This document shows, piece by piece, positions 1 to 57,150 of a stretch of DNA of 57,150 nucleotides. The notes below the pieces were generated by a model. The model was given only the letters and a program-made list of their open reading frames with translations. It had not been told where the DNA came from and searched no databases. The position numbers were made by a program, and so were the translations under genes. The stretch comes from a virus (taxonomy: Duplodnaviria > Caudoviricetes), in IMG/VR virus record IMGVR_UViG_3300032216_000715, positions 1 to 57,150 of that record. One strand, 5' to 3'. Within the stretch, counting starts at the first letter, position 1, and the number at the start of each line of letters is the position of its first letter.

Positions 1-123
1 ATAACAAACCGCGAGGCCCGCAACCACGTCGAGCAGGGCGTGGAGTTCATCAACAACAACAAAACCCTCTGGGGCGAGTGGCGTGAGTATGGACCATACC
101 ACCCCGACAACGCAGCAGCCGAG
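1..123. repeat. Terminal direct repeat, copy 1 (identical to 57028-57150); circular assembly overlap
   Basis: First 123 nt (ataacaaacc...gcagccgag) are identical to the last 123 nt, and an ORF reads through the join. Confidence 0.95.
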
Positions 124-354
124 CGATGCTATTGCGTGTTCTCGTATAGCTATAACTGGCCGATACTGGTCTACTCCGATCAGACCGATAGCTGGTATAG
201 CAACGATGAGAATTATAGCCTCTCGACATCGCGGCACATGAGCCACACCAAACCTCGCGAGAAGGAAGTCCTGTCCGTCGGCTGCCGTGCCTTGATCGAA
301 TTGGTGGCAAACGGTGCCGTCGGCCAAGTCCGTAAGATCGTGGCCGAGGCTTGA
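1..354 (+). CDS. Hypothetical early protein, 3' part (true start GTG at 57010, across the join)
   Basis: Frame is open from GTG 57010 (MSKPKIITNREARNHVEQGVEF...) into ORF 40..354; GTGA overlap with the upstream stop. Confidence 0.75.
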   Translation: MTNREARNHVEQGVEFINNNKTLWGEWREYGPYHPDNAAAERCYCVFSYSYNWPILVYSDQTDSWYSNDENYSLSTSRHMSHTKPREKEVLSVGCRALIELVANGAVGQVRKIVAEA

Positions 355-379
355 CTTATCCCTAAACTACTGTTAACTT
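351..379 (+). promoter_or_regulatory. sigma70-type promoter with extended -10
   Basis: TTGACT-17nt-TAACTT with TG at 371-372; near copies at 2574 and 54871. Confidence 0.75.
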
Positions 380-415
380 ATTAACACTGAGCGACACCTC
401 GTTCAGCAATCAACC

Positions 416-435
416 TCTTAACTCAAGTTAATACG
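416..435 (+). promoter_or_regulatory. Early palindromic box (TCTTAACTCAAGTTAATACG)
   Basis: One of 8 copies; directly followed by AAGGAG and ATG 449. Confidence 0.85.
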
Positions 436-448
436 AAGGAGACCAACT

Positions 449-1435
449 ATGCGTCCGACACTTATCATCGAGCAACTCAAGGATGCTCACGCACTTCGCA
501 AGACCACATACATCACTGGCGCACCCGGCGGCGGCAAGACATCCGTTGTCAAGCAGGCTGCCCGCGAGATGGGCTTGCCGTTCACCCTCATCCATGTGCC
601 CACCATGAACCCTGAAGACTTGGGCGTCCCCAAGGTTGACGGCGACTGGCTGGAGTTCGCGCTGACGCAGCGCCTCCCGCTGGAGGGTAGCGACTGCCCC
701 GACGATGGCATCGTTATTCTTGACGAGTTACCGCAAGGCGACCACGCTGTGCAGAAGACGCTTGCCAACCTGCTGCTCGAACGCGAGGTGTATGGCCGCA
801 AGATCAAGGCTGGCTGGTCGTTCGTCGCCACTGGCAACCGCGAGAAAGATCGTGCCGGTGCTGGCCGTGTCCTGTCCCACCTGTATGGCCGCGTCACCGA
901 GATCGAGTATGAGACTTCGCTTGACGACTTCTCTGTCTGGGCGCTCGACAATGACGTTGACCCCGCCGTCATCCAGTTCGTGCGGTTCAAGCCCAACATG
1001 CTGCACGACCACGAGGGTGCGCGTAATCAGAACCCAACCCCGCGTGGCTGGAAGGACGTGTCCGACTACCTTGGCGTGGTGTCACCTGCCCGTGAGTTCG
1101 AGACCTTCAAAGGTATCGTCGGCGAGGGTGCTGCCGCTGAGTTCTCAGGGTTCCTTGGCATCTACCGCAAGCTGCCTAACCCTGATGCCGTCATCATGGA
1201 CCCGACAGGTTCCGAGGTTCCAGACGAGCCGTCTGTCCGCTACGCCATCGCTGGCGCACTGGCTCACCGTGCTACGCCTGACAACTTCGAGCCAATCCTG
1301 ACCTACATGCGGCGTATGCCTGCCGAGTTCTGCGTCATGACCATCCTCGATGCCAAGCGCAAAAACCCTGAGGTGCAGAACACCAATGCATTCATCGACT
1401 GGGCGACCAAGGAAGGCGTCAAGGTGCTGCTGTAA
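449..1435 (+). CDS. MoxR-like AAA+ ATPase
   Basis: Walker A GAPGGGKT, Walker B VILDE, ATGNR sensor-1-like and TPRGW sensor-2-like motifs; AAGGAG RBS. Confidence 0.9.
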   Translation: MRPTLIIEQLKDAHALRKTTYITGAPGGGKTSVVKQAAREMGLPFTLIHVPTMNPEDLGVPKVDGDWLEFALTQRLPLEGSDCPDDGIVILDELPQGDHAVQKTLANLLLEREVYGRKIKAGWSFVATGNREKDRAGAGRVLSHLYGRVTEIEYETSLDDFSVWALDNDVDPAVIQFVRFKPNMLHDHEGARNQNPTPRGWKDVSDYLGVVSPAREFETFKGIVGEGAAAEFSGFLGIYRKLPNPDAVIMDPTGSEVPDEPSVRYAIAGALAHRATPDNFEPILTYMRRMPAEFCVMTILDAKRKNPEVQNTNAFIDWATKEGVKVLL

Positions 1436-1445
1436 CGGCAGCACC

Positions 1446-1465
1446 TATTAACTCTAGTTAATTCA
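1446..1465 (+). promoter_or_regulatory. Early palindromic box (TATTAACTCTAGTTAATTCA)
   Basis: Intergenic, directly before AAGGAAGG RBS. Confidence 0.8.
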
Positions 1466-1481
1466 AAGGAAGGTATTACAC

Positions 1482-2336
1482 ATGACAAACATCTCCGAAC
1501 GTGCGCTGCTCGTTAGCGTAAACATCTCACAGTGGACTGCCCGCAAGCTCGACAAGCACGAGTCTGCCGAGGTCAGCCGCCGCAACAGCGCCATCGACGG
1601 TTCTGTCCGTGCCAACAAAGACCTGCTGCCCATGGCGCACAGCCTCAAGCAGGTTCACTCCGTGGTCGGCTCCATCCGCAACGAGTTCTACCGCACCACC
1701 GTGCCGTGGATGAACGACATGGGTATCATCAAGGCCGAGGGCTACCTCGCCTTCGCCAGCCGTATGGCAGAACGCAAGATCGAGTTCGACACTGCGGTTA
1801 ACAAGTTCCTTGGAGAGTATGAGGAGCTGCGTGAGGACGCCAAGTATCTGCTGGGTGGGCTGTATCGCGACGACGACTACCCATCGCCGGAAGCCATCGC
1901 TTCCAAGTTCAAGCTGGACGTGGGCTTCTACCCCGTGCCCGCACCAAGTGAGTGGGGTCGGCTGTCTCCACTGGCTGACATCGCTGACGGCATGGCGCAC
2001 CAACTGGCTGCCAAGTATGCCGAGCGTGAACGTGAGGCGACCAAGGTTGTGTGGGAGCGACTACATAAGCTGGTCTCCGCTGCACATAACACCTTAACAT
2101 CAGACAAGGGCCGTGTGCATGACACCCTGCTCGACAACGCCCGTGAGCTGTGTTCGATCATGCCATCGCTCAACATCTCCGATGACCCTACGCTTGAGAC
2201 CATGCGTCAGTCGCTTGAGGGTGCCATCGCAGGTGTAGACACTGAGGCGCTTCGCAAGGATGAGGTTGTGCGGTCTCAGGTGTCTGACAAGCTGGCCGAC
2301 ATCATGTCCAAGATGGGTGCCATGTATGGCAACTGA
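1482..2336 (+). CDS. Conserved phage helical protein (DUF3150-like), AAA-vWA module associated
   Basis: 284-aa ORF with RBS; N-terminus LLVSVNISQWTARKLDK resembles a family recalled next to phage AAA/vWA genes. Confidence 0.6.
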   Translation: MTNISERALLVSVNISQWTARKLDKHESAEVSRRNSAIDGSVRANKDLLPMAHSLKQVHSVVGSIRNEFYRTTVPWMNDMGIIKAEGYLAFASRMAERKIEFDTAVNKFLGEYEELREDAKYLLGGLYRDDDYPSPEAIASKFKLDVGFYPVPAPSEWGRLSPLADIADGMAHQLAAKYAEREREATKVVWERLHKLVSAAHNTLTSDKGRVHDTLLDNARELCSIMPSLNISDDPTLETMRQSLEGAIAGVDTEALRKDEVVRSQVSDKLADIMSKMGAMYGN

Positions 2337-2565
2337 CTGGCACTATCGTGAGTTCAAGGACGGCACCCAGCAATGGTTGCCGCTCCCTGAAGATCAGCAG
2401 GGATGGCCTCCAACGATATTGATCGAGAGGGATTTGCTCACGAAGCGCGAGTGGTTCATCGTGGACCGCACTGTTAGCCAATACGACAACTATCCCCCCA
2501 AGATAGCAGGGCCGTTCGATACCGCAGATGCAGCAAAGGCGGCGTTCATCATACGTTACTCATGA
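2326..2565 (+). CDS. Hypothetical protein (79 aa, MATDWHYREF...)
   Basis: ATG 2326 overlaps the upstream gene end; fills the gap before the next promoter. Confidence 0.6.
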   Translation: MATDWHYREFKDGTQQWLPLPEDQQGWPPTILIERDLLTKREWFIVDRTVSQYDNYPPKIAGPFDTADAAKAAFIIRYS

Positions 2566-2573
2566 GCGCCGCC

Positions 2574-2602
2574 TTGACTTATTAACACCTTACTGTTAAG
2601 GT
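2574..2602 (+). promoter_or_regulatory. sigma70-type promoter with extended -10
   Basis: TTGACT-17nt-TAAGGT, preceded by TG; similar to the 351 promoter. Confidence 0.75.
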
Positions 2603-2626
2603 ATATACACAATCAAGGAGACCAAC

Positions 2627-3742
2627 ATGCTAGACACCATCGAACGCATCAGCAAAGCCAAGTCCAAGCTGGTGCTTTACCATCCCTTCTTCGCATCGCT
2701 TATCTGTAACATGCCAATGACTGAGGACAACAACATCCCCACCATGGCGACCAACGGCAAGCGCATCCTGTTCAACCGCGAGTTCGTTGACGGCATGACC
2801 GATGACGAGTTGTTGTTCGTGCTGTGCCACGAGGTCGGCCACTGCATGTTCGGCCACATGTTCCGCCGTGGTCAGCGCAACCCACGCAAGTGGAACATCG
2901 CTGGCGATCACATCATCAACGACCTGCTCATCAACGATAAGGTCGGCACCATGCCAGCCGGTGGCTTACACAACGCGGCACTCATCGCCGCAGGTAACGG
3001 CACCACCGATGGCGTCTATGACCTGCTGCCTGACGATGACGGCGGTGACGGCGGTGACGGTTATGATGGCACAGGCATCGACCTGTGCGAGGACGCCGAG
3101 GGTGACGAGGCCGAGCGTTCTGCTGACGAGGCCAAGATGAAGGTGCAGATTGCTCAGGCTGCTCAGGCTGCCAAGATGCAGGGCAAGTTGTCCGCTGGCC
3201 TTGCCCGCCTTGTCGATCAGGTGTTGTCGCCGCAGGTGCCGTGGACTGACGTGCTTCGCCGCTTCGTCAATTCCAAGGCCAAGGTTGACTACAGCTATGC
3301 CCGCCCCAAGCGTAGGTTCCTTGCGTCTAACCTCTACCTGCCATCGCTCAACGGTGAACGCATCGGCGAGTTCGTGGTTGCCATCGACTGCTCCGGCTCC
3401 ATCGACGGTCCTACTCTCAACAAGTTCGCAGCAGAGCTTGTGTCTATCTTCTCAGAAGGTAGGCCAGCCAAGCTGCATGTCGTGTATTTCGACTCCGAGG
3501 TCGTGCATCACGATGAGTTCACGCCAGACGATGACATCCACATTGAGCCGCACGGTGGCGGTGGCACAGCGTTCTCACCGATCTTCGAGTTCGTCAGCGC
3601 ACAAGGCATCGACCCCGCAGGTTGCGTGGTTCTTACCGACCTGTGCTGCAACGACTTCGGCGACCAGCCGCACTACCCCGTGCTGTGGGTGAGCGACTAT
3701 TCCGACCAAGCCCCGTGGGGCGAAGTCATCAAGATCAATTAA
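2627..3742 (+). CDS. Zincin-like metallopeptidase fused to vWA domain (DUF2201-like)
   Basis: HEVGH (HExxH) motif, acidic linker, MIDAS DCSGS, GGGGTAF and VLTD motifs. Confidence 0.88.
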   Translation: MLDTIERISKAKSKLVLYHPFFASLICNMPMTEDNNIPTMATNGKRILFNREFVDGMTDDELLFVLCHEVGHCMFGHMFRRGQRNPRKWNIAGDHIINDLLINDKVGTMPAGGLHNAALIAAGNGTTDGVYDLLPDDDGGDGGDGYDGTGIDLCEDAEGDEAERSADEAKMKVQIAQAAQAAKMQGKLSAGLARLVDQVLSPQVPWTDVLRRFVNSKAKVDYSYARPKRRFLASNLYLPSLNGERIGEFVVAIDCSGSIDGPTLNKFAAELVSIFSEGRPAKLHVVYFDSEVVHHDEFTPDDDIHIEPHGGGGTAFSPIFEFVSAQGIDPAGCVVLTDLCCNDFGDQPHYPVLWVSDYSDQAPWGEVIKIN

Positions 3743-3756
3743 CTCAAGTTAATACG
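3737..3756 (+). promoter_or_regulatory. Early palindromic box (AATTAACTCAAGTTAATACG)
   Basis: Contains the TAA stop of the vWA gene and abuts AAGGAG of the next gene. Confidence 0.85.
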
Positions 3757-3769
3757 AAGGAGAAATATC

Positions 3770-4429
3770 ATGGCTACAGTGAAGATCACAGAAACAGTTC
3801 GCAACGACATCTCAGGTGTCATCGTCTCACAGTTCCAAACCCGCCGTAATCTCATCATGCAGCGCGCCATCCTCAATTCATCTGACGCGGAGTTCTTTCT
3901 GCAAAGCGTCATCAACCTGTGGCTGGAGGACAATGGGTCAACCCGCGCCAAGTTCGACGCCGTGCCCGTCGAGTCGTTCATCACAACCCGCCGCTGCCGT
4001 GTTCGCCGCCTCAACGGTGTCGATCTGAATGGCTTCGTTGACCTTAACGACTTCGCCCGCCAAATCCCTGTGCCTAACCCGTTCTCAGAATGGTCAGGCG
4101 TAAACTTGAACCTCGACGTAAGCAGCAACCAGTTCATTAAAGATGTTCTCGATAACGTGCGTGACGCACACACCGCGAAAGAAGCACTGGCTGCCGAGCA
4201 GACGCAGATGCACGAGGCTGTGAAGAAGGTGCTGGCTGCGTTCCCCACGCTCAACAGGGCCGTCGAGTACTGGCCCCCACTGGAGAGCCTGCTGACCAAC
4301 GACCTCAAGGATAAGCTGGCGAAGAAGATCGAGCGCAACAAATCTACCAAGGATTTGTCAGCCCTCGAAGACATATCGCTTGACAACCTCAACGTTTCTC
4401 TGGTCAGGAATAAACTGGCTACTGCATAG
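3770..4429 (+). CDS. Hypothetical protein (219 aa)
   Basis: AAGGAG RBS and phage-like codon usage. Confidence 0.75.
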   Translation: MATVKITETVRNDISGVIVSQFQTRRNLIMQRAILNSSDAEFFLQSVINLWLEDNGSTRAKFDAVPVESFITTRRCRVRRLNGVDLNGFVDLNDFARQIPVPNPFSEWSGVNLNLDVSSNQFIKDVLDNVRDAHTAKEALAAEQTQMHEAVKKVLAAFPTLNRAVEYWPPLESLLTNDLKDKLAKKIERNKSTKDLSALEDISLDNLNVSLVRNKLATA

Positions 4430-4454
4430 GACATAACACTTTAAGATGTTTGCA

Positions 4455-4604
4455 GGTGGCAAGGTTGTTCATTGCCTTGCCACCCCGCCAAGCCGGTTTG
4501 AGAGGCGGACATATCACCGGCAGTCTGATGATGAGTTTCCTTTCCTTGGAGATCAGACCGTCAGTCGGGGAGCTGCACCCATTGCAGTGACGTTAAACCC
4601 CGAC
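4455..4604 (+). ncRNA. Candidate structured RNA (four stems plus H-type pseudoknot)
   Basis: Perfect stems 4455-4464/4475-4484, 4485-4489/4504-4508, 4492-4497/4516-4521, 4523-4529/4552-4558 and 4564-4570/4598-4604. Confidence 0.5.
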
Positions 4605-4622
4605 ACCTTTAAGGAGATCAAT

Positions 4623-5384
4623 GTGGAATGGACTGAGGAAGCGATCAACGAAGCCGCAAGCCGCTATGAAGCAGGCATGTCTTTGGCACGGGTCGCAGAA
4701 CATATGGGCGTTACATACGCCGCGATTGATAAAGCCCTCCGCAAGGCAGGCGTTAAGTTACGTGGTTCAGGTCCTCAGGGTCCGAGACTTGAAGTTCCCC
4801 CTAAACTGCGGGAGGTATATGAGACCCTTGGCACAGTAGCCAGCGTTGCCCAGCATTACAGTGTTAAACCTGAGATCGTGTATCGTTGGCTTTCCCGCAT
4901 TGACGTTCGACCTAAGATGTCAAAACTTAAGCCAATCACTATCCCTCCCGACTGGAACGAAGTCGCGCCCGTTATGACACAGGCCGACCTGATGAGGCAC
5001 TACAATTGTGGTAGGGAGCGTATCTACCGACTGATGGCGGCGACAGGGGTTCAGCCCATGAAGCATGTCAACAAGCCGTCTACAGAAAAAACCGTGAGAG
5101 AGATGACGCCTAAGGTCGTTCGCTCAGGTTTACAGGAGCGCGAGGACTTGTCGCATTTGACAGGTTACGCCGAGGCAGCAGCACAGTTCTTACGCAGAAC
5201 ACATTCAAACGTCTTTAAGGCGAACATACGTTACAGCGACATTACGCCGGAGACGTGGGGGTTTCGACAAGGTTTGCCCAATGGTGGGCGGCAACAATAC
5301 TCCGTTAGCGGGGTAGGCATATTGTGGCTCGATGAGTTGATCGAGCTGGCAAAGAAACAAGGATGGAAGGAACCAAAGGTATGA
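4623..5384 (+). CDS. Multi-HTH DNA-binding protein
   Basis: GTG 4623 after AAGGAG; three HTH-like segments (SLARVAEHMGVTYAAI, TVASVAQHYSVKPEIVYRW, TQADLMRHYNCGRERIYR). Confidence 0.7.
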   Translation: MEWTEEAINEAASRYEAGMSLARVAEHMGVTYAAIDKALRKAGVKLRGSGPQGPRLEVPPKLREVYETLGTVASVAQHYSVKPEIVYRWLSRIDVRPKMSKLKPITIPPDWNEVAPVMTQADLMRHYNCGRERIYRLMAATGVQPMKHVNKPSTEKTVREMTPKVVRSGLQEREDLSHLTGYAEAAAQFLRRTHSNVFKANIRYSDITPETWGFRQGLPNGGRQQYSVSGVGILWLDELIELAKKQGWKEPKV

Positions 5385-5524
5385 AAAAATACGGAGACTA
5401 TCGAGATTATCTCAGAGGCAAGGGTCTGAACCCTGTAATCATTCAGCGCACCGCCAAGAAAGCTGGCGACCATGTGATCGTGTCGAGCTGCAAGCCTGTG
5501 TATATCGTAGGAGACTCAAAATGA
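5381..5524 (+). CDS. Small hypothetical protein (47 aa, MKKYGDYRDY...)
   Basis: Translated by hand; ATGA overlaps at both ends. Confidence 0.55.
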   Translation: MKKYGDYRDYLRGKGLNPVIIQRTAKKAGDHVIVSSCKPVYIVGDSK

Positions 5525-5616
5525 GCGGCCCAGACCTGCCACTGTTCTTCAGCATGATCGCGCTGCTGGTTACGACCGTATACCTGATCCTCACGAATGG
5601 AGATGCAAATGACTGA
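5521..5616 (+). CDS. 31-aa single-TM peptide (MSGPDLPLFFSMIALLVTTVYLILTNGDAND)
   Basis: GGAG RBS, ATGA coupling and a ~19-residue hydrophobic core. Confidence 0.5.
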   Translation: MSGPDLPLFFSMIALLVTTVYLILTNGDAND

Positions 5617-5929
5617 TACACCAAAAGATTGGGTGCTGATTGAAGCTGCGGATCGCGGCGGCTACCACTGGAAGGATCACAGCGTCAGGGAATTGCAAGA
5701 CTATTACGTGGAAGGCGACCACGACGACCTCTACCGCGCCCTGTGCGACATGATCGCCAAGCACGAACAGCCGCCCGTTGATCGCAAGCTGCTGTGTGCG
5801 CGGGAGGCTTGCGCGCAGCGTGATGCAAGCAAGGCGTATCAATACCACAACGGTGATCGTGACACCTATTCATGCGTTGAGGCAGCCGTCCGCGCCATCC
5901 ATCTTTATGAAGAGGGGTTTGGGAAATGA
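5609..5929 (+). CDS. Hypothetical protein
   Basis: ORF 5597..5929; start at 5609 fits the GGAG RBS. Confidence 0.65.
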   Translation: MTDTPKDWVLIEAADRGGYHWKDHSVRELQDYYVEGDHDDLYRALCDMIAKHEQPPVDRKLLCAREACAQRDASKAYQYHNGDRDTYSCVEAAVRAIHLYEEGFGK

Positions 5930-6069
5930 GCAATAGAGGGGAGTGTCCTGACTGCATCGACCGCATCGAAGCCCAAGCGGCAGAAATCGCGCAACTGAAA
6001 GAGCGCGTGAAGGAATTGGAGTATGAAGTCCAATGTGCCTACGAGGACATGGCAGGGGAAAACATCTAA
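5926..6069 (+). CDS. Small coiled-coil protein (47 aa, MSNRGECPDCIDRIEAQAAEIAQL...)
   Basis: Translated by hand; ATGA and TAATG coupling. Confidence 0.55.
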   Translation: MSNRGECPDCIDRIEAQAAEIAQLKERVKELEYEVQCAYEDMAGENI

Positions 6070-6230
6070 TGATCGAAGAACACATCGCCAAGCTGCGTGA
6101 GCATCAGCACTACTGCTGGAAAATGGCAGAGGTTTTCCTCAACAACGCAGACGCCCACGGCATCCACGACATGGGCGTCGAGATACAGGCCCTCCAACTG
6201 GCCATCCGCGAACTGGAGAAATTGAAATGA
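6069..6230 (+). CDS. Small hypothetical protein (53 aa)
   Basis: TAATG-coupled start within ORF 6033..6230. Confidence 0.6.
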   Translation: MIEEHIAKLREHQHYCWKMAEVFLNNADAHGIHDMGVEIQALQLAIRELEKLK

Positions 6231-6481
6231 ACGACAACACACCATCACAACCTGAAAACATGCCAGCGCCAACCGAGGAGAAGCCTCCCCGCTGGATTGC
6301 CAACATCAACTACCGCTTCGACGATGGCATCCGTGGCATCCTGATCGGCTTCGAGGAGTTCTCCGATCTGGGCCAAGTCATCGAGCAAGGCCCGCACTGG
6401 GACAGCGTTGTAGATATAACTGTTCAGCGTTTGCGTGACGCCGATGAAACCATGACCGTGCAAAAAGGGGCATCACTGTGA
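6227..6481 (+). CDS. Hypothetical protein (84 aa)
   Basis: ATGA coupling and GGAG RBS. Confidence 0.65.
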   Translation: MNDNTPSQPENMPAPTEEKPPRWIANINYRFDDGIRGILIGFEEFSDLGQVIEQGPHWDSVVDITVQRLRDADETMTVQKGASL

Positions 6482-6639
6482 GCAAGGGCAAGAAGAAAGC
6501 GAAGACCGCTGCTGGACAGGTCAAGCCGTTGCCGAAGCGCCCACCGTTTCGCAAGACATGCACCACCTGCCGCTCAAGCTGGCTGGGTGATCTGCTGTAT
6601 AGCTGCGGACATGACACCCTCGTAGAGTCGGACATTTAA
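6478..6639 (+). CDS. Small basic protein with possible Zn site (53 aa)
   Basis: GTG 6478: MSKGKKKAKT...CTTC...CGH; stop overlaps the polymerase ATG (TAATG). Confidence 0.55.
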   Translation: MSKGKKKAKTAAGQVKPLPKRPPFRKTCTTCRSSWLGDLLYSCGHDTLVESDI

Positions 6640-8546
6640 TGCGTCTGGAGTCCTTCGACGTTGAGACCCGTGGCCTTGAAGAGGGCTACGGGTTGCAGCC
6701 GTTCCGCGCTTTGACCGACAAGGCGTGGCTGACCATGTGCGCCATGGCTAACGACGATGGTGTTACTGGTAAGATGTTCAACGAGCCTGACCCGCTGGCC
6801 CGTAGGGTAGCTACCGTTGCCCACCTCAAGCAGTGGCTTGACCGCTGCGCTAGGGAAAACATCACAGTCGTAGCGTGGAACTCAGCGTTTGACGCGGCGT
6901 GGCTCATTGCCCTTGGGCTGCGTGAGGAAGTCTATAAGGTCAACTGGCTGGACGGGATGTTATTATGGAAACACCTCACCAACTCGCCTGAGTGGGCTGC
7001 CGTTGCCGTGCGGAGCTACAGCCTCAAGGCTGCCGTGCGCCTGTTTATGCCGGAGGAAGCTGGCTACGAAGCGGACATCAACTTCGACACCGACAACCCT
7101 GTCGAGCGTGCGCTGCTGTTCGACTACAACAAGAAGGACGCGCTGTTCACGCTGCGCCTGACAAAGTTTTTCCTGAGCAAGATGAACGAGACCATGCGCC
7201 GCAACGCCATCATCGAGGCGGCTTGCATCCCCATGGTGGCGGAGTCCTACGTCGAGGGCGTGTGCATCAACGTCGAGGCTGCCAAGGCGCTGGAGGAGAA
7301 GCTGACCGACGATGCTTCGCTGGCGTTTGTTAAGCTCAAGCTGTCATGTGACACTGATGTCACCCCTGATGTCATCGCCTCCCCCAAGAAACTTGCCAAG
7401 CTGCTGTACGAAGATTGGGGACTAAAGGTTCCCAAGCTCACTGACACTGGCGCTCCGTCCACTGACCGAGACGCGCTGTCCACGCTTGCCTTGACCGACC
7501 CAAGGGCAGAACTTCTTAACGCTTATCGGGAGGCCAAGAACAACTGCACCAAGTTTGCCACCGGAGCGATCAACTCCGTGGAGTATAATGGCGACGGACG
7601 TTCGCGGCCATCTGCTCGTATCTTTGGGACTTACACAGGTCGCATGACCTACTCAGCATCCATCCTCAAGGGCAAAGCCAAGAAGCCCACAGGCATCCCG
7701 CTTCACCAGTGGAAGCGTTCGCCTGAGTTCCGTGCGCTCATCGAGCCGCCCGAAGGCTACACCCTGCTTGAGTTTGACTTCTCAGGTCAAGAGTTCCGCT
7801 GGATGGCTGTGCTGTCTGGTGATACGACTATGCTTCACATGTGCGCTGATGGTGAAGACGCTCATGCCTACATGGGGGCCAAGGTCCAGAACATCGGGTA
7901 CGACCAGATACGCAAGCAGCTCGAAGCCAAAGAGCCGAAGGCCAAGGATGCCCGTCAGCTAGGCAAGGTCGCCAACCTGTCGCTGCAATATCGCACGTCT
8001 GCCAAGACGCTCGTTCGTGTGGCGCGTGTGGGTTACAACCTCAAGCTGTCGGACCAAGAGGCCTACGCCATCCACGCGACCTACAAAACAACTTATCCCT
8101 ACGTCACGGTCTACTGGAAGTCGAAGGCTAAGGTCATGTCTGACCGAGGGTGGACAGACACCGTAGCAGGGCGGCGCATCCATGTCGGGGCAATCGAGAC
8201 ATGGAAGAAGTTTGGGGCTGACGGGGAGCTTATCGACAACACATGGTCGTGCGAGTCCACAGGTATCAACTTCCCCATCCAAGGGAGCGGCGCTGACCAG
8301 AAGTATTTAGCCCTAGCGGTGCTGCGGAAGTACCTGCCCAAGGTCGGAGGTCGGTTCTATTTCGAGCTGCATGACGGTATCTTTATCATCGTGCCTGACG
8401 CTCACGTTAAGAAGGCGCTGCATGACGTGCGGCACCTGCTGTCCAATCTGCCCTACAAAAAAGCGTGGGGTGTTGAGATGCCTATATCATTCCCCGTCGA
8501 TGCCAAGTTCGGCAAATCGTGGGGCACACTAGAGGAAGTTAAATGA
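6639..8546 (+). CDS. polA: Family A DNA polymerase with 3'-5' exonuclease
   Basis: Exo motifs DVET, NSAFD and YNKKD; TGR; motif A DFSGQEFR; motif B RQLGKVANLSLQY; motif C LHDG. Confidence 0.93.
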   Translation: MRLESFDVETRGLEEGYGLQPFRALTDKAWLTMCAMANDDGVTGKMFNEPDPLARRVATVAHLKQWLDRCARENITVVAWNSAFDAAWLIALGLREEVYKVNWLDGMLLWKHLTNSPEWAAVAVRSYSLKAAVRLFMPEEAGYEADINFDTDNPVERALLFDYNKKDALFTLRLTKFFLSKMNETMRRNAIIEAACIPMVAESYVEGVCINVEAAKALEEKLTDDASLAFVKLKLSCDTDVTPDVIASPKKLAKLLYEDWGLKVPKLTDTGAPSTDRDALSTLALTDPRAELLNAYREAKNNCTKFATGAINSVEYNGDGRSRPSARIFGTYTGRMTYSASILKGKAKKPTGIPLHQWKRSPEFRALIEPPEGYTLLEFDFSGQEFRWMAVLSGDTTMLHMCADGEDAHAYMGAKVQNIGYDQIRKQLEAKEPKAKDARQLGKVANLSLQYRTSAKTLVRVARVGYNLKLSDQEAYAIHATYKTTYPYVTVYWKSKAKVMSDRGWTDTVAGRRIHVGAIETWKKFGADGELIDNTWSCESTGINFPIQGSGADQKYLALAVLRKYLPKVGGRFYFELHDGIFIIVPDAHVKKALHDVRHLLSNLPYKKAWGVEMPISFPVDAKFGKSWGTLEEVK

Positions 8547-8983
8547 GTATAATCGTATGGGACGGCAAAACCCTTGCCGCAGATAGTCAAGCCACCAACG
8601 AGAATTTGGGGCGTGGTCTGACGACCAAAATCTGGAGGCACGGGGACGTGTTGATGGCAGGAGTAGGTCAGAACCAAGCCTTGATGGCGATCAAAAACTG
8701 GATCGAGTGCGGCGCTGAGCCGGAGACGTTCCCTAAGGAATACATGGACCGCACTGAGCGAACCTGCATGTGGGTTATTAACCGTAATGGAAAGCTTGCA
8801 CGTATTGAGGACGGGCCGTTCTTTTTGCCCCGCAACGAGCAGATGTTTGCAGATGGCTCAGGACGTGACTTCGCCTATGGTGCTATGGAGATGGGCGCGA
8901 ACGCGGTGGAAGCCGTTGGAATCGCCTGCAAGTTTGACATCTATTGCGGGGGCGGAATTGACACACTCACCTTTAATGACTGA
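8543..8983 (+). CDS. Proteasome-beta/HslV-like Ntn hydrolase
   Basis: N-terminal IIVWDGKTLAADSQ, TKI, GSGRDFAYGAM and C-terminal DIYCGG pattern. Confidence 0.75.
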   Translation: MSIIVWDGKTLAADSQATNENLGRGLTTKIWRHGDVLMAGVGQNQALMAIKNWIECGAEPETFPKEYMDRTERTCMWVINRNGKLARIEDGPFFLPRNEQMFADGSGRDFAYGAMEMGANAVEAVGIACKFDIYCGGGIDTLTFND

Positions 8984-9284
8984 GCATGAGGTAATTGAGA
9001 AGCTATCAGAGTTAAGCGGGTACGAGTGGAAGGCGGTGTCATCCAAGATGGCGAGGTTCTACCGTAAGAACCTGAAACATCCCGCTGATTTGCCTAGCCT
9101 TATGGAAGGCTATGAGGAGTTCGTCATCCCTGAAAGTGAGTGGAGACGCATAAGGCAGAAGGTAAACGCCCGCCGTAGAAACGTGCGTGACGCCATCCAA
9201 AGTGAAAGACGTAACCGCCAGAAGCTTAACCGTAAGTTGTATATGCGTGAGTACATGGCAATGTATCGAAGGAGATTGAAATGA
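8976..9284 (+). CDS. Hypothetical basic protein (102 aa)
   Basis: ATG 8976 overlaps the upstream gene end; Arg-rich C-terminus. Confidence 0.6.
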   Translation: MTEHEVIEKLSELSGYEWKAVSSKMARFYRKNLKHPADLPSLMEGYEEFVIPESEWRRIRQKVNARRRNVRDAIQSERRNRQKLNRKLYMREYMAMYRRRLK

Positions 9285-9598
9285 GTATCTTAGGAAATGC
9301 AGCTAATTCCATTGGTGGAATGCTTGGGGCGGCTCCGGCACAGCCCATTCATAAATTACCTTACCCTACTTCCTCCAGCAGGGTGCTGTACCCCGACCCT
9401 TACGCGGTAGACCAGCGCGACATATACTACCCCACAGAAGGTGAATTGCGGTTTCAGGTAAAGTCCGTGGAGAACGGCTACCTCGTGCTAGTCACCACAG
9501 GTAAGAGTATCACGACCTACATCGCGGCAGAGTTCAAGGATGTTCACGACATCATCGACCTAGTTGCTGTAAAGCAGAAGCTGAACGCTTCTGGTTGA
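9281..9598 (+). CDS. Hypothetical protein
   Basis: AAGGAG RBS, ATGA coupling. Confidence 0.7.
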   Translation: MSILGNAANSIGGMLGAAPAQPIHKLPYPTSSSRVLYPDPYAVDQRDIYYPTEGELRFQVKSVENGYLVLVTTGKSITTYIAAEFKDVHDIIDLVAVKQKLNASG

Positions 9599-9623
9599 CA
9601 TTAAACGTTAACAACCTTACACC
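9595..9623 (+). promoter_or_regulatory. sigma70-type promoter
   Basis: TTGACA-17nt-TACACC. Confidence 0.55.
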
Positions 9624-9640
9624 ATTTCAAGGAGATCACC

Positions 9641-9886
9641 ATGGAAGTTCAGCTTGAGCTTTTTCCTGAATTAAAGACAGCGCCTCAGGAAGTGCAGATC
9701 GGCGGCAACCATTACCGCGACATGAGCATAACACCCTCAGAATATATTATCGCTAACGACATCCCATGGTTGGAAGCGAACGCCATCAAATACTTGTCAC
9801 GCCATCGCCGGAAAAACGGCAAGGAAGACATCTTGAAGGCCATCCACTACTGCCACCTCATTCTCGAACACAACTACAAGGATTAA
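9641..9886 (+). CDS. DUF3310 (SaV-like) protein
   Basis: QIGGNHY...NAIKYLSR...KNGKEDILKAIHY signature. Confidence 0.88.
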   Translation: MEVQLELFPELKTAPQEVQIGGNHYRDMSITPSEYIIANDIPWLEANAIKYLSRHRRKNGKEDILKAIHYCHLILEHNYKD

Positions 9887-9889
9887 CTC

Positions 9890-10561
9890 ATGGCCCAGTC
9901 CGTAGCATGGTCTTACTCATCGCTGTCGGCGTTTGAGACTTGCCCGAAACGTTACTACCTCACGAAGGTTTCTAAGCAGGTCAAAGAGCCTCAGACTGAA
10001 GCGACCATGTGGGGCAATCAGGTCCACAAGGCGCTGGAGTATCGCTTGGTTAAGCGTGAGCCGTTGCCAGCAAGCATGGCGATGTTCGAGCCTATCGCAG
10101 CCAAGGTCGCCAAGCGCGCTGAGGGTGCGAAGCTGGAGGCCGAGCAGAAGATGGCGTTGACCAAGAGCTTCGCTCCCACGAGCTGGTTCTCCAAGGATGT
10201 TTGGGTTCGAGGCATCACCGACTTCACCATCACCAAGGGCGACAAGGTTTTCATCGGCGACTGGAAGACAGGCAAGCCTACGCCTGAGTCGGCACAGCTC
10301 AAGCTGACCGCTGCCATGACCATGCACCAGAAGCCATACGTTAAAACCGTCATCAATGCTTTCGTCTGGCTGAAGACAGGTGAGGTAACGCACGAGACAT
10401 TCACCCGCGACGACATCCCCGCTATCTGGCAGGAGTTTAGCCCAAGGGTGCAGCGCCTCGACGATGCCATGGAAGCCAACAAGTGGCCCGCCCGCCCATC
10501 GGGCCTGTGCCGCAAGTGGTGCCCTGTCGGCAAATCTCTTTGCGATCACTGCGGAGAGTAG
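9890..10561 (+). CDS. Cas4/RecB-like PD-(D/E)XK exonuclease
   Basis: SYSSL..FETCPKRY, G..VH, GITD...DWKTG, QLK and C-terminal Cys cluster. Confidence 0.88.
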   Translation: MAQSVAWSYSSLSAFETCPKRYYLTKVSKQVKEPQTEATMWGNQVHKALEYRLVKREPLPASMAMFEPIAAKVAKRAEGAKLEAEQKMALTKSFAPTSWFSKDVWVRGITDFTITKGDKVFIGDWKTGKPTPESAQLKLTAAMTMHQKPYVKTVINAFVWLKTGEVTHETFTRDDIPAIWQEFSPRVQRLDDAMEANKWPARPSGLCRKWCPVGKSLCDHCGE

Positions 10562-10570
10562 GGTGCGGTA

Positions 10571-10870
10571 ATGTCAACGCCTGAGGGCCGCGTCAAAGCG
10601 GCCATAAAGAAGTATCTCAAGACCCTGCCAGACTGTTGGTTCTACATGCCAGTGCAGAACGGCATGGGGGTTGTTGGTATCCCTGACATCGTTGGTGTCA
10701 TGGGCGGAAGGTTTTTTGCCATAGAGTGCAAAGCACCGGGCAAGGAGAATAATGTCACAGCTAACCAGCGTGCAACGCTGGACGCAATTGCCGCCGCTGG
10801 TGGGGTAGCGTTTGTCGCAAGTGACGTGGAAGAGACTAAGAGGAACTTGCAGAATGTTAATCCACACTAA
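10571..10870 (+). CDS. VRR-NUC domain nuclease
   Basis: PE..VK, GIPD, IECKAPG, T.NQ, AGG.AFV. Confidence 0.88.
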   Translation: MSTPEGRVKAAIKKYLKTLPDCWFYMPVQNGMGVVGIPDIVGVMGGRFFAIECKAPGKENNVTANQRATLDAIAAAGGVAFVASDVEETKRNLQNVNPH

Positions 10871-12392
10871 GTCGAAACGTGTTGTGCTGAACCTGCGCAA
10901 CCCCGACTACATCACGACAATCATCCCTAGCTCTAAGAAGTTTGAGTATAAGGGCACCGAGCTGGTGGCGATTCCCCACAAGCTCGAAGAGGCGCGTATG
11001 CTGCGCTCCCTTGGCTATAACGTCACGTCCCCCATCAGGCATTATTATACATGGGCAGGCCAGTATAAGCCGTTCGAGGCTCAGCTCGACACCGCCGAGT
11101 TCCTGACGTTCAACCCAAAAGCCTTTGTTCTCAATGACATGGGGACGGGCAAGACCCTCGCCACATTGTGGGCGTATGACTACCTCAAGAGCCTTGGTCA
11201 GATCAGGAAGGTGCTGGTCATCTCCCCGCTCTCCACGTTGGAGCGCACATGGGCTGACGAAGTGTTCCGCCACTTCCCTCACATATCGGTTGGCGTCCTC
11301 TACGGGTCCGCTGCCCGCCGTCGCAAGATACTTGACCAAGACCATGACATCTACCTCGTTAACCACGATGGCATCAAAGTCATCGAGGAGGACATCAAGG
11401 GGCGGGATGACATCGACCTGATCGTCGTGGACGAAATCGCGGCGTTCCGTAACGCATCGACTAGCCGCTGGAAGTCGCTGCGCAACATCTGCACAAATCG
11501 TCCTTACATATGGGGACTCACAGGTACGCCCACACCCAACCTGCCCACGGACGCATGGGCACAGTGCCGCCTCATCTGCCCGCAGAACGTGCCGCCCTAT
11601 TTTGGGAAGTTCCGCGATGCCGTGATGAAGCAGCTAGGCCAGTTCAAGTGGGTTGTCAGGGAAGGCGCGACAGAGATCGTAGCCAACGCCATGCAGCCCA
11701 GCATCCGCTTCTCCCGCGATGAGTGCGTGGACCTGCCGCCCTGCCTGTTCCAGAATCGCTCCGTCAAGATGACGCCAGAGCAGGTGAAGGCGTACAACGA
11801 CATGGCGACCAAGCTGAAGATGGAGTTCAACAGCCAAGAGGCGCGGGCCGTCAACGAAGCCGTCAAGATGCAGAAGCTCATCCAGATCGCTTGCGGGGTG
11901 GTGTACGACTCCGATGGCAACGACGTGATGCTTCCCAACAACGAGCGCATCAACGAGGTGAAAGACATCGTGGACGAGGCCGGGACGAAGGTGATCGTCT
12001 TCGTACCGTTTAAGGGTGTGCTGCGAGACGTGGCAGAGCAACTGGGTAAGCACTTTACAGTAGCAACCATCAGTGGCGAGACATCCAAGGCAGCCCGCGA
12101 CGAAATCTTTGACCAGTTCCAGAACGGTAAGAGCCTCAAGGTCTTGGTCGCCCAGCCCGCCGCCATGTCCCACGGGCTGACGCTGACCGCTGCGTCCACG
12201 ATCATTTGGTTCGCACCCGTCACGTCCAACGAGATTTACCAGCAAGCCAACGCCCGTATCACTCGGCCCGGCCAGAAGCACAATCAGCTCATTGTGAACA
12301 TCGACGCCAGCGAAGTAGAGCGGCGCATCTACAGCCGCCTCCAGAAAAAGCAGTCCATGCAAGGGCTTCTTTTGGAGACGTTGCGGGGTTGA
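10854..12392 (+). CDS. SNF2-family (SF2) helicase
   Basis: DMGTGKT, VVDE, LTGTP, HGLTLT and QANARITRPGQ motifs; start MLIHTK after AGAGGA. Confidence 0.92.
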   Translation: MLIHTKSKRVVLNLRNPDYITTIIPSSKKFEYKGTELVAIPHKLEEARMLRSLGYNVTSPIRHYYTWAGQYKPFEAQLDTAEFLTFNPKAFVLNDMGTGKTLATLWAYDYLKSLGQIRKVLVISPLSTLERTWADEVFRHFPHISVGVLYGSAARRRKILDQDHDIYLVNHDGIKVIEEDIKGRDDIDLIVVDEIAAFRNASTSRWKSLRNICTNRPYIWGLTGTPTPNLPTDAWAQCRLICPQNVPPYFGKFRDAVMKQLGQFKWVVREGATEIVANAMQPSIRFSRDECVDLPPCLFQNRSVKMTPEQVKAYNDMATKLKMEFNSQEARAVNEAVKMQKLIQIACGVVYDSDGNDVMLPNNERINEVKDIVDEAGTKVIVFVPFKGVLRDVAEQLGKHFTVATISGETSKAARDEIFDQFQNGKSLKVLVAQPAAMSHGLTLTAASTIIWFAPVTSNEIYQQANARITRPGQKHNQLIVNIDASEVERRIYSRLQKKQSMQGLLLETLRG

Positions 12393-12417
12393 CACTAACA
12401 TCCCTTAACCGTATATC
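12389..12417 (+). promoter_or_regulatory. sigma70-type promoter
   Basis: TTGACA-17nt-TATATC. Confidence 0.6.
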
Positions 12418-12449
12418 ACCTAACACCATAACATAATCGGAGACTGCAA

Positions 12450-12824
12450 ATGCAGGAGATCATTGAAAAGTATATCGAGCTTCGGGATAAGAAGACGGAG
12501 CTGTCTGCCGCATACAAGAAGAAGGTAGCTGGGCTTGATTCAGCCCTTGACCAGCTCGAAGCCGTCTTGCTTGAGAAGCTCAACGAGATCGGCATGGACT
12601 CCGCTAAGGGGTCAACAGGAACAGTCTATAAGTCCAAGCGCACATCTGCTACGGTGGCTGACTGGGATTACGTCCTCGACCACATCCAGAAAAACGAGCT
12701 GTGGAATATGCTCGAAAAGCGCGTCAGCAAGCAGGCTGTCGAGCAGTATGTCGAGGAGCATGGAGATTTGCCGCCGGGAATCAACTGGCGGGAAGAACTT
12801 GTCGTTAACATTCGGAGGTCTTAA
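12450..12824 (+). CDS. Conserved coiled-coil phage protein (replication/recombination module)
   Basis: N-terminal coiled coil and C-terminal LPPG motif; GGAG RBS. Confidence 0.75.
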   Translation: MQEIIEKYIELRDKKTELSAAYKKKVAGLDSALDQLEAVLLEKLNEIGMDSAKGSTGTVYKSKRTSATVADWDYVLDHIQKNELWNMLEKRVSKQAVEQYVEEHGDLPPGINWREELVVNIRRS

Positions 12825-12826
12825 TC

Positions 12827-13765
12827 ATGAGCAACATCACACAGTTTGAAGGCGCTGGCGTACCAGCACACATCGCAGCCATGTTTGGTGGCGCTGACAC
12901 CAACAACGATCTCTCTCATGGTGTTGCTGCCAGCAGCTACCCCATCATCTCGTACAAGGGGAAGGTCTGGCACATCGTGCAGGGCGAAACCCGCACATTG
13001 CTGACCAACGCTGAGGGTGAGCCGCGCTCGTCCATCGAAGTTGTTATCGTCAAGTCGAACCCCAACCTGTCCAAGATTTATTATCAGGGCGGGTATGAGG
13101 AAGGCTCGTCGGCTAAGCCGACCTGCTACTCGAACGATGGCGCTGGCCCAGCGCGTGATGCCGTGTCGCCACAGGCACCGTCATGTCAGGCTTGCCCGCA
13201 CAACGCATGGGGTTCGCGTATCACTGAGCAGGGCGGTAAGGGTAAGTCTTGCACCGACCTTCGCCGCATCGCAGTCGCCCCCAACGGCGACCTGTCCACG
13301 CTCATGCTGCTTCGCATCCCAGCAGGTTCGCTCAAGGATTTGACGGCCTACGCTGACATGCTCAACAAGCGTAAGGCTCCTTACGCCGCAGTCATCACGC
13401 GCATCGGCTTCGATCACACTGTCGCCCACCAGAAGTTCAAGTTCACGCCACTCCGCTGGCTGGAGCAGCACGAGCTGGCGGAAATCGCGTCGGTTATGAA
13501 CGACAAGAAGGATGTCATTAACCGCATCACTGGCGTTGAAGCTGACATCGTTGTCGCACCAGCACCAGCCGCGCCTCCGGCAGATGACGAGTGGGCAGCC
13601 ATGGGTGCAGCACCGGCCTACATCTCAGCACCTGTTCAAGCTCCGGCACCTGTCGCAGAACCAGCTCCAGTCCAAGCACCAGTCTCAGCGCGTAAGCCGC
13701 TGGACGCGATCATCAGTGAGGCAGATAGTGCCATCGACGATGTTCTCGGTATGCTGGACGACTGA
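12827..13765 (+). CDS. Putative ssDNA-binding/annealing protein with Cys cluster
   Basis: PTCYS.DG..P, C..CP.N.WGS, GK.C motifs; Pro/Ala linker and acidic C-terminal tail. Confidence 0.65.
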   Translation: MSNITQFEGAGVPAHIAAMFGGADTNNDLSHGVAASSYPIISYKGKVWHIVQGETRTLLTNAEGEPRSSIEVVIVKSNPNLSKIYYQGGYEEGSSAKPTCYSNDGAGPARDAVSPQAPSCQACPHNAWGSRITEQGGKGKSCTDLRRIAVAPNGDLSTLMLLRIPAGSLKDLTAYADMLNKRKAPYAAVITRIGFDHTVAHQKFKFTPLRWLEQHELAEIASVMNDKKDVINRITGVEADIVVAPAPAAPPADDEWAAMGAAPAYISAPVQAPAPVAEPAPVQAPVSARKPLDAIISEADSAIDDVLGMLDD

Positions 13766-13775
13766 GGTACCACCT

Positions 13776-13820
13776 GACGACGGGGAAAGACTCGTGACAG
13801 CTCGGAGAGACGGCATTTTT
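13776..13820 (+). promoter_or_regulatory. Tandem hairpin leader with GARAGA loops
   Basis: ACGGG-GAAAGA-CTCGT, then GCTCG-GAGAGA-CGGC followed by TTTTT. Confidence 0.4.
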
Positions 13821-13833
13821 CAAGGAGTACAAA

Positions 13834-14127
13834 ATGTTTGAGCTGGCAAAAAAGGCCAACGTGCTGCCGCATGATGTCGCCAAGGCTTTGGGTCTTAACC
13901 GCATCACCGTGAGCCTCTGGTATAACGGGCACAGCAAACCGCACCGACTTCTAACCGATAAGGTGTCATCGCTACTTGACGCGATCACCAAAGCAGTAGA
14001 TGCTGGTGAGCTTCCGATCTCCGCAGACGTTGATCGTCGTGAGCGCAGAAACGAGGTCCAGAAGGTGCTGAACAAGTACATGGATTTAGCGGAAACAGAT
14101 GTTAACCAGACCAGCCCAGTAAGCTGA
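13834..14127 (+). CDS. Cro/XRE-like HTH protein
   Basis: PHDVAKALGLNRITVSLWYNGHSKP HTH pattern; AAGGAG RBS. Confidence 0.75.
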   Translation: MFELAKKANVLPHDVAKALGLNRITVSLWYNGHSKPHRLLTDKVSSLLDAITKAVDAGELPISADVDRRERRNEVQKVLNKYMDLAETDVNQTSPVS

Positions 14128-14152
14128 TCTCCCAACGCGTGGTGGTACAAGC

Positions 14153-17089
14153 GTGGATACAAAACAGTTTTTAGAGACCGTCCTTCCAACACAAGGGACG
14201 TACTGCGTCGGAACCCTTAAGAATAAGGTGTTCCAGAATTTCTTTGGCGATACCATCGACTGGGCGGCTGAGATTGCTGCTGGGATTGATGGTCGCCAAA
14301 GGGATACCTACTTCGCCCTTGCATCGTTTGATGGCAAAGGCTCCCGCACACAGGATAAAGTCCTCTGGGTTAAGTCGTTCTGGCTGGACATCGACACGCA
14401 AGAGTCGAAGCCCAACGAGCCATACGCCACCCGTAAGGTCGCTGTTCAGGAACTCCGTAAGTTCTGCGCCTCCGTGGGTCTCCCTTTCCCCATGCTGGTG
14501 TCGTCAGGCTATGGCATCCATGCCTACTGGCCGCTTACCGATAACATCGACGGGGTTACTTGGAAGGGCACTGCCACCCTCCTCAAGCAAGCCTGTCGTA
14601 TATGGGGTCTAGCTGCTGACGCATCACGCACGTCAGACAGCGCGTCAGTTCTACGCCCAGTTGGTATGCGCAACTTCAAGTTGGACGCACCTAAGGAAGT
14701 CAAGCTGCTGACATCGGTAGACCCCGTAGCGTTTTCATACATCCACGATGCACTCGTGGCCTACCTCACCGCCAACAAGGCCATGCCATCGGTCCCGCTG
14801 CCCAAGGTCGAGAACATCAACTCGGACCTCATGACGCAGCCGACTGCTCTGCCATCCAGTGGACATCGCATCGCTAAGCACTGTGCGGTAATCCAAAAGC
14901 TCCGCGACACCGCTGGCGATCTGCCGCAGCCTGAGTGGTACTACGGCCTCCAAGTCGTTGCTTTCACTGAGGAAGCTGACGCGCTCTGCCACGAGTGGTC
15001 CATGGGCCACCCGCAGTACGATGCCCGCGAGACGCAGGCTAAGATCGACCAAGCCAAGCGCTACGCGCCTACGTCTTGCGAGAAACTTCGTGAGTATAAC
15101 GAGTCGGCCTGCGCTGCCTGCCCTCACTTCGGGAAGATCAAATCTCCCATCGTGCTGGGCACAGAAAAGCACGAGCCGCAGTACATCCAGATTCCGGGCA
15201 CCACGGAAATCCCTGACCAGCCTCACAAGTTCCTACCCATGATGCCTAAGGGCTTTGGCTGGGGGCCAGTGAAGAACGAGGCAGGGGCCAAGCCTATGCT
15301 TTGGGGTACGACATTCGTTAAGATCGAGAAGGATGACGGCACCACTGGCTGGGACCAAGAGAAGACACCCATCACCGACAGCCTGTTCTTCCCCGTCGCC
15401 CGCATCCGCGACGAAGCCAAGTCGCACAGCATGATGATCTGCGTGTGGCGGCATGATGGTACGCAGGACGAGTTCATTATTGATAACAGCCTCGCAGTTG
15501 ATCTTCGTGAACTGCAAAAGGAGTTAGCTCGTAGGGAAATTGTGATTATGAACAACGCTGAGAACTTGCTCAAAGACTACCTCAAGGCATGGATTGCTGA
15601 CCTGCGCGACAATAGCCAGATTACAGCGTCCTCACCTCAATTCGGGTGGACAAATGATGGTTTCCTTGTCGCTGACAAAATCATAACACCTGAGGGCGAA
15701 CGCACGGCTATCCTAACAGGCACTGCCTTCAAGATGGTCAAGCACATGATGCCTAAAGGCGACCTCGATAAGTGGGTCCACCATGTGAACCGGCTCTACA
15801 ACCATAAGGGCTTGGAACATCATCAGTACTGCATCCTCGCATCGTTCGCATCGCCGCTCATCGAACTACTTGGTGTGGGGGGCGCGCTGATTTACGCCTA
15901 TTCGGCTGAGGGCGGTGACGGTAAAACCACGGCCCAGCAGGTGGCATTCTCAGTATGGGGTAACACCAAGAAGGGTGAGCTTATCCTTGCTCGTGACAGT
16001 TTTACTGAGAACGGTGTCGAGGGCCAGTGCGGAGCGCTGCGCAATCTACCGTTGGTGATCGACGAGCTGTCAAGCTGTACCCCTGAGTTTGCTGGCGACT
16101 TCCTGTACGCTGTGGAGAACGGCTCCGGCAAAAAGCGCATGTCCCGTGACCTCAGCCTGCGCGACTCGCAGAACTGGGCACTCATCGCCATGGGTTCAGG
16201 TAACAAGCGGTTTAGCGAAAAGGTCCTTTCTGTAGACCCTGACGCCACAGCCAAGCTCATGCGCCTGTGGGAGTTTTCGCTGGAAGGTGATCCTCAGTTT
16301 GCCATCGACGTAAACGAAGCTAACGTGCTGACCGCAGAACTTCTCCAGTGTTGGGGACATGCAGGGCCGATCTACGCCAAGTATCTCGTGGATAACCGTG
16401 AAGCCATTACAGCCCGCCTCATCCAGACACGGGCAGACTTCGTGAGCAAGCACAACATAACACCAAAAGAACGTTACTGGTCTGCGCTTCATGCTTGCGT
16501 TCTTATGGCTCAGGAGCTGACATCACAGCTAGGCTTGTTGAGCTTCGACCGTCAGGGCATCGAGAACTGGATTGCCTCAGAGCTTGCCAACACGCGGGGT
16601 GTGGTCGTTCACTCCAAGTCAACGCCACTTGAGCTTATGTCTAAGATGTTATCTGACCTATTTCCGGGCATTCTTGTCACTATCGGTGAGGGTAGCCTGC
16701 ATCGCAACAATCCAGAGTCAGCACATGTCGAGCACCACCCACGCGGAGAAGTATGGGGCCGACATGTCCTACCCAAGGGTACGGACCCTGAGCGTATGCA
16801 CATCAGCACATCGGCGGCTCGTACATGGTGCACCAAGAACAACACATCACTTGAGTTCATCTGGTCGGAAATGGTTAAGCTGCAAATCTTCAAGAAGGAA
16901 GACGAGCGGGTGTCATTCGGTCGGGGTGTTAGGCAGTATTCCGGTGTCGGGGGAGGTGTCCGCTCCATTGCCATCGACATGAACCGGCTGAAGAATAGCG
17001 GAGCACAGCTCCCATTTGTACCAATTGTGCAGGCTGTACAATCGTCACCGCCTCAGTCAGACTCGATTGACATGGCTGGAGCTGCGTGA
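14153..17089 (+). CDS. Primase-helicase fusion (AEP-like primase, Cys-rich linker, DUF927-type helicase)
   Basis: WLDID, SSGYGIHAYW, LRPVG; C..C..CPH; Walker A GGDGKTT, Walker B LVIDE, G.GK.R. Confidence 0.85.
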   Translation: MDTKQFLETVLPTQGTYCVGTLKNKVFQNFFGDTIDWAAEIAAGIDGRQRDTYFALASFDGKGSRTQDKVLWVKSFWLDIDTQESKPNEPYATRKVAVQELRKFCASVGLPFPMLVSSGYGIHAYWPLTDNIDGVTWKGTATLLKQACRIWGLAADASRTSDSASVLRPVGMRNFKLDAPKEVKLLTSVDPVAFSYIHDALVAYLTANKAMPSVPLPKVENINSDLMTQPTALPSSGHRIAKHCAVIQKLRDTAGDLPQPEWYYGLQVVAFTEEADALCHEWSMGHPQYDARETQAKIDQAKRYAPTSCEKLREYNESACAACPHFGKIKSPIVLGTEKHEPQYIQIPGTTEIPDQPHKFLPMMPKGFGWGPVKNEAGAKPMLWGTTFVKIEKDDGTTGWDQEKTPITDSLFFPVARIRDEAKSHSMMICVWRHDGTQDEFIIDNSLAVDLRELQKELARREIVIMNNAENLLKDYLKAWIADLRDNSQITASSPQFGWTNDGFLVADKIITPEGERTAILTGTAFKMVKHMMPKGDLDKWVHHVNRLYNHKGLEHHQYCILASFASPLIELLGVGGALIYAYSAEGGDGKTTAQQVAFSVWGNTKKGELILARDSFTENGVEGQCGALRNLPLVIDELSSCTPEFAGDFLYAVENGSGKKRMSRDLSLRDSQNWALIAMGSGNKRFSEKVLSVDPDATAKLMRLWEFSLEGDPQFAIDVNEANVLTAELLQCWGHAGPIYAKYLVDNREAITARLIQTRADFVSKHNITPKERYWSALHACVLMAQELTSQLGLLSFDRQGIENWIASELANTRGVVVHSKSTPLELMSKMLSDLFPGILVTIGEGSLHRNNPESAHVEHHPRGEVWGRHVLPKGTDPERMHISTSAARTWCTKNNTSLEFIWSEMVKLQIFKKEDERVSFGRGVRQYSGVGGGVRSIAIDMNRLKNSGAQLPFVPIVQAVQSSPPQSDSIDMAGAA

Positions 17090-17143
17090 TACCGCGCAAT
17101 CCAGCGTGAAGTGATCTTCTTGCTGGTCTCTCCTCAGACTTGC

Positions 17144-17176
17144 CCCGCCGACTGTAATGGTCGGCGGGGTTTTTTA
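17144..17176 (+). terminator. Intrinsic terminator at the convergence of the two arms
   Basis: CCCCGCCGAC-tgtaatg-GTCGGCGGGG followed by TTTTTT. Confidence 0.9.
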
Positions 17177-20100
17177 TTACTCTTCTTCGGCCTGAGCTTC
17201 CCTGAAGCGCTTGTCCTTAGCGCGGTACTGGATGCCACCGACAGTCATCTCTTCCTGCTGCCGCTGCTCGGCCTTTGCCTTCAGCAAGATAGAAATCGGC
17301 TGGCGCTTCTTGCCCTGCTTCTCACGAGCATCTTGCATCGTCCGCCACTCGGCCTTGATATCTTCGCGGCGCTTAGGCTGATTATTGTCCACTGCCTGCA
17401 CATACTGCCGCTTAAGCTTCGAGGTCTTGTCTTTGAAGAATTGGTCAAGAACCTTCTCAGCTTCCTGCTTGCGGAACCGCTCAGATGTCTTGACCGACTG
17501 GACACCCAGCAGGGTTTTGGCCGTGTCGAAGTAGCTCACGTCTTCCTTCGAGATTAGCTTGTCGTCCTTGTAGTTGGTCACACCTTCAGTGGCTTCGCGG
17601 TAAGCAGTTACAGCATTGGTGAAACCCTTCGGCAGCATTTTCTCAAGGCCACGGTAATAATCTTCACGGCCTTCCATCAACCCATCATAGGTCTGCTTCA
17701 TGGCAATCCCGATGTCGCGCAGGGTTGCAGGACCAGCGCCAGCTAGATCGAACGCCGCCTTGGCAACGCCCTCCTTGGTGAGTTCCAACTTGGTGTAAGG
17801 CAAGATAGAAAACGTGTTGCCGAAACCCAGCATTCCCGACAAGTTGATGTCAGCCAGTGACGGTACACCGTAGATCAGCAGATCAGCGACAGTCTCGTCA
17901 CCCACAGCCTTACGAATCTGGTTGTCAGCTTCGGCTGGCTCGTCGTCATCTCCGAAGAAGGTGTTGTACAGCCAGATCAAAAGCGCTGCACCCGGCAGAG
18001 AGCGGATGCCGCCCATGAGCGCAGCCGTGCCAAGCTGATACTTGAGTGCTTGACGAGCGATAGCACGTTCTTCTGGTGTGATGTTAGGGTCAGTAAACCC
18101 GTTCTGGATGTGCCGCATCAACAGAGTAATCTGCATGAGCTGGAACTTACGGAACTGGAACGGAATACCGCCAGCGCCCTGCATGTAGCGGGGAGCGTTG
18201 AAGCCGTCGTAGGTTCCCATGGTGTTACGCACTAGGTCAGTGGCGTAATTGATAGCTTTTTGGCGGTTGCCCGTGCGCTCAAGTTCTAAACGATAAGCTG
18301 CAATCGCCGTCACCGTGCGGTTGATGGACTCCTGCTTGCGTGTGAGGTCTTGGGCGACGTTCGTCGCAGCAACACCGACCTGCATTGCCTTGTCGAGGCT
18401 CTCGCCTGTCTGGCCCCACTTCTCGCCAGCGCGTCCGCGCAGAGACTGCATGTTACCAAGGTCTGCGTCGAGGCCTACGTCAATGAGGCTGATGTCTGCC
18501 AGACGCTGAACGACATCGCGTACATCCGCAGGCAGCTCGTCGATATTCAGAGATTCGGTCCACTTGGTGTCTTTCCAAGCCTTGGCGACCTCTTCCATGC
18601 CACCGTTGATGAGCTTCACAGCCTTGGTCAGTCCGCCACGAGCAGCAAGCTCAGGGCCAGCCATCATTGGAACCTGCGTGAAGTTCTGGATGTAGAAAGA
18701 TGGCGAGAACGCAATTTTATAGATCGCGGTCAGGCGCTTCATGGTTTCCACGAGGCTGTTAGGCGAGGCGCGCAAGCTCGACATGTGACGCAGCAGGATT
18801 TCATCGCGGAACTTGCTGGCCTCCATGGGATCAGGTGCGGAGCGAACTTCCTTGTTCATCCCGTTGACCGCTTCCATAAGCATGTCGTTGTTCTTGAGCG
18901 ACGCAATGTGATACGCCATCGCCCGCGACTGCGTGGCAAAGTTACGCACCATGTCCAAATCGCCGCCGTAGACGTTCTTACGCTTAATTTCTGACTTGCG
19001 GGCTGAAGCGTTCGACATCGACATAACATGCAGGTCAGTGATGACCGACTGCAACGTCCGCTTGGCCTGTTCGCTGAGACCGTCACGAGCTTCGAGCGCC
19101 TTGAAGATGCGCTGGAATGCTTGGAACGTTTCACGTCCGCCAGCAATCTCGTTGACTACCGTGTCATCGGTTGTTGCGATAACGCTTGAATACAGCCCCA
19201 AGTCTTTCAGACGCTTAGCTTCGGCCTTGGCTTCTGCCTCAGTCTCAAATTTGTTAAAGTAGTTGTGTTCGGGCGCTGACTGAAGCTCCTGAATGAGCTT
19301 GTTGTCCTTAGCTTCCTGAGCAGCAACATACTCTTCGGACTTGGCGGAAACGGCAAACTTTCCCTGACGGCGCAGAGAAGCATACGGCTTGGTCGGATCG
19401 ACGCGGAACATCAGCGTCTTCTGAGCACGGAGACCTTCACGCTCCCGCTTCAGATCAGCGACCTGCTTCTTGTCGTTGGCAGCTTCAGCCTCTTGGATCA
19501 AACGCTCATACGGCTCGTCGATGGCAGCATCGACTGTATCCATGAGCTGCTGACGAAGATCATTGTTCTCTTGGAACACCTCACGGACGAACAGCTTGCC
19601 TTCAGCAGGCAAAGCATCGAAGCGCTTCTGAAGTTCAGGATCAACCTCATACGAGCCTTCTTTCAGCCAAGAAGGCTTGAACGCCCACTTGCCCGACATC
19701 GTGGAGTCTTGGAGAAGTGTGTTCACAGCTCCACCCACTTCGCGCAGGTTTGCAGGCAGCGAGTCAAAGGTTTCCAAAACCTTGGAAATGCGCTGCTCAA
19801 TTTTGTAGCGAACACGCGCCTTATCCAGCTCGATGTCTTGGTAGACGCCAGCAGATGGGAGGCCAGCCTTCTCGGCAGCCTCGATCAACGTGTGTGTCAT
19901 CGCCTTCCGGGCAAATTTGTCGAAGACTTCATTGAACTTGCGCGCGAGGAAACCCGTCTGGTCGCCCACCGATGGCGGGACGTTTTTGTTTTCGAGACGG
20001 GTCTCGATCTTCTGGTTAACTTCCTCAGCTTTAGCGGCAGTCTTAGCCTCCGATGCAGAAGGGGTTGACTTGGGAGCAGGTGTAGAAGCGGGAGCCGCCT

Positions 20101-23100
20101 TTGAAGCAGGTGCAGAGGCGGGTTGGGGCGTAGGAGCAGGCGCAGTTTGTGAAGCTGGACGCGCAGGAGCTTCAAACTTCGCAGGCAGGTCGCCGCCGCT
20201 CAGGACCTTGGTGCCCTGATTGAGGTCGATCTGGATATGGGAGGGGCCATTGCCTTCCGATATCTTTGTGATGGCATCAGACACCTTTGATCGGGTGGCT
20301 GCGTTGTCTGGCATCGAGAAGGTTTTAGGTGATAGTGAAAGTCCAGTGCTAGCAGGAGCGACACCATCTGGAGCAGTGGTCGCGTACTTAGGCAATTGAC
20401 TGTCTATAAAATCCTTTACCTGTTGCTGAACCCCTTTTTCACTAGCCCGCTGGGGCTGAGAGGCAAGCTGCTCCGCAACCTCATTTAACATCGAGATGAG
20501 GCCGTCGCCATCCGTCACCACGCCGTCACGTATGTACGCCGACACAGCAAAGTGATTGCCGCGATCACCAAATGTCGCGTCGATTGATTTGCGACTCACT
20601 GAAACGCGAATGATGTTCTGACCGTTTCGATTGTGCCTATAAACTTCAATTACTTGATTTGGTAAATTGTTATTAGCTGAAAATTTAGAGTCAGTGACAT
20701 GGTGCCATTCACTGTTAACCCAATCAGGGTTTTTACCGAGATCGACGGTGCGAAGTCCGTCAGGATAATAATCAATCTTGCTGTGGAAGTCGGTGTCTGG
20801 TTTCAGAGCGCCCTTACCCCTTGCGCGCTCTTCCTGACGCTGTGACGACACCTCTTTTTCACCGGACCCTTCGACCTTTTGAACAAAAGTGGTCTTGTAG
20901 TCTTCAGCAGTAAGCTCAAACAACGGGTTGACGACATCAATAAAATGCGCAAGCGCCGACGTGTCGTTAGGCGAGATGCCAAGCAACGAGCGGAACGCAT
21001 CAACAAACTGGCTAAATACTGACTTGCGCGGTCCGACCTCGATGGAGGTTAGATACTCTTTTGCCAAATCATTGGTCATGCTCCACGCCAAGAACTCATC
21101 CATGTTTTTGAACGCGTTAGTCCTGTTTTCATACATGGCCAGCTCGAACTCAGTTAGCCCAGCCTTACCAAGCTTCTTTACGCGACCATTAAAATGGTTA
21201 ATAACTTTATTACGCAAGCTGTTGAGATCGTTGACAAACTGCACCATCTCAGGTGTGCCGCGTCCGTTCCTCACAGCAAGAATCACACCGCTCGAAATAG
21301 CGTGGAGCGCCTCGTGCAAAATTGTCTCAGTGGTATTGCCAGCCCTACCTAGTTTGGGTGAGCGAAGATACACGTCAACTTTCCGTGTTTTCAGGTCAGT
21401 GTCAACCAGCCCACGGGCACTACCTACAGCAATGGCGGACGGAGACTTGTCGCCCTGCTGCAAGATGTGAAGGTTGATATCAGCTCCAGCCTCTTGAAGC
21501 TGTCCAACAAGCTGATTCAAACGATCCGCAAGGCGAGTATCAAACGCGTTGAAATCACCGTTTCTGTTGCTGGCAATATGGTCCAGCAGATCATTCAGTG
21601 TGCGTCCACGGAAAGTGTCGATGTCTACTTCAGTGCCACCAATAATCGAGCCAGATGCAGCGCTCTGTCTTTCTTCGCGGTTTGCGGGGCTAAGCTTGAG
21701 CGCCCCATTCTTTAGGGTGTCACTACGAAGCGATGTCACGTTCTTGTCGTTACGCTCACCTGCGTTGATCGACTGGAAGATGGCTTTGGCTTCAGCGAAC
21801 GCAGGCTTGTTAAAGCCAAGGCGAACAGTGTTGAAGAAGTTACGCATACGCTGAAACACGCCACGGATGCCGGGGGCAATGGCTTTTTGCGTCCGCATCC
21901 ACTCGCGGAACTTCTCGGCGACAGCTTCTTCGATCAGAGACTCTTCGCTCAGGCCCTTCCAGTTGTCGCGTATATGCGTCATCAGATTTTTGTCTGCCTT
22001 GACGATGGCTGTCAAGGTGGCCCACTCATCCTCTGTAATGAGGTTGGCATCACGCATGTAGTGGATCGCTTCGTGGTGAAGCGTCTCAAGGGCTTTAGTG
22101 AAATCGTTGAACACAACGTTGATAAGTGCCCTGAAGCCTGAGCGTACTTCAGCCACACTGCCCGCCTGATACGTGCCTTCGGCCTTACCTTGCGCGGTCT
22201 CGATAAGGTCCGCCACAACTCCCAAGCCAACCTTATTCAGGCCTAGCCGCTCAAGCTCACGCTGTAGTTCGTCAGTCATCGTAGCGCGCTCAGCACGCGT
22301 GGACTCTTTCAGCCTCTCGCCTTTTGCACCTGTCGTTTTGGCCTTGGACTTGTTGCGCGCCGTGGCATCCTTGACGGCCTGCTGAATTACCGCAGGCTCT
22401 ACCCGCATAGCAATCATAGACTTTAACTGCACAGACTGCTGAGGTGTGATCTCACCCATGTCACGAGCGGTGTCGATCTGGCCGCTTACGTTCTGGTAAG
22501 CATACAGCTCCACGCCTTCGAGGTTCGGGACTTCGACAGTCTCTTGCTTGGCCTTGGACTCAGCAATGCGCGCTTCCTGCTCAGCCTTGGCAGCCGCCTC
22601 CCGCTTTTTGGCCTCAGCCAGTTTCTGAGCTGGGGTCTTTGGTTTTACTTTTTTCCTTTTTTCGGCGATTGCCTTGATTTGCTCAAGGCGATTGCTACGG
22701 CCTGCTTCTGCGGCCTGCCGCTTTTCATCAACTCGCTGACGTTCGCTGACACTACCTTTTGGCTTTTGCCCTTCTTTAGCGGCACGAGCTTTCTCCTTGA
22801 GTTTGGTGGATACAGTAACCTTGGGGGCCGGAGCAGCTACAGGCGCAGGAGCCTTAGCCGCCGCAGCCGCAGTAGCCTTGCGAACCTTGCCGGTGGGCGT
22901 GAACATCTCACCCTGCTTGGCAGCACGGCGCTCAGCGCGCTCGTTGGACTTCGCCAGCGCACGATCTTCCTTGGCCTGACGACGGGCAGCGGCTTTCTGC
23001 TGCGCCTCGATGTCGGCGTCGGTCAGCTCACGCTGCATCTCAAGCTGGAAGTTCTCCGGCGTAGTGCGGTTCGTCTTGCCTGCTGGCATTGGCGCAGGCT

Positions 23101-25099
23101 TAGGAGTCATCGACGCTGTTGGTGCACGAGACCCGGCTTCACGAATCTGCGCTTCCATGGAAGCAGTGCCGCTCTCAGCCTGCTGCTGACGCATGTCATC
23201 CTCAGCCAGCTTCTGCTTATACTCGGCAACCGTCATGTCCATTTGAGCGGCTTCTGCCGCCAGACGCTGCTCAGCACCGACCGCAGCCTTGGTCAGCTCA
23301 ATCTGCTCTTGCGCTGTGATTTCAGGGTTAAACCCGTTGCGCTTCAGCAGCGCAGTAAACCGTGCCACAGGGTCACGGGTCTTAGGGTCTTTGGCAACAG
23401 CTTCGAGGAAGCCCTTGCGGTGGATGCCTTCCACTTCCTTGGCAGCGTTGTCGAGCTGCATCTTACGCTCGGCGTCAATGCGTGCCTGCTCTGCCGCAAG
23501 CTGAGCTTGCTCCTGCTGACGCACAGCCTGAACACGGGCAAGCTCGTTGGCATTATTCTGGGCGGCGGTTTCAGCCACCAGTGCAGGGTTGGTCGCACGT
23601 TCGTCTGCGGCCATGGCTTCGTCGCGCAGTGCAACATAATCACCCAGCATCAGCGCGGCCTTAGCCACCAATGGAGCGCGCTGAGCAGCAACCTCTTCAC
23701 CGTGCATGTCGGCGTCAATGTCACGCTTCAAGTTGCGGACGAGGTTAGGGATGGACTTTGCGTTGGGCGAGTTGATCGCACGATGCAGGCGCGCACCAAG
23801 TGACTTGGTGAAATCGTCGGCTTCGGTTTCACCGGCCAATGATGTTATGATGTTGTCGCGGCTGTACAACTGACCCAGCTCATCGAGGGCCATGCGTGGG
23901 TTTTCACGGATGGTGTCCATGTTGACCGTAGCGTTACCGTCTGCATCCTGCACAACAAAGCTTGGCGTGGCAGCGGGCGGAGTCGCCGGAGCTTGCGTCC
24001 CACCTTCGGTATTCAGAAGATCAGAGCCAGCATTTTCCGTGGACGGCTTATTCTCAGCAGCTTTACGATTGCCTGTAAGCAAGCGCACGCCACCGCCCAT
24101 GACGATGCCTCCGCCAAAACCGCCAGCCGCAGAGTCAATATACTCACCCATGGCTTCACGGGAGAACAAGTCTTTACGCGCGCCTGTGCGCTCGATTGCC
24201 GTCTGAACAGCTTCGGTCCCCGCTTCTTCAGCGCCGATCTTCAGCATATCCTTGCCGAACTCTTTAACCCCTTGGCCAAACAGTCGCTTACCAGCTCCGC
24301 TGGCTATGGCTTCAGCAACTTTCGCCTCACCACCTGAGATGGTGTCCAGCGCTGCGGATGCCATCGACGCTCGAATAGCAAGCGGCAGGTCTTGGAACCC
24401 ACGCTCTTTTTGGCTGGCAAGAACCTCATCCAGAGTCGCGCCGTAGCTCAGCCCACCCATGACTGCTTGCGCAGCACGAGGACTACGAGTCAGCAGACCC
24501 GCCCCCAACCCGATTGCGGCGGGGGCAGCGTTGCGTACGCCTTGCTCAAACATGTAACCGGCAGTCTCGCCAAACCCTGCCCCTTGGCTAGGCGCTCGAA
24601 ATGTTCCGGGGCCAGCCAGTGCCTGCTGGCGCTTACCTTCTTCTACAAGAGCTGTTGTTACTGGCTGCACATATGGGCGATAGGCTTCACCAACCTGTCG
24701 CACGGTAGGTTCTGCGGCACGGCGCAAGGCCGCTCCGGCTGTGTTACCTTTTCGAGCCTCTTCACGCGCAGCCGCTGCCTGTTGAGGTGAAGTTCCTGCG
24801 GCGCTAAGAATGTCAGCTACACTTGAAGCCGCCTCGGAAAACGTCTCCGGCAGATATTCTACCAGACGACCGATGCCAGATTCAACGACACCAAGGTTTG
24901 CGCGACCAGCCTTTGTCCAAAAACCCTCATCGGATTCCTTGGTTTCAGGCGCAGGACGTTGAGCAGGTTCAGCCTGTCGAGGTTTGGGAGTGTTATACTC
25001 GAAGCCCGGATCGTCCGAAAACAATCCCCGACGATTTGAAGTGGGGATGCCTTGACGCGGCTTTGCACCGAACCCCGGATCGTCGGAAAACATCGACAT
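17177..25099 (-). CDS. Large polyvalent / ejection (internal virion) protein, 2640 aa
   Basis: Last gene of the virion arm; two HExxH motifs (HEAIH, HEALH); YASLRRQGKF (PLxRFG-like) and C-terminal FQFRKFQ region resembling LPD38-type domains. Confidence 0.75.
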   Translation of the reverse strand: MSMFSDDPGFGAKPRQGIPTSNRRGLFSDDPGFEYNTPKPRQAEPAQRPAPETKESDEGFWTKAGRANLGVVESGIGRLVEYLPETFSEAASSVADILSAAGTSPQQAAAAREEARKGNTAGAALRRAAEPTVRQVGEAYRPYVQPVTTALVEEGKRQQALAGPGTFRAPSQGAGFGETAGYMFEQGVRNAAPAAIGLGAGLLTRSPRAAQAVMGGLSYGATLDEVLASQKERGFQDLPLAIRASMASAALDTISGGEAKVAEAIASGAGKRLFGQGVKEFGKDMLKIGAEEAGTEAVQTAIERTGARKDLFSREAMGEYIDSAAGGFGGGIVMGGGVRLLTGNRKAAENKPSTENAGSDLLNTEGGTQAPATPPAATPSFVVQDADGNATVNMDTIRENPRMALDELGQLYSRDNIITSLAGETEADDFTKSLGARLHRAINSPNAKSIPNLVRNLKRDIDADMHGEEVAAQRAPLVAKAALMLGDYVALRDEAMAADERATNPALVAETAAQNNANELARVQAVRQQEQAQLAAEQARIDAERKMQLDNAAKEVEGIHRKGFLEAVAKDPKTRDPVARFTALLKRNGFNPEITAQEQIELTKAAVGAEQRLAAEAAQMDMTVAEYKQKLAEDDMRQQQAESGTASMEAQIREAGSRAPTASMTPKPAPMPAGKTNRTTPENFQLEMQRELTDADIEAQQKAAARRQAKEDRALAKSNERAERRAAKQGEMFTPTGKVRKATAAAAAKAPAPVAAPAPKVTVSTKLKEKARAAKEGQKPKGSVSERQRVDEKRQAAEAGRSNRLEQIKAIAEKRKKVKPKTPAQKLAEAKKREAAAKAEQEARIAESKAKQETVEVPNLEGVELYAYQNVSGQIDTARDMGEITPQQSVQLKSMIAMRVEPAVIQQAVKDATARNKSKAKTTGAKGERLKESTRAERATMTDELQRELERLGLNKVGLGVVADLIETAQGKAEGTYQAGSVAEVRSGFRALINVVFNDFTKALETLHHEAIHYMRDANLITEDEWATLTAIVKADKNLMTHIRDNWKGLSEESLIEEAVAEKFREWMRTQKAIAPGIRGVFQRMRNFFNTVRLGFNKPAFAEAKAIFQSINAGERNDKNVTSLRSDTLKNGALKLSPANREERQSAASGSIIGGTEVDIDTFRGRTLNDLLDHIASNRNGDFNAFDTRLADRLNQLVGQLQEAGADINLHILQQGDKSPSAIAVGSARGLVDTDLKTRKVDVYLRSPKLGRAGNTTETILHEALHAISSGVILAVRNGRGTPEMVQFVNDLNSLRNKVINHFNGRVKKLGKAGLTEFELAMYENRTNAFKNMDEFLAWSMTNDLAKEYLTSIEVGPRKSVFSQFVDAFRSLLGISPNDTSALAHFIDVVNPLFELTAEDYKTTFVQKVEGSGEKEVSSQRQEERARGKGALKPDTDFHSKIDYYPDGLRTVDLGKNPDWVNSEWHHVTDSKFSANNNLPNQVIEVYRHNRNGQNIIRVSVSRKSIDATFGDRGNHFAVSAYIRDGVVTDGDGLISMLNEVAEQLASQPQRASEKGVQQQVKDFIDSQLPKYATTAPDGVAPASTGLSLSPKTFSMPDNAATRSKVSDAITKISEGNGPSHIQIDLNQGTKVLSGGDLPAKFEAPARPASQTAPAPTPQPASAPASKAAPASTPAPKSTPSASEAKTAAKAEEVNQKIETRLENKNVPPSVGDQTGFLARKFNEVFDKFARKAMTHTLIEAAEKAGLPSAGVYQDIELDKARVRYKIEQRISKVLETFDSLPANLREVGGAVNTLLQDSTMSGKWAFKPSWLKEGSYEVDPELQKRFDALPAEGKLFVREVFQENNDLRQQLMDTVDAAIDEPYERLIQEAEAANDKKQVADLKREREGLRAQKTLMFRVDPTKPYASLRRQGKFAVSAKSEEYVAAQEAKDNKLIQELQSAPEHNYFNKFETEAEAKAEAKRLKDLGLYSSVIATTDDTVVNEIAGGRETFQAFQRIFKALEARDGLSEQAKRTLQSVITDLHVMSMSNASARKSEIKRKNVYGGDLDMVRNFATQSRAMAYHIASLKNNDMLMEAVNGMNKEVRSAPDPMEASKFRDEILLRHMSSLRASPNSLVETMKRLTAIYKIAFSPSFYIQNFTQVPMMAGPELAARGGLTKAVKLINGGMEEVAKAWKDTKWTESLNIDELPADVRDVVQRLADISLIDVGLDADLGNMQSLRGRAGEKWGQTGESLDKAMQVGVAATNVAQDLTRKQESINRTVTAIAAYRLELERTGNRQKAINYATDLVRNTMGTYDGFNAPRYMQGAGGIPFQFRKFQLMQITLLMRHIQNGFTDPNITPEERAIARQALKYQLGTAALMGGIRSLPGAALLIWLYNTFFGDDDEPAEADNQIRKAVGDETVADLLIYGVPSLADINLSGMLGFGNTFSILPYTKLELTKEGVAKAAFDLAGAGPATLRDIGIAMKQTYDGLMEGREDYYRGLEKMLPKGFTNAVTAYREATEGVTNYKDDKLISKEDVSYFDTAKTLLGVQSVKTSERFRKQEAEKVLDQFFKDKTSKLKRQYVQAVDNNQPKRREDIKAEWRTMQDAREKQGKKRQPISILLKAKAEQRQQEEMTVGGIQYRAKDKRFREAQAEEE

Positions 25100-25112
25100 A
25101 TTTTACCCTCTA

Positions 25113-26726
25113 TTACTGAGCGTTATACAGACGACCACCATTGCCGTACTTCTCTAGTGCCTTCTCCGTAATCAGGGTAGGGGCAACACCCGCCTTAGGG
25201 CTAAAATATAGTCGCCCATCATTACCGGCGAGAACGGACCAGCCTAACGTGCTTGCGCGGGTCAGTACGTTCTGCACAGCAACTGCGTTCTTGCCGTAGC
25301 TGGCGTTGAGAACGCCTTGTCCACCACTCGCAGACAAGACGCCGGGGAATGCGTAGCCGAACTCCGTGGAGTTCTTGGGCTGCACACGGTAGCGTGTGAT
25401 GGTGGTCTTGTTGCCTGTCTCAGGGTTGTCGTATTTAAAGTCATCCTCAGAAACGTTGCCCTTGAAGCCTGCCGCACCGCCTTCGCCACTCAAAGCGCGG
25501 ATGCGGTTAGAGGCAGCGTTCATGCGGCCCGTCTGAGCTTCAAACTGCTGAACACCTAAAATACCCATTTTGTAACGCTCCTCAAGGGACAGCTCTTTCG
25601 GAGCCAGCTCAGCGCGAACGTTGCTCAAGTTGGTACCCGCTTCCGACTGGTGAATGTCAGCGATGGCTTTACGTGCTTCAGCAATCTGCTTGGTAAAACC
25701 CGCTAGATCGCCTTTGGCAAGAGCCGTCATCTGCAAGGCCATGACCTCTTCAGCCGACATGCCCGCAGTGGGATCAGCTTTGAACACAGCCATCGTGCCA
25801 GCAGGGTAGCCCTTGATCTGAGGCGGAGCGGGCATACCAGTACCTGTATCAGTGGCAGTAAGCACCAGCTCGTTACCGTCGGGGCTGCGATTAAGGCCCC
25901 ACGTCATACCGTCGGGGTTTTTCTGTAATGTACCCATGATACCTGAAACGCCCTTGGCAACCTTGTCCTGATCCTTGAACATGATGCCAGCTTGAAGCAA
26001 CTGGCTCGATTCCATCAGGTTCTTAGCGCGGATTTTCGATCCGCGCTCTAGTGCCGTGTCGTACCTTGCCATGTACTCATCAGCACCCTTCGTGTCGCCC
26101 ATTTGCTGGAGCCGGGTTGCCGTGTCGAAGGCAACTTCTTCGGGGGTGCGGTCGCGTAGTTGCGTAGTGTAACGCTCACGACCAAACGTGTCCTTGTACG
26201 CTTGGTACTTTGGAGTTTCGATTTCGTTTTCCGCAGACACAGCGCCCGGACCAGCATACTCAGTTTTACCGTCCTTGAGGTAATAACCTTGTGGGGCAGG
26301 CGCTTGTTGAGACATACCAACAGGTGTGGGGATGGGCGGGGTGGCGACAGGAAGCGCTGCTTGCGGACGGTTAAACTTCTGGGCTTCAGTCCCAGCATTC
26401 ATATTTGGTGCGGGGATAGCGCCCATATCGACTGCTGGCACTTGAAGCTCTTGGCTTTTTTCGACGCCAAGAGGCACCCGACGCATGGAGACATACTCAG
26501 CTTTTTGCTGAGGAGTCATCCCCTCTGCCACGCCCGCAATCAGGTGTTCTTGACCCTGAAGCTCCGCCGCGTCAAACGTCTTGACACCATCAGCCGCCAC
26601 CTTTTCTTTGGCGACTTCAGACGCAATCTTTTCACGCTTTGACTCTTTGCGCCTATCAGCAAGGGATAGTCCGGTCTGAAGACCGCCCATGAGGCCTTGA
26701 GCAAATGATCCTGCACCGAACGCCAT
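25113..26726 (-). CDS. Putative ejection (internal virion) protein
   Basis: Gly-rich amphipathic N-terminus GSFAQGLMGGLQTG; lies between other ejection-type genes. Confidence 0.6.
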   Translation of the reverse strand: MAFGAGSFAQGLMGGLQTGLSLADRRKESKREKIASEVAKEKVAADGVKTFDAAELQGQEHLIAGVAEGMTPQQKAEYVSMRRVPLGVEKSQELQVPAVDMGAIPAPNMNAGTEAQKFNRPQAALPVATPPIPTPVGMSQQAPAPQGYYLKDGKTEYAGPGAVSAENEIETPKYQAYKDTFGRERYTTQLRDRTPEEVAFDTATRLQQMGDTKGADEYMARYDTALERGSKIRAKNLMESSQLLQAGIMFKDQDKVAKGVSGIMGTLQKNPDGMTWGLNRSPDGNELVLTATDTGTGMPAPPQIKGYPAGTMAVFKADPTAGMSAEEVMALQMTALAKGDLAGFTKQIAEARKAIADIHQSEAGTNLSNVRAELAPKELSLEERYKMGILGVQQFEAQTGRMNAASNRIRALSGEGGAAGFKGNVSEDDFKYDNPETGNKTTITRYRVQPKNSTEFGYAFPGVLSASGGQGVLNASYGKNAVAVQNVLTRASTLGWSVLAGNDGRLYFSPKAGVAPTLITEKALEKYGNGGRLYNAQ

Positions 26727-26728
26727 AT

Positions 26729-27769
26729 TTACCTCAGCAAGCTGTAGTTAACAAGTTTGTAGCCATCAACGCGAGTGATGACTGCATCGGGGATAACCGG
26801 CTCAACTTCTTGAGCCATGACACCAACAAACGAGCCGTGCCCACCAGCATCCTGAAACTCCGGCTTATACTCAAACGAGTACACCGTGATGCCGCTAGGC
26901 AGTTCGCCGACTGCCTTGATGTTATGTTTGAAGCGGATGTCAGACATAGCAAAACCAGCACCGAGGCCAACGGCGGAGCCAAGCGCGCCCCACGCCGCAC
27001 CTGTTTGAGCTGCGCTGGCCTGCATCGCGTTATTACCGAGGCTGGTGTAGTTGCCCATTACGTTGCTGTAACCATTGATCGCCTGACCATAACCCTGTTG
27101 GACACCATTACCGGCAGCGATGCCTCCGTTAAGAGCGTTGCTGGCTACACCGGCTGCGCCTGTGCTGGCGTTCTGAGCGCCTGCGCCCATTGTTGATACG
27201 GCTGCTAGTCCGCCACGTCCGAAGTTAGCCGCATCAGCCGTAAGGCTCATACCTAGTGTGCGGGCTGCGTTACGAGCGCGGTTCATGGCCGACGCCTCAG
27301 CCGCCGAGTTCATGACTGATGCCGTGCTCCGGGCCGAGATTGCCGCGCCTGATGTCGGGTCAATGCCCATCGAACTCATCTGACGGCCCAGCGCACCCTG
27401 CTGATTTTGGATGGCCTGACCTACATCACCCTTAGCAAGGGCTGCCTGACGCTCCATCTCTGCTGGCTCATTGTACTGAGACACCATGTTGTAGTAGCGT
27501 TCTTCAGCGGGGATGCCGTACTGCTTGTAGCGGTCCGACGCCAGCTTCATCTGCTCAGCTTGGATGCCGTACAGGTCGCTTAGCTGACCTTGAGCCTTCA
27601 CTGATGCTTCGGTCTGCTGCTTCAGCAGGGGTGCTACGGTATCCTGATAATACTGCTTGGACCACTCCAGAGCCTCACGCGAAGTGTCGGCGACCTGTCG
27701 AGCAGATTCGCCGATCTGGGGATCGTACTTGTTCTCGACCGACTTCTTGCAGTAATCACGGTTAGACAT
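26729..27769 (-). CDS. Putative ejection protein with C-terminal S74-like domain
   Basis: Ala/Gly/Gln-rich body and hydrophobic stretch, then SDIRFKHNI...GVMAQEV...VNY; probable start MSNRDYCKK at 27769. Confidence 0.7.
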   Translation of the reverse strand: MSNRDYCKKSVENKYDPQIGESARQVADTSREALEWSKQYYQDTVAPLLKQQTEASVKAQGQLSDLYGIQAEQMKLASDRYKQYGIPAEERYYNMVSQYNEPAEMERQAALAKGDVGQAIQNQQGALGRQMSSMGIDPTSGAAISARSTASVMNSAAEASAMNRARNAARTLGMSLTADAANFGRGGLAAVSTMGAGAQNASTGAAGVASNALNGGIAAGNGVQQGYGQAINGYSNVMGNYTSLGNNAMQASAAQTGAAWGALGSAVGLGAGFAMSDIRFKHNIKAVGELPSGITVYSFEYKPEFQDAGGHGSFVGVMAQEVEPVIPDAVITRVDGYKLVNYSLLR

Positions 27770-28184
27770 ATTTGCAGTCCTCACGGAACATTCTGTAGAC
27801 GTAAACATCGACGCCTTCTCGCCCAGCTTCACTGAGCACGGCTTCCCGCGTCCATCCAAGGTGTTCGACAAATCGTATGGAGTCCGCATTGTTTGATTCA
27901 ACCCACGCGCTTATTCGCCTGCATCCGAGCTGGATGAAGGGGTAGTGGAATCCCCAGTAGAGGAAGTCTCGTTTGAGCCAGTTTCTGCCGGGGCTGCCAG
28001 CCAAGTGAATGAAAATGTTGGAGCCGTTATACTCAACATAGAGCGCTGCTGCGACAATTTCCCCGTCACGTCGAAGGACAATCCCTTTTTGGTCTTCAGT
28101 TCTGACGAGATTGAAAAATCTAGTGACATACTCAAAGGCTCCTTCGGCATCGGACGCGACTATGTATCGAGACGGGATGCTCAT
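27762..28184 (-). CDS. GNAT acetyltransferase (virion-module type)
   Basis: YPFIQLGCRRISAWV..N..SIRFVEHLGW.REA pattern; directly upstream of ejection genes. Confidence 0.8.
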   Translation of the reverse strand: MSIPSRYIVASDAEGAFEYVTRFFNLVRTEDQKGIVLRRDGEIVAAALYVEYNGSNIFIHLAGSPGRNWLKRDFLYWGFHYPFIQLGCRRISAWVESNNADSIRFVEHLGWTREAVLSEAGREGVDVYVYRMFREDCKYV

Positions 28185-28191
28185 CGCAGCT

Positions 28192-28220
28192 AACTTACCA
28201 TGATTAGTGTTGACCGTCTA
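28192..28220 (-). promoter_or_regulatory. Candidate promoter for a leaderless GNAT transcript
   Basis: TAGACG-17nt-TAAGTT with TG extension; ATG 7 nt downstream and no SD. Confidence 0.4.
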
Positions 28221-28368
28221 CAGGCTTTGGGTACTTCGCTTTGATTTCAGCAATGGCCGCTTTCCACGCGTCGTAGCCTTGGTGATACAGAATATCGAGC
28301 TGGTCTCCAATGGAGGGGTATTCCTCACGGCGGCGGTCAACATAGTTTGATGTGTGCTTAAGCTGCAT
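28204..28368 (-). CDS. Small tail-fibre-associated protein (54 aa), absent from the ORF track
   Basis: Translated by hand: MQLKHTSNYVDRRREEYPSIGDQLDILYHQGYDAWKAAIAEIKAKYPKP... Confidence 0.75.
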   Translation of the reverse strand: MQLKHTSNYVDRRREEYPSIGDQLDILYHQGYDAWKAAIAEIKAKYPKPVDGQH

Positions 28369-28723
28369 ATGTCACCTCAAACGAAGTATCGAGCCATGGG
28401 AAGCTGAAGAGCTTCACATTGTAGGTTCCGGGAAACGTAAAAGACAGGTGCACGACCATGTCCGTGACAGGGTAGCGAGTGCCCTCGATTTCCAAAACTG
28501 AGTTCGCAGGCACATCGTTGATGTCCAACCCGTCAAGGGTGGCAGGGTTTGTTGGGCGAGGTATAATCGCCGACCCGTCAAAATAGTGTGTCGCGTCAGA
28601 GACTTGCCCGTCGAACTCCACGGAAGTCTCATCTTCTTGGGCTTGAACGGTGATGAGGTCGGCAGGGCAAGAGCCGTAACGCAGGATGCGGCCTGTGGCG
28701 TCATAGACTACGAATTGCGCCAT
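28358..28723 (-). CDS. Tail-fibre-associated protein
   Basis: Coupled (TAATG) to the fibre gene; FVVYD.TGRIL start. Confidence 0.7.
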   Translation of the reverse strand: MAQFVVYDATGRILRYGSCPADLITVQAQEDETSVEFDGQVSDATHYFDGSAIIPRPTNPATLDGLDINDVPANSVLEIEGTRYPVTDMVVHLSFTFPGTYNVKLFSFPWLDTSFEVTYAA

Positions 28724-31700
28724 TACTTCTTGGCTCCGAGCAAGGTCAACGACCTGTTGTAAACGTCAAAGGCTGGGTTGCTGAAATAGCGATAAACTTG
28801 GATGGAGTAAGTGTAGGTTCCCGCAGCCGGTGTGTCCTGAAGGTTAAACGCTATGGGTTTGTTGTAGGTGGGGGCGGCGGTAATTAACCCTGTTGAACCC
28901 AGCAACTGAGTGGTGCCCCTGAAAACCCCGCACAAAAATAGCGCATCCAAAGACCCGTTAGATACTGCTGAAAGAGATACGCCAATGACGACGGGTTCGC
29001 CTGTCGTGGTTATGGTTGCTGTTTGGACAGTGACGTAGCCAGATGTACTTGTCACCGTAGTGGCCGCACTTGTAAAGGCGCTTACCGGAGTTGTGACAGC
29101 ATTGTCTGTAATCTTGGCGGTGCCAACTGTAAGATTGGCGATCTTGGCGCTATCAACTTCGAGGTTGCCGATCTTGGCGTTGGTGATGATACCGTCGCCG
29201 ATCTGAGCTGATACTGTCAAAAGCTGTGTGGTCGCCAGTTGGGCGGCTGCAATCGTTCCTGCCACAAGCCGATCACCTGTGATGGTGTTCGCGGCAATCT
29301 GACTAGCTGTAATGGAGTTTGCAGCAATCTGACCGGCTGTAATGGTATTTGCAGCGATGTTGCTCGCAAGGATAGTGCCTGCGGCAATCTTTGCGCTTGT
29401 GATGGTGCCTGCGGCAATTTCTGTTGCCGTGATGGTACCAGCGGCAATATCTCCCGCTGTAATGGTTCCGGCAGCAATTTCGGCAGAGGTGATCGTGCTA
29501 GCCGCAATTTGAGCGGCAGTGATTGTGTTCGCGGCAATCTGACCGGCGGTGATAGTGTTTGCAGCGATTTCTGTAGCTGTAACTGCGCCAGCGGAAATCT
29601 TTGCAGTAGTAATAGCCCCAGCGGCAATCTTGGCTGTGGTGACTGCTAAAGCGTTTAATTCAGCAGTAGTGACTGCGCCAGCGACGATTTTTTGTGTAGT
29701 GACAGCATTGGTTGCAATTTCCGAGGCTGTGATTGCGCCAGCGGCAATTTGATTGGCGGTGATTGTGTCAGTTGCAATCTTTGCGGCAGTGATGGTCGCA
29801 GCAGCAATTTCTGTTCCCGTAATGGTCCCTGCAACAATGTTTGCCGCCGTAATGGTATTCGCAGCAATTTCTGTTGACGTGATAGCTCCAGAAGCAATTT
29901 TTCCTGCAATGACCGAATTAGCGGCCAACTCTGTTGCCGTGATGGTCCCAGAAACAATTTTTCCTGTAGTAACCGAATTAGCGGCTAACTCGGAGGTCGT
30001 GATTGCATTGGCAGCAATTTCGTTAGATGTGATGCTGTCCGCCGCAATCTTACCAGCCGTAATCGCGCCTGCGGATATTTCGTTTGAAGTAATAGCGTTA
30101 GCAGCAATTTTTGCTGTTACGATTGAACCGGCGGCAATTTTTGGCGCAGTAATTGCATCAGGGGCAATTTCAGTTGCTGTAATGGTTAATGGCAAGATTT
30201 CATCTGGTCGAGGTGCATAGGATGACGCCAATTCCCCTTGCTCTATCTGTGGAGCGCAAATCTCTAAAATGCTGCCGGAAGCTAGGGTTCCGCTCATAGC
30301 CCAAGAGATATAAAATTCACCGTACGTTGTGTATGTGTTGCTAGCGGGAGTAACTCTCCAAGCATAGCGCTGCCATGTGTTTTGCAGAAGCGTAGGGCTA
30401 GTTACCTCTATTGCAGAAGTGAAGCCCATGTTTGAGTAAAGACCATACATAGTCTTGCCGACCGCAGAAGCGTTACCGGCCCTCGCCCAAAAACTAACGA
30501 TATATGTAAGGCCGGGAGTCCAAACGGATGAACCTTGCTGCGAGTAAGTGCCTAAAGTGTTGGTGGTGTTGGCGTTAGCGGTAATGCGTAAATAATTTGT
30601 CCCAAACAACCCGCCCGAAACAATTCGTGTAGTGGTAGGGATGCCACCGTTGTTATAAACGTTCCACCCCGACGGCATTGATCCGTCGATATCAATTGTA
30701 CCTGTTATATTCTTAAAGCCGCTATTGGATACAAGGTTTCCCCCGCCAACAGAACCGTTAACTTTGGTAACAGACACTGCCGAAATTTGAGAGTCTGTAA
30801 GTTGACCCGTTACCTTGGTTGCGTCAATTGCGGCTAATTGAGCGTTAGTAAGCTGTCCAGAAACTTTGGCTGCATCAATAGCCGCAAGCTGAGCATTCGT
30901 GAGCTGCCCTGTAATTTTGGTAGCAGCTATCGCTGCTAGCTGGGTATCTGTAAGTTGGCCCGTTACCTTAGCCGCATCAATTGCGGCTAATTGAGCGTTA
31001 GTAAGCTGTCCCGAAACTTTAGCAGCATCAATGGCTGCAAGCTGAGCATTCGTGAGCTGCCCAGAAACTTTAGCAGCGTCAATGGCCGCAAGCTGGGCAT
31101 TAGTAAGTTGCCCAGTTACCTTAGACGCGGCCAAGCCTGCAATCTGAGCGTCGGTAATCGTTCCGCTAATATCTGTAGAAGATACAGATGTAATCCACCC
31201 TGATCCATCCCAGCGGTACAGCTTGTTGTCTGTGTTGAGGAATACGACCCGACCTTGGGTGTTACCTGTAGAAGGCAACGAGGTCACAATTTCTATAGGT
31301 CGCAGGCCTGATGCAAACTTGGTGATTCCGATGGAACCTGCTTGAATCATATTGCCTTGCAGGTAGACGGTTCCACCAATGACTTCGAACGGCCTGCCTG
31401 AAGCATTTTCGATGGCGAAGTAATCAGCGTTTACAATGAAGCTGCTGGTCGTTGGCGACGACATGAGCTTAAAGCCTGTCACCTTACCTGCTGACACCGT
31501 CACGCTATATTGAGCGTTAATATCGCCGATAGCTGTGGCGTTAGTAGACGACTGAGTTACAACCGCAGCAATTCGAGCATCGTCGGACAGCACCCATGCC
31601 GTGCCGTTCCAACGGTATGTTTTGTTGCTGTCGCCGGTGTTGAGCCATAGATCGCCAATGGCGGTGGCAATCGGAGCGGAGGTCTGAGCAAACGTTTGGT

Positions 31701-32565
31701 TCTTGGTGCCTACGGTAGACGTTAGGGCTGTGATCGCAGACGCGTTCGTGGAATCGCCGCTGGCGCGGGCAGTTTCTTCGGTAGCAATCCGTGATTTAAG
31801 GGCGGTGTTGCCGTCCGTGGCGGAAGTGACCGTAGACTCCAGTGTGCTCGTGCGCGTCGCCAGTGCTGAGTCGGCAGTAGCGCGGGTGGTCTCCTCAGTG
31901 GCGATTCGGGCTTTAAGGGCGGTGTTGCCGTCCGTGGCGGAAGTGACCGTGGACTCCAGTGTGCTCGTGCGCGTCGCCAGTGCTGAGTCGGCAGTAGCGC
32001 GGGTGGTGGCTTCGGACGTGATATTGGCCTGAAGCGTGGATTGGTTGGTGTTGACGAGCGATGTCAGCGATGTGATGCTCGACGCCAGTGCATTGTCGGC
32101 GTTTAGACGAACTGTCTGCTCTGTAGAAATAGCTGCCGTGTTGGCAACTGTGCGCAAGTCGTCAACCGCGACCCACGCGGAACCGCTATACCTGTAAACC
32201 TTATTGTTGTCGTCTGTATCAAACCAAATGTCCCCGATATTTGCCGGAGATGGCGCAGTGGTTTGCGCATATGTTGTGATTGCTGAGGAGCCTGACACGA
32301 CCAACTGCTGAATCTGCTGAGCCAGCGCATTGTCCGCTGACACCCGTGCAGATGTCTCGTTAGTTACACGCGCAGAAACGCCTTCGATTGAGAAGTTTAA
32401 GTTCGTAATAGTATTGCTCAGGTACGCAGTATTTTGCGCTTTACCGTATTTGGTAGGGTCAAGCAGGATAATTACGTTCTCAAGGTTTTCCTTGATCGAC
32501 TGAAGAAATATCGAACTGGTAGCGTCAGTCGGTGGTACTGACGGAATGCCGCGCCACTGGGTCAC
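28723..32565 (-). CDS. Long tail fibre / host-specificity protein with several repeat blocks
   Basis: GDIWFDTDD modules, 39-aa duplication, 17-aa GQLTNAQLAAIDAAKV repeats, CBM-like insert and long IT..IAA pentapeptide-type array. Confidence 0.8.
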   Translation of the reverse strand: MTQWRGIPSVPPTDATSSIFLQSIKENLENVIILLDPTKYGKAQNTAYLSNTITNLNFSIEGVSARVTNETSARVSADNALAQQIQQLVVSGSSAITTYAQTTAPSPANIGDIWFDTDDNNKVYRYSGSAWVAVDDLRTVANTAAISTEQTVRLNADNALASSITSLTSLVNTNQSTLQANITSEATTRATADSALATRTSTLESTVTSATDGNTALKARIATEETTRATADSALATRTSTLESTVTSATDGNTALKSRIATEETARASGDSTNASAITALTSTVGTKNQTFAQTSAPIATAIGDLWLNTGDSNKTYRWNGTAWVLSDDARIAAVVTQSSTNATAIGDINAQYSVTVSAGKVTGFKLMSSPTTSSFIVNADYFAIENASGRPFEVIGGTVYLQGNMIQAGSIGITKFASGLRPIEIVTSLPSTGNTQGRVVFLNTDNKLYRWDGSGWITSVSSTDISGTITDAQIAGLAASKVTGQLTNAQLAAIDAAKVSGQLTNAQLAAIDAAKVSGQLTNAQLAAIDAAKVTGQLTDTQLAAIAATKITGQLTNAQLAAIDAAKVSGQLTNAQLAAIDATKVTGQLTDSQISAVSVTKVNGSVGGGNLVSNSGFKNITGTIDIDGSMPSGWNVYNNGGIPTTTRIVSGGLFGTNYLRITANANTTNTLGTYSQQGSSVWTPGLTYIVSFWARAGNASAVGKTMYGLYSNMGFTSAIEVTSPTLLQNTWQRYAWRVTPASNTYTTYGEFYISWAMSGTLASGSILEICAPQIEQGELASSYAPRPDEILPLTITATEIAPDAITAPKIAAGSIVTAKIAANAITSNEISAGAITAGKIAADSITSNEIAANAITTSELAANSVTTGKIVSGTITATELAANSVIAGKIASGAITSTEIAANTITAANIVAGTITGTEIAAATITAAKIATDTITANQIAAGAITASEIATNAVTTQKIVAGAVTTAELNALAVTTAKIAAGAITTAKISAGAVTATEIAANTITAGQIAANTITAAQIAASTITSAEIAAGTITAGDIAAGTITATEIAAGTITSAKIAAGTILASNIAANTITAGQIAANSITASQIAANTITGDRLVAGTIAAAQLATTQLLTVSAQIGDGIITNAKIGNLEVDSAKIANLTVGTAKITDNAVTTPVSAFTSAATTVTSTSGYVTVQTATITTTGEPVVIGVSLSAVSNGSLDALFLCGVFRGTTQLLGSTGLITAAPTYNKPIAFNLQDTPAAGTYTYSIQVYRYFSNPAFDVYNRSLTLLGAKK
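31795..32007. repeat. 117-bp-period near-identical tandem duplication within the fibre gene
   Basis: ggcggtgttgccgtccgtggcggaagtgaccgt... at 31801 and 31918. Confidence 0.85.
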
Positions 32566-34352
32566 TGGTGAAGCTCCGCAACTGTGGTAGCCAACGAAAC
32601 TGCGCGCACATACACCGTGCCGACAATCTCGACTTCAATCGAACGCGACTTAAACGCAGGAATGCGAACAGGGTCGAAAGATGTCATATCAATGGCAACC
32701 TTCTGCTCTCCATCGCCGTAGACAATGACTTGCACTCCGCGCAATGACGCTAAACTAGGCATGTTAATCAACGTACTGTTGTTGACGGCCATAGTGTTCA
32801 ACGCGCCCGTGTTCAATGTAGATAGGAGATTAGTGTTAAAGATCGACTGGTTATAGGCAATCTGCTCCGCTGTCACCTTGTTATACAGCGCCGCATCTCC
32901 GATTTGATCGTAATCAGCGTCCAGTTTGAGCGCACTGAACGTCACGCCTTGCGGCATGACAAATCGCTTACTCTTCCAGTTATACGTATAAGGATTAAGC
33001 GGATCGTTGTCCCAGTGTTTGATGGTGTTGTCGAGTGGGTCGAGGTAATACAGGTGCCCTGACTGACTGTCTACGTGCACCGCGTCTGCCTGCATGGAAG
33101 TAAACGATAGCGCTGGAACGTCAGTGCGGTTGATTACCATCGTCCGCAGCTCATAGATATTATTTGGGTAAATCGCAAAATACTGGTTGTTGGTTGTCAC
33201 ACCAGACATCAGCTCAGGATGGTAATCTTTCCACTCGTTATAAGCAAAAAGGTTGGATGTGATGACACCGCGCATACTTGGACCAATGCCAACCATGCCA
33301 TTGGGGCTGGCGTAGAGAACACCAAACTCATCACTCGTAATAGATTTTTTCGAGACACACGGCTCCAAGATTGGGACGCGTTCAACCGACATCGCCCCCG
33401 GATAGCTACCGCTGACAATGAAAGGATAACGCTCAGTCATCACGACGATGGACGTGCCGAATATACCCAGCCCAATGATCTTTGTCGGAACGTTAAGCGC
33501 GTAAGCAGACGGCCACGCGTGAGGGTAATATGGCTCTGAGAAGTAAATGGTGTTATCTTGGAACCCGACTAGAGAGCCAGACGGATGCGTTCCTAGACCT
33601 TTGAGGCCTGACGGTGGCGCATCCCACCCCAGTGTTCCAAGAACTTCACCGAGTTGAGCGACTGTTTTATTATCTGAGTACGAGGTGGTGGCCACGGGAA
33701 TTTCAACCACGAACTGATATGTGTCCGTGGTTGCCCCTGTGACAAGCCTGTAAATGCGTCGGTGTGTTATGTTGTAGTTGGCTGTAGGTGCTGCCGTAAA
33801 CCCGTTAATTGTTACGGTGTCGCCAGTGTAAATAGTTAAAGCTGCGCTTGCAGGTGAGGGAGCGCTCTCCTCAGTTACAGCCCCAAAAGTAGATACATAC
33901 GTATATACATAAACGCGGGATTCTGGATCAACCGTGCCGGTACCAACTCGTGTTGTAGTAGGTGCACCTGTTGGAGCTGGGACGCCGAGATTCAACCAGC
34001 CACGAGGATATGCGCCGGTTCCGGTTGTTGTCAGTGTGTAGTTTGATTTTTTCGGAACGCCATCGCCGGTATAGTAGTAGCGATAGTCAGACATGTCAGC
34101 CATCGGACTAAGAGCGACGTTAACATCGCCAGTCCACGTAAGCCACAGCGCGGTAGACGCGTTGTAGTACTTATAGATGGTGTGCACACCTGTGATTGTA
34201 GGGACGTACTCATTGGTAGACCCTTGCCAGTAGCGAAGTTCTTTGGAGTACAGCTTTACGTTATCAGCGCGTTGAGCCTGATTTTCGTTAAGCATGGTTG
34301 GCGATGTACGTGGGACTACGCCGTCAAAACCCATCACCTTAAGCTGCGGCAT
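32562..34352 (-). CDS. Tail nozzle / tubular (stabilisation) protein
   Basis: 596 aa, beta-rich; F.G.VPR..P..L start, YVYTYV..FG..EES.PS, FSEPY.PHAWP, WKSK motifs. Confidence 0.7.
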   Translation of the reverse strand: MPQLKVMGFDGVVPRTSPTMLNENQAQRADNVKLYSKELRYWQGSTNEYVPTITGVHTIYKYYNASTALWLTWTGDVNVALSPMADMSDYRYYYTGDGVPKKSNYTLTTTGTGAYPRGWLNLGVPAPTGAPTTTRVGTGTVDPESRVYVYTYVSTFGAVTEESAPSPASAALTIYTGDTVTINGFTAAPTANYNITHRRIYRLVTGATTDTYQFVVEIPVATTSYSDNKTVAQLGEVLGTLGWDAPPSGLKGLGTHPSGSLVGFQDNTIYFSEPYYPHAWPSAYALNVPTKIIGLGIFGTSIVVMTERYPFIVSGSYPGAMSVERVPILEPCVSKKSITSDEFGVLYASPNGMVGIGPSMRGVITSNLFAYNEWKDYHPELMSGVTTNNQYFAIYPNNIYELRTMVINRTDVPALSFTSMQADAVHVDSQSGHLYYLDPLDNTIKHWDNDPLNPYTYNWKSKRFVMPQGVTFSALKLDADYDQIGDAALYNKVTAEQIAYNQSIFNTNLLSTLNTGALNTMAVNNSTLINMPSLASLRGVQVIVYGDGEQKVAIDMTSFDPVRIPAFKSRSIEVEIVGTVYVRAVSLATTVAELHQ

Positions 34353-34361
34353 TTAAAGTCC

Positions 34362-34607
34362 TTACTTTTTAGTACCGCCGTGCTTATTCCTTGAGCGGTT
34401 GACTGACTTGGCTTGAACCCTCAGGTTGCCCTTGGAGTTATCCATGGGATTGCCGTTCTTGTGGTCCACGTCTTTGCCGTCGCCCTTGCTGACCTTACCG
34501 TCTTTCTCCAAGGCGTAACGAGCGCGGTTGCGCGCCATCCGAAGCTTAACCTGCTCAGGCTTCGCATTATACTTAGCTCTAGCGCGCTTCTGAGCTTCGG
34601 ATGTCAC
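34362..34607 (-). CDS. Small HNH endonuclease
   Basis: KGDGKDVDHKNGNPMDN...NLRV....NRS. Confidence 0.85.
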   Translation of the reverse strand: MTSEAQKRARAKYNAKPEQVKLRMARNRARYALEKDGKVSKGDGKDVDHKNGNPMDNSKGNLRVQAKSVNRSRNKHGGTKK

Positions 34608-34610
34608 GGC

Positions 34611-34787
34611 TTACTTCATCTTCTTCAGAGTCTTAGCCAATCGAGCGCGTTTACCCAGCAAGCCGGGGGCTTGAGCCGCTTTATTCAGCTTGCCTGCGGG
34701 AATGGTAGCGCCCTTCTTTACACCCATCTCCTTACGGAGAGCGCCGGGTTTCTTGATGGCTTTTGCGATCCACTTTTTATCGGCCAC
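34611..34787 (-). CDS. Small Lys-rich protein (58 aa, MADKKWIAKAIKKPGALR...)
   Basis: GTG 34787 after GGAGG; C-terminal part of ORF 34611..34952. Confidence 0.7.
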   Translation of the reverse strand: MADKKWIAKAIKKPGALRKEMGVKKGATIPAGKLNKAAQAPGLLGKRARLAKTLKKMK

Positions 34788-34980
34788 GGACACCCTCCGG
34801 TTTTTTACCACCAAACGGGCCGTCATACATAGACGACGTGGAGTAAGTCTTAGGAGTGGCAGACGACGAGGGATTATCGCCAAAAGACATCGACTGGTAC
34901 TCCGGCGTTTCAGACCGACCCAGCGACATCTCAAAGTAACAACCCGCCGCACTTTCTTTGTGTGCAGGAACTTTTACCAT
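34777..34980 (-). CDS. Small protein, paralog B (DGPFGGKKP)
   Basis: TAATG-coupled to paralog A; shares its C-terminal motif. Confidence 0.65.
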   Translation of the reverse strand: MVKVPAHKESAAGCYFEMSLGRSETPEYQSMSFGDNPSSSATPKTYSTSSMYDGPFGGKKPEGVRGR

Positions 34981-35159
34981 TACGCGGGCTTCTTTCCGCC
35001 GTAGGGGCCATCCATCATCGACGCCTTGGCATCTGCCTTGGCCGGAATCGTGGACTTTACGGCAGCGGGGGTTGCCATGTCGAAGCTCATCTCACCGCGC
35101 TCCGCGCCATTCTTGAGATTGATAGGTTTCATCGGGGTTGCTTTGTACGGTGCAGTCAT
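34980..35159 (-). CDS. Small protein, paralog A (59 aa, DGPYGGKKP), absent from the ORF track
   Basis: AAGGAG RBS; MTAPYKATPMKPINLKNGAERGEMSFDMATP...SMMDGPYGGKKPA. Confidence 0.7.
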   Translation of the reverse strand: MTAPYKATPMKPINLKNGAERGEMSFDMATPAAVKSTIPAKADAKASMMDGPYGGKKPA

Positions 35160-35223
35160 CTTAGTACTCCTTCGATGCTTAATGCTAACACATTCGATGG
35201 TAATAGAAAAGGTACTTTATTTA

Positions 35224-35529
35224 TCAGCGCGTTTCGAGCGCTTTTGTCCATGCCTCGACTGTCAAACGGTGTTTGACACTACAATCAGCGTACTTGGCGA
35301 TGGTGTCTGCCTCCCAAAGCGCTCTCTCAGGGTCGATTAAATATGTTGGTGGAGCTTGGAGTGTTGGGCACTTCGACGCTAGGTTTGCTGGTGGAAGCGG
35401 CATTGGCGTCACTGACACTGCTTTCGAGCAGCCTGCGCAAAGCGTCAGGAGCAGAACAATCGGCAGCAGGGGCAGGAGTTGTTTTGTATATTTCGCGAAT
35501 GGTGTTGGTGCGTTCGGTTGCCGCAGCAT
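35224..35529 (-). CDS. o-spanin (Rz1-like lipoprotein); start uncertain
   Basis: Hydrophobic LLPLLPIVLLLTL then lipobox-like CAGC; Pro-rich; overlaps the i-spanin in another frame. Confidence 0.7.
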   Translation of the reverse strand: MLRQPNAPTPFAKYTKQLLPLLPIVLLLTLCAGCSKAVSVTPMPLPPANLASKCPTLQAPPTYLIDPERALWEADTIAKYADCSVKHRLTVEAWTKALETR

Positions 35530-35734
35530 TGGCTTTATCTCGTTGGGTCTCATATGTTTGCGAAACATTGTCTACCACCTCTTGCTTTTTGGCCCGTAGC
35601 TTTTCAGCCTTCTCCAGAGCCTTCGCGTACGCTGCGTCACACTGCCAATCGCGGACTTTGTATCCGGCGGCTGCGCCAACAATAAGAGTGCCTGCCGCCA
35701 CATATATCACCAAGGGGTTAGGGATCAGGCCCAC
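35327..35734 (-). CDS. i-spanin (Rz-like)
   Basis: N-terminal TM segment and coiled coil, directly after the endolysin. Confidence 0.75.
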   Translation of the reverse strand: MGLIPNPLVIYVAAGTLIVGAAAGYKVRDWQCDAAYAKALEKAEKLRAKKQEVVDNVSQTYETQRDKANAAATERTNTIREIYKTTPAPAADCSAPDALRRLLESSVSDANAASTSKPSVEVPNTPSSTNIFNRP

Positions 35735-36336
35735 GTTGCGTACTTCTTGGTCTTTGCCTTGCGGTCATCGAGACCATGCGTACCGCCGTTGATGCGCTTC
35801 GTTAGCGCGAGGATGGCGGCGTCGCTGACACCTTGATCGCAGATTGGCCAGAGCTTGTTTTTGTCAAAGAACCAGAGCGCGCTCTCAAAGCAGAGTTCGC
35901 CAGAAACGAGGTCAGGATTGGACATGATGTCGGGGCGACCGATATAGTTTGCAAAGGCTTCATAGTTGTCCTTGCCAGTCAGTTGAAGAGCGCCGCGTCC
36001 GCGATACTTCCACCCATCTCCACTGCTTTCAGGTCCATTTCCCATGCGGTTAGCGTAGACGCGGTTAGCGATTTTCTGTGGTTGGCGCTCGTGAAGACGG
36101 GCCATGAGGTCAGTCGGGAAATATTTACCAAAGATTTCGCGAAGCCCTTTGGCGCTGTAGTTAAGGTTTTCGCTGAACGTCTTGAAGCCGCCGCTTTCAT
36201 GCGCCGTTTGAGCAAAAAAATGCGCAGCGCGAGAAGGTGATAGCTTAAAGTAAGACGTAGCTTTTTTGAAAGTTCCCGGACCAAACGCACCATCTGCTGA
36301 CACTCCGATCTTTTTTTGAAGCTCGATCATGCTCAT
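35725..36336 (-). CDS. Endolysin, glycoside hydrolase family 19
   Basis: FFAQTAHESGGF..ENLNYS, YRGRGALQLTGKDNY and TKRINGG..GLDDR; short ADGAFGPGT N-terminus. Confidence 0.93.
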   Translation of the reverse strand: MSMIELQKKIGVSADGAFGPGTFKKATSYFKLSPSRAAHFFAQTAHESGGFKTFSENLNYSAKGLREIFGKYFPTDLMARLHERQPQKIANRVYANRMGNGPESSGDGWKYRGRGALQLTGKDNYEAFANYIGRPDIMSNPDLVSGELCFESALWFFDKNKLWPICDQGVSDAAILALTKRINGGTHGLDDRKAKTKKYATWA

Positions 36337-36503
36337 TTGTCGTCCTTCCGACTATTCCATAATTCAAAGAGCGTCTTGATCTTTTCCTCGACCACAGCAA
36401 GGCGAACATCCATTTTAGCTAAGACGATGACTAGCGAGATAAAGCCGAGTACGAGCGGCCAAAGCTGCCCGATCAGTTCGATGGTGGAAAGATTGCCTGA
36501 CAT
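36333..36503 (-). CDS. Holin/antiholin-like single-TM protein (56 aa), absent from the ORF track
   Basis: MSGNLSTIELIGQLWPLVLGFISLVIVLAKMDVRL...; GGAGG RBS; ATGA-coupled to the endolysin. Confidence 0.7.
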   Translation of the reverse strand: MSGNLSTIELIGQLWPLVLGFISLVIVLAKMDVRLAVVEEKIKTLFELWNSRKDDK

Positions 36504-36920
36504 TTAAGCCTCCGAGTTGCGCCAGTCGGGGAAGTCTTCTTCCGTAACGACGCCGTCGCCGTTGATGTCCCAGCGTAGGTCGTGGCGGTGCTTTTCCCAC
36601 GGGGCCATATCATCGTCATCTGTCGCAGGTGTTTCAGGCTCAGGCGCGACTGGTTCAGGGTCATCGTTTTCGATGTCCTGCAACTCGCCCTTCATACCCA
36701 TCAACGTAGCATAAGAGCCAGCAACAGCACCGACCACGGAGGTCATGACGTAGCTAAGGAGGCCGAATACGTCCTTGTTGTCAACAATGTCGTTTGAGAC
36801 AAACAGACCGACAATCATGGCACAGGTAATCGCAACGATGACAAAAGCCATTGTACGGGCAGCCAGCCAAAGCGCCCTAATCCGTGCGTCTAAAAGCTTG
36901 TCTTCCATCATACGCTCCAC
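36504..36920 (-). CDS. Two-TM holin-like protein with C-terminal EF-hand-like loop
   Basis: Two hydrophobic helices, acidic linker and DINGDGVVTEED. Confidence 0.65.
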   Translation of the reverse strand: MERMMEDKLLDARIRALWLAARTMAFVIVAITCAMIVGLFVSNDIVDNKDVFGLLSYVMTSVVGAVAGSYATLMGMKGELQDIENDDPEPVAPEPETPATDDDDMAPWEKHRHDLRWDINGDGVVTEEDFPDWRNSEA

Positions 36921-37316
36921 CTATTTTGTTGCCGAGCACTGCCTTAGTGCAGCATCCCAAGATTCCTGTTCCATGTTCTTCATGGCTAATATGGTCTTGT
37001 TTACAGCAAACGACCGCCCTAGTCCACCCGCCGACATAAAGTACACGCGCTTTGTGTCGAGCATGGCTAATGCAACGATGTCCACGTTTTGAGGCTTAAT
37101 CATGCTTTTCTTACGGGCGCTAAGCGTGAAGTGGTACCTATCTCTTTCGTTAAGATGTAGTGTCGCTTTAACCTGAATCTTCAGTACGCGGTCTTGCTTG
37201 ACTGCTAGGAAGTCTATGTGCTGTAAGTTAGCGACAGATACCCCCCACCCTAAAAGCTCGATGGCGCTAGCAGCTAAATACTCTCCAGCCCTACCTATCG
37301 CCGTGGATGTAAGCAT
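36921..37316 (-). CDS. PD-(D/E)XK endonuclease-like protein
   Basis: G.AGE.LA....L..LGW, IDFL, IQVKAT motifs; start could extend to 37343. Confidence 0.75.
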   Translation of the reverse strand: MLTSTAIGRAGEYLAASAIELLGWGVSVANLQHIDFLAVKQDRVLKIQVKATLHLNERDRYHFTLSARKKSMIKPQNVDIVALAMLDTKRVYFMSAGGLGRSFAVNKTILAMKNMEQESWDAALRQCSATK

Positions 37317-37320
37317 TTGC

Positions 37321-37551
37321 CTATCTAAAGATAACGCTGGCAAGCGCGGCTATAACGCCCCCAATCAAACCTGATACCCAGACGGCAAATTTTTGAGCGC
37401 CTTTGCGTTCAGAGTCAGATGCCTCGATAGCTGATAGACGATTATCAATTCGTTGAAGTATGATCTCAATGTTATCCATGCGGTTGGACACGCCTTTCAG
37501 CTCACCTTCAACCATGCCTAAAGCTCGATTCAAATCATCCGGGTTAGACAT
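37321..37551 (-). CDS. Coiled-coil protein with C-terminal TM (holin/XhlA-like)
   Basis: Heptad N-terminus plus FAVWVSGLIGGVIAALASVIF. Confidence 0.65.
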   Translation of the reverse strand: MSNPDDLNRALGMVEGELKGVSNRMDNIEIILQRIDNRLSAIEASDSERKGAQKFAVWVSGLIGGVIAALASVIFR

Positions 37552-37552
37552 C

Positions 37553-38596
37553 TTAGTACCCTACAGCTATGTAAAATGTGGTGGTTGAAATGCCTGCGTT
37601 CCACACTGTAAATCCAGTGGTTGAGCAGCTTGAAACCGCTGGATAGTTGTCTTGAGCTGAGACGTTAACATCGCCGACGCCGCTACAAATAGCGCGGCTA
37701 AAAGAGGTAAGAGTTACACCCACTGGATACGTTGCAGTTGTGTAGCCGTCGGCGGCGGCTGTAAACGAACCCCAGATGAGGTGGAGGCCGTTCTGAAGTT
37801 TTATATATCCATTGGCTGTCAACGACGATGCGGCTGCTACAATGGCTCCAAAAGCATTAAGCGCACTCGTTGCTCCCGTACCACCATTAGCAATGGCTAG
37901 AGGTGCGCCGGTGCCCCAGTTAGAGTTGTTAACACTCGCAAGAGTTGCCAGTGCTCCAAGTCCCAGCCCTGTACGCGCAGTTGCTTGGTCGTTCCCGCCT
38001 GTGCCGCCATTAGCGACGGCAACGATACCTGTGACGTTAGCGGCGTTGCCAGCGATGTTGCCTGATACATCTGCTGCCGGAATCGTAGCAGTTGAAGTAA
38101 ATGGTGATGCACCGCTAGCCTTGACGTACCCTGCCGTAAGAGTCGATACACCTGTGCCGCCGTTTGCGACTGTAAGGTCTGCGGTTAGTGCTAGCGAGGC
38201 TGCGGTCACTGCGTTAAGTGTCGAATTTCCTGCGACCGTCAAAGTGCTTGAAGCAGTTACAGCGCCTGTAATCGTACCGCCATCTTTATCAAACTTGGAG
38301 TTTAAACCTGCCGCTGTTGGTCGAAGCTCTACCTTACTACCTGCCGCAAATGTGCGGGCCGTCGTGCCTTCTTGAGCGCGAACAATCGTAAATGTGTCTG
38401 TCGAACGAGCTGTGACCTTGACGATCTCAAGGTTGTTTGAGCTGTCTACGATTGTGGCGTAGAAATAGTCGCCGCCGGAAAGTGTTGGAAACAGAGCACC
38501 TTGACCACTCGTGACCAGCAAATTAGTTGCTGACGTTGAGGTAATCGCAGCAGAAAGTGCTGACGTAGCATTGTTGCTGAAGAGAGCTGCGGCCAT
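37553..38596 (-). CDS. Short tail fibre protein
   Basis: FSNNA...RAQEGTTAR.F N-terminus, VANGGTG repeats and GYIKLQNGLHLIWG C-terminal domain. Confidence 0.8.
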   Translation of the reverse strand: MAAALFSNNATSALSAAITSTSATNLLVTSGQGALFPTLSGGDYFYATIVDSSNNLEIVKVTARSTDTFTIVRAQEGTTARTFAAGSKVELRPTAAGLNSKFDKDGGTITGAVTASSTLTVAGNSTLNAVTAASLALTADLTVANGGTGVSTLTAGYVKASGASPFTSTATIPAADVSGNIAGNAANVTGIVAVANGGTGGNDQATARTGLGLGALATLASVNNSNWGTGAPLAIANGGTGATSALNAFGAIVAAASSLTANGYIKLQNGLHLIWGSFTAAADGYTTATYPVGVTLTSFSRAICSGVGDVNVSAQDNYPAVSSCSTTGFTVWNAGISTTTFYIAVGY

Positions 38597-38640
38597 GTCA
38601 GAACCTTATGGTGTTGTGCGCTGCCGATGACATTATCAGG

Positions 38641-39009
38641 TTATTGAAGATTACGCAACTTATAGAGAACTGACATGTAAGCGCCAGACAGGTTGTCGAT
38701 GATGTTCTCAATCGCAGCTACGTTTTTGGCGATCTTTTCGCGATTATCGTCAATCCACTCACACTCATCGGAGATGTGCTCGATGATGTCCTTGGGGAGC
38801 ATCGGGCCGGGAATTGGCTGAACGGCAGCGATCAGGTCGAAGTAGCCTTGGTATGCCTCAACAATAGAGTCGATATTGTCGATCAGCGCGTCGTAGAAAG
38901 TGCCTAAAGCCATATGACGGGCAAATGATCCTACGCCTTTGGTTTTCCAGTGCTCTAGGTGGGCGGCGTTGCGGGTGTAAAACACCTTGCTTACGAGTTG
39001 CTCAATCAT
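38641..39009 (-). CDS. Ferritin/Dps-like four-helix protein (DUF5856-like)
   Basis: H..HW.T, H.AL..FYD...D...E.YQG and terminal YKL..L motifs. Confidence 0.7.
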   Translation of the reverse strand: MIEQLVSKVFYTRNAAHLEHWKTKGVGSFARHMALGTFYDALIDNIDSIVEAYQGYFDLIAAVQPIPGPMLPKDIIEHISDECEWIDDNREKIAKNVAAIENIIDNLSGAYMSVLYKLRNLQ

Positions 39010-39021
39010 ATGTAGTTCCTG

Positions 39022-41865
39022 TTACAAAATACTGAAGAAGGCACCCGTGTTTGTAGCAGGGCCTGCGGTAAAATTCCAGCCGGTGTTGTTGCCGTTGTTT
39101 ACGTTGTTATACGGCGCGCTGGTAAAGGCATTCCACGTCGCGCCGCCGGTTGCTGCAATATCTTGGATCGTCAGATATGATGTACTTACGGTGCCGGATG
39201 CTTTAGAGATTGTGGCGCGGGTGCCCGCTGAATTTGACCTTAATGTAACTTGAGCGCCGGGTGTGCCGGACAAAGAGAAATCGGTAAACGTCGTTGTTGC
39301 GCCTGCCTGCAACCGGATGGTCGTAGGTGAAGTTACCGTCGATTTAAGAGTAAGATCGGCAAGAACATAACCCGTGCCAGTTCCGTCATCATCAAATTCT
39401 AATGTGCCTGTACCGCCCTGCTCAATGGTCGGAAGCGTCCTTCCGGCTGGTCCGATGTATTTATCTAGATTGGAAGTGCAGGATATGGTTCCGCTACCGG
39501 TAAATGTGGCAGGGTTGGTTGTGTCCCACACCGGCTGTCCAGATAGGCTGGTATTATCTCCATTGAGTACAATCGTGCCACCAGACATAGCAATCGTAGC
39601 TGAACCGGTAGAAACACTGCCTCGTTTTGATGTTAAAGTTTTACCATTCAAATCAAGTATTGCGCCATTGGTAAAGCTAAAATAATTGGTCGCAGTTACG
39701 TTTTGGTTTAGCTTGTAATTTGACCCAGTTAACCCATAAAGAGTCATTGAATAAAATGTTGGGAATGACGTAGTGCCGTCAAGTGTTTCTTGAACCCCAG
39801 AGCCCCATAGATTTAATGTTTGGCCCGATAAACCTGACACTGAGGTGCTACTATCAAAAAACAAACTACCGTAAACATTCCATGCGGAAGAACTGGAAAT
39901 TGTCCCACTAAACCCAGTGGTGGTTAAATTTTTAATGTTAAATGTACCTACAGGAAACGATAGCGTATCCGCTTGAGCAATGCCCGAAAAGTACAGCGAA
40001 AAATTAGAACCTAAACTAGTTATTGTCCGGCCAGATGGGGTTGAGGTCGGCGTTAAATATATTGGTACGTCGCCAGCTATGTAGTCATTGCCAGTTGGGC
40101 TTGTGTTGAGAACAACGCCGCTAGTTCCGGTAATATTAACACGCCCACCGTTTGCAAACATGGACACTACACCGGAGCCGCCAGAGCGGACTAAAGTGGT
40201 TAGACTAAGTTCAAACCCATTCAGGTTAAATGTGCCAGCCGTCCATACATAGTTAGTATTAAGCGTGGTGTTGCGTAGAAACCTGAATGTGGAGCCAGCA
40301 GCGTTAAAAACCAGTGGGAAACCGAGATTGGTTATACCCGCAAGATCAATGTCACGGGGGTTTATGGTTGGGCTATTAGTAAGCAGTGTCCATGCGTTTG
40401 CGCCTCCCGTGAATATTCCGGATCGAGATGCCAATGTTAAATTGCCGTAGATCGTCAGGGCCGTGTTGCCGACGGCCCCCGAAGATGGAGCATACCCTGT
40501 AAAATTTAAACTACGAAACTTCGAATTTGCGGCAAGCGTCAGATTATAATCGCCAGTGGTAAAATTGAAATCGACTGAGTTTGTTTCAACTCCGGCAGTG
40601 ACCCCCGCACTGACGGTCGCGGCTGTTGTGCCACCATTTGATATGTTTACCGTGCGGCTTCCTGACACGGTAAAATTGGTTGCGTTTGCCGTAGACCACA
40701 CGGTGCCCGATCCGGTTAGCGTAATATTACCCGTGCCAAAATCAATCGCCCGTGCAAGCGCACCTGAGCCAGAATATAACCCAGCCTCAAGTTTGTAGCT
40801 TTGTAGGCTGATCGTCCCGCTTGTGTGAGTTATAGTGCGAGTTGACGGGCCGCTTGCTGGCCCCGCTGTCAGTGCATCTAGGAGCTGAAATGTGCCGCCA
40901 GCGCCGCTAAAAACAAATGGAAAATCAAGTTTTACGCCATAAGTTCTTATAGTTTTAGTACCCGATGTGGCGTCAAACACACATGCGTTAGCGCCAGCGG
41001 CAAAAGCATCAGATCGTACCGTTGAACCTATATCAAGATTTCCGTGGACAGCCCTTGCGTTGTTTGAAATGGAATTCAAAGCACCTACGTATCCTTGGTA
41101 ACTAAGATTGTTTACACCCCAAGAGCCAGAGGCGGTAAGTGCGTAAGTGCCGCTCTTGAACGTAAAACTAAAGGCAGTACCAATTGCTAGGTTTCCAGCG
41201 GCGACTGTTGTTGGTGAACCGGTATTATTATCCACAAAAACATCATGCACACCTCCTACGGGTAGTACTGTAAGGTTTGTGGATGTAGATGTTGTAAACA
41301 AAGTTCCGCCATTGCCATTGACGGTAATGCTTCCGCTATCGCTACCAAAATCAACAGTGCGAGTGCCGTTGTTACTACTAGAGAAAAAACCACACGTAAG
41401 TTTGTAACTTGCGAGGTTTATAGTGCCGCTGTTAAGAGAAACAGTTCTAAGGGGGCCAATAGTTACATCGCCGCCAAACGCCCATGCTAATGCGGAACCG
41501 GTAAAAGTAAGGTTTGAATTTAACGTTACCCCTGCCGTGGTTATCGTACCGCTGTTACCAAGAAAGTTAATAACTAGGGTGTTGGTCGGTATGTTCCACA
41601 CGACATTTGATGCCAAAGTGAAGCTGCCGCCGTTGACGTTTATCGCTGATGTTGTGCTGGACAAGAACGTGACTGTGCCGGAAGTGGCTGTTACGGTAAA
41701 GTTGGCGCAGTTTGCGGTGCCGTTAACGGTAACTGTGTACGTTCCGCTAGGAAAGATTACATTTTCGGTAGAGGTAGGTACAACCCCAGTGTCCCAGCTA
41801 GTGGTGGCTATCCAGTTCCCACTGCCGGGAGCACTTGTAGTGCCGCTGCCTTTCCATGTAGCCAC
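39022..41865 (-). CDS. Large Gly/Thr/Ser/Asn-rich beta-repeat virion/adhesin-like protein
   Basis: 947 aa of beta-solenoid-like composition with internal repeats (SGTINL.SYKL..G); AT-richer codons. Confidence 0.65.
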   Translation of the reverse strand: MATWKGSGTTSAPGSGNWIATTSWDTGVVPTSTENVIFPSGTYTVTVNGTANCANFTVTATSGTVTFLSSTTSAINVNGGSFTLASNVVWNIPTNTLVINFLGNSGTITTAGVTLNSNLTFTGSALAWAFGGDVTIGPLRTVSLNSGTINLASYKLTCGFFSSSNNGTRTVDFGSDSGSITVNGNGGTLFTTSTSTNLTVLPVGGVHDVFVDNNTGSPTTVAAGNLAIGTAFSFTFKSGTYALTASGSWGVNNLSYQGYVGALNSISNNARAVHGNLDIGSTVRSDAFAAGANACVFDATSGTKTIRTYGVKLDFPFVFSGAGGTFQLLDALTAGPASGPSTRTITHTSGTISLQSYKLEAGLYSGSGALARAIDFGTGNITLTGSGTVWSTANATNFTVSGSRTVNISNGGTTAATVSAGVTAGVETNSVDFNFTTGDYNLTLAANSKFRSLNFTGYAPSSGAVGNTALTIYGNLTLASRSGIFTGGANAWTLLTNSPTINPRDIDLAGITNLGFPLVFNAAGSTFRFLRNTTLNTNYVWTAGTFNLNGFELSLTTLVRSGGSGVVSMFANGGRVNITGTSGVVLNTSPTGNDYIAGDVPIYLTPTSTPSGRTITSLGSNFSLYFSGIAQADTLSFPVGTFNIKNLTTTGFSGTISSSSAWNVYGSLFFDSSTSVSGLSGQTLNLWGSGVQETLDGTTSFPTFYSMTLYGLTGSNYKLNQNVTATNYFSFTNGAILDLNGKTLTSKRGSVSTGSATIAMSGGTIVLNGDNTSLSGQPVWDTTNPATFTGSGTISCTSNLDKYIGPAGRTLPTIEQGGTGTLEFDDDGTGTGYVLADLTLKSTVTSPTTIRLQAGATTTFTDFSLSGTPGAQVTLRSNSAGTRATISKASGTVSTSYLTIQDIAATGGATWNAFTSAPYNNVNNGNNTGWNFTAGPATNTGAFFSIL

Positions 41866-41868
41866 GGC

Positions 41869-42036
41869 TTATGCCTCTGGCGCTGGGTTATTCTCAATGC
41901 GGGCGATGAACTCGTCCACACGGCGCTGCTTCTCCGCTTCAATTTCTTCGTCTGTCATGGGCGCGTCATCGGGAAACCAGATTGCATCTGCAACCGCGCC
42001 GTATTGTGTCTGCACTTGAAAATCAATTTTAGCCAT
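41869..42036 (-). CDS. Small hypothetical protein (55 aa), absent from the ORF track
   Basis: GGAGG RBS; MAKIDFQVQTQYGAVADAIWFPDDAPMTDEEIEAEKQRRVDEFIARIENNPAPEA. Confidence 0.7.
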   Translation of the reverse strand: MAKIDFQVQTQYGAVADAIWFPDDAPMTDEEIEAEKQRRVDEFIARIENNPAPEA

Positions 42037-42504
42037 TTATACCTCCTGCGACAGAGCAATCGCGTCCCAGCGGCTGTCCGTAAAATTGTATTTGAAGCCG
42101 ATGTACGTGGTTTTAGTAGCTACTGTCGTTAATGGTAGTGTAATCCCAACGGGACGATAAATACCGTTCCAACCGATTACGCGGGCGGTGCCGTCATCCT
42201 TAATGCGAATAATCAGTGATTGACCTTCTGAAGGTGCCCCTGAGGGAGCTGCGATGGTGGTCGTTCCTACGGTCGCGAGAGCTGTGACAGAAACCTGTGT
42301 GTCTGCATCAGCGTTTGGCGTAATCGTTGATGCCGATGTAACTGTTTGGACGTTGGGAGTGATCTTCTTAGTAGTGGATATGATGCCGGTAAACGCCGCT
42401 CCACTAAGTTCAGCTTTGTCTGAGTTGAGGTTGGTAAAATTAGCGTCAACCTCTGCGTTGGTCAGAGGTGAGCCTTTACCCGCACGAGTTACAATCGTAG
42501 CCAT
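42037..42504 (-). CDS. Virion/tail accessory protein
   Basis: MATIVTRAGKGSPLTNAEVDANFTNLN N-terminus typical of phage fibre-type proteins. Confidence 0.65.
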   Translation of the reverse strand: MATIVTRAGKGSPLTNAEVDANFTNLNSDKAELSGAAFTGIISTTKKITPNVQTVTSASTITPNADADTQVSVTALATVGTTTIAAPSGAPSEGQSLIIRIKDDGTARVIGWNGIYRPVGITLPLTTVATKTTYIGFKYNFTDSRWDAIALSQEV

Positions 42505-42525
42505 TAAAGGTCGCCTCTAATTACC

Positions 42526-42984
42526 TTAGTTAACAGTGACAGTCCATGTGATGGCCATTGTGTCTGTAGCAGCCTTTGTCACTGTTGCATACGTCGTGTG
42601 GCACAGCATCGTACCAGCAGAAGCTGCGTTAAAAATACCTGCTTCAACCAGAGCGCCAGTTCCTACGCCTGCTCCAAAAGTTCCTACGTAAACCACGGAG
42701 TCGTTGGTGTACGTGACGGTGGATACTGTTGCTGAGGTGAGCGCTACACGACCAACTTCAGTGCCTAACGTTGTATCGGCGCGGACTGGAGCCGTAGCTG
42801 TTGTACCAACTGCCATGTGGGACATGACTGCACTGGCTGCGCCCGTCATACGGCTTGTGATAAAGCCAAGCCCTACGGTAACGACGAGGTTATCCACGGT
42901 TTTGCTAGATTTCAGCAGACCTGTTTCATCAAAAATGTCGATGGTCAGCTTACCTACGGCTTTGAAATTTTCACTCGGACCCAT
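42526..42984 (-). CDS. Virion structural protein
   Basis: NLVVT.G...MAVGT...EAGIFNA..GTML...ITWT beta-rich pattern. Confidence 0.65.
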   Translation of the reverse strand: MGPSENFKAVGKLTIDIFDETGLLKSSKTVDNLVVTVGLGFITSRMTGAASAVMSHMAVGTTATAPVRADTTLGTEVGRVALTSATVSTVTYTNDSVVYVGTFGAGVGTGALVEAGIFNAASAGTMLCHTTYATVTKAATDTMAITWTVTVN

Positions 42985-42992
42985 AAATCACC

Positions 42993-43949
42993 TCAAAATG
43001 TCTGTGAATACCCGACGTAGTCTTCCGAAAAATACGTAAAGTCGCAGTAGTCCTGCCCTCGGATATACCCTACATCATTTACTGTAGCATTGTCAACGGA
43101 CGCCTTACCTACTAACTTTGCCGTAAAGTCGGCCATAGTGCTGGTGTCAGTGCTGGATGTACTTGTGACTCTGGACGTTTGCAGTGAGTCGGACAGACTC
43201 GTTAAATCAAATAGTGCTTTAGAAAAAGTTTTGAGAGGTGTGTCTGATGTGATTGGTGTTTCACTAAATGTTTTTCCTATTGATCTAGCAATTACCTCGG
43301 CCATAGTCGAGACTTCGGTAAGTCCTTTACCAACCTGCTTTACTGCAAAGTCTGTGGCAGCGCCGGTGTCAGTTTTGGAAACACCTGTACTACGAGAAAC
43401 TTGCGCAGAATCAGCCAAACGCGCTAAATCTGACAAACTCTTAGAAAAAGTTTTGGAAAGTGTTTCAGATGTTGTTGGCGTATCTACCAGTTTTTTGCCG
43501 ACTAGCTTTGTAGCAAGGTCTGCTACAGCTCCAGTATCAGTGCTTAGGACGCCTTTAGTGTTTGGTGTTTGAACTAGTTCTCGAAAGGTTACTAAATCAG
43601 CCAGAGTCTTAGAGAAATTTTTTGATACGGCATCAGAAATTGTAGATGTTTCGTCGGCAATCTTGCTGACACTAAGTGCTAGTCTTTCTGCCGAACTTAC
43701 CAGTTCGTTCACTCGGATAAACTCCATGAACTTACCGGAAATGCCTTGGAGTTTAATTACAACAGCCGTTACAGTTGCTGCCGAAAGCGCAACATACGAC
43801 GTTACAGGGTTGATAACCTGCGACTGGACTGCGGCTGTTATACGGCGATAACTCGCAGCCGTGGACAACGCAATATTGGTCGCACTAACCTTAAGTAGTT
43901 GTGCGGTAGCTGTAGCTTTGAGCCTAACGTAGTCAGGATCAAAGGCCAT
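42993..43949 (-). CDS. Virion protein with degenerate Ser/Thr/Lys repeats
   Basis: Repeated D.A.K.VGK...KTFSK.L.DL units; located in the tail cluster. Confidence 0.6.
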   Translation of the reverse strand: MAFDPDYVRLKATATAQLLKVSATNIALSTAASYRRITAAVQSQVINPVTSYVALSAATVTAVVIKLQGISGKFMEFIRVNELVSSAERLALSVSKIADETSTISDAVSKNFSKTLADLVTFRELVQTPNTKGVLSTDTGAVADLATKLVGKKLVDTPTTSETLSKTFSKSLSDLARLADSAQVSRSTGVSKTDTGAATDFAVKQVGKGLTEVSTMAEVIARSIGKTFSETPITSDTPLKTFSKALFDLTSLSDSLQTSRVTSTSSTDTSTMADFTAKLVGKASVDNATVNDVGYIRGQDYCDFTYFSEDYVGYSQTF

Positions 43950-44275
43950 TAGAAGTCGGCCCGCACCTTGAACTTGAGGAGACTGTAGGACGATTGAATG
44001 GTGCCGTCAGCAAACGTGACCTGCACTTCGCCCTCGTAGTCGCCTTCCGCAGTCTGAAGCGTGGTAGGGTTCCACGAGAAAACAACGATGCCTGAGGTGG
44101 CGTTGGTGATGACGCCGGTGAGGGTATCGAGGATCGTGGCTTCCGCATACTTACGGAAAAACATCACGACTGTCGCACCTGTGATATTGATCGCCGCGCC
44201 CGTGTTGTCATCAGTCAGCGTGACCTGAATTTGAGGACGGGTGTCACCTTGGACTAGCTTGATTTTATCTGACAT
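43949..44275 (-). CDS. BppU N-terminal-like tail protein
   Basis: QGDTRP...L.D..G.AINITGATV...G.Y.GE.QVTF.DG. Confidence 0.7.
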   Translation of the reverse strand: MSDKIKLVQGDTRPQIQVTLTDDNTGAAINITGATVVMFFRKYAEATILDTLTGVITNATSGIVVFSWNPTTLQTAEGDYEGEVQVTFADGTIQSSYSLLKFKVRADF

Positions 44276-44286
44276 CTATGTGATCC

Positions 44287-44925
44287 TTACACAAGCCGAG
44301 GCGGGCGGACCCGCGTCGTGTTACGCGTAAGACCGCGATTACGCTCAGTCTTCGCTTCACCGATGGCTGACTCAAACCACAAGCGATACTTCTGGGCCGA
44401 TGTTGGATCATAGTATGGCTGGTTTGGGGTGTCGTACAAACGTGCGCGGGCACCAAAACCAATGGCTTCCGCCCAGCGCTGATACACGAGATCGTCTACC
44501 GTTGTGGATGCACGGGTGGGTTTAAGAGCCACAATAATATTCAGGCCATTGTCCATACGGTAATCGCTGAATGGTGCGACAATAACCTCGTCTGGAACAT
44601 CCTGCGTGAGGTACTGAGGACGCCCGCCCATCTGTCGCCAATCGAGTGGGTAGATACGCTGGAGGTCTTCCTGACTCTTAAAGGTCAATGGAAGGTTCCC
44701 AACCCAGCCTGCGATTACACGGGCAAGTGTAGTTCCTGTGGGCAGATCAAGTTCATAAGCGCTGATTCGCGGCAGAAGAGTAATCGGATCGTGTGTGTAC
44801 ACGATGTAGTCCGACTTCTCGCAGAACTCGATGCACGCGTTGCGAATAGCGTTGGTCGCCACGAACTCCGGCACGTCGTGAACGTAGGGCAGGACTTCTG
44901 GGAAGAAGGCGTCGTAAGAGATCAA
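44287..44925 (-). CDS. Head-tail adaptor / tail tubular protein
   Basis: AIRNACIEFC pattern; position downstream of capsid. Confidence 0.6.
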   Translation of the reverse strand: MISYDAFFPEVLPYVHDVPEFVATNAIRNACIEFCEKSDYIVYTHDPITLLPRISAYELDLPTGTTLARVIAGWVGNLPLTFKSQEDLQRIYPLDWRQMGGRPQYLTQDVPDEVIVAPFSDYRMDNGLNIIVALKPTRASTTVDDLVYQRWAEAIGFGARARLYDTPNQPYYDPTSAQKYRLWFESAIGEAKTERNRGLTRNTTRVRPPRLV

Positions 44926-45611
44926 AGCTTGGCACTCCCGCGAGTTGAGGGATCGGCGTTGGCCAACTGAAGGTTCGGGTTCGTCTGAAGGATACCCGCG
45001 TCACGTTGACCGACGGCGGCGAGAAACAGTTGTAGATAGCCGCTGGCAATTGCCTGCCCTGCTGCAAAGTCACTGTCTTTTTGGTGCGCCCGAAACATGA
45101 CATAATCAAACAGGGCTGTTTGATAGATGTCCTGCACAACAAGCGTGTCAGTAAGGCTAGTCATCTCGCCCGGAAGGTGCGAGTAAACCATCTCAACATA
45201 CCCTGTGCCGGTGTTTGGCGGATAGACGTAGTATTTGTTTGGCTCCTGCGGATCGAAAATGTAGTTCTGCACTACTTCCGATGCGGCGGACGAGTGCCAA
45301 TCAGGGTTCTGAGCATCGAGAATCTCACGAGATACGATACGAACTACCCGACCTGCTACTGTACCTGAGGCGTTAGTATTACGCACAATGTACAGCAGCA
45401 TGTTGCCGTCAGGAGGAATGTTTTGCTTAGTGCCTGCTACCAGCGGAACAATTTCAGTCGAGCTGGAATTTCCGGGGGAGGCTGTAACAATGGCCCGCTG
45501 ACCGTCAGAAAGCCATAGAAGAAGCTCGGTGGTGGGCCAGCGCCTGACTGCGCCGTTGTCAACCAATTGCAGTCGGACACGATCAATGATGAGTTGTGCG
45601 GTGACTGACAT
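44922..45611 (-). CDS. Head-tail adaptor (DUF6682-like)
   Basis: RW...ELL.WL.DGQ, YVYPP, AL.DYV.FRA..KD. Confidence 0.65.
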   Translation of the reverse strand: MSVTAQLIIDRVRLQLVDNGAVRRWPTTELLLWLSDGQRAIVTASPGNSSSTEIVPLVAGTKQNIPPDGNMLLYIVRNTNASGTVAGRVVRIVSREILDAQNPDWHSSAASEVVQNYIFDPQEPNKYYVYPPNTGTGYVEMVYSHLPGEMTSLTDTLVVQDIYQTALFDYVMFRAHQKDSDFAAGQAIASGYLQLFLAAVGQRDAGILQTNPNLQLANADPSTRGSAKL

Positions 45612-45623
45612 GACTGCTCCAAC

Positions 45624-45657
45624 AAAAAATAGTGGGGAGCCTGTTACAGCTCCCCAC
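45624..45657 (-). terminator. Intrinsic terminator after the major capsid gene
   Basis: - strand GTGGGGAGC-loop-GCTCCCCAC then TATTTTTT. Confidence 0.85.
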
Positions 45658-45670
45658 CATTGTACCTCAA

Positions 45671-46714
45671 TTAGAGATACTGCGCAATCGCAAGCGATTC
45701 CGGCTTGATCGTCTTGTAGCCGTAGATGTTCAGGCCACGGACGAGCGTGCCGAAGTCGTTGGGGTTCTGAAGGCTCTCGACCTTCGCAATCTGCGAAGCG
45801 AACGTGATAGCCGTCGTGTGACCAGCGATAATCAGCTTACGGGCAACAGCGTTGGCAGAGATGCCGGTGCCGGTCGTGGTGGCATCGAAGTTCTGACCAG
45901 CAGCAGCCGTTGGGAGCAAGTTGGAAACATAAACCGTGAAGCGGTCGATGGTGCCGATCTTGCCGTTGCGCAGGATGCTCTGTGCGTCACCCGTCAGGTA
46001 GGCCTGACGCAGGTTCGAGTTCATGAGCAGCGTGCGGACCTGTGGGCTGATAACGATGAAGCGATCCGTGTCAGGAACGTTCTGTTCGTCCAGAATCGAC
46101 GCCAACGCGGTGATCGTTTCGATCACGTTGGTCGCATCGAGCGACAGCGGAGCGCCACCGAACGGGTTGGTCGAGGCGTTGTACGTGCCGCCAGCACCGC
46201 CAACGTTGAACGAGGAGGAGCGAACGCCTGCCTTCGTGCCTGCGTTGATGCCGACACCCGTGGTCGAAGGCGAAGCCGACTTCGTCCAGCCAGCAACCGT
46301 GTCAACCGAGTTCTTAAGAATGTCGGTGTCGATGTTGATGGCCATCTGCTTGGCCGCGTCGTTGGTGAACATGTCCATCAACTTCGGCTGCGACTGATAT
46401 TCGAGAACATCAGAAACGTTAACGCCAAAATACTTCGCCAGCGAAATGTCCAGCTCGATCTTGCTCGGAGCAGGAACTTCGTAGCTCAGCGTGTTGCCGA
46501 CGGTGTAGTTGTTGATCGTAACCGACGGAATGTTGTTGATGACAACCTTATCGCCGATGTTCTTGATGTCACCTTCGTAGTTGGTGTTGGCGATTTCGCC
46601 AAAAACCGTGGTGGCATAGAACTTGGCGTTCAGCTTGCCCGACCAAATGGTCGGAATGAACGTACCCGAATAGGCCGGGCTGGTATTAAACGGGGACTGG
46701 ACGGCAATAGCCAT
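45671..46714 (-). CDS. Major capsid protein
   Basis: FIPTIWSGKL, GDKV.I, R.G.IG.IDRF.VY.SN, VRGL..YG.K..KP; follows the scaffold and precedes a terminator. Confidence 0.9.
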   Translation of the reverse strand: MAIAVQSPFNTSPAYSGTFIPTIWSGKLNAKFYATTVFGEIANTNYEGDIKNIGDKVVINNIPSVTINNYTVGNTLSYEVPAPSKIELDISLAKYFGVNVSDVLEYQSQPKLMDMFTNDAAKQMAINIDTDILKNSVDTVAGWTKSASPSTTGVGINAGTKAGVRSSSFNVGGAGGTYNASTNPFGGAPLSLDATNVIETITALASILDEQNVPDTDRFIVISPQVRTLLMNSNLRQAYLTGDAQSILRNGKIGTIDRFTVYVSNLLPTAAAGQNFDATTTGTGISANAVARKLIIAGHTTAITFASQIAKVESLQNPNDFGTLVRGLNIYGYKTIKPESLAIAQYL

Positions 46715-46766
46715 GGGTAATACTCCTGATTGGTATGGACTATGACCTTGCCGCCCCGATTAGTCT

Positions 46767-47717
46767 CTACTGGGAGAGACGGCCTTCTAGGACAGCTTGG
46801 TCGATTTCTGCTTCGATCCGCGCCTGCTCCGCATCGTTTCCTTTGTAGTTCCCACGAGCAACGTCCTTGTAGAAACGGTCGATTTCCGACATTTTCCAAA
46901 CTCGTTCGTTGGCTGGCGTGGATGCTACCGAGGAAGCCTTTGAGGTTCCGGGCGCAACTTGACGCTGTAATTCTTTCGGTACGACCTTGGGCTTAGCGGG
47001 TACCGCTGTCAGTTCTTTGAAGGCGTTGAACAGTACTGCCGTGCGATCAACGTCGTAGGATTCAAACGCGTTGTTCAGGAAGTTCTGGCGGGGCTGACCA
47101 CTCATCGTGTCAACTTCTGCCAGCCATTCAAGGAAGTCCGTATCGACATTCAGCTCTTTGTAATCGGGAACGAGGCGTTCGAGATTACTGAAATAAACGT
47201 CGCGGCGGGCTTCTCCCTGCTGCTCGGAAACACTGCCCATCTCCTCGCGGAGCTGTGCGTTTTCTGCTTTAAGCCGACTCATCTCTGCGTTCACCACGTC
47301 TGCGGCTTTGCGTCCAATGAGGTCAACTAGATCACCACCGAAGTCTTCAACGTCTTTGTCTGTTACCAAACTGCGCTGAGGTTCAGTCGGGGCTGCCTTT
47401 GATTCTTTGATTTCGGAAAGCACCTGCTTTAGCTGACTCTTCAGGTCAGCTACTTCAGCTTTGTTTCTCGCCGTTTCAGCGTTAAACATGCCTTGAAGCG
47501 TTTTATAGCGGCGTTCCCAAGTTTCATCGTCAGAATGCTTGGTAGGCTCTGGCTGAGGTTCCGGCTCTTGTTCGAGAACAGGTTCCGGTTCAACAACTGG
47601 CTCAGTTTCCGGCTCATCTGCTACTGGTTCGGGTTGAGGGTTGGCTGCATTTTGCAGTTCCTGCTCAATACGTTCAGCGGCTTCAAGTTCGGCCTGAACT
47701 TGTTTGGGTAGACTCAT
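46767..47717 (-). CDS. Capsid scaffolding protein
   Basis: Acidic Pro/Glu N-terminus, WE.RYK.LQG coiled coil, terminal AV.EGR; lies between portal and capsid. Confidence 0.75.
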   Translation of the reverse strand: MSLPKQVQAELEAAERIEQELQNAANPQPEPVADEPETEPVVEPEPVLEQEPEPQPEPTKHSDDETWERRYKTLQGMFNAETARNKAEVADLKSQLKQVLSEIKESKAAPTEPQRSLVTDKDVEDFGGDLVDLIGRKAADVVNAEMSRLKAENAQLREEMGSVSEQQGEARRDVYFSNLERLVPDYKELNVDTDFLEWLAEVDTMSGQPRQNFLNNAFESYDVDRTAVLFNAFKELTAVPAKPKVVPKELQRQVAPGTSKASSVASTPANERVWKMSEIDRFYKDVARGNYKGNDAEQARIEAEIDQAVLEGRLSQ

Positions 47718-47795
47718 GTTGTACTCCTGCTCCGGCTACGTTACGTGGTCCTTGCGGTCTCCACTTGGCGGTACGGTCTGCTGGCGGGTTGGAAG

Positions 47796-48041
47796 CTAAA
47801 GAGTGGAATCTTTTAGCTTTTCCATTAGCTTAGGTGCATCGCGCACCAAAGCTTGGAAGTCTCGGATGAGTTGAACTCTACCTTGGGTCTGTCGCAGTGC
47901 CACGTCATCACGGCTCTCTGCTAAGAACTCGTAGGCTTTCGTCAACTCAGCCTGAAATAGTTTGTCGATCTCGTCCCATCCCGGTTGGTTGGAGAACTTG
48001 TGCAGGCTCCTCAGCGCCGGTAAAGTCGGTTTAATCGACAT
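47796..48041 (-). CDS. Small conserved head-module protein
   Basis: LRQTQGR motif; lies between portal and scaffold. Confidence 0.65.
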   Translation of the reverse strand: MSIKPTLPALRSLHKFSNQPGWDEIDKLFQAELTKAYEFLAESRDDVALRQTQGRVQLIRDFQALVRDAPKLMEKLKDSTL

Positions 48042-48047
48042 ATCCGT

Positions 48048-48077
48048 AGTTTACGTCACCTGCTGTAGTCTCGTCAA
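48048..48077 (-). promoter_or_regulatory. Candidate promoter, possibly leaderless
   Basis: TTGACG-18nt-TAAACT; ATG 6 nt downstream. Confidence 0.45.
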
Positions 48078-48080
48078 CCC

Positions 48081-50144
48081 TTATTGTTGAGAAGGCGGCG
48101 AGAAGTTATCGGTGACGGGTGCGTTGTCCATCAGAGCCTGTCCGCCGCCTGCCTGTTGAGGGGCGGGCGGGGTTCCCTGCTGTTGCTGCTGCTGCTGCTG
48201 CATCATTGACTGAGCTGCAAGCTGCTGGCGGAGCTTGTTGAGGGGCGGGACAACCTTATCGACATCCATGTCGAGGTTCTTGGCCGTTTCGCGCAGGATA
48301 GCAGCGCGACCTTCGACACCGACAATCTGCATGTCCACAGGGTTTGCTGTAGCCATCAGGAACTCATTACGGCGTACCTGAGCGGTATCCTTAGCTACGA
48401 GGGAGGTTGCGCCCCGTGCGATGATGTTAACGTCACCCTTGAGGTCTGGGTCGTCGCTGAACTGCATGTTATGGTCGTACAGGCGCGTAAGCAGCGGGGT
48501 CATCACACCGATGTCGATGTTGCTAATGACTTGCTTAATCGACTTACTGGCGTTGCCCATGAGCATGGACAGGCCAGAGGCCGTGCGACCTACGCCGCCG
48601 GGTTCGCCGCCCATATATTTAGGGATGCCCGAATACTCGTCAGCCATTTCGCTGAATTTCTCGAACACGCCAACAAGCTCAGCAATGCGCGAGTCGGGCT
48701 GGTTGAACATCACCGGAGGCTGACCTGCGCCGGTCGGGTCGTTGTTGACCTGCCAAATGCGCCACGGTGTGAGCTGTGAAATATCTTCGCCGGGAGCAAG
48801 ACGGTCAACGTTGACGACAACTTGCGGTCCTGAGGCAATACCCATGTTATTGACAACGGCGCGGGCAGCCGCGTTAACGACAATTTGAGGATCACGCACC
48901 AAATCGGCGACAGAACGGCCCCAGAAACTGCCCGGAACGTCCTCGTATGACGCTACGTAATACGGCTTACGCGCAAGAAAGTCTTGGTTTATAACCGCTT
49001 TGATTACGTGTGAGCCTATGAGCCAGCCTTCAATGTGGTACTCTTTGAGGGGGTCTGGAACTTCCGACTTATCCATACCCCAGTCAATCAAGGCTTTACC
49101 TTGGACTGGCCCCCAGAACTGGAGAGCGTCGATGAGGCCGTCAACGTTCTGGGCAATCTGCGTGGTAGCCTTGCCTTCAGCAGACGCCATAGCAACGTCG
49201 TTGGTAAGCCACTCTCGCAAACCATTACGGCCATACTCATCCAATACCATGCGGATGGCTTTGTCGTCGTAACCTTCGACACCGATCATTTCGTTCAGGT
49301 CTTCACGAGACAGCTTGTGCTTCTCGATCAGGTATCCATCCTTGACACTCGTAGCGGCAGGGGACGGGTAGATGTCAAACGGGGACACACGTTCCCACTC
49401 AGAGACGAGGCCTTCAGTAACCTGCGGAGTAAACTGACCGTCTTTGCCCTGCATCCACTTGAGCGTCTTCTTCTTACGAATTACCGGCCCTTTGAGCACG
49501 GCAGACGGGAAGGTTGTGATGTCGTCGATGAAGGCATCCAGAGCCTGCATAAACCCGCCCTCGACGAGCTGGTCTTCCATCTTGTCGGCCATGCGATCAG
49601 CACGTTTACGAGCTTCTTCACGGAGTGCTGCAAGCGCCTCTTCCTTGGCCTCCTGCATCATGTCCACGACCTGATCCTGTGCGATCTGCTGACCGGACAT
49701 CAGAGCCTGTTTGATGGGCTGCGCTACGACACCGATGAGCTGCTCAGTGAGCTGCGGCGGCAAATCGGGCAGCGGAGTGGGTCGGATGGTCCATGGACGC
49801 TCAGAACCCGACTGCATAAGCACGTCACGGAGCCATGAGCCAGCAGCACGCGTCTTTACCGATGTCAGGCCCGCGTAAATCTCGGAGCCGCCCATCTCGC
49901 GGATTTGTCCAAGCTTTTCAGGGTCATACTCCGACCGACGTGCGCGCAGGTTCATAATCATGCGCGGTTCAACAGTCATCTGCTTAGCAGTACGCGCCTG
50001 ATCCCAGCATTTGCGAATATACGAGGTCAGCCCCGTAACGAAGGGCTGGTTCTGCGTCTCTTCGGCAGCTTTCCGCTCTTCATCAAGCAATACTTGAAGT
50101 GGTGCTGCTCGGACAAGACCAAGCTGTACGACTGAGGAATCCAT
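48081..50144 (-). CDS. Portal protein (podovirus type)
   Basis: 687 aa after TerL; VSPFDIYP, PGSFWG, RTASGLSML motifs; Gln-rich tail. Confidence 0.88.
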   Translation of the reverse strand: MDSSVVQLGLVRAAPLQVLLDEERKAAEETQNQPFVTGLTSYIRKCWDQARTAKQMTVEPRMIMNLRARRSEYDPEKLGQIREMGGSEIYAGLTSVKTRAAGSWLRDVLMQSGSERPWTIRPTPLPDLPPQLTEQLIGVVAQPIKQALMSGQQIAQDQVVDMMQEAKEEALAALREEARKRADRMADKMEDQLVEGGFMQALDAFIDDITTFPSAVLKGPVIRKKKTLKWMQGKDGQFTPQVTEGLVSEWERVSPFDIYPSPAATSVKDGYLIEKHKLSREDLNEMIGVEGYDDKAIRMVLDEYGRNGLREWLTNDVAMASAEGKATTQIAQNVDGLIDALQFWGPVQGKALIDWGMDKSEVPDPLKEYHIEGWLIGSHVIKAVINQDFLARKPYYVASYEDVPGSFWGRSVADLVRDPQIVVNAAARAVVNNMGIASGPQVVVNVDRLAPGEDISQLTPWRIWQVNNDPTGAGQPPVMFNQPDSRIAELVGVFEKFSEMADEYSGIPKYMGGEPGGVGRTASGLSMLMGNASKSIKQVISNIDIGVMTPLLTRLYDHNMQFSDDPDLKGDVNIIARGATSLVAKDTAQVRRNEFLMATANPVDMQIVGVEGRAAILRETAKNLDMDVDKVVPPLNKLRQQLAAQSMMQQQQQQQQGTPPAPQQAGGGQALMDNAPVTDNFSPPSQQ

Positions 50145-50195
50145 CTCGGCTCCGATTTACTATGCGCGCAACCCTATAGTATGTTATTTCTAGCG

Positions 50196-51644
50196 TTAAG
50201 TCCAGCCGTAAGCGTTTACACGCCTTACTTCCCGACGCTGCGCCTGCTGCTGAATCCCAAACATAGTCCCACCCTCAGCATGGAGGCAAGCATACTGGTG
50301 CGCGTCAGCAACGTGGGAGTGTGAGTTCTTCTCTGGGCTGGCATCCATCTCACCATTCTTCTTCAGACGGTACCGATACCCCCCTCGAAGCGCCCGAATT
50401 AGCTCCACAGCGGACGGGTCAATTAAATGCCCCGGCCCAGAGTCAATCTGGCGGGCCAAAAGCTTCTCGACAGCGGAAATACGCGCCACAACGGAGTTAG
50501 ATGGTGCCGGAACAACCCTAAAACCCTCCGCCCTCAGCACATCGAAGCAACTTTTCTCGTCAGTCTGCGCTCTCTGGCTACCGGCAGGGTCTCCAATCAC
50601 CATTATGGGCAGCCCGGCAAACCTCTCGACCAGCAGCGGGCGCAATTTCTCGACGATGAACCGTGATATGCCCATCCCCTCGCTCGAAATCGACGCAAAA
50701 GTCAGAAAACGACCGTGCAAATCGAGCTGGTTGATGGTCGCAGCAGGCGACAACCCAAAATCCATACCAATAATCAGCGGCTTTTCACCACTTCGGATGG
50801 GTCTCAAGGGTGTTTTGGCAACGTGAAAATCGGGCCGGAACGACGGAAAAACAGCCTTACCAGCCAGTGATTTCCCGAATTTGGCGTGGATATACACGTC
50901 AATCCAGTCCTCAGACTTGCCTTCTGCAAGGTTGTCGTAATAGTCCTGCGGCAGGAATTTCACCCAATCCGCTTCGGGAGACAGGCCCGACGGCTGGAAG
51001 AACACCGCAGCGTTGGCTGGCGGCTCTGACAGGAAGTTCTCCCAGAACGTATCCATATCTGGCGGGTTGGTAGCGCCCCAGACCATGGCGTTGCTCTTCC
51101 CTGTGTCAGTGACACACCCTTGGATGGGATTCCCCTTCTTATCGACCCCCCACTCAGGCCTGTGTGGCACCATCATCCCATCAGGATAACGGCCCAGACG
51201 CCCTTGGAGCGCCTCGAAGATCGTCGGGTTGATCTCTCGAAACTCGTCCAGCACCCCGAACGACGCCTGAAGCGACAGCAGACGCCTAACGTCGTTGGAG
51301 TCGTCAAGCCCTCGGAACAATACCTCGCACTCAACGTCATCAAACCTTAAAATAAACTTGTATTCGGTCTTGAGGTACGTCCCCGCAACCCCATCAGGAT
51401 ACCACTTTAGAAAATCTGGTATAGTAGTATCGCGAAGCTGCTCACGAGTATTGCGGATAACGATAGCGCGAGAGCGTCGTACACCGTCTCGGCAAGCTGC
51501 CATTTGCTTTGCATGATATGCGACTTTCATTAGTGACGCTGTGGTTTTGGTCGAACCGACCGGCCCACAAATCAGGTTGATAAACTCTGCCGATGTCAAG
51601 AACCCCGCTGCGGACAGCGGTGGCTCATAGGTCAGATTACTCAT
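50196..51644 (-). CDS. terL: Terminase large subunit
   Basis: GPVGSTKT, RNT..QLRDTT, LDE, ATNPP, nuclease GMDFG, GDPAG and SHVADA.QY. Confidence 0.93.
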   Translation of the reverse strand: MSNLTYEPPLSAAGFLTSAEFINLICGPVGSTKTTASLMKVAYHAKQMAACRDGVRRSRAIVIRNTREQLRDTTIPDFLKWYPDGVAGTYLKTEYKFILRFDDVECEVLFRGLDDSNDVRRLLSLQASFGVLDEFREINPTIFEALQGRLGRYPDGMMVPHRPEWGVDKKGNPIQGCVTDTGKSNAMVWGATNPPDMDTFWENFLSEPPANAAVFFQPSGLSPEADWVKFLPQDYYDNLAEGKSEDWIDVYIHAKFGKSLAGKAVFPSFRPDFHVAKTPLRPIRSGEKPLIIGMDFGLSPAATINQLDLHGRFLTFASISSEGMGISRFIVEKLRPLLVERFAGLPIMVIGDPAGSQRAQTDEKSCFDVLRAEGFRVVPAPSNSVVARISAVEKLLARQIDSGPGHLIDPSAVELIRALRGGYRYRLKKNGEMDASPEKNSHSHVADAHQYACLHAEGGTMFGIQQQAQRREVRRVNAYGWT

Positions 51645-51650
51645 TTACCC

Positions 51651-51911
51651 TCAACAGTCCCACTTGCGCAGCGACAGCGCCTTACGGGTCGGGCGACCCT
51701 TCTCGTCCTTCATCGGACCCGGCATACCCGACATCCGCGCACAGAACGACTTCCGACGACCGGCAGCCTTCGGCGACTTCGCAGCCTCCTTGGCCGACAC
51801 CGGCGGCTTCAGGTTCATGCCCTGCTTCTTCGCCGACGCACGTCCCTTGGCGTTCAGGCCACCTGTCGCCGATTTACCTTCTTTTCTCTGCCATGCTGGG
51901 GTCTTAGCCAC
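51651..51911 (-). CDS. Small basic phage protein (DUF6321-like)
   Basis: PAWQRKEGK..GGLNAKGRAS...RRKSFCARM...SLRKWDC. Confidence 0.75.
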   Translation of the reverse strand: MAKTPAWQRKEGKSATGGLNAKGRASAKKQGMNLKPPVSAKEAAKSPKAAGRRKSFCARMSGMPGPMKDEKGRPTRKALSLRKWDC

Positions 51912-52440
51912 AATGAGTCTCCATAACTGAACGGCACATCAAAACGAAATCGGACTGGGTTAAATCGCTTTTAGCAACATTAGCTGCCCTGCATACGAGC
52001 TGCACATTGCCAACTTCGTACCCTTGGCGGGAGTCCACGCGATCTAAGCTACAATTTGTAGGCACAGTCCCGTGGCCAAGCTCCATCGTCATATCCCATC
52101 CGGTGAGGGCGCATTTGCCGCGCTGAGTGGCCCATAGAAGCTCCAAGGCGTCTAAGCTAATAACCTCACCTTTTTTACGTTGAATGGCCTTGCCGCGAAG
52201 ATACGCGAGGTACGAGCGCACTGACTTGGTCCGTTTAAACGCTGTGTGGTGAAGCTTCTCTGGCCCCCACGTTCGCTTGTGATACGAGGTTTGCTTCTTG
52301 GACACACACGCCTTGCACCACGAGTTGTACTTGGGAGCGCCGGATACCTTTTTGCCGCTCGTGTAAAACTGCTCAAACGCGAACACGCCTTTACACTTTG
52401 TGCATTCTTTTGCCTCTACTGATGTCAGGGCCTTAGCCAT
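51904..52440 (-). CDS. HNH-like homing endonuclease with N-terminal Zn ribbon
   Basis: CTKC...CKAC; CALTG...SLDRVDS..GY..GNVQLVC...N..K. Confidence 0.8.
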   Translation of the reverse strand: MAKALTSVEAKECTKCKGVFAFEQFYTSGKKVSGAPKYNSWCKACVSKKQTSYHKRTWGPEKLHHTAFKRTKSVRSYLAYLRGKAIQRKKGEVISLDALELLWATQRGKCALTGWDMTMELGHGTVPTNCSLDRVDSRQGYEVGNVQLVCRAANVAKSDLTQSDFVLMCRSVMETHCG

Positions 52441-52879
52441 TGTCGTCGTACTCCAGTAGGTCGTCTAGGTCATCAATGTTAGAGAGATCAAAATCAGGCA
52501 CAGCAATAGGCATAACACCCTCACATACCTGTTCCAAGACACCATCTGCTTCCTCCTCGTCTTCAACGGGTGCCACATCTGGCTTGGCGTCGATAATGAT
52601 CGGCTCTTTGCCGTTTGTCTGCGGGATTACGATGGAAATGGAGAAGCCCGGACCCTGATTTTGGGGCTGAACGTTGGTTTTGGGTCGCAAATCGCCAACC
52701 TCTGCGAGGTGTTTAGCAATATCGACTATGGTATTGGTGGGAGTCGTTTGATCCCTGATGCGCTCATAGATGACATCCAACACCTGCTCATGCAGCACAC
52801 GCGACTTGGCTTTGCTCATACTACCGTCGAGGCGGTAGGTGCCTAGAACGTCCTCAAGATCGTAATCGGTGTCGGCCAT
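52433..52879 (-). CDS. Hypothetical protein, candidate terminase small subunit
   Basis: Upstream of TerL; helical core, GPGFSISI segment and acidic tail. Confidence 0.5.
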   Translation of the reverse strand: MADTDYDLEDVLGTYRLDGSMSKAKSRVLHEQVLDVIYERIRDQTTPTNTIVDIAKHLAEVGDLRPKTNVQPQNQGPGFSISIVIPQTNGKEPIIIDAKPDVAPVEDEEEADGVLEQVCEGVMPIAVPDFDLSNIDDLDDLLEYDDNG

Positions 52880-52906
52880 GGGTTAAATGCCTGTTAGGGT
52901 GTTAGG

Positions 52907-53107
52907 TCAATGCAGGGCCAAGAAGGTTTCCAGCAAATCTCTAAGCTCATCGTCAGTATAACCCTCTATGGCATCTAACGTCAACTCCAGAGGGTAACAC
53001 CAGCAGTCGTCCATGACATGGTTGCACCCTTCGGGGCCGCGATGGACGTAGAGGGTCTCGTCCTCTTCCCACTCATAGGATGTTATGGTTTCGATCAGCT
53101 CATCCAT
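52907..53107 (-). CDS. Small acidic hypothetical protein
   Basis: 66 aa with H....C.H...CWC.P; first gene of the - arm. Confidence 0.55.
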   Translation of the reverse strand: MDELIETITSYEWEEDETLYVHRGPEGCNHVMDDCWCYPLELTLDAIEGYTDDELRDLLETFLALH

Positions 53108-53451
53108 AAGGGGTTTATACGCTGCATGGTGGGCGGGGGAAAGTAGAAAGGGGTGGTGCGACCGGGACCCCCCAATCCAGACACCACCCCTTCCATCTGC
53201 ACCGCGAACGGAGCAGGGTGTAGAGACTCCCCGCAGTGTGCTTCACTACTCGGTCGATCAAGCCTTTCACATCGAGAGGCCGGGGGAGTCGAGGTGGCTG
53301 CCTTAACATGTTGGGGGTGGGTAGTATAGCAGAAATGCGATGTTTACTGATTAACACTACCTAAAAAATAGGGGTTGCTGTGAACGCGATACTTAAGTGA
53401 TCCACCCCGTGGCCGCGCCGCCGCGCCCCACCCCCCGTCCGGCCATACCCC

Positions 53452-53471
53452 TATTAACTCCAGTTAATACG
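53452..53471 (+). promoter_or_regulatory. Early palindromic box (TATTAACTCCAGTTAATACG)
   Basis: Just upstream of TTGACA at 53487; flanked by the direct repeat CGTCCGGCCAT. Confidence 0.85.
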
Positions 53472-53567
53472 TCCGGCCATTAGGTGTTGACATATTAACA
53501 GTAATCTGGTCTAAGGATCGGGCGGCGGCGCTATTGCCTCCGCATAACAACCTAAGGAATATTCAAA

Positions 53568-54173
53568 ATGAACACATTCAATCAGCGCAACGTCCAGTCC
53601 GCCGTCAACGCCTATGCAAAGGCGGAGCTTAACATGCTTGCCTACATTGTGAAGCATGGCGCGGAAGCCAAGGGTGTTGTCGTTACCGCATTGGAATCAA
53701 TGTGGACCAAATCAATTGCACCTCTGTACGTTACCGCCTTTGCCAAGTCGGGGCGCTATGCGGATAAGGCTTCGCGGGCTGTTATGGTTGGCCGCGTTAA
53801 GACCATCTGGCTTGCCAGTGCTTCGGGCCTTAACGTGGACACCAACGCATCATGGGCGGCGGAAGCCAAGCGTCTACAGGAAAGCCTCAAGTCGGCTGGA
53901 ACGGTTAAGGTGACTAAGCGCGGCACGAAAACGGCTGGCAAGGTTGTCACGGCTGGCAAGGCGCTAAACGCTAAGCAAGCAACGGCAGCGGAAGCCAAGG
54001 CCGCTAAAGCCAAGTCTCGCCGTCAGGAAGTCAAAGTCTACACGCCCGCGCAATTGCTTGAGGCGGCGTTTATCGTCACTGGCAACGCGGACCTTTCCGC
54101 CCTGCTAGTCAAAGCAACGCTTGAGCGCCGCGAACAATTGGGCAAAGCTCTTCGCGCCATCTGTGCCGAATAA
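53568..54173 (+). CDS. Basic Ala/Lys-rich early protein (201 aa)
   Basis: TAAGGA RBS, upstream TTGACA and its own terminator; apparently monocistronic. Confidence 0.75.
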   Translation: MNTFNQRNVQSAVNAYAKAELNMLAYIVKHGAEAKGVVVTALESMWTKSIAPLYVTAFAKSGRYADKASRAVMVGRVKTIWLASASGLNVDTNASWAAEAKRLQESLKSAGTVKVTKRGTKTAGKVVTAGKALNAKQATAAEAKAAKAKSRRQEVKVYTPAQLLEAAFIVTGNADLSALLVKATLERREQLGKALRAICAE

Positions 54174-54197
54174 CCCATAACACCCTAACACCAACGG

Positions 54198-54230
54198 AAC
54201 CCGCTAGTCGAAAGACTGGCGGGTTTTTTT
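54198..54230 (+). terminator. Intrinsic terminator
   Basis: AACCCGCTAGTC-GAAA-GACTGGCGGGTT then TTTTT. Confidence 0.9.
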
Positions 54231-54247
54231 GTGCCTATCGTCCGCCC

Positions 54248-54267
54248 TATTAACTGGAGTTAATACG
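54248..54267 (+). promoter_or_regulatory. Early palindromic box (TATTAACTGGAGTTAATACG)
   Basis: Left edge of the non-coding repeat region. Confidence 0.85.
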
Positions 54268-54336
54268 TCAACGCCACCGCGCCGCGATGCGTCTCACCCT
54301 CTGCTGGCCCTGACATGTTATGGTGTTGGGGTTTCG

Positions 54337-54430
54337 TGAGAGAGATATATGGCACGGGCACTGCAATGGCATATGGCACGGCATCATGAGAGAGACATAT
54401 GGCACCATAAACCAAGCCAATATGGCACGG
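54337..54430. repeat. ATATGGCAC direct repeats (4 copies)
   Basis: Copies at 54347, 54371, 54397 and 54420. Confidence 0.8.
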
Positions 54431-54462
54431 GCTGAACAATGGCGGTTTTCCGCCACTTGTGG

Positions 54463-54778
54463 TTGATTTGTCAGAGGATTTCTTGATTTGTCAAACGCAA
54501 CTCCTGTCTGACATTTCAAGAACGCCACGTAAGTGACTGATATTGCGTGGTTTTTTGTTATATCCATTGTTGATATGTATGATTTGTTGATTTGTCAGTA
54601 TATTTAGTAGAGCAATTCGTGGAGGGTGTCTGGGTGTCACGCTCTCTAAGCGCCATAGAATGTTGACTCTCCTCCAGATGGCTGACAAATCAACATTTCA
54701 AACAAATCATAGGTTTTCTGCGGGTTTCGGCTGACAAATCAACTGACAAATCAAGGCCATTTCTGACAAATCAAGAAA
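54463..54778. repeat. Iteron-like TGACAAATCAA cluster (3 reverse + 4 forward); candidate origin
   Basis: TTGATTTGTCA at 54463, 54483 and 54587; CTGACAAATCAA at 54682, 54731, 54743 and 54763. Confidence 0.85.
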
Positions 54779-54870
54779 CCATAACACCAAAACACCCTAA
54801 CACGTATTTCTAACGCGTTAGATTTAAGGCGTCCCGTCCATGCTATGGTGTTAAGCAACCTACACTGCCC

Positions 54871-54899
54871 TTGACTTATCCTAAATATGCTGTTAGCTT
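54871..54899 (+). promoter_or_regulatory. sigma70-type promoter with extended -10
   Basis: TTGACT-17nt-TAGCTT with TG; near copy of the 351 promoter. Confidence 0.75.
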
Positions 54900-54936
54900 A
54901 TAAACAGATGGGGAGGTCCCGTCTGACACAACGACC

Positions 54937-54956
54937 TATTAACTCAAGTTAATACG
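54937..54956 (+). promoter_or_regulatory. Early palindromic box (TATTAACTCAAGTTAATACG)
   Basis: Abuts AAAGG and ATG 54968. Confidence 0.85.
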
Positions 54957-54967
54957 AAAGGCATACC

Positions 54968-55282
54968 ATGTTCAAGTTCAACACTCCGCAGATCGACGCT
55001 CCGCAAGCTGGTCAGGCCACGAGCGAAATCGAGGGCTACTATCGCACACCGGATGGCGTGTCACGCGCCTACCACTGGGAAGGCTTCAGCGATGACGCTG
55101 AGGCTGCGTTGCACGAGCTGTTCGACGCTGGCGTTGTCACTCAGGCCAGCGAGAAGTTCTGGACTCACCAGTGGAACCTGCCCCGTGCGTTGCCGCCCGT
55201 GGTGGCCCGCATCAGTGGTCTGGATACCATCACACGCGACGAGGCTGGTCAGCTCGTCCGTTCGTCCGTCAACATCTGGTAA
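54968..55282 (+). CDS. Hypothetical early protein
   Basis: Follows promoter and box; phage-like codon usage. Confidence 0.7.
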   Translation: MFKFNTPQIDAPQAGQATSEIEGYYRTPDGVSRAYHWEGFSDDAEAALHELFDAGVVTQASEKFWTHQWNLPRALPPVVARISGLDTITRDEAGQLVRSSVNIW

Positions 55283-55295
55283 GGGAGACAAGACC

Positions 55296-55511
55296 ATGTT
55301 CACCAAACGCAAGCCCAAGATCACCGTGCGCCACAAGTCCGCCGCCGAGGCGTGGCGCGATGCTATCAACATGCCAAACGTAAGCGACGAGACTGCGTGG
55401 CAATCATTCGTGGCGACCAAGCCGCAGGATGAACCCGTGTCTGTGTTTGACGTGGCGGGCGACCAGCCCGACATCGAGGACATGATCGCTTGGGCTATTA
55501 ACCGGAGTTAA
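55296..55511 (+). CDS. Hypothetical early protein (71 aa, MFTKRKPK...)
   Basis: GGGAG RBS; stop lies inside a palindromic box. Confidence 0.65.
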   Translation: MFTKRKPKITVRHKSAAEAWRDAINMPNVSDETAWQSFVATKPQDEPVSVFDVAGDQPDIEDMIAWAINRS

Positions 55512-55515
55512 TACG
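55496..55515 (+). promoter_or_regulatory. Early palindromic box (TATTAACCGGAGTTAATACG)
   Basis: Contains the upstream stop and the GGAG SD for ATG 55516. Confidence 0.8.
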
Positions 55516-56052
55516 ATGAAGAGAAACATATTTGAAACCGTGCGCCAGTTGCTCGACAGCTACGATGATGTGACGCGGGGCAATGCCGTCCATACTCATG
55601 GCAACCTGTATGGTGACAGCGTGTCTAACCTGTCTTACCTAATGAACTTGGAGCCAGCCCTGCACGAGCTTATTGAGATGTGCGTGGACAGCGGCATCCA
55701 GATGGAACCGTTGACCCGCGTGATCGACATCACTGGCTGGGAGAGGTCACCGCCGGTGCCTCAGGCTGACGATTCCGTGGCGCGCTATGCTGCCGTCTTT
55801 GCTGCCGATGCGGGGGAGCAGGCCCTCTATCTCAACCGCACCACCGACGAGGTTGCCGACCTGTGCGTGGCCGTGGCCGATGAGGTCGTCAAGCGTAGGG
55901 ATGCTGCGCTTGCGAAGGGCGAGGACTACTATGCCATGGCGTTCGTGGAGACTGCCGCCAGTTGGCTGAGCAACCATCCCCGTGCCACGTTCTTGGAGCT
56001 GTGCCACGTAGGCCAGCGCGAGGTCGATCTTTTGAAGGGAGACGGCAAGTGA
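55516..56052 (+). CDS. Hypothetical early protein
   Basis: 178-aa ORF directly after the box. Confidence 0.7.
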   Translation: MKRNIFETVRQLLDSYDDVTRGNAVHTHGNLYGDSVSNLSYLMNLEPALHELIEMCVDSGIQMEPLTRVIDITGWERSPPVPQADDSVARYAAVFAADAGEQALYLNRTTDEVADLCVAVADEVVKRRDAALAKGEDYYAMAFVETAASWLSNHPRATFLELCHVGQREVDLLKGDGK

Positions 56053-56642
56053 CCATAACACCATCAAAGTTCCGCGCCCGTATCGTGCATGACGAGTCGT
56101 CTGACCGTCCCGACCAAGAGATGGATTTTATGTGCCATATCGGGCTGCCCGATGACATGTATGACAGGGATGACATGGTTATCGAGCTGATCGAGGCCAC
56201 TGATGCGTGGAACGTCGTGAAGGCCATGTGCGACGAGACTGACACCGAGGCTCCCGACATCTGGACCAGCACCAGCCTGCGCCGTGAGTGGGTCGAGGCC
56301 GTTAAGGATGAGGTTCTCATCAAGGTGATCTATCTTCACAACATGCAGCCACTGGTGGCGCACACCACACCCTCAAGGTGTGAGAAGTTTGGCGTAAGCT
56401 GGGACAAGGCATGGGATGCCATGACTGCTGAGACGCGCATGTATGCCCAGTGGGCTGCGGGCGAGGTCTACGGCTACGTCATCGAGGAAGGAAAGACGTG
56501 CGGTCACTGCGACCACACCGTGTGGGAAGAGGTTGACTCTTGCTGGGGTTTTTATGGCCGGAAGATTGAGGCCAATGGGATGCTCGACAATGTGCCGAGC
56601 GATATGAAGGAAGTCCTGCTCAATGCCGAGTGGGTCAATTAA
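56049..56642 (+). CDS. Hypothetical early protein
   Basis: GTGA-coupled start; Y.QW..GEVYGY....DSCWGFYG motif recalled from phage early proteins. Confidence 0.7.
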   Translation: MTITPSKFRARIVHDESSDRPDQEMDFMCHIGLPDDMYDRDDMVIELIEATDAWNVVKAMCDETDTEAPDIWTSTSLRREWVEAVKDEVLIKVIYLHNMQPLVAHTTPSRCEKFGVSWDKAWDAMTAETRMYAQWAAGEVYGYVIEEGKTCGHCDHTVWEEVDSCWGFYGRKIEANGMLDNVPSDMKEVLLNAEWVN

Positions 56643-56656
56643 CTGGAGTTAAGACG
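56637..56656 (+). promoter_or_regulatory. Early palindromic box (AATTAACTGGAGTTAAGACG)
   Basis: Contains the upstream stop and the GGAG SD for ATG 56659. Confidence 0.8.
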
Positions 56657-56658
56657 TT

Positions 56659-56877
56659 ATGATTAAGAAGTTCCGCATTTGGATGGCCGACATGTTCCTC
56701 TCGTTGGCTATGATGGCAGACTTTGACGCAGTGCTGCTGTTCATCATCGAGTCCATGGAGAAAATCGACGCGCAGATCGCCAAGAATGAGACCGCGACGA
56801 ATGAGACCACGCCCCCGAAAAAGCGGGGTCGTCCCAAGGGCCGCAAGGATAGTGTCGGAGGGAAGGCCAGTGCCTAA
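56659..56877 (+). CDS. Small protein with AT-hook-like motif
   Basis: PKKRGRPKG near the C-terminus. Confidence 0.6.
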   Translation: MIKKFRIWMADMFLSLAMMADFDAVLLFIIESMEKIDAQIAKNETATNETTPPKKRGRPKGRKDSVGGKASA

Positions 56878-57013
56878 AACCAAAACACCATATGACGATT
56901 TTGTGGGGTTCAGGATTCGCGTCCTGCCCCCGAAATCTCGCCTCGTCACACAACTCCGTGAGAGAGATGCCCGCGACAGGTGCAACGCAGCAAAGAAAGG
57001 AATCGTTGAGTGA
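56870..57013 (+). CDS. Small basic hypothetical protein (47 aa)
   Basis: GTG 56870 after GGAGG; overlaps both neighbours. Confidence 0.45.
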   Translation: MPKTKTPYDDFVGFRIRVLPPKSRLVTQLRERDARDRCNAAKKGIVE

Positions 57014-57027
57014 GTAAGCCTAAGATC

Positions 57028-57150
57028 ATAACAAACCGCGAGGCCCGCAACCACGTCGAGCAGGGCGTGGAGTTCATCAACAACAACAAAACCCTCTGGG
57101 GCGAGTGGCGTGAGTATGGACCATACCACCCCGACAACGCAGCAGCCGAG
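57028..57150. repeat. Terminal direct repeat, copy 2
   Basis: Identical to 1-123. Confidence 0.95.

Follow-up and report, generated by a model that had tools for sequence, protein, structure and literature searches.

Palindromic boxes in the early arm

The window analysed here (57,150 bases) holds the genome of an uncultured phage, a complete circle of 57,027 bp, and its two ends share a 123-base repeat. The genome is 54% G+C, and its early arm carries an AT-rich 18-base palindrome, TATTAACTNNAGTTAATA, which is found eight times at ≤2 mismatches against 0.02 copies expected by chance. None of 100 dinucleotide shuffles reaches eight copies, and the maximum is one. As Table 1 shows, the boxes lie on both sides of the circular join; counted on the circle, all eight fall inside 7,329 bp, and no further copy at ≤2 mismatches is present in the 57,150 bases. 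These counts bear out the sequence-only reading, which had reported eight co-oriented boxes at these sites, within about 7.3 kb and with no full copy elsewhere. Seven of the boxes match the 14-base core, TTAACTNNAGTTAA, exactly, the remaining one having TTAACC, and a backwards control pattern gives no matches. The perfect copies, boxes 1, 2 and 3, are those free of coding constraint.

The box is an 8-2-8 dyad with polar flanks. A C stands immediately 5' of all eight copies in the window, and the 3' CG previously described as part of the consensus follows seven of them, the box at 1446 having CA instead. When the copies of the window and of three relatives, 19 in all, are aligned, 12 columns are invariant, namely the C at -1, TTAAC and AGTTAA; the arms TTAAC/GTTAA and the C at -1 are kept in 19/19 copies, and position +1 is C, not G, in 18/19. 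Judged by these flanks, all of the boxes are co-oriented.

The boxes are fitted closely to the genes around them. Three contain the TAA stop of the upstream gene (ORFs end at 3742, 55511 and 56642, inside the boxes at 3737, 55496 and 56637), and six precede a ribosome-binding site (RBS), lying 2–6 nt ahead of a Shine-Dalgarno sequence (SD) or holding GGAG in the predicted loop. The boxes at 416, 1446, 3737 and 54937 abut the SD of the next gene, while those at 55496 and 56637 carry a central GGAG, with the ATG 2 and 4 bases past the box. The stops within boxes, the abutting SDs and the central GGAGs had been claimed from the letters and are recovered here, as is the bracketing of the first early gene (boxes at 53452 and 54248; gene at 53568–54173) and of the repeat region (54248 and 54937). 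Between boxes 1 and 2, e1 with a promoter and a terminator makes up a self-contained unit. The centre of box 2 is also GGAG, yet no start codon follows, and in two relatives (L101 and L102) this box is present in duplicate. The series ends after the DUF2201 gene, with no box in the replication or late genes, and the boxes therefore mark one temporal class.

Table 1. Boxes, early genes and putative transcription signals, in window coordinates
Feature	Position	Strand	Description
Box 1	53452..53469	+	0 mismatches; orphan, no RBS behind; 17 nt upstream of TTGACA, 98 nt upstream of e1 start
Box 2	54248..54265	+	0 mismatches; orphan; after e1 terminator, ahead of iteron region
Box 3	54937..54954	+	0 mismatches; 37 nt after putative P2 -10; then SD AAAGG, ATG 54968
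Box 4	55496..55513	+	1 mismatch; contains e3 TAA stop and central GGAG SD; then ATG 55516
Box 5	56637..56654	+	2 mismatches; contains e5 TAA stop and central GGAG SD; then ATG 56659
Box 6	416..433	+	1 mismatch; 36 nt after putative P3 -10; then SD AAGGAG, ATG 449 (AAA ATPase)
Box 7	1446..1463	+	1 mismatch, tail CA; between AAA ATPase and DUF3150 genes
Box 8	3737..3754	+	1 mismatch, last copy; contains DUF2201 gene TAA; then SD AAGGAG, ATG 3770
e1	53568..54173	+	First early gene, between boxes 1 and 2; helical, conserved basic linker; candidate box binder
e2	54968..55282	+	Variable cassette; missing or replaced in relatives
e4	55516..56052	+	Variable cassette immediately behind box 4; other genes there in relatives
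e5	56049..56642	+	Conserved Cys-containing early protein, motif SCWGFYG; 35% identity with sister-lineage counterpart
e6	56659..56877	+	72-aa protein; AT-hook-like PKKRGRPKGRK at C terminus
P1 (promoter-like, for e1)	53487..53500	+	TTGACA, then box half-site TATTAACA at once; poor -10; our reading
P2 (putative)	54871..54899	+	TTGACT, 17-nt spacer, TGT-TAGCTT (extended -10); our reading
P3 (putative)	351..379	+	TTGACT, 17-nt spacer, TGT-TAACTT; -35 overlaps upstream ORF stop codon; our reading
P4 (promoter-like)	2574..2602	+	TTGACT, TATTAACA, TGT-TAAGGT; half-site in spacer, no full box behind; our reading
e1 intrinsic terminator	54200..54230	+	10-bp GC-rich stem, GAAA loop, T7 run; our reading

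Boxes in related phages

Close metagenomic relatives keep the identical box at orthologous junctions, orphan boxes included, and confinement to the early arm is seen in four related genomes as well. A sister lineage has a different palindrome, [A/T]TTAATCCGATTAAA, in 7–10 copies at the same junctions, with a central C in the same direction in 25/25 copies. The box thus differs by lineage (TTAAC-N4-GTTAA versus TTAAT-N3-ATTAA) while its location is retained. Two remoter lineages have other palindromes, two more have none, and gene order varies between lineages. The box system is a lineage trait. That a dedicated phage system acts on the early genes, as the sequence-only reading proposed, is supported by the early-arm confinement, the conservation in close relatives and the fact that sister lineages have different palindromes at these junctions. 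Across five box-bearing genomes, the boxes with an SD and a start codon within 45 nt number 6/8, 6/10, 6/8, 4/7 and 4/11, and each of these genomes has several orphan boxes, clustered at the start of the arm. In one genome (G005) the centre is one base shorter or longer in 3/14 copies. The cultured relative RHph_TM3_14A has an analogous element with variable spacing. Its palindromes place the SD within their 3' arm, and the loops, purine-rich and SD-like, follow the direction of the genes on both arms.

The same comparison bears on who reads the boxes. Their AT-richness within a 54% G+C genome is what a host global regulator or nucleoid protein preferring AT-rich dyads would favour, and localised nick sites in some phages are typically co-oriented on one strand, which the boxes resemble in their orientation, so that strand-specific nicking could also be invoked. 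However, related phages with similar gene sets have quite different boxes, some of them G+C-balanced (TGTAGCA-NN-TGCTACA, TCACGAC-W-GTCGTGA), or none at all, and the contigs bear no mark of nicks. Because the boxes differ or vanish among phages of similar gene sets, a phage-encoded partner fits better than a host one, and we regard a host factor or a nicking site as very unlikely.

Promoters, hairpins and cassette exchange

A consensus scan finds no promoter-like site overlapping any box; the host-type promoters are elements separate from the boxes. P2 and P3 have a 31-nt unit in common. In the window, the -35 of P1 is followed at once by the half-site core TTAAC, which also occurs behind the -35 of P4, and in L101 and L102 this core is again found behind the P1 -35, in the opposite orientation. 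The e1 terminator is missing from relatives in runs X2 and X3.

These promoters weigh on the idea that the boxes are themselves phage-specific promoters at which, as in coliphage N4, an RNA polymerase carried in the virion would recognise a DNA hairpin and begin transcription at the G behind the box. N4 early promoters are three in number, with G+C-containing stems of 5–7 bp and 3-nt loops, and are read by the T7-like polymerase domain of gp50. In both phages, short inverted repeats closely precede early genes at one end of an N4-like layout, and the leaders are very short: here a rightward early/replication arm is matched by a leftward late arm ending in a 2640-aa virion-type protein, for which a PHROG search returns the family called virion RNA polymerase (E 3.6e-14). 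Folded, the sister-lineage box would have a stem of 6 bp and a loop of 3 nt, compared with 5–7 bp and 4 nt for the window box, and the distance from box centre to conserved G is 10.5 nt versus 11 nt in N4, using what we take to be the N4 start sites. However, the family match spans residues 1220–1397 only and aligns to N4 gp50 2194–2330, around an HExxH motif and, we presume, beyond the limits of the polymerase core; elsewhere the protein consists of low-complexity or PLxRFG-type sequence. The family, phrog_2206, is missing in four of five related genomes, and the fifth matches profile positions 118–421 only. PF00940 gives no match in the window, whereas in the control it detects N4 gp16, and no T7-like polymerase domain was found in the window. 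There are eight boxes, some of them with an SD, against three N4 hairpins; a start behind the box would remove the SD in two boxes and in sister-lineage copies, and boxes 3 and 6 each have, about 30 nt upstream, a host-type promoter with a 5' hairpin. Given that no phage RNA polymerase was found, promoters of the N4 hairpin type are disfavoured, and we consider them very improbable.

The boxes could also act in the mRNA. A short AU-rich hairpin or motif, 5' of the SD or around it, could be bound by a phage protein, which would either repress translation in the manner of RegA or coat proteins or, as an endoribonuclease, cleave the polycistronic early RNA into units. The proximity of six boxes to an SD, the co-orientation with genes and the polar flanks (C ... 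CG), the constant central C of the sister lineage, the location of boxes 3 and 6 within 5' leaders behind P2 and P3, and the gene-directed loops of RHph_TM3_14A all fit such a role. The folding data do not. The box hairpin (5–7-bp stem, 4-nt loop, no T run) folds alone at only -2.3 to -3.3 kcal/mol, and seven of the eight folded stretches are like their shuffles (z -0.65 to +0.40); the box 1 stretch alone stands out, at z -3.87, with 1/200 shuffles folding as well. Among the eight pairs in 19 copies there are no compensatory changes: five pairs are invariant, three depart by unpaired cells only, all nine variant cells break pairing, and 500/500 shuffles do equally well. Moreover, no RBS follows boxes 1 and 2, the first of which precedes a promoter while the second comes after a terminator; the relatives keep such orphan boxes, and no Rfam family matches the box. 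RNA hairpins, one of the options first put forward, are thus disfavoured by weak folds and zero compensatory change, and we judge action in mRNA to be unlikely.

The gene content between the boxes does vary among relatives, both in the e2 and e4 cassettes and in the inter-box lengths (window versus relative L100: 559 versus 195 nt, 1141 versus 665 and 807 versus 1641). In three pairwise comparisons within the sister lineage, 14/32 BLAST segment ends lie inside an interval of 49 nt drawn around a box, where 1.87 would be expected (binomial p about 1e-9). Units that differ exactly from box to box include positions 3924–4580 of L088, missing in L087, and an extra unit at 7210–7402 in L086, which also has a 171-bp insert behind a half box. 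In relatives of the window, five breakpoints taken from assembled contigs (three runs, two studies) lie 1–6 nt past the ATG behind box 3 or 4.

These observations give direct comparative support to the earlier suggestion that the boxes bound cassettes, and they raise the question of whether recombination itself is selected, with the boxes serving as linkers or sockets, similar to PeSLs or integron attC sites, for [box + RBS + ORF] cassettes among co-infecting relatives. The differing gene order of the lineages would agree with this, and a phage-encoded PD-(D/E)XK nuclease, together with a small protein with a sub-threshold VRR-NUC match, might provide a helping nuclease/annealing system. The enrichment is partly built in, however, because the boxes are located at gene junctions, and it is there that most phages have their mosaic joints. 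The e2 indel is a counter-example, bounded not by two boxes but by a 9-nt direct repeat at start codons, CCATGTTCA (54966–54974 and 55294–55302). Six-frame searches find no tyrosine (PF00589) or serine (PF00239) recombinase, with controls positive in 14/14 and 12/14 genomes, respectively, in agreement with the sequence-only reading that no integrase is present. Finally, evolvability comes under second-order selection, a weak force for holding 14 bases invariant. Recombination as the selected function is therefore rather improbable, and cassette shuffling at boxes is probably a consequence.

PeSLs (promoter-early stem-loops) of T4-type phages are described in PMC2839356 as repeated regulatory motifs that flank variable early ORFans and bound indels or replacements between close relatives, with no dedicated recombinase known for them. 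Box-bounded indels and replacements occur in this phage group too, with the e2 indel as one exception. Mini-circles, formed when neighbouring elements exchange, are a further mark of the PeSL system. A PeSL, however, combines a strong sigma-70 promoter with a stable terminating stem-loop, whereas the box is 18 bp without promoter or T run, at about -3 kcal/mol, and the promoters here are units apart from it.

A dyad-operator reading and the candidate protein e1

Of the options originally offered, we favour the multi-site operator or roadblock. On this view, which we hold tentatively, at somewhat less than even odds, the boxes are putative dyad operators through which a dimeric DNA-binding regulator encoded by the phage would act on the early arm, and they double as recombination linkers. 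The box would be a double-stranded DNA site, an 18-bp dyad in which a free 2-bp centre separates two TATTAACT half-sites, and its binder a dimer specific to the phage lineage. Early transcripts would begin at P1–P4, separate sigma-70-type promoters used by host RNA polymerase, and the binder, seated beside or just downstream of promoters and in short gaps between early cistrons, would throttle or shut off early transcription through promoter-proximal and intercistronic roadblocks. Homologous recombination may then join cassettes at the boxes, because these are the only sequence common to unrelated early genes and to co-infecting relatives, and so shuffle the early gene set.

The protein that we propose as a candidate binder is e1, which would itself be controlled through box 1 and the P1 half-site. 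Modelled as a symmetric homodimer, e1 scores 0.76 against 0.00 for the best control, on a scale where that mark is reached by 20/30 proteins solved as pairs and by 1/23 solved as single chains. No fewer than 87% of contacts agree between runs, with a partner pLDDT of 71 or more. The sister-lineage homologue of e1 is inverted and still has a box some 128 nt upstream of its start; the homology has an hhalign E of 3.5e-5 (probability 72%), and the lineage-A profile finds this homologue at E 4e-7 and 4e-6. A box whose sequence changes between lineages while its position is kept is as expected of a co-evolving phage factor. Against this, searches of e1 for a DNA-binding fold or family return no families from Pfam and PHROGs and no Foldseek match at E ≤ 0.001; the best VIA Z is 6.3, in a helical bundle, and all Atlas leads are under 0.9. 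As for the two helix-turn-helix proteins named in the sequence-only reading, the one at 4446–5384 (given there as 4623–5384) has Pfam support, whereas the one at 13834–14127 has no Pfam match.

Several features sit less easily with operators. A symmetric dimer leaves the polar flanks and the one-way central C of the sister lineage unexplained, and the centre-length variants of G005 would not be expected to suit a rigid dimer. The element of RHph_TM3_14A, with its variable spacing and gene-directed loops, resembles an RNA-level feature, and any repeated site in a compact genome is expected to be intergenic.

Mycobacteriophage stoperators, the analogy drawn earlier for the operator option, are 13 bp long and obey an orientation rule. 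Like the boxes, they are many identical short sites per phage genome, located in gene gaps or over stop and start codons, along transcription, and the roadblock on host RNA polymerase that we propose for the boxes is by analogy with them. As reported in PMC9283540, Cluster A repressors terminate elongation at numerous genome-wide sites, and stoperators are bound by a monomeric two-domain immunity repressor. The boxes differ in being a dyad rather than an asymmetric, monomer-read site, and in being limited to the 7.3-kb early arm rather than spread over the whole genome. Stoperator phages are also temperate, with an immunity repressor and an integrase, whereas here there is no PF00589 or PF00239 match and no repressor family in the scanned ORFs.

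Similar in form are the KorB OB sites of IncP plasmids and the operators of P1 C1 and lambdoid Cro/CI, which are identical palindromes of 13–18 bp with a free or single-base centre, serving many operons per replicon through one replicon-encoded dimer. No KorB/ParB, C1 or Cro/CI homologue is detected among the ORFs scanned, and those operators lie at promoters while the boxes lie mostly between cistrons. What the boxes share with them is the repetition of identical palindromes with a free centre on one replicon.

Lineage-specific palindromes of the early arm

The virus record that makes up the window is complete and has direct repeats at its ends; the first 123 bases equal the last 123 bases, and the circle is therefore 57,027 bp. 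In the early (+) order small unknown genes come first, followed by a MoxR-type AAA ATPase, and 3' of the gene for the HTH protein lie genes for a family A DNA polymerase, a PD-(D/E)XK nuclease, an SNF2 helicase and a DUF927 primase-helicase. The late genes are on the (-) strand, and the portal shares 39% identity with the portal of Rhizobium phage RHph_TM3_14A. Neither a tRNA nor an Rfam family match was found in the window, and a PDB sequence search with the 2640-aa protein, e5 and the 4446-5384 protein returned nothing below E 0.05.

Positions of the features discussed in the text
Feature	Position	Strand	Remark
Direct terminal repeat	1-123 and 57028-57150		123 bases
ORF crossing the join	57010 to 354		GTG start
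(+)-strand genes	~53.5 kb, over the join, to 17.1 kb	+	
Boxes 1-8	53452, 54248, 54937, 55496, 56637, 416, 1446, 3737		18-base palindromes
P1, P2, P3	53487-53500, 54871-54899, 351-379	+	promoter-like, own reading
P4	2574-2602	+	third version of promoter-like unit, own reading
e1	53568-54173	+	first early gene
Origin-like non-coding region	54334-54790		between boxes 2 and 3
CCATGTTCA direct repeat	54966-54974 and 55294-55302		flanks e2; SD-distal bases and first codons
e5	56049-56642	+	
e6	56659-56877		72 aa
MoxR-type AAA ATPase	449-1435	+	
DUF3150 match	1482-2336	+	weak, sub-threshold
DUF2201 protein	2627-3742	+	metallopeptidase/vWA
HTH protein	4446-5384	+	
2640-aa protein	17177-25099	-	end of late arm

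Allowing up to two mismatches, TATTAACTNNAGTTAATA has eight matches in the whole window against 0.02 expected, and these eight boxes occupy a stretch of 7,329 bp on the circle. The sequence-only reading had reported eight boxes in the early arm and no full copy elsewhere; its eight coordinates are all exact, and no other copy with at most two mismatches exists in the window. On re-reading the sequence, we also found it correct on which boxes supply upstream stop codons, which abut or contain a Shine-Dalgarno (SD) sequence and which bracket the first early gene and the repeat region. When the eight window copies are aligned with 11 copies from three relatives, 12 columns are invariant (a C before the box, TTAAC and AGTTAA), while the centre varies freely and each arm is loose at its outer two bases. 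Contigs of relatives of the window also come from a run labelled freshwater metagenome. In metagenome contigs with the same box, identity to the window around it is 67-90%: L100 has equivalents of boxes 3 to 7, and L101 (same record as L012) and L102 have box 1 and a duplicated box 2. A further contig, L103, repeats three L100 boxes and is excluded from the counts. A megablast search of the early arm against isolated phages gave no match. An exact-pattern scan of IMG/VR gave 81 loci, with L012 as the sole relative and the rest single hits or A+T-rich contigs, and an e1-profile search for further genomes of the window's own lineage (lineage A) found only L012, again. The boxes are real and non-random, and the finding extends to a group of related uncultured phages. 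We found nothing in the literature on such early-region palindromic boxes.

The TATTAACT box is absent from a sister lineage (L086-L088), whose AAA ATPase and portal are 52% and 78% identical to those of the window. The palindrome of these phages is [A/T]TTAATCCGATTAAA, with 10, 7 and 8 copies in the three records and a central C on the sense strand in every copy. It occupies one arm of ~7 kb plus a single site behind the DUF2201 gene, and several copies stand at the window's junctions, among them those in front of the AAA ATPase and DUF3150 genes. A remoter genome has 14 copies of TGTAGCA-NN-TGCTACA, three with the centre one base off, and a second has seven of TCACGAC-W-GTCGTGA; either set keeps to a single arm. 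No recurrent palindrome is present in two other genomes, which are of intermediate relatedness. Conservation in relatives, a point that the sequence-only reading had marked for checking, is seen as the same box in close contigs and as other palindromes at the same junctions in the sister lineage. As far as the compared genomes go, the trait can be described as a palindrome that stands at early junctions and is specific to its lineage. Such specificity favours a phage-encoded partner over a host one and points to a box partner that would be made by the phage; that the boxes are sites for a host factor or for nicking is very unlikely. By gene presence, e1, e5 and the 13834-14127 protein are common to the window and the sister lineage only, which is weak evidence because it amounts to one phylogenetic event.

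RNA structure, promoter or duplex DNA

Action of the boxes as an RNA-level motif appears unlikely, since the box hairpin as RNA is worth only -2.3 to -3.3 kcal/mol and seven of the eight folded box stretches are no different from shuffles. Nor did a pairing test on 15 distinct box copies reveal any compensatory change: five of the eight pairs are invariant, and the other three depart by unpaired cells only. The perfect copies are the unconstrained ones, and two lack an RBS. Between box 1 and the TTGACA of the downstream e1 promoter (our own reading) there are 17 nt, box 2 lies 3' of the e1 terminator, and orphan boxes, those with no RBS behind them, are concentrated at the arm start in every box-bearing genome. 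The half-site core TTAAC immediately follows the -35 of P1; in L101 and L102 it does so as well, but turned round, and it also immediately follows the -35 of P4. The weak folds, the absent covariation, the orphan boxes and the half-sites at -35 elements favour recognition of duplex DNA by a dimer.

Several observations speak against a dimer on duplex DNA, namely the polar flanks (C ... CG), the constant central C in the sister lineage, three off-spacing copies in genome G005, and an element in the cultured relative RHph_TM3_14A (MN988472; L126, L090 and L127). This element, TACC-N5-7-GGTA, has 47 copies genome-wide against ~4 expected, with a spacing anywhere between 5 and 7 and with purine loops, SD-like, that turn with gene direction, and to judge by these properties it looks like an RNA feature. 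It can be written (G)TTACC-N-GGTAA(C), and many copies lie at gene junctions in both arms.

An N4-like genome layout, together with a PHROG match named virion RNA polymerase in the 2640-aa protein, would suit boxes that are cryptic promoters of a phage polymerase, like the hairpin promoters that coliphage N4 reads with its virion RNA polymerase gp50. We dropped this reading, which is very improbable indeed, after aligning the 2640-aa protein with N4 gp50 and searching the relatives. The match is limited to residues 1220-1397, which align to N4 gp50 2194-2330, around an HExxH motif, a segment that we take to fall outside the polymerase core. The remainder is low-complexity or PLxRFG-type, the C-terminal quarter being of the PLxRFG/DarB-like type of large virion proteins of many podophages. 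The virion RNA polymerase profile has no match in four of five related genomes, PF00940 was not found in the window while N4 gp16 was found in the control, and predicted host-type promoters exist as elements separate from the boxes. The PHROG label is misleading because the 2640-aa protein shares non-polymerase parts with gp50. The protein also has two HExxH motifs (~residues 1010 and 1255) and long Ala/Lys/Glu-rich stretches.

The host-type elements include a 31-nt unit that occurs twice in the window (351-379 and 54871-54899; 0 expected) and reads TTGACT, 17 nt, TGT-TAnnnT; with the version at 2574-2602, the stretches 351-386 and 54871-54906 make up a family of promoter-like units. The 31-nt unit is followed 3' at both places by a G+C-rich 5' hairpin (the sequences differ), a box and an SD, in that order. 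P1-P4, defined by our own reading as TTGAC[A/T], 17 nt, TGn-TAnnnT, are predicted promoters; a strict sigma-70 consensus scan lists none of these units, and in the consensus scan promoters and terminators are not in excess in the early arm. The sister lineage (L086-L088) retains the -10 region CTGTTAAnnnATTAACA of the units, 5' of the box that lies at L088 3924.

The e1 protein as a candidate box binder

Boxes flank e1 on both sides, and no other gene has a promoter (our reading) and a terminator to itself. The e1 protein has 14 homologues, all from the window's lineage, in which the N-terminal half is variable and the C-terminal half highly conserved, including a basic stretch, KSRRQ; contigs of 55,438 and 53,894 nt encode homologues. 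A homologue in the sister lineage is found by hhalign (E 3.5e-5, probability 72%, 145 columns) and by the lineage-A profile (E 4e-7 and 4e-6). Its gene is inverted and leads the leftward arm, with a box still ~128 nt upstream of the start. Modelled in two copies, e1 scores 0.76 against 0.00 for the best control, a mark attained, among proteins of solved structure, by 20 of 30 pairs and one of 23 single chains; contact agreement between runs is at least 87% and the partner pLDDT at least 71. The model supports a symmetric e1 dimer. It gives no support for DNA binding, and e1 is a candidate binder only.

The AF2 model of e1 has a pLDDT of 62.7. Foldseek found no PDB match for it at E <= 0.001, and no known DNA-binding fold was recognised. 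In the wide VIA comparison the best Z is 6.3 (rmsd 3.0, 112 residues), and helical domains of TetR-family regulators are among the matches at Z 5-5.9; the family is left unnamed because these values are within the range of any helical bundle. Atlas leads to DUF3102 (0.80) and to a Streptomyces phage repressor family (0.78) fell under the 0.9 bar.

By eye, the small proteins encoded at L088 1804-2019, 9375-9707 and 9865-10194 resemble a ribbon-helix-helix, a winged helix and a DnaA domain IV-like HTH. Their genes lie in or just behind the box-bearing arm, and their products are alternative candidates for the sister-lineage binder. The e6 protein has a hydrophobic N-terminus and ends PKKRGRPKGRK, a clean AT-hook-like motif, and the sister-lineage e1 homologues have KGRP in a basic linker; the AT-hook idea was rejected, as no protein of at least 50 aa in the sister lineage contains RGRP. 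The GTG start of e5 overlaps the e4 stop (GTGA), and its product, an early protein that is conserved, contains CxxC and a DSCWGFYG motif and is a member of phrog_6186.

Exchange of early genes at the boxes

Three pairwise comparisons within the sister lineage gave 32 segment ends inside the arm, and 14 of these lie in the 49-nt span set around a box (1.87 expected). At one junction the three genomes have common upstream sequence and a box, followed in L087 by gene Y, in L088 by gene X, a second box and Y, and in L086 by gene Z, a box and X. A 171-bp insert in L086 begins after the first 9 bases of a box and ends with a full box. Between the window and L100, inter-box lengths are 559 vs 195, 1141 vs 665 and 807 vs 1641 nt, and the AAA interval is preserved (1030 vs 1022 nt). 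Contigs of relatives from three runs in two studies, compared as assembled, diverge 1-6 nt past the ATG behind box 3 or box 4, and gene order differs between the window's lineage and the sister lineage. Cassette-like shuffling was among the proposals of the sequence-only reading, and gene content between boxes does vary in relatives, both in the cassettes X, Y and Z and in inter-box length; its statement that no integrase is present also stands, neither a tyrosine nor a serine recombinase being found in the window.

The same pattern of exchange is described in PMC2839356 for the promoter-early stem-loops (PeSLs) of T4-type phages; the PeSL described there is a promoter plus a terminator, whereas the box is neither. 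Caution is needed, as the boxes stand at the junctions of genes, and mosaic joints are frequent at such places in any case. It is the 9-nt repeat CCATGTTCA, present at two start codons, that delimits the e2 indel, not a pair of boxes, and relatives lack e2, or have a replacement, exactly at these repeats; by this comparison e2 was inserted at a start codon through microhomology. Apparent joints from 53471 to 54292/54295 were rejected as deletions, because they rest on 21 letters of box whose placement in box 1 or box 2 is ambiguous. Recombination as the primary function of the boxes is quite unlikely.

The reading that we tentatively prefer, and that may well be correct, is that the boxes are operator-like dyads for a lineage-specific phage dimer that would regulate the early arm; the recombination seen at boxes is, on this reading, a demonstrated by-product. 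A more far-reaching proposal, which we regard as a long shot, is that the boxes delimit integron-like early-gene sockets in uncultured freshwater-type podophage-like viruses. Each lineage would have its own 15-18-bp palindrome and a cognate dimeric protein, in the window's lineage e1, from a fold family without known relatives. This protein would control every socket and also promote swaps of box, RBS and ORF between co-infecting relatives, and the early genes held in the sockets would presumably serve host takeover or anti-defence.

Should the boxes prove to be operators for a single protein made by the phage, a phage that is apparently non-temperate would have a regulatory network of many sites. 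Stoperators and the KorB regulon would be its counterparts, but this network would be dyad-based and would serve one temporal gene class only. Its specificity would have been re-set several times across related lineages, giving a natural series for the co-evolution of protein and DNA site. The swapping of early genes at boxes in the comparative data offers a concrete, testable route for turnover of the most variable phage genes, and the box is short enough for oligonucleotide or reporter work without phage culture.

Other repeats were seen in the window. The origin-like region holds ~8 copies of TTGATTTGTCA-type repeats in two inverted groups and five ATATGGCAC repeats, one of which is TGGCAC-N5-CTGCA (54350-54365), sigma-54 promoter-like. 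A second repeated motif, (C)ATAACACC, occurs at 52511, 54176, 54780-54802, 56054, 56880 and elsewhere, on both strands and close to where genes end or start; compare AACACC, which stands directly before the ATG in L100 and RHph_TM3_14A.
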